DNA of 24,769 bases, taken from an uncultured virus (IMG/VR IMGVR_UViG_3300025010_000044). Taxonomy: Duplodnaviria > Heunggongvirae > Uroviricota > Caudoviricetes. Of the stretch, positions 1 to 24,769 are shown in pieces; the first letter of the stretch is position 1, and each line of letters begins with the position of its first letter. The notes under the pieces are model-generated. The model was not told the origin of the DNA and did no database searches. It saw only the letters and a program-made list of their open reading frames with translations. The stretch is from IMG/VR virus record IMGVR_UViG_3300025010_000044; one strand, given 5' to 3'. Made by a program: the position numbers and the translations under genes.

Positions 1-14
1 TTTAAAGAAACAGC

Positions 15-1064
15 ATGAGTTACCAAATTGTTTACGACATCGATTACAGCAAGATATATGAACTGATAAACCACATTGAACAGCAATTAGGCAAGGAAGC
101 GGAATTGCCGCAAGCAGTTGAAGCCGCGGGAGATTTGGCAACACAGACGTGGTTAAACGTTGCGGCAAGTAAGTTCAAACATTCGCAAGGGGGATATGCA
201 AACGGAATTGTTTCAGGAGCGAAATATCCTTACCAGAGTGATAGACTTCATTACAAGATCATTCACACCAGCCCACATGCAAAAGCCCTGGAAGAAGGTT
301 ATGAAAGTTTTGACATGAAGAAAGCTCTTGATACTTCGCCAAAAGTAAGGATAGGAAAAGACGGTAAAAAATATTTGGTTATTCCTTTTCAGCACGGCAC
401 ACCGGGGACAACAAGTATGAGAGCGATGCCTAAAGAAGTTTACGACAAAGCGCCGGTTTACCAGCGTGAAGTAATTATGGGAAAGGTAAAATATTCTTTG
501 GATGAGACAAGAACCGGTGCAAAGAATATGAGGCATTCCGTAGCTGTTAAAATGTTTAGCGAGGGAAGCATAAAGGGAGCGCGGGACCAAGCCGATGCAG
601 AATTGATGAGGAGAAATAATCCCGAACGTGTACAGCGAACAATGTACGCATGGGGAGATAAAATTAAGAATACCGAACAACCATTGCTTAGATCGGAGCC
701 AAAGGAATATACTATCTCCGATAAAACTACAGGCGAAAAGTTTAAGGTAGTTTCCCCGCCGCATAAGAGCAACATCTATGAAGGCATGGTGAGATTCCAA
801 ACCAATCCGACTGTAAACAGATTTAATTTCGGTAAGTTTATTTTTAAGCCGCACAATGAAACGGAGAACATGAGGAACTCAAGCGCATATTTTACTTTTA
901 GAATTATGAAAGAAGGTAGTGAGGGTTGGATACATCCGGGATTAAGCGGAATGTTTATTTTAAAAGAGACGAAAGAACGGATAGAACAGCCGGTAATGAT
1001 GATGTTGGGGGAAGCGGCGAAAAAAGATTTGAGTACCACAATTTCGGCATTTAACCAAAGTTAA
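15..1064 (+). CDS. Putative neck / head-tail joining (virion morphogenesis) protein, 349 aa
   Basis: Long ORF upstream of the tail genes. Motifs YLVIPF-HGTPG and C-terminal YFTFRIM...GWIHPG resemble HK97-gp10-like/neck proteins of large myoviruses (recognition only). Confidence 0.5.
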   Translation: MSYQIVYDIDYSKIYELINHIEQQLGKEAELPQAVEAAGDLATQTWLNVAASKFKHSQGGYANGIVSGAKYPYQSDRLHYKIIHTSPHAKALEEGYESFDMKKALDTSPKVRIGKDGKKYLVIPFQHGTPGTTSMRAMPKEVYDKAPVYQREVIMGKVKYSLDETRTGAKNMRHSVAVKMFSEGSIKGARDQADAELMRRNNPERVQRTMYAWGDKIKNTEQPLLRSEPKEYTISDKTTGEKFKVVSPPHKSNIYEGMVRFQTNPTVNRFNFGKFIFKPHNETENMRNSSAYFTFRIMKEGSEGWIHPGLSGMFILKETKERIEQPVMMMLGEAAKKDLSTTISAFNQS

Positions 1065-1134
1065 AGAATTAGTAAGTTTGTACTGCTTAAATAAATACAC
1101 CCGTATTTAACGAGCTCCTTTGAATAGTTCCTGG

Positions 1135-1167
1135 AATCCCGCTGCAAAGAGCGGGATTTTTCTTTTT
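1135..1167 (+). terminator. Rho-independent terminator
   Basis: AATCCCGCT-GCAAAG-AGCGGGATT 9-bp perfect stem followed by TTTCTTTTT, downstream of the 15..1064 ORF. Confidence 0.85.
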
Positions 1168-1177
1168 AAACAGTTTG

Positions 1178-1210
1178 CAAAAAAAGTGAAAATAATTTAA
1201 ACTTTTTTTG
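1178..1210. repeat. 10-bp inverted repeat upstream of the cassette promoter
   Basis: CAAAAAAAGT (1178-1187) and ACTTTTTTTG (1201-1210) with a 13-nt spacer, in an AT-rich UP-element position. Confidence 0.6.
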
Positions 1211-1218
1211 AAAAAGAC

Positions 1219-1248
1219 TTGACTTTGATATACAAACGTTTGTATATT
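1219..1248 (+). promoter_or_regulatory. Sigma70-like promoter driving the inserted gene cassette
   Basis: TTGACT (1219-1224), 18 nt, TATATT (1243-1248). Directly after a terminator and 33 nt before ATG 1282, which has an AGGA SD at 1271-1274. Confidence 0.7.
1228..1247. promoter_or_regulatory. Perfect 20-bp palindrome, putative operator
   Basis: ATATACAAACGTTTGTATAT equals its own reverse complement and overlaps the promoter spacer and -10. Confidence 0.7.
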
Positions 1249-1281
1249 GCAAGTGAAAGAAAAACAAAAAAGGAACCTCAA

Positions 1282-1803
1282 ATGAAAAGCGAAAACAAAC
1301 CCAAATTTAACCCAACGCCGGAAATGATAACTGCAACAAAAGCCCTACTTATGGCAAAAGCCTTCGTTCAAACAATTAAACCAATAGTTGACGGTTATCA
1401 AAAAGCGATATTGGAGAAACATCAGTTTACCAACAGAAGAGAAGTAGAATTGCTTACGAAACTTGGGCGTGAAGCGGAGGAAAGAGTTATTCTCGATCCG
1501 AAAGAATCCTATCAGATGAGTAAAGAAGATTTTAACACTTTTTGGAACGAGTGCAAAATAGAAAGAGAAAAAGCCGGGTTAAAAGTTAAACGTGATGATT
1601 TTTGTCCTTTGTTAGTAGCTGAAAATTTAGAGCGACAAGCGAAGAATGCTTTGTTAGAAGCTATGAGACCTCTTACAAAGATTGATCCGGATAACCTTTG
1701 GGATATGGACAACCGGAAAAAGCTAATTGAACTGAGTATAAATTTGATGGTGAGCTATTGCAGAGAAAATAACATTGATTTAAGGGAAGGAGTTATAAAA
1801 TGA
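1282..1803 (+). CDS. Hypothetical phage protein, 173 aa (first gene of cassette)
   Basis: ATG 1282 with AGGA SD. The upstream TTG start at 1219 in the ORF track is the promoter -35. Charged, helical, no recognisable family. Confidence 0.75.
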   Translation: MKSENKPKFNPTPEMITATKALLMAKAFVQTIKPIVDGYQKAILEKHQFTNRREVELLTKLGREAEERVILDPKESYQMSKEDFNTFWNECKIEREKAGLKVKRDDFCPLLVAENLERQAKNALLEAMRPLTKIDPDNLWDMDNRKKLIELSINLMVSYCRENNIDLREGVIK

Positions 1804-2258
1804 TTACCGTAAAATGTACATACGCAAACGGAGAAACTATCACAACTTGTATTAATGAAGACCTTGAGGGGGCTAAGGAATATTTTCTAAACAAATATTT
1901 CAACATTGGGAGCAGTGATTTTGATAATATGCAAAAATGTGTCAACGTAGAACTAATTAACCCTACAACAATAATTTACTTAGCAGATTTACCACTGCAC
2001 AAAGAATTAGAGGGGAAACGGATCAACGTAACCCGTCTCGGCGGCTTGTTCCATTATGATTATCAAGATGTGCCAATGATGAGAGTTTTTTCCGGTACGA
2101 AGGTTTATACAGAATTCCACAAAGGGAGAAAAGAAACTTGGTTGAGATGGGACTGGATACCAGAAATCGAAGAGAAGACCGGGCGTTTAGACTGCGGGTT
2201 TTCGGGGATGAGAATGAATGACAATGAAGATTTTAATTTGTCTTATTTAGAGGTATAA
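1800..2258 (+). CDS. Hypothetical phage protein, 152 aa
   Basis: ATGA overlap with the previous gene and AGGAG SD. Appears to be a ~53-aa N-terminal module (T-IN...YF-N-YFNIG...DNMQKCVNVE) fused to a second domain. Confidence 0.75.
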   Translation: MITVKCTYANGETITTCINEDLEGAKEYFLNKYFNIGSSDFDNMQKCVNVELINPTTIIYLADLPLHKELEGKRINVTRLGGLFHYDYQDVPMMRVFSGTKVYTEFHKGRKETWLRWDWIPEIEEKTGRLDCGFSGMRMNDNEDFNLSYLEV

Positions 2259-2259
2259 A

Positions 2260-2436
2260 ATGGCACAAGCCGAAATGACCCAAGTAGTAATTGAAAGAGC
2301 CAACGAAATGTTGAAAGACGAAAAGATCAATAAGATTTATCAGTCGTTTCCTTCGCTTAAAGAGGCAAAGGATTGGTTGATAAAAACAGCCCTTGCAACA
2401 TTAATAATACCGGTTAATGAAAGGGGACAGAAATGA
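2260..2436 (+). CDS. Small hypothetical protein, 58 aa (not in ORF track)
   Basis: GAGGT SD, ATG 2260, MAQAEMTQVVIERANEMLKD...NERGQK*. Fills the gap exactly; its TGA overlaps the next ATG (ATGA 2433-2436). Confidence 0.8.
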   Translation: MAQAEMTQVVIERANEMLKDEKINKIYQSFPSLKEAKDWLIKTALATLIIPVNERGQK

Positions 2437-2642
2437 GTTACGCTAATAAAGTTAATTATGGAGATAAAATTAGATTTAGCAGAAAAGAATGGTCATTGTA
2501 TGATAACCAAGATTTGCGCAGATTTTTTCATGTAACTAAGTTGGAGGCGACACGATGCCTAACAACATTTTGTAAGGTAACCCTAATTGAAATGTGCCAA
2601 AGGATAAAACGAGAATTAAAATATAGAGGAATAGAGGTATAA
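2433..2642 (+). CDS. Small basic hypothetical protein, 69 aa
   Basis: AGGGG SD, ATGA coupling to the previous gene, stop one base before the next start. Confidence 0.7.
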   Translation: MSYANKVNYGDKIRFSRKEWSLYDNQDLRRFFHVTKLEATRCLTTFCKVTLIEMCQRIKRELKYRGIEV

Positions 2643-2643
2643 A

Positions 2644-3321
2644 ATGAAAAACTACAAAATTATAGAGACAATTAATCGGGAGAATTTTTATGATTGGGCA
2701 AATAGTTACGAAGATATTTTTGTAAAGCGATCACAGTTAAAATTCCATCAATACCGCGACAATATTTCGATTACAAAAGTTTCAAACGCAATGGAACGCG
2801 GCGCAGTTTGTACTGGTTATTCAATCAGATTAGTTGATCGGTTTGGAAATACTTCGATCACAAACGCAATTCAAGCAGATTTAGACGCTCTTGTTTCATT
2901 ATTTGATAGTTTAGACTTTCAGAAAAACTTCAGGGGATATTTGGAAGATCAACAGATTGAAATCGCCGGGATAAAGTTTTCGGTATCAAAGCATCTTAGC
3001 GAAGGGATTAGAATTTATTCTCCGTTCAACGTTCCAAAATTGAAACCACTGCCAGAAAAACCAAAGAAATGGACGCTATCGCATCTTTACAGAGCACTGG
3101 CAAACGGTCAAATCAATGGCATAAAGTGTACAGGACATTATACTGATGATTACGCATACGATGCTGCCGTAAATTGTGAAATCGGTTTAAGTGCTTCATC
3201 TGAAGCTCTTTTGATAGATATTTTAGAAAGTCCATCGGGCTGGCGGGTTTATGAAACAAACGACAATAATATAGAGATACATTGTCATAGTTTTTTGGGC
3301 TATCAAGGGAAATTTAATTAA
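2644..3321 (+). CDS. Hypothetical protein, 225 aa, with C-terminal YTDDYAYDAA motif
   Basis: GAGGT SD and long ORF. Distinctive C-terminal motif (ALANGQ...C-GHYTDDYAYDAA-N...W...IHCHS). Family not assignable without a search. Confidence 0.75.
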   Translation: MKNYKIIETINRENFYDWANSYEDIFVKRSQLKFHQYRDNISITKVSNAMERGAVCTGYSIRLVDRFGNTSITNAIQADLDALVSLFDSLDFQKNFRGYLEDQQIEIAGIKFSVSKHLSEGIRIYSPFNVPKLKPLPEKPKKWTLSHLYRALANGQINGIKCTGHYTDDYAYDAAVNCEIGLSASSEALLIDILESPSGWRVYETNDNNIEIHCHSFLGYQGKFN

Positions 3322-3351
3322 TTTTGGGAATATTAATAAGCGAAAAAAGAC

Positions 3352-3594
3352 ATGACAACCATACACGAAAAAATAGCAAAAACAATTCCGGCGGAGTTTG
3401 TGCATAAAGACTTTGAGGTATTGGAGCTAATTCACCAACGGGGGAAACTCCCGGCGGGGAAATGGTATTCAATTCAAGAGTATATGAAAAAAGCCAATCT
3501 TAAAACACGGCGCAGTGTGTACCAAAGAATTGAAAGCGGGGAGCTTGAGACAACGAAGATAGACAAATTCACATTTGTAAAAGAGACTAAGTAA
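3352..3594 (+). CDS. Small helix-turn-helix DNA-binding protein (excisionase/MerR-like winged HTH), 80 aa
   Basis: WYSIQEYMKKANLKTRRSVYQRIESGELETTKIDKFTFV fits the S--E-A------R-SVY-RI--G-L pattern plus beta-wing of Xis-like HTH domains. Confidence 0.7.
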   Translation: MTTIHEKIAKTIPAEFVHKDFEVLELIHQRGKLPAGKWYSIQEYMKKANLKTRRSVYQRIESGELETTKIDKFTFVKETK

Positions 3595-3600
3595 AACCAA

Positions 3601-3646
3601 CCTCACCCCTACCCCTCTCCTTACAAAGGAGAGGGGATTTCTATTT
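3601..3646 (+). terminator. Strong hairpin / probable terminator closing the cassette
   Basis: CCCCTCTCCTT-ACA-AAGGAGAGGGG 11-bp perfect stem (3612-3636) followed by ATTTCTATTTT; starts 17 nt after the HTH gene stop. Confidence 0.75.
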
Positions 3647-3655
3647 TAAACAATC

Positions 3656-3735
3656 TTCAAATTTCAACCCTTCGGAGAGAAGGTAAATACTTAAATATTC
3701 GCTGTATTTAATCAAAAGTATTTATCTCTGTATTA
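3656..3735 (+). promoter_or_regulatory. Conserved upstream element, copy 1 (candidate late promoter)
   Basis: TTCAAATTTCAACCCT (3656-3671), 32 nt, then GTATT at 3704, 3718 and 3730. Same layout at 14334-14412. Confidence 0.6.
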
Positions 3736-3743
3736 GCATCAAC

Positions 3744-4634
3744 ATGATTACACCTTTAACATCACTTGAAGTTACTGTTTCACCGCTTGGCAGCGAACTC
3801 GATGTATTTTGGACGTTACCTACAACGTTACCAACAAATTATAAAGTGTACATTTTCCAACGCAGCCAGACCGACATTACACAAGGAGAAATTGATGATT
3901 ATTTCTCTCACATTGCAGATTTATCAGCCTTTGTTTACAACGGATTATTTGTATTTGACAAGATTAAAAACGGACAGGAAGGGATGGGCGTTTACGAGGT
4001 TATTAACGGTTTGGTTTACTATTATAAAGCTGTAATTAGAGACGAGACCGCGGGCGAATATTCCGCAACAATTTCAGCGAACGCAACACCTAACGCGGAT
4101 GTACTTGTAGAGATACATGACGGAAAAGAGATTGTGGCGAAAACATTAAGGAAGATGTTGGACGGATTGAAAAATGCAACCGGTAAGAAAATACAAGTAA
4201 GCAGAGATATTGAAGTCGTAAAACAATTTACCATGGGCGAGCCAAGGAACGATCAGTTTATGGTTGAACGTGTAAACGGAGCCAACTATCAGAACTACTG
4301 GGGAAACATTTTATCAGCGCACGGACAAAGCATTATACTTGGCGATATGGATACCGATGTAATTAGGGTAACATACATAACCATAAGCGGACCGGACAGA
4401 AGAGATTTAATGACAAATATTTTGAGAGGGCGCAAACCATTCTTAAAGATAATGGCAAAGAAATTAGGTGCGACCGACTGCCAGGTTACGATAGAGGGGG
4501 ATTATTATAATCCTTCCTTTCACGGTGCCAATGTAGTAGGTGTAACAATGATCTTTACTCTATTAATCGAGAACAAAACTAAAATTGACTATACAGAGAT
4601 TAATCAACATATAACCGATATGAAGGTGGTTTAA
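3744..4634 (+). CDS. Putative tail completion/terminator protein with N-terminal FN3/Ig-like domain, 296 aa
   Basis: N-terminal FN3-like pattern (L-V...LDVFWTLP...YKVYI-R...G-VYYYKA). Located just before the sheath gene. Confidence 0.5.
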   Translation: MITPLTSLEVTVSPLGSELDVFWTLPTTLPTNYKVYIFQRSQTDITQGEIDDYFSHIADLSAFVYNGLFVFDKIKNGQEGMGVYEVINGLVYYYKAVIRDETAGEYSATISANATPNADVLVEIHDGKEIVAKTLRKMLDGLKNATGKKIQVSRDIEVVKQFTMGEPRNDQFMVERVNGANYQNYWGNILSAHGQSIILGDMDTDVIRVTYITISGPDRRDLMTNILRGRKPFLKIMAKKLGATDCQVTIEGDYYNPSFHGANVVGVTMIFTLLIENKTKIDYTEINQHITDMKVV

Positions 4635-4635
4635 A

Positions 4636-4848
4636 ATGGCAAAAAAAATAAACGATGAAGAAAGCTTTGGCACGGTTGAAGAACAACCGAAAGAGGAAGC
4701 GATTGAAATTAACCTTAACACGTTTATTCATCAAAAGAATTTACCAAGTTGGGCGAAGACAAGGTTAGAACATTACTTAACTCTTAATCCAGGTGTAAAA
4801 ACAGAAAATACGGTAGAGCAATGGGAAAAGATTTTAGCAAAACTTTAA
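4636..4848 (+). CDS. Small hypothetical protein, 70 aa
   Basis: AGGTGG SD, ATG one base after the previous stop. Small pre-sheath ORF. Confidence 0.7.
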   Translation: MAKKINDEESFGTVEEQPKEEAIEINLNTFIHQKNLPSWAKTRLEHYLTLNPGVKTENTVEQWEKILAKL

Positions 4849-5615
4849 AGCTTTGGTCAACCGGCGCTGAGGTTGAGCTTTGGCAGAAACTTCTTAAGCA
4901 GAAGGGATATTTTGCCGAAGTAGTTGACGGCGTGTTTAGCGATAAGTTAAACGCGGCTACAAAGATTTATCAGGCAGATAATGGACTTATTGCCGATGGG
5001 ATGGTAGGTAAAATTACATGGGGTTTTGCCTTTGCCAACGTTAAGGAAGCAACGGCTTCCATTAAGGAAGTAAAAGACGAGCATATAAAAACCGAAGTTG
5101 ATTTGCTGGCGTGGATAAAAAGAGATTTAGGTCCATACATAAAAAAGGCTATTGCCGGATCAATATTTACCGAAGATTGGCTTGGAGCAATTGCCGCAAG
5201 GGAAACCGGTTTTCTCATCATTAGGTATGTGAACAAAGGCTATGATTTGGACACAATAACCAAATTGATGAAAGGGGATTTTAATAACGGCATTTACCAC
5301 GGGTTTAGTTATTGGCAGATTGATATTAGATCGTTCCCGGATTTTATTAATTCCGGTAAATGGATGGAGATACAAGCGAGCGCAGATAAAGCGGTTGATG
5401 TGCTTACCGGTAAAATGAAATATTTGAAAAAGCACGAAGAGAAACTTGGCTCTTATTGGTTTGGAAGAGCAATAACAGCGGCTTACAATTGCGGAGAAGG
5501 CAACGTAGAAAAGGTAATTATAACCGGGAAAGATATTGATTCACGGACTTTTAACAAAGATTATTCAAAAGAAGTATTTCGAATGAGAGAGGTATATAAA
5601 AGTGTTAATATATAA
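4821..5615 (+). CDS. Modular endolysin: peptidoglycan-binding domain plus lysozyme-like/lytic transglycosylase domain, 264 aa
   Basis: N-terminal PG_binding_1 pattern (LK--S-G-EV--WQ--L...VDGVF...T--YQ--NGL-ADG-VG--TW). Catalytic A-R-E-T, G-WQID and AAYNCG-GNV SLT-type motifs. Confidence 0.88.
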   Translation: MGKDFSKTLKLWSTGAEVELWQKLLKQKGYFAEVVDGVFSDKLNAATKIYQADNGLIADGMVGKITWGFAFANVKEATASIKEVKDEHIKTEVDLLAWIKRDLGPYIKKAIAGSIFTEDWLGAIAARETGFLIIRYVNKGYDLDTITKLMKGDFNNGIYHGFSYWQIDIRSFPDFINSGKWMEIQASADKAVDVLTGKMKYLKKHEEKLGSYWFGRAITAAYNCGEGNVEKVIITGKDIDSRTFNKDYSKEVFRMREVYKSVNI

Positions 5616-5653
5616 GAAAATCAATAAATCAACTAATTTAGGAGAATAAGATC

Positions 5654-7375
5654 ATGCCATTAGTACTCGAAGGTAAAACCTACACAGTGCCAGGGGTGTA
5701 TGGAACTGTAGAAATAATTAATCTTGGCAGCACCGCACTTCCGGTATTTAATACACTACTTATTGTAGCGGGAGCGAAAAAGGGTGTGCCCTACAATGGA
5801 ACCGGGAAAAAAGGTTACGAAGTAATTCTACCGTATTCATCTTTGAACACGGTTAAAGAATATTACGGAGTGAGTGATATTTCTCGTGCATTCGAATACG
5901 CCAAGAAGGGCGGTGCTGGAGTTGTGTACTGCATTAACGCAGCATCGTTAACCAACGCACTTGCAACCATAAAAGATAATGCAGGAACACCGGTAAACGC
6001 ATTTGATGTTTACCCGCGCGATAATTTTTACGGAGCGGCGGGAAACGACATATCATTAACAATGTCAACCGATACAAGCTTATTAACGCTAACTATTATT
6101 CCGCCTAAGCTCACGAAATTTTTAACTGCAAATGCAAGCACATCATCCCCATTTATTAGTCTTGGAGATGTTGAAGGACTTGCTGTAGGAATGGCTGTAA
6201 AAGTTTACAGCAACGCAATTACAATCGCACCGGATGCAGTGACAATTGTAAGTATCGACACGGTAAACAACCAGGTAGAACTTAGCGCAAACCCAACAGC
6301 GGCATTTGCTACTTCTGCTTGGGCACGTTTATTTGTTGAAGATACCGACAAACAAGCAACCACAACGTTTACGGCAACCGCAACCGTTACGGATGTAATT
6401 AACTGGATCAACTCCGGTAACATTTTAACAGCGGATAGAAAAACTTACGCGGGAGTTAAACCAACAACCTTAGCGAAGGTTTATCTACAGAACATTGCCA
6501 GCGCAACAAAAGGAACTTCTCCGGCAGCGACAGAAACCGGCGGAGGAGATTTTGATCTTCTTGCAGCTTTAGCGCCACAGTTGTTTGAAGAAATGACCAA
6601 CTACACAAAACAAAGAGTGAGATTAATTAATGTTGTTTCCAGCACAGCAGCAGTACACGCGGTTTATAAAACGCTTGCGGTAACTGAAAGAGCGGCGGGT
6701 AAATCATTACAGCTTATCCTTGGTTGTGCAACGGGAGATGTACTTCTTGCCGATAGCGATGCAGCACATCCTAAGAGCCGGGCAAAAGTTTTGAACAGCG
6801 ATGATTGTATTCTTGCCGGAATGGGCATGGATGCGAAAGCGCCTTATTTAAGTTTTGCTCCATTCTTTGCCGGATTAATGAGCGCACAAAGTGTTAAACG
6901 TAACCTTACCAATGACGCAGTTGACGCGCAAAGTGTAGAAAAGACTTTTGGTGAGTTTAATAAAGAAACAGCGACCGCCGGATACCTTGCAAACGGTGTA
7001 CTGTTAATCGGTACGGGTAAGAACGGGTATTACATCATTCAAGGAATTAATACCTACCAGAACCAAGCCACAATTTGGAATACAGACGATAAGAAAACCT
7101 ACTTAATCCAGCAACGGCAAATTGTTGACTACGTTTACGAAGGATACAAGAACGAAATGGAATTAGGAGTAGGCGCTGATGGATATGGACCAAGCGTAGC
7201 ATCTGTACAGGGCGGAAGAATCTTAAAGAAATTCCAGGATGACGGATTTATTTCTGATTGGAAGATTGTAAACGCATACCAGGAAGGTAATGCAGTAGTA
7301 ACCGAGCCGCAGATCAATCCTATTGACGCGATTGATTTTGTCGGGTTCATATTAAAAGTAATTGTTGACGCATAA
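5654..7375 (+). CDS. Contractile tail sheath protein, 573 aa
   Basis: N-terminal PGVY, L-I-G-A-KG-P, YGAAGNDI, and C-terminal I-QGINTY and P---IDF motifs. GGAG SD; followed by the tube gene. Confidence 0.9.
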   Translation: MPLVLEGKTYTVPGVYGTVEIINLGSTALPVFNTLLIVAGAKKGVPYNGTGKKGYEVILPYSSLNTVKEYYGVSDISRAFEYAKKGGAGVVYCINAASLTNALATIKDNAGTPVNAFDVYPRDNFYGAAGNDISLTMSTDTSLLTLTIIPPKLTKFLTANASTSSPFISLGDVEGLAVGMAVKVYSNAITIAPDAVTIVSIDTVNNQVELSANPTAAFATSAWARLFVEDTDKQATTTFTATATVTDVINWINSGNILTADRKTYAGVKPTTLAKVYLQNIASATKGTSPAATETGGGDFDLLAALAPQLFEEMTNYTKQRVRLINVVSSTAAVHAVYKTLAVTERAAGKSLQLILGCATGDVLLADSDAAHPKSRAKVLNSDDCILAGMGMDAKAPYLSFAPFFAGLMSAQSVKRNLTNDAVDAQSVEKTFGEFNKETATAGYLANGVLLIGTGKNGYYIIQGINTYQNQATIWNTDDKKTYLIQQRQIVDYVYEGYKNEMELGVGADGYGPSVASVQGGRILKKFQDDGFISDWKIVNAYQEGNAVVTEPQINPIDAIDFVGFILKVIVDA

Positions 7376-7393
7376 ACATAAGGAATTAAAAAA

Positions 7394-7942
7394 ATGGGAT
7401 TCGGAGAAATATTAGCACCACGAATTAAGGTTGGGACAATCGACAACCCGGAACTTTATTACAAAGCGTTGTCGGGTTCTCAACTTGTTCTTTCCGTCTT
7501 AGACGGTTCAAACAATTTAGTTGCAAGAGGAACCGGAATGAATTGGAATGAACAGTTCCAACAAACCGATTTAGCTGAATGGGGACAACGCCATTCTTTA
7601 GAAATTGTTACCGGTAGACAACCGATAGGACAAATAACGATCCAGACGTTTTTCTTTATGCACATCAATGATTCATTGCCAACCACTTCGGGATTAAAAG
7701 AATGGGCTGTTAGTGAACTGAGCGCAATTGTGCAAATAGCAGAACATGAAGATCCAAATTTATCCGGACTAATCATTGATGCCTTTGAAGGTGTAAAAAT
7801 TGCCGGACAAAGCGGTAATTGGAACGCACAAAGTCAATACATGAAAAATATGTCATTGGTTTATCGAGTTCGCCTTAACGGACTTGAATGGAAGCAAAGT
7901 CATGCAGATGGAGTTGCGTATCCGGCTAAGATAGCAGTTTAA
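7394..7942 (+). CDS. Tail tube protein, 182 aa
   Basis: Immediately after the sheath gene, typical size, beta-rich (EWG...EIVTG, FEGVKI...W). AGGA SD. Confidence 0.8.
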   Translation: MGFGEILAPRIKVGTIDNPELYYKALSGSQLVLSVLDGSNNLVARGTGMNWNEQFQQTDLAEWGQRHSLEIVTGRQPIGQITIQTFFFMHINDSLPTTSGLKEWAVSELSAIVQIAEHEDPNLSGLIIDAFEGVKIAGQSGNWNAQSQYMKNMSLVYRVRLNGLEWKQSHADGVAYPAKIAV

Positions 7943-7960
7943 TTAATTATTAACCATATC

Positions 7961-7992
7961 CTCCCGCTCTTTGCTTAGGCAAGGGGTGGGAG
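7961..7992 (+). terminator. RNA hairpin between tube and chaperone genes (attenuator/processing/stability element)
   Basis: CTCCCGCTCTTTGC-TTAG-GCAAGGGGTGGGAG: 14-bp stem with three G.U pairs, followed by TAATTTT. Confidence 0.6.
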
Positions 7993-8009
7993 TAATTTTA
8001 GAGGCAGAA

Positions 8010-8471
8010 ATGGACAGCAGCATTAGAGAAAAGATTTCATTTACGATAGATGAAAAGACATTCGAGTTTTTTGCAGAGCCTAACGCGATCGAAAGCAGAC
8101 AAATACGCAACGAGATGGCGGAACTGTTGGGCGGGCTTGATAACCTTCTTGAGCTTGAAAATTTGATTAGCCGAGAGTACAGCAATTATTTCGGCAAGAT
8201 AGAGAAGTTACCGGGCAGCAAAGAAGCCGAAGAAAAGAAGGATGAAGTTTTTGAAACGATGGTACGTGATCAGAAGTTTTACCTAAAACTTGTTAGCGTA
8301 ATCAACGAGAAAAAGAATTTACAGCAACTTGCCTTTCTTAAAGTAATGAAAATCAAGCCTTACGATTTTGATTTCTATTCACAGAAGGAAGAATATTTAA
8401 GAAAGATCGTTGTAGAGTTGGATGCGAAGCTTGAGGAAGTAAATAAAAAAAAAGTTACTACCGAAGCCTAA
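8010..8471 (+). CDS. Tail assembly chaperone (gpG-like), 153 aa
   Basis: Between tube and tape measure genes. ATG 8010 with GAGG SD at 8001-8004; acidic/helical; ends just after a slippery A9 run. Confidence 0.75.
   Translation: MDSSIREKISFTIDEKTFEFFAEPNAIESRQIRNEMAELLGGLDNLLELENLISREYSNYFGKIEKLPGSKEAEEKKDEVFETMVRDQKFYLKLVSVINEKKNLQQLAFLKVMKIKPYDFDFYSQKEEYLRKIVVELDAKLEEVNKKKVTTEA
8445..8454 (+). other. Programmed -1 ribosomal frameshift site (A AAA AAA)
   Basis: A9 run at 8445-8453 encoding KKK, five codons before the chaperone stop. The -1 frame is open from 8447 to 8782. Confidence 0.8.
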
Positions 8472-8782
8472 TAGCTCTTGACGAACAAGCACAACTACTG
8501 AGCGAAGATTTTGCAAAAGAAATTGAAGAACGCTCTACTTTAAAGCAGTGGTGGAAAGCCTTTTACGGGTATAGTAGTAATGATGAGAGATATTTGACAG
8601 TCACTGAAACTCAAATTCTTAACGACTACATCGATCTTAAGATAAAGAACTACAGAGAAAAGTACCCGGATAAGTTTATTGAAGGAACGGCGAAGGCAAG
8701 AGCGGTTAATCCAAATTACGATCAGCAAACGAACGAGGCTTTTAAGAAAGCACTTGAAAATATTGAAGTGGTGAACTTATGA
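8447..8782 (+). CDS. Frameshift extension of tail chaperone (gpGT-like, fused product ~257 aa)
   Basis: -1 frame reads KKSYYRSLIALDEQAQLL...KQWWKAFYGYSSNDERYLTVTETQILNDY...IEVVNL*. It has no ATG of its own and its stop overlaps the tape measure ATG. Confidence 0.75.
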   Translation, partial: KKSYYRSLIALDEQAQLLSEDFAKEIEERSTLKQWWKAFYGYSSNDERYLTVTETQILNDYIDLKIKNYREKYPDKFIEGTAKARAVNPNYDQQTNEAFKKALENIEVVNL

Positions 8783-11511
8783 CAAACGAAAGCGAATTAG
8801 CCCTTAGCATCAGAGCAAGAATTTTGCCAATGATTGAGGGCTCCAATGAATTCTTCTCTCAGCTTGAACAAACCCCACAGCGTATTACTGCGCCTATGCA
8901 GCAATTATCCCAAGACCCAACGTTCCAGCAAGGTTTAACGCCGCGCCAGATATCCGGGGTACAAGCGTTTGCCGGAGGTGAGGATCAAATGGAGATGCAG
9001 GATTACCAGGCAAAGATAAAAAAGCTTAGAGATGAAATAGCGATCAGCGTTAAGGCAAGCGAAGAGAGCGGACACAAAATAACAACTTACGATTTGTTTG
9101 GCATGCACAAAAAGATGCTAACTGAGCAAGCTGCTTTAGAGGATTTTCGCGGGAAACAAATGGCAGCTATTGATGAAATGGACATACCAAAAGAGAAGAA
9201 AGAGTTTATGAAAGAGGCGCTTGTAAGCGGGATAAAAGACGCATCCGCCGGGTTAGATGAACTAAATCCCAAATTAAAGGAAATGGTAGGGCAGATGAAA
9301 GAAGGGGGCGAGGCGGGGAAAGGTATTTATTCGATGTTGCAGCAAGGTGGATATTTGGCTTTAATGGGGCAAGCTACACAGACGGCTATGGGTTGGGCGC
9401 TTAGTGAGGCGAAGATATCGGCAAAGGAACTAACCTCTTTTAATTTAACCTCTCCAATGGGAAGTTACGCAGCGGGTGAGGAAGCAAAAGTATTTAAGGA
9501 AACCACGGAACGAACAAGGGAATCGGAACTTATAGGAAAAATAGTTGGAGCAATTGCGGCAGTTGGTTTAGTTGCGGCAACCGGAGGAACGGGTGCTATT
9601 CCGCTTGCGGCAATGGCTGCAGGTGGTTCTATGTTCGGTGGAATGATGGGGGGGCAATTTGCGGAAATTGAGAATACAGAAAGCAGGGCAAAGTTAGAAG
9701 CGGACATAAAATACAGGTCAGAGGCTTATGCAGAGGCATCAAGGTTAGTACAATCTTCAATGGCGTATGATATAAGCAAATTTAAGGCAGGACAGAGATT
9801 TGGAAAAGAGGGAATTGGTGGAAGCGTACTCGGTTATTCCCCGGATGAGACTTTAGAGTTACAGAAAAGTTTTGGCGAACAATACGGAAGGATGGATGAA
9901 GATTTATTTAAAGAACAAACATTATTTGCACGGAAAAGCGGACTTGACCCAAGGCAGATGTATCAGTTTGGTGAAATGGAACGGTTGACGGGGAATAAAC
10001 TCAGCTACGGTGAATTTTCAGAGGTGGAAAAGAAATCGCAACAGTTATTTGGAACCGACGTTGACAAAGAGAGAGTAGTTGACATACTGAAAGATATTCG
10101 TAGTGTTGCTATGAAGCAGTTGAAAGCCGGGATTGATACGCATGATGCGATTAGGTTTGCCGTGGACTTGCCGAGAATGTTAATGGGGAATGCTTCTCCT
10201 TACGGTAGAGCCGGAGATTTAGGAGCGGAAACATCAAGCGCGTTTGAGAGATTTGGCAACCCGCAAAATTTAGCGCAAGAATCGATTTTGTTTAGAGCTT
10301 GGGGAGAAAAAGGTATGTTTGGTCCAGATGGATATTTGTCACGGAGACGAGAGGGGATAATGAACCCAAGAAACTTCAGACCGGCAATAGAAGAATATAG
10401 GAGAGAAGGCGGTTACACAGATAAAGGGGCGCAGGCAATAATGGAAGGTATTGATCCGGGAATAACAATGGCAAAACCCGTTTACGATAAATTTATTGGT
10501 CTATTTGGAGAAAAAGGGGAGGCGCAATACGATGAATACAAACTTGATAAGAATGGGAAAAGAATAGCGATAAAGGGTGAAAAAGATGAGAAGGGTGAAC
10601 AAAAATATGAGATGGAATCGAAAACAGTAAAGTTAGAAGAATTCTATAAAATGGTGGAAAGCGAAGGTAAGGGAATAGGAGAAGGAGGAAAAGAATTCCT
10701 TGAAACGATGAAAAAGGCAAACAGTTTTAGAAGCGCAGAGGAAGCGCAACAGGTGATAATTAGAGAGAAGAACCTTGCCGCCGCAGACGCATTCCAGAAG
10801 ACAATTTTTGACGGGCAAAAAGCGCAGGCGGGATTTTGGGTAGATATGAGTAAGAACGCTGATGTACAAAAAGATATGGTAGAAACAATACGAAAAGGAA
10901 TTGATGCTCAGTACACTTGGATGATAACGAGCGGGATAGAAACGAATCAAGTAAAAATAAAAGAATTTCTCAAAGAACAAAAAGAACATGCTTACGAAAG
11001 GGCAGGGATAAAAGACCCAACCAACCTTAGTATTGATAAAAGAAGAGAAATACTTGAAAAACAAGGGTATAAAGAACTTGAAAGAATAATAATTAAGGCA
11101 GGTAAATACCCCGATGAGATGAAAGATGCAAGTTCGTTGGAAACTAAAGAACGAGTACAAAAAGACCTTAGCGGAAGAGGATATAAAGGAGATAGAGAAG
11201 CATTAGAAGAGCTAAAAAAACAAAAGGAAAAACTTGGGACAAGTCTTTTTGAAGAAGACATGAAGATCCCCCAAACATACAGAAATGAGCCGCAGAGACA
11301 GACGAGTGAAGTGAAAGAACTAACGGCAAAGTTAGACGGGATGGAAACGATGAACAGGCAAATGGAATCGTTAATAAACGGCATGTACCACTTAGGGGAC
11401 AAGCTTGAACTTGCATCAATGCGGCAAACAAACACAAAAGTAGAAATTAAAAGCGCAGATAATGATGTGTACGGGCAGCAAACAGATTACATAGAAGAGA
11501 ATAGGGCGTAA
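8779..11511 (+). CDS. Tape measure protein, 910 aa
   Basis: Longest ORF, follows the chaperones. Helical and E/K/A/G/M-rich, with a hydrophobic Gly/Ala segment (IVGAIAAVGLVAATGGTGAIPLAAMAAGG). Confidence 0.85.
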   Translation: MTNESELALSIRARILPMIEGSNEFFSQLEQTPQRITAPMQQLSQDPTFQQGLTPRQISGVQAFAGGEDQMEMQDYQAKIKKLRDEIAISVKASEESGHKITTYDLFGMHKKMLTEQAALEDFRGKQMAAIDEMDIPKEKKEFMKEALVSGIKDASAGLDELNPKLKEMVGQMKEGGEAGKGIYSMLQQGGYLALMGQATQTAMGWALSEAKISAKELTSFNLTSPMGSYAAGEEAKVFKETTERTRESELIGKIVGAIAAVGLVAATGGTGAIPLAAMAAGGSMFGGMMGGQFAEIENTESRAKLEADIKYRSEAYAEASRLVQSSMAYDISKFKAGQRFGKEGIGGSVLGYSPDETLELQKSFGEQYGRMDEDLFKEQTLFARKSGLDPRQMYQFGEMERLTGNKLSYGEFSEVEKKSQQLFGTDVDKERVVDILKDIRSVAMKQLKAGIDTHDAIRFAVDLPRMLMGNASPYGRAGDLGAETSSAFERFGNPQNLAQESILFRAWGEKGMFGPDGYLSRRREGIMNPRNFRPAIEEYRREGGYTDKGAQAIMEGIDPGITMAKPVYDKFIGLFGEKGEAQYDEYKLDKNGKRIAIKGEKDEKGEQKYEMESKTVKLEEFYKMVESEGKGIGEGGKEFLETMKKANSFRSAEEAQQVIIREKNLAAADAFQKTIFDGQKAQAGFWVDMSKNADVQKDMVETIRKGIDAQYTWMITSGIETNQVKIKEFLKEQKEHAYERAGIKDPTNLSIDKRREILEKQGYKELERIIIKAGKYPDEMKDASSLETKERVQKDLSGRGYKGDREALEELKKQKEKLGTSLFEEDMKIPQTYRNEPQRQTSEVKELTAKLDGMETMNRQMESLINGMYHLGDKLELASMRQTNTKVEIKSADNDVYGQQTDYIEENRA

Positions 11512-13163
11512 TGGGAAGAACCATTATAATAAAGCAACCGAAGCAAAGGAAAGTAATTCCCGAAGTAATTTCTTTCCGTAATCACATTAAAAACTTTGCA
11601 GATCAAGAAAATTTTGATGCGAGCAGATATGCATATTCAATAAATTTATTAAATGATGTTGACGGAGTTTTGGCAACGGCAAGAGTTTCGTTCACTTCTG
11701 CAATTGCACCGGCGGGGCTAAACATTGGGCACAATCAATTTTATAATTTGATGAAAATTAAACTTGCGGTTGGGAGCATCATCACTATTAAAATGGATAG
11801 CAAAAACAGTAAGCCGGATTTTCTTGGAATGATTGACAGAATTTACGAAGGTAAAATTTCAGATAGCGGCAGTGTTGGAAGAACGGTAAATATTAATTGC
11901 AGTTTGCTTGTGCCGAAAATGCTGATTAAAGATTCTATCCCCAATTCACCGGTATTAAGTGCCGATAAAGAATATTTGGAACCCAGACTTGGTGAGAATC
12001 GCTTAAAATTTTGGACTTACTTAAGGGGTGCAGAAATTGATAGCAAGGATTATCCTTTTAACAGTGAGCCGATTAAAGGGATAAAATGGGTATTACAGAA
12101 TATGCCCGGAACAAATATCGACAATAGCCCTTTCCGCGAAACGATCAAAGAAATGATCGACAACAATACAACAGATGTTGACGGAGTATCTATTTTCAAT
12201 TTTGAAATGTTGAATAATGAAATAATGTTCGATCCATCGAACTCGGTTTTTTTTGGAACTGTGTATGAGTACATACGGAAATTTTTAGACAATTATTTTT
12301 ATGAAATGTTTTTTGATACTGTAAAGGGGAAGAACGGGAAAACATACAATTCAATGACAATCCGGACAAAACCTTTTTCCTACAGTGATAATGAGAAACG
12401 AGGCTGGAAACTTTGGGATGATCTTGACACGGTAGTTTTTAAATCAGAGTTCAGAACAAGGGAAGAGTTGGGGACAGATGAATTTGAGCTGAGGAATTTT
12501 TTTTCAACTACCTATACAAGCAGCTTAATTGCCAACCAGGAAACCGCATTAGGAAAACTTGGAGCAATGTTCCCGGTAATCCACTTAGAGAGCATTAAAG
12601 AATATGGTTTACGGGAATTGGCGGTAAACTCGACAAATCTAAACATAAGGGAACTTACCGCAGAAATAAAGAAAAAATTAGAAAGCGGTGAAACGCCAAC
12701 GGAAGAAGAAAAAAGGGAAGAGTTTAAGTGGTTATTGGAGAAGCGAGATAAGGTTTTTCAGTGGAATGCTTGCAACGAACTTTTTGAAAAAGGAACATTA
12801 ACGGCATTAGGGAATAGTGAGTATAGAATTGGAAGAAAGTTGTTTTATCAAGACAAAGAATATTTTTATCAATACAATGATTTGAAGAACCAAGCGCAAA
12901 AATTTACCGGAGTTGAATATTATATAAAAAGTACAGCAAATAGTTGGACTTACGGTGCAGAATGGTTTACCGCTATGCAGTTGGTTCGCGGACAGGCAAA
13001 GGGAGTTATTAACGAACACATAATAGCTATGGAAAGTAAACCGGATGTTATTTTTAAGAAAAATAATTTAGATGGAAAAACAACAGCGGCAACACCAATA
13101 GATACAACCGAGAATAGAAGTAAGTATGAAAATGATCTAAACGGAATGTTGACAATGGCATGA
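11511..13163 (+). CDS. Baseplate hub protein (gp27/Tal-like), 550 aa
   Basis: Follows the tape measure gene (TAATG overlap). Motifs FYEMFFD, IR-KPF, I--YGLR, G---YRIG, EYYI--....W...W-T---LVRG are typical of hub proteins. Confidence 0.7.
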   Translation: MGRTIIIKQPKQRKVIPEVISFRNHIKNFADQENFDASRYAYSINLLNDVDGVLATARVSFTSAIAPAGLNIGHNQFYNLMKIKLAVGSIITIKMDSKNSKPDFLGMIDRIYEGKISDSGSVGRTVNINCSLLVPKMLIKDSIPNSPVLSADKEYLEPRLGENRLKFWTYLRGAEIDSKDYPFNSEPIKGIKWVLQNMPGTNIDNSPFRETIKEMIDNNTTDVDGVSIFNFEMLNNEIMFDPSNSVFFGTVYEYIRKFLDNYFYEMFFDTVKGKNGKTYNSMTIRTKPFSYSDNEKRGWKLWDDLDTVVFKSEFRTREELGTDEFELRNFFSTTYTSSLIANQETALGKLGAMFPVIHLESIKEYGLRELAVNSTNLNIRELTAEIKKKLESGETPTEEEKREEFKWLLEKRDKVFQWNACNELFEKGTLTALGNSEYRIGRKLFYQDKEYFYQYNDLKNQAQKFTGVEYYIKSTANSWTYGAEWFTAMQLVRGQAKGVINEHIIAMESKPDVIFKKNNLDGKTTAATPIDTTENRSKYENDLNGMLTMA

Positions 13164-14080
13164 AAAAAAGAAATGAAAATATTGTTTCGCGCGAAAAAAT
13201 CTTTTTTGTCGGTAAGTTGGTCTTTAACCGGAAAGAGAAAAACACCTATTTCCGGGACATGAACGGAGTGCTGCATGATTTACTGAAGATTAGTTTTTCA
13301 TCAAACGAATTTAACAGCGAAGACGGGAACTTGATTTTGCCGAAGCCGGAGATTATAGACGGGAACGGCGCTATTGAAGAATCGGGCGATGCGCTGCTGT
13401 ACTCGTATATAAACGGGAACGAGAACGATATTGTAGTTATTTCATCGATCTATAACATCAAATTAAGCCATGTAGATAAACAGTTAAGGATGGGAACTGA
13501 TGATATTGACGCGATAAGAAAACGAATTGGGGTAAGGAACAACAAAAAACGCTATTTGGTTATAAACGATGACGGTGCCGGTAATTATTATTTTTATCTA
13601 AAGGGAAAGGATAAGAACGGAAATGTTGGGGTAAAAATAACCGGTGACGGCGAAGCAAACGGGAATTTTAAGTTTGAATTAAATGGTAAATGTTTACTTA
13701 AACAGGTTGATGATAAAGGGGAATTGATAAGTAAAATATTTATGGATAATACCAAAGACGCAGAAAAAACCATACTTGAGGATAAACACAAGAACGTAAT
13801 TACGATGAGCAAGGATGGAGTTACTATTACCGATCAGAATAAGAATTTGGTAGAACTGAACAAAAAAGGAATGATTGTTAAAGGGGAATGTATCGATGTT
13901 AAAGGGCGGGATTCAACGAGCGCATTAACTCTGAAAAAAATATTAATTGATTTTGTAGATGCAATAATAGCAATGACGCAACCGACAAACACCGGCAGTA
14001 CCATTGCTCCACCGGTTAATATGAGTGACTTTATGAAAGTAAAACAAGACGCAGAAAAATTACTGAAGGAGAACAACTAA
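13160..14080 (+). CDS. Putative baseplate central spike (gpV/gp5-like), 306 aa
   Basis: After the hub gene. C-terminal short beta-strand repeats (ILEDKHKNVITMSKDGVTITDQNKNLVELNKKG) and a T-TG-T--P-N tail. Confidence 0.6.
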   Translation: MKKRNENIVSREKIFFVGKLVFNRKEKNTYFRDMNGVLHDLLKISFSSNEFNSEDGNLILPKPEIIDGNGAIEESGDALLYSYINGNENDIVVISSIYNIKLSHVDKQLRMGTDDIDAIRKRIGVRNNKKRYLVINDDGAGNYYFYLKGKDKNGNVGVKITGDGEANGNFKFELNGKCLLKQVDDKGELISKIFMDNTKDAEKTILEDKHKNVITMSKDGVTITDQNKNLVELNKKGMIVKGECIDVKGRDSTSALTLKKILIDFVDAIIAMTQPTNTGSTIAPPVNMSDFMKVKQDAEKLLKENN

Positions 14081-14081
14081 C

Positions 14082-14330
14082 ATGGCACTAGCAACAGCGG
14101 CATTAAAATCAGCATTAGAAGATGCGTTGCAAGCAAATATCCCGGAAGCAGAAGGTACGGGAATAGCCAAAGCGATGGCAACGCAAATGGCTGAGGCGAT
14201 GGCAAACGCATTTGAAGCATTCGTAAAAAGTGGAAAAGTTAAGTTTGCAGCAGGGGATGTTACAGGCACAGCACCATCCGGTGGTGGACCAATAACCGCA
14301 GGTAAAGCAAGTGGAGGGACAATAGAGTGA
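14082..14330 (+). CDS. Small Ala/Gly-rich virion protein following the spike, 82 aa
   Basis: AGGAG SD; N-terminal helices plus a Gly-rich beta C-terminus. Position suggests spike-associated. Confidence 0.65.
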   Translation: MALATAALKSALEDALQANIPEAEGTGIAKAMATQMAEAMANAFEAFVKSGKVKFAAGDVTGTAPSGGGPITAGKASGGTIE

Positions 14331-14333
14331 AAA

Positions 14334-14412
14334 TTCAAATTTCAACCCTAAGATTTTTAGAGAATAGATTATTTAACGGACGTATTAAAACAAAGTATTT
14401 GCTCAAGTATTA
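14334..14412 (+). promoter_or_regulatory. Conserved upstream element, copy 2 (candidate late promoter)
   Basis: TTCAAATTTCAACCCT (14334-14349), 32 nt, then GTATT at 14382, 14395 and 14407. ATG at 14419. Confidence 0.6.
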
Positions 14413-14418
14413 TTGCCA

Positions 14419-15177
14419 ATGAAACTCTATTTCAACATACCACAAATGCCTTATATCGTTTTTGAGCTTCTGAAGATCAAGATAGACGATTACGTGGACG
14501 AAAACTATGTTGCTGAGAGCGTTGATACTATCTACTTGCAAACTTTCCCGGAGCAATATGATTTTAGATTAAGAGCCAGAGATGCAATGACGCAAACAGA
14601 CAGCGAAGTATTTTTGAATAAATATGATTTTGCACCGGAACGATTGAGTTTTAACGGTACGTTTGGGGTAAAAGATCGCGGTATGATGAGCGGCTATAAC
14701 CGTTTGAAGCAATTTGAGAAGGAAATAATCCTAAGAAGCAAAACAGCAAGTTTGCCGGGCACGGGAGACGGTGAACGGTTTATTTATGTCGTAAATTTTT
14801 ACGGCTTCGAGTTTGGCAAGTTTGGTAATATAAATGTTTCTACGTGGAATACTCGCGGGAATGCTAGAGAAAATTCAGACTTAATAAAATATTCCTTTGA
14901 ATTTGATATTATCGGTAAGCTTGTAAAAACTAACTCAAAAGACCAACTGCTTATTGCGCTAAATGGTTTATTTGGGGAAGATGGGCTTATTTCCGATGCT
15001 TTAGATTTTGTGAATAGCAATGAGACCGTGCAAGACGTTTACCAGGGCATGGAGACCATGAAACAAATTGCAACCTTACCGCAGCAAGGATTAAGTTTTG
15101 TTGCAGACACTGTAATAAATGCAGTTAAGGATGTTGGAAGCTTTGTTACATCAAGGCCGGAAGGGGGAATATTCTAA
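14419..15177 (+). CDS. Putative baseplate/tail-tube initiator protein, 252 aa
   Basis: Motifs PEQY...R---TQT, L-F-GTFG, SGY-RL--F and Y-F-F resemble tube-initiator-type proteins. ATG 14419 preferred over TTG 14413. Confidence 0.55.
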   Translation: MKLYFNIPQMPYIVFELLKIKIDDYVDENYVAESVDTIYLQTFPEQYDFRLRARDAMTQTDSEVFLNKYDFAPERLSFNGTFGVKDRGMMSGYNRLKQFEKEIILRSKTASLPGTGDGERFIYVVNFYGFEFGKFGNINVSTWNTRGNARENSDLIKYSFEFDIIGKLVKTNSKDQLLIALNGLFGEDGLISDALDFVNSNETVQDVYQGMETMKQIATLPQQGLSFVADTVINAVKDVGSFVTSRPEGGIF

Positions 15178-15966
15178 ATGACTTACAACCAATATAAAAG
15201 TGATCTCGAAACTTCCTTATCAATAATTGATTTTATGATAGGAACAGTTGAACAAAACGCAACAGATGAATTTGATGTAGTCAATTATGCGGAAATATTG
15301 ATGAATTTAAACCGTGTACAACAATTGATAAAGAGATTATTGGCGGCGAATAAATATTTAAAAATAAGCGAAGAGCAATTCTCTAAAATGTTTGACGGGC
15401 AGACAAATAAATTGGTTGAGGTAACACATACGGTTACAGGGTATGACACCCTGATGAGTATAGCTCGAAAGTATAACACCACTGAAGAAGGGATTTTACA
15501 AAAGAACAATATTCTGAGCAGCGGTATAACGGCGGGGACGGAGATATTGGTTGAGGTTGAATCGAGCATTGGCTTGAATAAAATCTATGACCAAATTGCG
15601 GTTTACGGCAGCCAAATAGGAATGAATGTATTGGGAACGGATCTACCAAACGAACTTGTAGAAGACGGTGTAGGTGAAATGAAAATATTAACGAATGAAG
15701 AAACCGTTAGCCAGGGAGTGCAGAACAGAATTTATACGAAGGCGGGAGATTACCCGTTGGAGCCAAATATCGGGATAGAACTTGCGGGAAGCGAGATACC
15801 GGCAGATTTGCAAAACGGTATGTTACTGTTAAAAATAATGGACCAACTTGAGAACGATCCGCGGATAAGTGAAGTTGAAAATTTGGAAGTTGAGGCATCG
15901 GGGAATGCAATGATAATAACGGCGCAAGTAAAAACAATTAATAATCAAATCTTAGAGATAAAATAA
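15178..15966 (+). CDS. Baseplate wedge protein: LysM domain plus gp25/gpW-like domain, 262 aa
   Basis: LysM pattern HTV-GYDTL-SIARKYNTT---I---N-I-----AGT-I-V. C-terminal gp25-like T--G-YPL-P-IG ... L--DPRI--V. Confidence 0.85.
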   Translation: MTYNQYKSDLETSLSIIDFMIGTVEQNATDEFDVVNYAEILMNLNRVQQLIKRLLAANKYLKISEEQFSKMFDGQTNKLVEVTHTVTGYDTLMSIARKYNTTEEGILQKNNILSSGITAGTEILVEVESSIGLNKIYDQIAVYGSQIGMNVLGTDLPNELVEDGVGEMKILTNEETVSQGVQNRIYTKAGDYPLEPNIGIELAGSEIPADLQNGMLLLKIMDQLENDPRISEVENLEVEASGNAMIITAQVKTINNQILEIK

Positions 15967-16289
15967 TGAACACGAAAGAATACACACAAATAACCTTTAG
16001 CGGAACAGACAGTGAAATCCTTTACATGGCAAAGCACGTATTAACTGCATTGGTAATACCGGATGATGTTGCTTTTGACACAAAAAGCTTAACAATAAAA
16101 GCCGGAGAAGGGAAAACTGATTTAAAAGAAGTTTACGATCTTGACGGCGCTGCAATAGTAGTGCAAATTGGAAGCAACCGGTACGTTTATCTTGATCTGC
16201 AAAACTTTGCCGGAGCAACGTATTTACAATTTATTGCATCTGCTTCATTAGACGGGAAGAGCATTAAAGTTGTAATGTTTGAAGTTTAA
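15966..16289 (+). CDS. Small all-beta virion protein, 107 aa
   Basis: TAATG coupling; alternating hydrophobic beta-strand pattern suggests a beta-sandwich. Function unknown. Confidence 0.7.
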   Translation: MNTKEYTQITFSGTDSEILYMAKHVLTALVIPDDVAFDTKSLTIKAGEGKTDLKEVYDLDGAAIVVQIGSNRYVYLDLQNFAGATYLQFIASASLDGKSIKVVMFEV

Positions 16290-16314
16290 CATATAAGATA
16301 AAAGATACATTAAC

Positions 16315-16428
16315 ATGAAAATCTTATTGCTTATAAACAAATTAAAAAAATATTTATTGAAATATCTACTCGATGAAAATAAAAAATTCATACGGGATGA
16401 AAATGGAAACCATATTGAAGGAGATTAA
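16315..16428 (+). CDS. Small 37-aa ORF with LLDEN..FI.DENG motif (not in ORF track)
   Basis: MKILLLINKLKKYLLKYLLDENKKFIRDENGNHIEGD*. Fills the gap before the DGR target, and its end supplies the AGGAG SD of that gene. No strong SD of its own. Confidence 0.55.
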   Translation: MKILLLINKLKKYLLKYLLDENKKFIRDENGNHIEGD

Positions 16429-16433
16429 AAGAA

Positions 16434-18614
16434 ATGCCTAAAATAAGTGAATATGCAGAATTAGTAACCCCTACCGATGATGATTTATTGGTAACGGTAA
16501 GTGCCGGAGTTACGAAAAAAATAAAACGAGCTAATTTTTTAGGGAAGACGCTGAATTACATAGGTATTGCCGGAGCCGCCGGTTTTGGCGTTGGTATTTG
16601 CCCAAATACCTTGCCCGCCGGAATGCTTGCCTTGGTCGGTTATGATGTAATTGGTAACGATCAATACGGCAACTACCAATACAGTGATGGAAGTATAATG
16701 GTTTGGGTGCCAAAGTTTTACTACAAAGTTTTACATGACGGGACAACAAATATTAACAAAGTGCTTATTGCAAGTGTTTATGATTACGAGAACGAAACAG
16801 CCGCCAACGCCGCCGGTTATGCTTTGCACCGTTCATTCATTGATGGCGGCGTAATTAAAGACGGCTTCTTTATTGATAAATATAAATGGTCGCTTACAAA
16901 CTTTGTCTTGAGCACGAGCGGTATTGCAAGTTCTATTAAAAACGGAAACCCGATTGCGGCTGATGCGGCGTTAAGACGCGATAGAGCGATAACAATTACT
17001 AACGCAACGGCAAGCGGTGCAGAAGTAACGGTAACGGCAACTTCTCACGGATTAACAACCGGAACCCCCTCCGCGATGACATTAGTTATTAGCGGTGTTG
17101 TAGGCATGACAGACCTTAACGGCACAAAAACAGTAATAAGAATTACCGATGCAAACACAATTGTGGTTAGCTTAACAACCGCACAAACCTATACCTCAGG
17201 TGGAATAGCTACTACTGCAAACTTTCCGGGAAGTTTTTCTTCTTGTAAAAGTAATTCTCAATCTCCTACCGATACTTACGGCGGCGCTTGGGCAGTTGCA
17301 AAAAGTCGCGGAAATGATTTTGCTATTTGGTCTATGTTTATAAGTTCGGCAATTGCATTGTTAAGCCTTGCCCATGGGCAAGCGGCTACAAGTACAACTA
17401 ATTGTGCCTGGTATTTAACAAATAAAAATTACCCCAAGGGCGCGAACAATTATGGTGCAGACATTGATGACGCAACATGTACATTTACCGCTTGCAGTGA
17501 TGCGTATTGGGCTTCGCGCAATGAAGCAAGAAAGAACGGCAGCGGAACTCTTTTTGCCAAGACAACCCACAACGGGCAAAATTGCGGAGTTGCAGACATT
17601 CAAGGGGACCAGTGGCAAATAGCACAAGGATTAACGGCAATTATATCAACGCTTGCCTTTGACGCGGCAGTTGCACAAGCTTTAACCGATACTCTTGCAG
17701 CAATAACCGCCGGTACTATTGATCTTACGATTAACGGAGTTTCTTACCAGCAAGCATTTGACACAAGCGCGACAATTACAGCAACTGCTTTTTTTACTGC
17801 TCATGCAGCGGCATTAGACACAGCCGGGATTACTTTGACCAATCCCTCAGCAGCCGCTTTAAGATTTGTTGCTAAAGTTGCCGGAGTTCCTTTTACGTTT
17901 GTTGAAACTTCCGCCGGGACAGATGGGACTTGGACACAATCAGCCGTTACTGCAAACGTTACACCTGCGGTTGCCACGGATACTAATACGAAAGTACAAA
18001 TAAAAGCAACAAATCATGGTTTATTAGTAAACAATTGGATAATGATTACAGCCGTAGGAGGCATTACTGATCTGAATAGTAAGATATGGAAAATATCAGA
18101 TGTTATTGATGCAAACAACATTAAGGTTGCTTGTGCAACAGCTCAGGTATGGACAAGTGCCGGAACAATCACTAAAGGCAAATTCTACATTTTAAAAGAA
18201 AGTGTAGCTATTAAAAATATAACGGGATCAAATGCCGGTGCAACAGACCATTTTGGGGCAACCGGTGTTGCGGCATTAATGGAAGAGATCGTTCCCAATT
18301 TTGCAAATGGTGGAGTTTTTGCTCAAAAGTTTGGCAATAGCACAAACCAAGTTTTGCCGTTTAATACATCCCGTACAAACGTAAATTATAAATTAGGAGC
18401 TTTGGGATTACCAGATGTAAGCGGTATGAGCACGGGTGGAATTAATTTATTTGGGACAGATTACTTCTATCAATATTTGATAAATGAACTGTGCCCGGGT
18501 TTCGGCGGCATTTGGGATTATTCTACTACTGCCGGGGTTTGGAGTGTCAGTTTGTATTACAATCGTGCTTATTCAGGTAGGAATGTTTCGGCGCGGGCGT
18601 GCCTTTATGTTTAG
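16434..18614 (+). CDS. DGR target protein: fibre/receptor-binding adhesin with C-terminal C-type-lectin-like (Mtd/FGE-type) variable domain, 726 aa
   Basis: Motifs MVWVPKFYY, LHRSFIDGG, FFIDKY, THNG--CGVAD--G--W, and terminal GG-W....AGVW---L---R--S--NVSARA. The VR occupies the last ~40 codons. Confidence 0.92.
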   Translation: MPKISEYAELVTPTDDDLLVTVSAGVTKKIKRANFLGKTLNYIGIAGAAGFGVGICPNTLPAGMLALVGYDVIGNDQYGNYQYSDGSIMVWVPKFYYKVLHDGTTNINKVLIASVYDYENETAANAAGYALHRSFIDGGVIKDGFFIDKYKWSLTNFVLSTSGIASSIKNGNPIAADAALRRDRAITITNATASGAEVTVTATSHGLTTGTPSAMTLVISGVVGMTDLNGTKTVIRITDANTIVVSLTTAQTYTSGGIATTANFPGSFSSCKSNSQSPTDTYGGAWAVAKSRGNDFAIWSMFISSAIALLSLAHGQAATSTTNCAWYLTNKNYPKGANNYGADIDDATCTFTACSDAYWASRNEARKNGSGTLFAKTTHNGQNCGVADIQGDQWQIAQGLTAIISTLAFDAAVAQALTDTLAAITAGTIDLTINGVSYQQAFDTSATITATAFFTAHAAALDTAGITLTNPSAAALRFVAKVAGVPFTFVETSAGTDGTWTQSAVTANVTPAVATDTNTKVQIKATNHGLLVNNWIMITAVGGITDLNSKIWKISDVIDANNIKVACATAQVWTSAGTITKGKFYILKESVAIKNITGSNAGATDHFGATGVAALMEEIVPNFANGGVFAQKFGNSTNQVLPFNTSRTNVNYKLGALGLPDVSGMSTGGINLFGTDYFYQYLINELCPGFGGIWDYSTTAGVWSVSLYYNRAYSGRNVSARACLYV
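18489..18604 (+). repeat. DGR variable repeat (VR) including G/C element and start of IMH
   Basis: 116-nt ungapped match to 19028-19143 with 19 mismatches, 18 at TR adenines. G/C tract CGGCGCGGGCG at 18589-18599. Confidence 0.95.
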
Positions 18615-18621
18615 ATGCACA

Positions 18622-18637
18622 GCGAACGATAGTGAGC
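18622..18637 (+). other. Putative DGR target-recognition DNA hairpin (non-canonical)
   Basis: GC-GA-AC-[GATA]-GT-GA-GC, starting 7 nt after the target stop codon, where DGR hairpins normally lie. Confidence 0.45.
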
Positions 18638-18662
18638 GATAATTAAGAAGAACGAAAAGGAA

Positions 18663-19025
18663 ATGGCAGAATATCATTTAATAGTAAAAAAGATTAGAGA
18701 CATGATGGTTTACAACAACATCATGCTTAAGCAATTTCCTAAACATGAAAAGTATTTATTGGCAAATAAAATAAGGGAGACCGGATATGAAATATTTGAA
18801 TCCGCCATAACCATCAACAAAAAGTTCTATAAGAAAACTACGTTTTCTGATTTGAACATAAAGCATGAATTGTTAAGGCAATTTGTAAACCTTGCAGCAG
18901 AACTAAAATACATTGATCTGCAAAAGCATAGAGTATCTCAAACACATATAGACGAAGTTGGTAAGATGATAGGAGCATGGATAAAGAAAGAACTTGGAGA
19001 CGATGAACAGAAGGGAAAGGCTTAA
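18663..19025 (+). CDS. avd: DGR accessory variability determinant (Avd, four-helix bundle), 120 aa
   Basis: FPKHEKY-LA--IR...L----E-LR----LA----YI...EVGKMIGAW-K signature; located between VR and TR. Confidence 0.93.
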   Translation: MAEYHLIVKKIRDMMVYNNIMLKQFPKHEKYLLANKIRETGYEIFESAITINKKFYKKTTFSDLNIKHELLRQFVNLAAELKYIDLQKHRVSQTHIDEVGKMIGAWIKKELGDDEQKGKA

Positions 19026-19027
19026 TA

Positions 19028-19143
19028 ATGTGCCCGATTTTCGGCGGCAATTGGAATAATTCAACTAATGCCGGAGTTTGGAATGTCAATTTGAATAACA
19101 ATCGTACTAATTCAAATAGAAATGTTTCGGCGCGGGCGTGACT
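19028..19143 (+). repeat. DGR template repeat (TR)
   Basis: Intergenic between avd and RT. 34 adenines and 12 AAY codons in the VR frame (11 AAT, 1 AAC). Ends in the G/C tract plus a divergent IMH*. Confidence 0.95.
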
Positions 19144-19299
19144 CTGATATTTATATTGAAAGCTATTACGTTAAGGCGTAGCAGATGCAATCTATCAAAG
19201 GGAGCGTTTTCCTTGTCCACAGTTGGCAAAAATGCAACTGAATAATAATTAAAGTAGTAAGTGCGAAATTCTGATTATTTAGGAACTTATAAAAAAAGA

Positions 19300-20337
19300 A
19301 TGAAGAGAATAGGAAATTTGAAATCGAGCTGGTGCAATTATGAAGCTTTGCATAAAGCATTTTACGAAGTGAAGAAAAACAAAAGTTATTATCACTCAAT
19401 AATAGAATTTGAAAGCAATTTAGTGAGCAACTTAAACAGAATATTAATATCACTTGAGGACGGCACCTACAAAGTGCAGCCTACACGGGATTTTTATATT
19501 ACCGATCCAAAGGTTCGTTTAATTCAAGCTCCGCAATTTGAGGATAGGATCGTACAACATGCAGTCCTAAACTCTATTCGTGAAAAAGTTGAATGCAAGT
19601 TTATTGATCAAACGTTCGCGTGCATTAAAGGACGCGGAACACACAGTGCAAGTGATCTATTGAAAAGATATTTGGTGAATTACAAGAATGAAGGGTATTA
19701 CTTAAAGGTTGATATTAAGAAATTCTTCTATACGATTAATCACAAAGTTTTAGATTATCAATTAAGCCGAATAATAAAATGCAAACCCACGCTTGAATTA
19801 TTAAAGAAGTTTTATAAAGATGGAACGGGCAAGGGACTTCCTTTGGGCAATGTAACATCACAGTTATTTGCCAATCTTGCGCTAAACCCCATAGATCATC
19901 TGTTGAAAAGAGTTCTGAAATGTATTCATGTAATTAGATATATGGACGACATTGTAATTCTTTCTAAAAGTAAAACATTTTTGCATCAAGTTCTCGAGAT
20001 CTTAAAACAATTGCTTGCAAAACTCAAATTGGTAACGAACAAAAAGACGCAAATAGGACTAATTGCTGATGGAATAGACTTTGTTGGTTACAGAACATGG
20101 TTTAATAACAGATTGATCCGGAAACGATCATTATATAAAATAAAAAGAGTATTGAAAAAGCATCCAGACATAAACAGAATAGCCTCATATTTGGCGCACT
20201 CGAAACGTACAAACTCATTAATTTATGTACTAATGCAAATGGTAAAGGTAATTGATTCTTTACTTCTCGAATTTGTAAAAACATGGTTAATTAAAAACAA
20301 GGAAAAAGGAGAATATCATGCGATATTTCAAAGCTAA
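19300..20337 (+). CDS. DGR reverse transcriptase, 345 aa
   Basis: MKRIGNL start, PK-RLI-AP-F-DRIVQHA, GRGTH, YYLK-DIKKFF, GLPLGNVTSQLFAN (DGR-type SQ motif), RYMDD, GIDFVGY. No maturase/endonuclease extension. Confidence 0.96.
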   Translation: MKRIGNLKSSWCNYEALHKAFYEVKKNKSYYHSIIEFESNLVSNLNRILISLEDGTYKVQPTRDFYITDPKVRLIQAPQFEDRIVQHAVLNSIREKVECKFIDQTFACIKGRGTHSASDLLKRYLVNYKNEGYYLKVDIKKFFYTINHKVLDYQLSRIIKCKPTLELLKKFYKDGTGKGLPLGNVTSQLFANLALNPIDHLLKRVLKCIHVIRYMDDIVILSKSKTFLHQVLEILKQLLAKLKLVTNKKTQIGLIADGIDFVGYRTWFNNRLIRKRSLYKIKRVLKKHPDINRIASYLAHSKRTNSLIYVLMQMVKVIDSLLLEFVKTWLIKNKEKGEYHAIFQS

Positions 20338-20722
20338 AAAAGTAATTACAGAATTTACAACGCTGAGTTTTGGCAGCACAAACCAAGAGGATAAGATAAT
20401 CCATTATGATGAATTGGATGGAGTAGAATATCTTGGTGTAGATAGTACTGATGTAGATATTTTGTCAAAACAACCGGCGGAAATTGAAGCGGTTGAATTA
20501 ACCTTTGCAGAAATTAAGCCAATACTTGACAATTGCAGAATGATGATAGAGTATAATTCAATTATCGAGAGAAAAATAGCTGAAAAATATTCCATCCCCC
20601 AAGAAATTAAAATGCTAAAACTTAGCGTAACAGATGCAACAAGAATAGCATATCAATCTTACGTTGATGAATGCAAAGCGGAAGTAAGACCATCAAAATT
20701 AGCAATGGGTTTGGTTGAATAA
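20318..20722 (+). CDS. Hypothetical protein, possibly fibre assembly/chaperone, 134 aa
   Basis: AGGAG SD; overlaps the RT end by 20 nt. C-terminal I--KYS---E...Y--YV-ECK---K--MG pattern resembles small genes accompanying fibre genes. Confidence 0.6.
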   Translation: MRYFKAKKVITEFTTLSFGSTNQEDKIIHYDELDGVEYLGVDSTDVDILSKQPAEIEAVELTFAEIKPILDNCRMMIEYNSIIERKIAEKYSIPQEIKMLKLSVTDATRIAYQSYVDECKAEVRPSKLAMGLVE

Positions 20723-21870
20723 TGAAAACACCGAACGAAATTCTAAAAGATTTAAGCGGTGATTTTGTCGCAAACCAGAGCAAAATAACATTTTTAGGGT
20801 TGGAATCGGTTAGTCGTGCAATTTTAACAGCTGTAAAAAATGTGCTATACGAACTATGGAACGATCTGTTTCAGCAAAAGCGGAAAATGTTTCTCGATAC
20901 GTCTAAAGGAAGTGATCTTATTGCTTTGGGGGCAAAGTTGGGATTAACTATAAACAGCGCATCAAAGAGTAGTAATGTTTTATTATTTAATGGACCAACG
21001 GATACCGTCATTGTTTCCGGCACCGCGGTTAAAAGTATTATAAGCGGCGAACAAGTAGTTACTACTGAAGAAATAATTTTAGGGAAAAGTAATTTGCTGG
21101 TTGGAGATGTAATCTCTAACAGCATCGGGAATGCAGTTCTTGCAGAAAGCAGCAATACCGGCAAAAAAACAAGAGTTGGGGTGAATGAATTAACTCAATT
21201 GGTTATACCAATATCCGGAGTTACGGTAACAAATTTAGTCCCTTCCGTTGGAGGAGGGGATGCGGAAAGCGATGAAGTATTTAGAGAGCGGATAAGGAAT
21301 TATATAAAAACGCTTAACCAGGGCACTCGTGATTTTTATACAGCATTAGCAAAAACAGTTGAAACAACTATTAACAAAGTTTTGGTTAAAGCAGATCCGG
21401 CAAACATGGGAGTGAAATTATACTTGCTAAAGAATTCTTTTGCTCCGTACACAAACGTAGAACTACTTGCCATTGCCGCGAGCGTATATGCAAATCAGAG
21501 AGCATGTAACGGTTTAGTTTGTTATAACGCATTGTTAAAATCAATTAATGTGGTTTTTGATTATGAGGGAGATGGAGTTACAAGTAAAGAAATAGTCTTT
21601 AGCGCTGTTGCGGCTGCAATTGCAAATTACATTGAACCAAAAGTAGATTATGCGGCGACAATTCTTTACAACGATATTCTGAACATTGTTTTAGATATAA
21701 GCGGGATAAAAAAATTAAACTTGAAATCACTTCTTGTGAATAACTATCAAGCTGATATTATTTGTGCGGAAACAGAAGTGCCGAGATTTACTTATTTAAA
21801 AACTACTGATTCAACCACGGTAACATCGGTTGAAAAAGACTTAAATCAAAAATTGATAACGGCAGAATGA
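20722..21870 (+). CDS. Baseplate J-like wedge protein, 382 aa
   Basis: FLDT--G-DL--LG, I-SGT-V, A---G---VG-N-L, VTN-----GG-DAESDE-FRERI...GT are baseplate J signatures. Confidence 0.9.
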   Translation: MKTPNEILKDLSGDFVANQSKITFLGLESVSRAILTAVKNVLYELWNDLFQQKRKMFLDTSKGSDLIALGAKLGLTINSASKSSNVLLFNGPTDTVIVSGTAVKSIISGEQVVTTEEIILGKSNLLVGDVISNSIGNAVLAESSNTGKKTRVGVNELTQLVIPISGVTVTNLVPSVGGGDAESDEVFRERIRNYIKTLNQGTRDFYTALAKTVETTINKVLVKADPANMGVKLYLLKNSFAPYTNVELLAIAASVYANQRACNGLVCYNALLKSINVVFDYEGDGVTSKEIVFSAVAAAIANYIEPKVDYAATILYNDILNIVLDISGIKKLNLKSLLVNNYQADIICAETEVPRFTYLKTTDSTTVTSVEKDLNQKLITAE

Positions 21871-22454
21871 CCATAGAGCAGATAAAAGATAAGATACTAA
21901 AGTTTACGGCTTCGTTTGTAAAAATAAATGAAATCTTTACCGGCTTATATACTGCAATTGCAACATCGATTAGTTATGCTTTAACCGAAATTGAAGGATT
22001 GCCGAACGCGGATTGGACCGGAAAAGGATTAATAAAAAATTGTGAAGAGAATGGAATTATTAACACAACACGGAGCGAAGCAAGTCTTAAGACCGATCTT
22101 GCAAACCGCTATGGAATAAATTTAGCGAGAGGGACGGAAGCGGGAATATTAGACGATGTAAGTAAACTGCTTAACATTAATAATGCGGTTGATCTTACAA
22201 TTGATTTTTACACATTTGCAAGCAGCGGTTTTATTGTTGGGCGTGAAGTCCTTTCAGACCCAAGTATGATAGTTGGAAGCAATAAACTTATTGTAGTTGA
22301 GTATATCCCGAAAATATTGGATGAAACGGCTATCCCAATTTTGGATGAAGACGGAGCTATGATTGGAGCGGATGACATGGATTACTTGAATTTGCGAAGG
22401 GGAGAAATAGAAGAATTAATACCGGTTGACACAAATTTAATCTTGGTGGACTAA
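21867..22454 (+). CDS. Baseplate wedge protein (gpI-like), 195 aa
   Basis: Follows J with ATGA overlap; RGT--GI motif and terminal I-ELIPV. Confidence 0.65.
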   Translation: MTIEQIKDKILKFTASFVKINEIFTGLYTAIATSISYALTEIEGLPNADWTGKGLIKNCEENGIINTTRSEASLKTDLANRYGINLARGTEAGILDDVSKLLNINNAVDLTIDFYTFASSGFIVGREVLSDPSMIVGSNKLIVVEYIPKILDETAIPILDEDGAMIGADDMDYLNLRRGEIEELIPVDTNLILVD

Positions 22455-24220
22455 TGAAAACGAATATAAAAGATAACTTAAAATTAAATGAAATTGAATT
22501 TTTAAGGTTTCAAGAGCTTATTAATCGTAACCATTACTATGGCTTGGATGCGTTAATAGATACTTATGGATTAATGGTTAGCCAAACCGAGACGAGCACA
22601 TACGGTTTAGAGTGGTTTGTTACGCAAATTGCCACATGGGGATTACAAATAAATTCCGGTGTAGGAATAGCAAAGGGGACGGATGCAAACCCTCATAAAA
22701 TTGAACTGACAAGTCCTTTTATAATTGATGTATCTGCGTATAGTCCGGGAAATTATAAACTATTGGTAAGTCATGCGGTTACAAATTATGAGGAGGGAAT
22801 GGTAGAACTTACGAACGGAAGTTCAACAATTTACGGCACAGATACAAAGTTTACTGAAATATTCGGGACAAACAGAAAACTTATTATTGGTGCTGTTGCT
22901 TATAATATTCTCTCGGTAACCTCAGACACAGAATTATCCTTAGAAGAAGATTATACCGGCGCTGATGTAGCGGCGACACAATTCAAAGTAGGCGGGTGGA
23001 TAATTCCCGATCCCGGAGTAGCAGACAGTATTATTTATGAGTATGACACTCTTGCTTTTAGACTAACAACCGGAGCCGCAACAGCCTATGAATATGTACT
23101 TGCCTACGTTTCCATTGGTGCGGGGGGAATAACTAGTATTAGCGATGGAAGATATACAAACATATTCAAACTATTTTACAACATTTTGCCATCACACCGC
23201 TTTGAGACAGCTCCATCAACATTAGTTACAGGAGTGGTTACAATCCCGACATCAGGATCGGTAACTATTAACGTAGCCGATGCTTCGAATTTCCCGGAAA
23301 GCGGAACTCTTTTTGCCGAGACGCAGTTTGGATTATTGTCTTTTACTTTCAATTCAAAAACAGCATTTGAGTTGCTTCAGTGTACTATGGTTTCTCCGAA
23401 TCCGGCAACAACGCTTGCCATTGATGACGTTATAACAACAAATTCGCAACTTGCACTTATGGATTTTTGGGGATTAAGAATTCTTGCCGGAACGATAAAA
23501 GCATTAAATATGCAAACCAATAACCTCAAACTGTATGGTAGCGGGAATTTATGCGGCGAATTAAAAGCGTTTGGCGGAGTAACTGCATATGGGACAGATA
23601 CGCTAATGTTAGATGCCGACAATTTTAATCTTGCCTCAGATGATGCAACCTACCAGTGGATAACAAGTTTTATTTTAGGAATATTAAACGTTTCACGATT
23701 TACAATTGGCGTAGGATATGACTACACCAATTCACTTGATTTTACAGTTGCAAATGTAATCAAAACACTTTCGGCTTTTGATTGTGGTAGTTTAAGAATA
23801 GGCGGTGTACAGCAAAACATTTCTTATGATATTTTTAACAGCCTTTCAGAAGCTGCAACAACAAACGACGCAACCGCCGCTGCAACAAAAATATGGTCAC
23901 AGTCAACCAGCAAAGGGTTGAAAATAAGAACCTATTACCGGCATAAAACAGGGAATAAGAATGTTCGAATAATTGCAAATCTTGGCGGGAATACAATTGA
24001 CACAGTATCAACAATGTATTTAAAAGCCGGATCATTAACTGAAGTTAATGTAGCTTATATAGTACCGACGGGATTAGCATACTCTTTAAAGAATGTTGCA
24101 GTTGATGTTAGCGGTTTGACGGATGGGAATGTTTATGAAATTTTAGTATCGCTTGAAGATACTGCGGCGCTTGGCCAGGCATATATGAAAGATGTTGTTA
24201 TTTCAGTAGAAAATTTTTAA
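22454..24220 (+). CDS. Tail fibre / baseplate-attached fibre protein, 588 aa
   Basis: Follows J/I. L-I--G-G-A and LAYV-I-----I-D-R attachment-type motifs, a G-V-LTNGS--I-G-DTKFT fibre motif, and a Thr/Gly-rich beta C-terminus. Confidence 0.7.
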   Translation: MKTNIKDNLKLNEIEFLRFQELINRNHYYGLDALIDTYGLMVSQTETSTYGLEWFVTQIATWGLQINSGVGIAKGTDANPHKIELTSPFIIDVSAYSPGNYKLLVSHAVTNYEEGMVELTNGSSTIYGTDTKFTEIFGTNRKLIIGAVAYNILSVTSDTELSLEEDYTGADVAATQFKVGGWIIPDPGVADSIIYEYDTLAFRLTTGAATAYEYVLAYVSIGAGGITSISDGRYTNIFKLFYNILPSHRFETAPSTLVTGVVTIPTSGSVTINVADASNFPESGTLFAETQFGLLSFTFNSKTAFELLQCTMVSPNPATTLAIDDVITTNSQLALMDFWGLRILAGTIKALNMQTNNLKLYGSGNLCGELKAFGGVTAYGTDTLMLDADNFNLASDDATYQWITSFILGILNVSRFTIGVGYDYTNSLDFTVANVIKTLSAFDCGSLRIGGVQQNISYDIFNSLSEAATTNDATAAATKIWSQSTSKGLKIRTYYRHKTGNKNVRIIANLGGNTIDTVSTMYLKAGSLTEVNVAYIVPTGLAYSLKNVAVDVSGLTDGNVYEILVSLEDTAALGQAYMKDVVISVENF

Positions 24221-24230
24221 CAGGTGAGAT

Positions 24231-24769
24231 ATGAAAAACGTAGGAATAAATATAGGTTTAATCTTAGTATTAATTGGACTTGGAATACTTGGATATCTTA
24301 ATTTCAAAAAGAATTTTTTGATCGATCAACAAAACGCAAAAATTGAAACTCAGTTGGAAGCGAATAAAAAGTTAGTTGAGAAATATGATTCGTTAACCCG
24401 AGCGAGAAACGATAGCATAGTTACGATCGATCATTATATTTACATCAAAGGAAAAGAGAAAGAAAAAACGAAGGAAGAAATTAAGAATACTTCCAATGTT
24501 GATAGTGTAATCGCTAACTATGAGAAATTCCGGCCCGGAGAAAGCGGGATAAAGGCGATTGATAGCAATGCTATAAATATTCCAAAAGAAGAAGTTAAAT
24601 TTGTTACGGAAAAATTTATTGATCTGAATTTTCTGAATGAGATCAAAGTACCGGGTTTAGAAGAACAGATAGGGATATGGAAAAGGATTTGTACGGATAA
24701 GGATTCTATAAATTCTGTAAAGGATAATTCGATTAACCTGTTAATGACTGAGGTTAAAAATTTAACTCC
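24231..24769 (+). CDS. Membrane-anchored coiled-coil protein, possible spanin (3' truncated, >179 aa)
   Basis: AGGTG SD, ATG 24231, N-terminal TM helix (IGLILVLIGLGILGYL), then a helical soluble region. Open to the window end; not in the ORF track. Confidence 0.65.
   Translation, partial: MKNVGINIGLILVLIGLGILGYLNFKKNFLIDQQNAKIETQLEANKKLVEKYDSLTRARNDSIVTIDHYIYIKGKEKEKTKEEIKNTSNVDSVIANYEKFRPGESGIKAIDSNAINIPKEEVKFVTEKFIDLNFLNEIKVPGLEEQIGIWKRICTDKDSINSVKDNSINLLMTEVKNLT

Follow-up and report, generated by a model that had tools for sequence, protein, structure and literature searches.

The 24,769 nt stretch of uncultured-virus DNA analysed here (the window; IMG/VR record IMGVR_UViG_3300025010_000044) very probably carries an intact diversity-generating retroelement (DGR) of the Bordetella phage BPP-1 type, arranged as target gene, avd, template repeat (TR) and reverse transcriptase (RT), within the baseplate module of a temperate contractile-tailed phage whose host is probably a member of the Ignavibacteriaceae. 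The DGR itself is textbook, and since tens of thousands of DGRs are known, one more would by itself be ordinary; the only unusual part is the hairpin that appears to mark the target, which is paired through G·A mismatches. All features described lie on the plus strand.

The variable repeat (VR; nt 18489–18604) covers codons 686–724 of the 726-codon target gene and aligns without gaps to the TR (nt 19028–19143) at an offset of 539. The two copies differ at 19 of 116 nt, and 18 of these mismatches are at TR adenines (A to G, 9; A to T, 6; A to C, 3). As the TR has 34 adenines in 116 positions, the hypergeometric P value of this bias is 6e-11; the sole exception is a T to G change at nt 18499, adjoining a mutated adenine. 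Realignment thus reproduced the coordinates, offset and mismatch counts of the initial annotation, and the six AAT substitutions it listed are all present in the VR. Its estimate of coding potential, about 10^14 protein variants, was also recovered on recomputation: the TR holds 12 AAY codons, each able to give 15 amino acids and never a stop, i.e. 15^12 or approximately 1.3e14 variants. Mutation of a single AGA codon, at VR position 18579, can produce a stop. The VR/TR pair (115 nt, 84%) is the top direct repeat of the window; the families ranked after it reach 38 nt at most. A GC-rich stretch (nt 18585–18601), the IMH, is the same in both copies, which diverge from nt 18602 onward (IMH vs IMH*). 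No further VR was found in the window or in the adjoining record, G001.

The accessory variability determinant gene, avd (nt 18663–19025; 120 aa; phrog_3206), scores above two curated cut-offs (PF22296, bAvd, 82 bits against 40; NF033474, 96 bits against 80). It is followed by the TR and by a structured spacer RNA (nt 19142–19281) that resembles Rfam RT-14 over the full model length (E = 3.5e-4), with a score of 45.6 bits, slightly below the gathering score of 48.1. The RT (nt 19300–20337; 345 aa from an ATG start) has an uninterrupted reading frame, as does Avd, so that both genes are intact, as the initial annotation had stated for Avd and for an RT with GNVTSQ and YMDD motifs. An alternative GTG start at nt 19261 would give a longer RT ORF. 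The RT displays the signature LGNVTSQ (L182), in agreement with the [ILV]GxxxSQ motif that defines DGR RTs (10.1101/2020.04.29.068544), as well as YMDD (Y214) and R73, the equivalent of R74 of BPP-1 bRT. Among solved structures, bRT is its best match (151 bits), compared with at most 65 bits for group II, retron and DRT enzymes. Weak matches to the group II family model (144 bits) and to a retron/DRT model (66 bits) could be read as signs of a group II intron, retron or defence RT lying beside an unrelated duplication, but these scores are far under the respective cut-offs (300 and 235), the motif is LGxxxSQ rather than QGxxxSP, avd is adjacent, and the VR/TR mismatches are adenine-specific. 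That reading is effectively refuted.

The target gene (nt 16434–18614; 726 aa) is predicted to encode an FGE/TaqVP-type C-type-lectin fold with inserted domains and the VR in frame at its C-terminal end. Model quality depended on the depth of the input alignment: 16 sequences gave an AlphaFold pLDDT of 44.5, and 115 sequences gave 83.7 (pTM 0.81). The latter model matches TaqVP (PDB 5VF4) with Z 31.4 and rmsd 2.8 over 297 of 381 residues (model residues 65–726), with the VR aligned to the C-terminal residues 344–381 of TaqVP; Mtd (1yu0, Z 12.5) and TvpA (Z 12.2) are also matched. The first insertion (residues ~183–263; nt 16980–17222) is a small beta-barrel like those of FCCH domains and phage endosialidases (PF16190 above cut-off; Z 10.0 to E1 FCCH, 9.4 to phi92 endosialidase) and is missing from many homologs (P0005, P0006, P0008–P0012). 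A second FCCH-like barrel, recognised as a second phmmer copy and in the homolog alignment, has its main body at residues ~521–588 (nt 17994–18197), and within this barrel lies a further insert of ~110 aa (residues ~407–520; nt 17652–17993) with a fold similar to phage cement or sheath subdomains. Atlas structures match this insert with TM 0.67–0.82, in what is a low-confidence region of the AlphaFold model, and a tblastn search of the collected loci returned only the window's own copy (L082). The target is probably a lectin-fold protein of the tail region serving host attachment, and its fold and gene position would suit the virion adhesin or host-range role. Together, the RT, Avd, spacer RNA and lectin-fold target support the BPP-1 retrohoming architecture (mtd-avd-TR-brt) recognised by the initial annotation, which was silent on the spacer RNA, the domain insertions and the hairpin that follows the VR.

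Flanking genes are those of a contractile tail. Upstream is a LysM / sheath-initiator-like baseplate gene (nt 15178–15966; PF10934, E = 1e-6, below cut-off; phrog_975, phrog_120), and downstream a baseplate J-like gene (nt 20722–21870; PF04865 above cut-off; phrog_6). Between RT and the latter, overlapping the RT end, is a 134-aa gene (nt 20318–20722) found behind the target in many relatives, whether or not these have the cassette. Searches of Pfam, PHROG and NCBIfam gave no match, and the closest Atlas clusters consist of phage proteins without names; its product probably partners the target as an assembly or adaptor protein. A putative sheath protein of 573 aa likewise had no family match in Pfam, PHROG or NCBIfam. 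Record G001, 100% identical to window nt 1–11527, adds matches to terminase, portal, protease and major capsid genes. In the closest relative, G002:C1 (~80–87% DNA identity in long matches), one end bears genes for integrase and recombinase and the other continues into the thrS-infC-rplT-pheST genes of an Ignavibacteriaceae MAG; these flanks mark it as a prophage residing in an Ignavibacteriaceae genome. The features of a tailed, contractile and temperate phage are thus all represented, the integrase and host flank being seen only in G002:C1, and the window probably derives from a temperate contractile-tailed groundwater phage with the DGR in its baseplate module and, judging from relatives, an Ignavibacteriaceae host. 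The head genes of G001 and the prophage relative permit a closer placement than 'uncharacterised myovirus'.

Whether the element is active was approached through relatives and through sequencing runs. Relative to loci L001 and L084, the window TR differs at 6 of 113 positions and the VR at 31 of 113, with 25 (L001) and 23 (L084) of the VR differences located at TR adenines. At non-adenine sites where the TRs differ, the two VRs each carry the base of their respective TR, in 5 of 5 cases for L001 and 3 of 4 for L084. Since each relative's VR copies the private substitutions of its own TR, retrohoming has occurred since the divergence of these loci, and comparison of the repeats shows that the element worked in the lineage's recent past. 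Within the sampled population the picture is different: runs X3 and X2 each contain the whole stretch in a single contig with 0 differences (depth ~46 and ~39), and X5, from a second study, has an identical VR at low depth. The contigs of four runs contained no VR variants, the VR being covered only in X3, X2 and X5, and the population sampled carries one fixed VR. The X7 pieces inspected lacked the VR, and runs sharing few sequence words with the window were left out of the comparison. Of the 'active diversification' proposed initially, the part concerning retrohoming since divergence therefore stands, while the contigs display an invariant VR.

An intact cassette that is now silent or rarely fires, either in a dormant prophage or under strong purifying selection, is possible, if on balance doubtful, and would be compatible with its identity as a DGR. 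The invariant VR of X3, X2 and X5 points that way, as do losses of TR-RT or of the whole cassette in close relatives (L003, L089, L092, L006, L163), from which it follows that the cassette is dispensable. On the other hand, every catalytic and cis element is intact, and polymorphism tests on contigs are weak because contigs drop rare variants; Roux et al. describe DGR variation as under-detected at 20–50x coverage and masked by purifying selection (PMC8144416). The relatives form a clean series of cassette losses, including replacement by a GIY-YIG gene. Two other candidate signals were set aside. Apparent 'VR variants' in the runs belong to other phages, with 12 of 12 listed differences matching L008, and diversification in trans of L008, which has no cassette, by the window's DGR was rejected, as the L008 VR differs from the window TR at 10 non-adenine sites, making a fossil VR the simpler explanation.

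Just past the target stop codon is the candidate target-recognition signal, GCGAAC-GATA-GTGAGC (nt 18622–18637), proposed from its position and its conservation in relatives. The GRNA loop (GATA, nt 18628–18631, sense strand) is closed by two Watson-Crick pairs, then a tandem 5'-GA/5'-GA mismatch, then two further pairs. Guo et al. (2011) described such a sense-strand GRNA loop of 4 nt a short way 3' of the VR, but their 7–10 bp GC-rich perfect inverted repeat, foldable on both strands, is replaced here by 2+2 Watson-Crick pairs. The hairpin thus falls outside the BPP-1-type hairpin/cruciform definition, yet we infer that it works like that signal.

The G·A form occurs in 52 of 82 related loci with a DGR and in 8 of 44 cassette-less loci, against an expectation of 0.04 by shuffling or background; at the same offset after the TR it occurs in 2 of 82, and among 17 reference phage DGRs in none. 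The count depends on the rule applied: 19 of 82 loci pass if the G·A tandem must be flanked on its outer side by a Watson-Crick pair and 52 of 82 under the relaxed rule, approximately 34 of the 52 having no such outer pair beside the tandem. Hairpins of either kind, G·A or perfect, are associated with the cassette (73 of 82 loci with a DGR, 10 of 44 without; Fisher P = 8e-14). Inner pairs covary, 52 of 54 being paired compared with a permutation mean of 31.9 (0 of 10000 permutations reached this), and the commonest core is GC-GATA-GC (39 of 52), as in the common form GAGC-GATA-GCGA. The two kinds alternate among related DGRs, with 17 label changes, at least 11 of them forced by starred branches, on an RT tree built by a quick method from DGR RTs only, without group II or retron outgroups, and having long reference branches. 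Nearest-neighbour DNA folding lends no energy support (-0.6 kcal/mol, z +0.94, 171 of 200 shuffles equally good), and the antisense strand shows no fold. The motif also occurs outside DGRs: of 73 scored viral matches to one exact form, 57 lacked a neighbouring RT, TR or target homolog. In this blind motif scan, only 2 of 15 RT-positive loci passed a strict TR test, probably because the test window overlapped the IMH, so that the RT count alone is used; an exact-pattern scan with the window's own form gave 1 match. No published description of a G·A-paired hairpin after a DGR VR was found.

The GA-NN-GRNA-NN-GA element might instead function as RNA or as a promoter where the avd-TR-RT transcript begins, or as a double-stranded site bound by a protein. 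Its place in related cassettes is always between VR and avd, so position cannot separate the DNA-hairpin and transcript readings; its folding energy is weak, and a sigma-70-like site (nt 18616–18643) overlaps it, such sites being at chance frequency (12 vs 13.8). This seems unlikely, as the element shares loop consensus and position with the hairpin tested in BPP-1 (PMC3240598), which functions on a target plasmid even when avd-TR-RT is absent in cis, alternates among related DGRs with GRNA hairpins of perfect Watson-Crick pairing, and has covarying inner pairs that a sequence-specific site would not need. Under the DNA-hairpin reading, folding is expected of the sense strand alone, a point in favour of a single-strand hairpin over a cruciform. 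More broadly, the chances appear evenly balanced that a large phage DGR clade spanning several host phyla marks its targets by a sense-strand-only G·A mini-hairpin, interchangeable with the perfect BPP-1-type stem, so that the signal is a single-strand hairpin and some 'repeat-less' DGRs carry it in cryptic form.

By analogy with BPP-1, an Avd-RT complex would bind an RNA covering the TR and structured spacer. The RT would then copy the TR and, as the conserved R73 and L182 suggest, misincorporate opposite adenines, in keeping with the observed product pattern. The cDNA would replace the VR from the GC-rich IMH onward, a replacement shown indirectly by VRs that track their own TR, and some 12–17 codons would be rewritten in the predicted C-type-lectin binding tip, which presumably contacts the host. 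The conserved GRNA-loop hairpin just 3' of the stop codon may aid target recognition, held by its tandem G·A pairs and hence formed by the sense strand only, while single-stranded.

If so, this variant bears on how the cDNA finds and enters the VR, and on the choice between cruciform and single-strand hairpin, which Guo et al. were unable to separate, given that both strands of a perfect repeat fold. With a natural signal that forms on just one strand, the question can be tested directly in the BPP-1 DGR reconstituted in laboratory E. coli (PMC12875486). A recognisable inverted repeat was found in only 34% of 372 DGRs (PMC5758913); the G·A form, being invisible to inverted-repeat searches, could explain part of the 'repeat-less' two thirds, and allowing such hairpins would improve prediction of DGR targets.

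DNA mini-hairpins of the form GCGNNAGC are described as having an exceptional stability that standard thermodynamics underestimates and as occurring at single-strand priming sites (PMC13037366), and the stacking of tandem GA is described as strong (PMC8163305). The commonest DGR core, GC-GATA-GC (39/52), fits this mini-hairpin as given there, whereas the window core, AC-GATA-GT, departs from the canonical form; the portions seen of both papers contained no link between mini-hairpins or tandem sheared G·A pairs and DGRs. Compared with BPP-1, the gene order is the same, the TR directly follows avd, the VR-TR offset is similar (539 vs 556), the RTs share 33% identity across 301 aa, R74 and YMDD included, the VR is at the C-terminus of a CLec domain, and a GRNA-loop element lies past the stop codon. 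The BPP-1 stem, however, is a perfect 8-bp GC helix, with either strand folding (-12.2 / -11.9 kcal/mol), while that of the window has four Watson-Crick pairs and the tandem G·A. The spacer RNA is RT-14-like rather than RT-10 as in BPP-1 (PMC5737381), and the window differs further in its 726-aa target with inserted barrels, its contractile-tail baseplate module and its likely Ignavibacteriota host. The best fold match of the modelled target is TaqVP, with which it shares 22% identity, and from which it is distinguished by the two FCCH-like barrels and the cement/sheath-like insert carried inside its lectin fold.

The DGR of the window comprises a target gene (16434..18614), avd (18663..19025) and an RT gene (19300..20337), all on the (+) strand, with the VR at 18489-18604 and the TR at 19028-19143. 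As initially annotated, VR and TR align without gaps at an offset of 539 and differ at 19 positions, 18 of them TR adenines. The counts are A to G 9, A to T 6 and A to C 3, a bias with P = 6e-11 given 34 adenines in the 116 nt of TR; the sole exception is a T to G change at 18499. No other direct repeat within the window comes close to this pair in length. The calculated capacity of 15^12 variants also stands, the 12 AAY codons giving no stops, and one AGA codon of the repeat is able to mutate into a stop. The 120-aa Avd scores above the cut-offs of bAvd and NF033474. The RT matches phrog_1423, its best relative of solved structure is bRT of Bordetella phage BPP-1 (151 bits; the other eight reach at most 65), and against group II and retron families its scores are far below their cut-offs. 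The RT motifs noted previously, GNVTSQ (here L182-GNVTSQ) and YMDD, are kept, as is R73 (bRT R74); R74, I181 and the signature [I/V/L]GxxxSQ are set out in 10.1101/2020.04.29.068544. The RT tree took in DGR RTs only, and its motif and scores are therefore the basis for placing this RT relative to group II introns. Between TR and RT, the spacer at 19142-19281 aligns with Rfam RT-14 along the entire model, slightly below cut-off (45.6 against 48.1 bits); BPP-1 has the related motif RT-10 at the same position, according to Weinberg et al. (PMC5737381). What the window carries is a genuine DGR, intact and of textbook type.

Compared with each of two related loci, L001 and L084, the window shows 6 differences over 113 sites in TR and 31 in VR, of which 25 (L001) and 23 (L084) lie at TR adenines. 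Where the TRs differ at non-A sites, both VRs track their own TR in 5/5 cases for L001 and 3/4 for L084, and therefore TR-to-VR copying took place after the lineages split. On these comparative grounds the DGR is shown to have been active in the past, and to this extent the earlier description of the element as active holds; the present is represented by one unvarying VR in contigs of metagenome runs X3, X2 and X5. In X3 and in X2 a single contig spans the window and shows 0 differences, and X5, from another study, has an identical VR at a depth of 2.5, in a contig-based comparison that hides rare variants. According to Roux et al. (PMC8144416), VR variation is under-detected at 20-50x coverage. 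Other letters listed over the VR as variants were rejected, as they come from a different phage and match locus L008 at 12/12.

The structure prediction proposed in the initial annotation gave a target model (pLDDT 83.7; 115 aligned sequences) that best matches the Thermus aquaticus variable protein TaqVP (Z 31.4, rmsd 2.8, 297 residues), with which Foldseek agrees, followed by PvdO, Mtd and TvpA at Z 12-13. The lectin fold is split by two small beta-barrels resembling the E1 FCCH / phage endosialidase barrel. Counted by phmmer, which gives lower bounds, 36 of the proteins (120 homologs and the window's own) have no barrel, 78 have one and 7 have two. The second barrel contains an insert of about 110 aa (17652-17993), a low-confidence region of the model predicted here, which in an Atlas model is like phage cement or sheath subdomains. 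Among homologous target loci it was found in the window's own copy only. A 71% DNA match to the insert occurs in another gene of record G005 (15587-15708), and a separate contig of run X3 matches it as well. Such sequence matches suggest capture from a structural gene. Given the varying number of barrels and the insert, the protein also evolves by domain shuffling. From the predicted fold and the position between baseplate genes, we infer that the target serves host attachment. Some contigs and genomes carry two or three target-family copies (L172, L174, L206 and L113, L141), including a Psychrobacter genome and one 64-kb metagenome contig, and are candidates for multi-target or duplicated DGRs.

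Matches of baseplate J, sheath-initiator-like and tube-initiator-like type in the window are indicative of a contractile tail. Where the tail sheath would be expected there is a 573-aa gene (5654-7375) that lacks any Pfam, PHROG or NCBIfam match, which suggests a divergent sheath. The adjoining record, G001, is identical to window 1-11527 and has terminase, portal, protease and major capsid genes. Also encoded in its head module (L258, L259, L260) are several DNA methyltransferases, a DarB-like protein of 2175 aa, a ddrB-ParB protein and a protein of 1240 aa that includes a Zeta-toxin/kinase domain, a set that recalls anti-restriction cargo of the P1 type. The relative prophage G002:C1, about 80-87% identical to the window over long matches, ends in integrase and recombinase genes on one side and the host genes thrS-infC-rplT-pheST on the other, and belongs to an Ignavibacteriaceae MAG; after it, the RT tree places an RT of an uncultured Melioribacter as the next relative. 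The carrier is therefore likely, judging from these relatives, a temperate phage of Ignavibacteriota. All sampled words of the window are present in four groundwater metagenome runs of one study, which may be its source. Within the virion gene block, five or six small genes lacking Pfam or PHROG matches (1219-3594) are flanked by a 36-nt repeat (at 1146 and 3626), and 1809-3342 is absent from the matches to G002:C1; this looks like a variable moron region. The short non-coding stretch 3589-3698 is repeated elsewhere, with several more copies across G001, G002 (other host-genome contigs included) and G003, and is possibly a late promoter or regulatory repeat.

Related loci came from three scans (the best 80 of 152 viral matches; the best 80 of 416 metagenome matches, giving 78 loci; 68 loci from 69 genome matches), the target C-terminus being present in 211 of 228 sequences. 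Once cut loci and duplicates were dropped, 160 remained: 82 with TR and Avd (DGR+, one being the window's copy), 44 cassette-less (neither RT nor TR in 1.5 kb or more) and 34 not classed. Close relatives display stages of cassette loss. In L003 (record G003), a clean deletion in the slot after the target stop fuses the last avd codons to the last RT codons, removing TR, spacer and RT and leaving avd and the post-VR hairpin intact; no RT occurs anywhere in its 92-kb record, rated complete. Avd stubs are left in L089 and L092, and half of the hairpin in L006 and L163. In L008 (6626-6973), L009 (6730-7059) and L126 (3101-3412), a small GIY-YIG nuclease gene lies exactly in the avd-TR-RT slot, between the target gene and a 134-aa gene; the idea that the cassette gave way to a free-standing homing endonuclease is speculative. 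Run X2 contains two phages of this GIY-YIG type besides the window's phage. The VRs of L003, L008 and L009 differ from the window TR still mostly at adenines, in 19/26, 16/26 and 18/32 positions, respectively.

The BPP-1 signal described by Guo et al. (PMC3240598), a GC-rich inverted repeat of 7-10 bp that has a GRNA loop and can fold on both strands, is absent from the window. At 18622-18637 there is a hairpin, GCGAAC-GATA-GTGAGC, in which two pairs close a GRNA loop, followed by a tandem 5'-GA/5'-GA mismatch and a further two pairs. In these best-match scans the tandem-G·A form is present in 52 of 82 DGR+ loci, while 21 have a Watson-Crick stem of 4 bp or more and 9 lack both, versus 8, 2 and 34 of the 44 cassette-less loci (Fisher P 8e-14 for hairpin presence). 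Shuffles and background gave an expectation of 0.04 for the tandem-G·A form, it occurs at equal offset after TR in 2/82, and GA/GA was counted 53 times in a mismatch-type census, the next type 3 times. In all 54 rows with GA-NN-GRNA-NN-GA, selected irrespective of pairing, 52 have Watson-Crick inner pairs, and these covary (GC/GC 39, AC/GT 10, GT/AC 2, TC/GA 1; permutation mean 31.9, 0/10000, which is not a strict probability because the rows are related). Traced on a quick RT tree, the G·A label undergoes 17 changes, of which starred branches force at least 11, and AC/GT pairs occur in two separate clades. Of 17 reference phage DGRs, none has the tandem-G·A form, 9 having Watson-Crick stems and 8 neither by the rule used.

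Nearest-neighbour folding gives the window hairpin only -0.6 kcal/mol (z +0.94), versus -12 for BPP-1. Mini-hairpin stability is described as escaping conventional thermodynamics (Kimoto and Hirao, PMC13037366) and tandem GA stacking as strong (PMC8163305), in work on sequences other than the window's. Under a stricter rule, only 19/82 DGR+ loci of the best-match scans have the tandem-G·A hairpin. When viral contigs were scanned blind for one exact form, at least 120 matches came up, 73 with enough flank; an RT lies downstream in 15/73, versus 0/62 scored (of 68) for a pairing-broken control, and 57/73 have no sign of a DGR, so that the motif is generic or often arises by chance. The position after the VR is compatible with an RNA or promoter element. 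As a retrohoming signal, the hairpin would act in a process inferred from BPP-1 and seen here in its products, in which Avd-RT would copy TR RNA, making errors at adenines, and the resulting cDNA would replace the VR starting at the IMH. On the antisense strand the tandem G·A turns into tandem T·C and the G·A closure of the loop is lost, so that folding is expected for the sense strand alone. This would fit the model of PMC12875486, where the target is single-stranded for a short time, cDNA pairs with it and a stem-loop prolongs the open state, and would fit a cruciform less well.

High-confidence inverted repeats are reported for 127/372 DGRs by Wu et al. (PMC5758913), and GRA triloops for archaeal DGRs by Paul et al. 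(PMC4372165). A literature search, mostly outside subscription journals, found no tandem-G·A target hairpin, and the supplements of Wu et al., with their lists of such regions, may bear on this. Of all the features described, the mismatch-paired target hairpin, shared across the clade, most merits attention. In ColE1 (L267), the only tandem-G·A hairpin found, GAGC-GTA-GCGA near 1332, is nested in an outer stem resembling the arms of the window hairpin. We take this to be the site of primosome assembly on the plasmid, in which case the DGR signal has a likeness to signals for single-strand priming.
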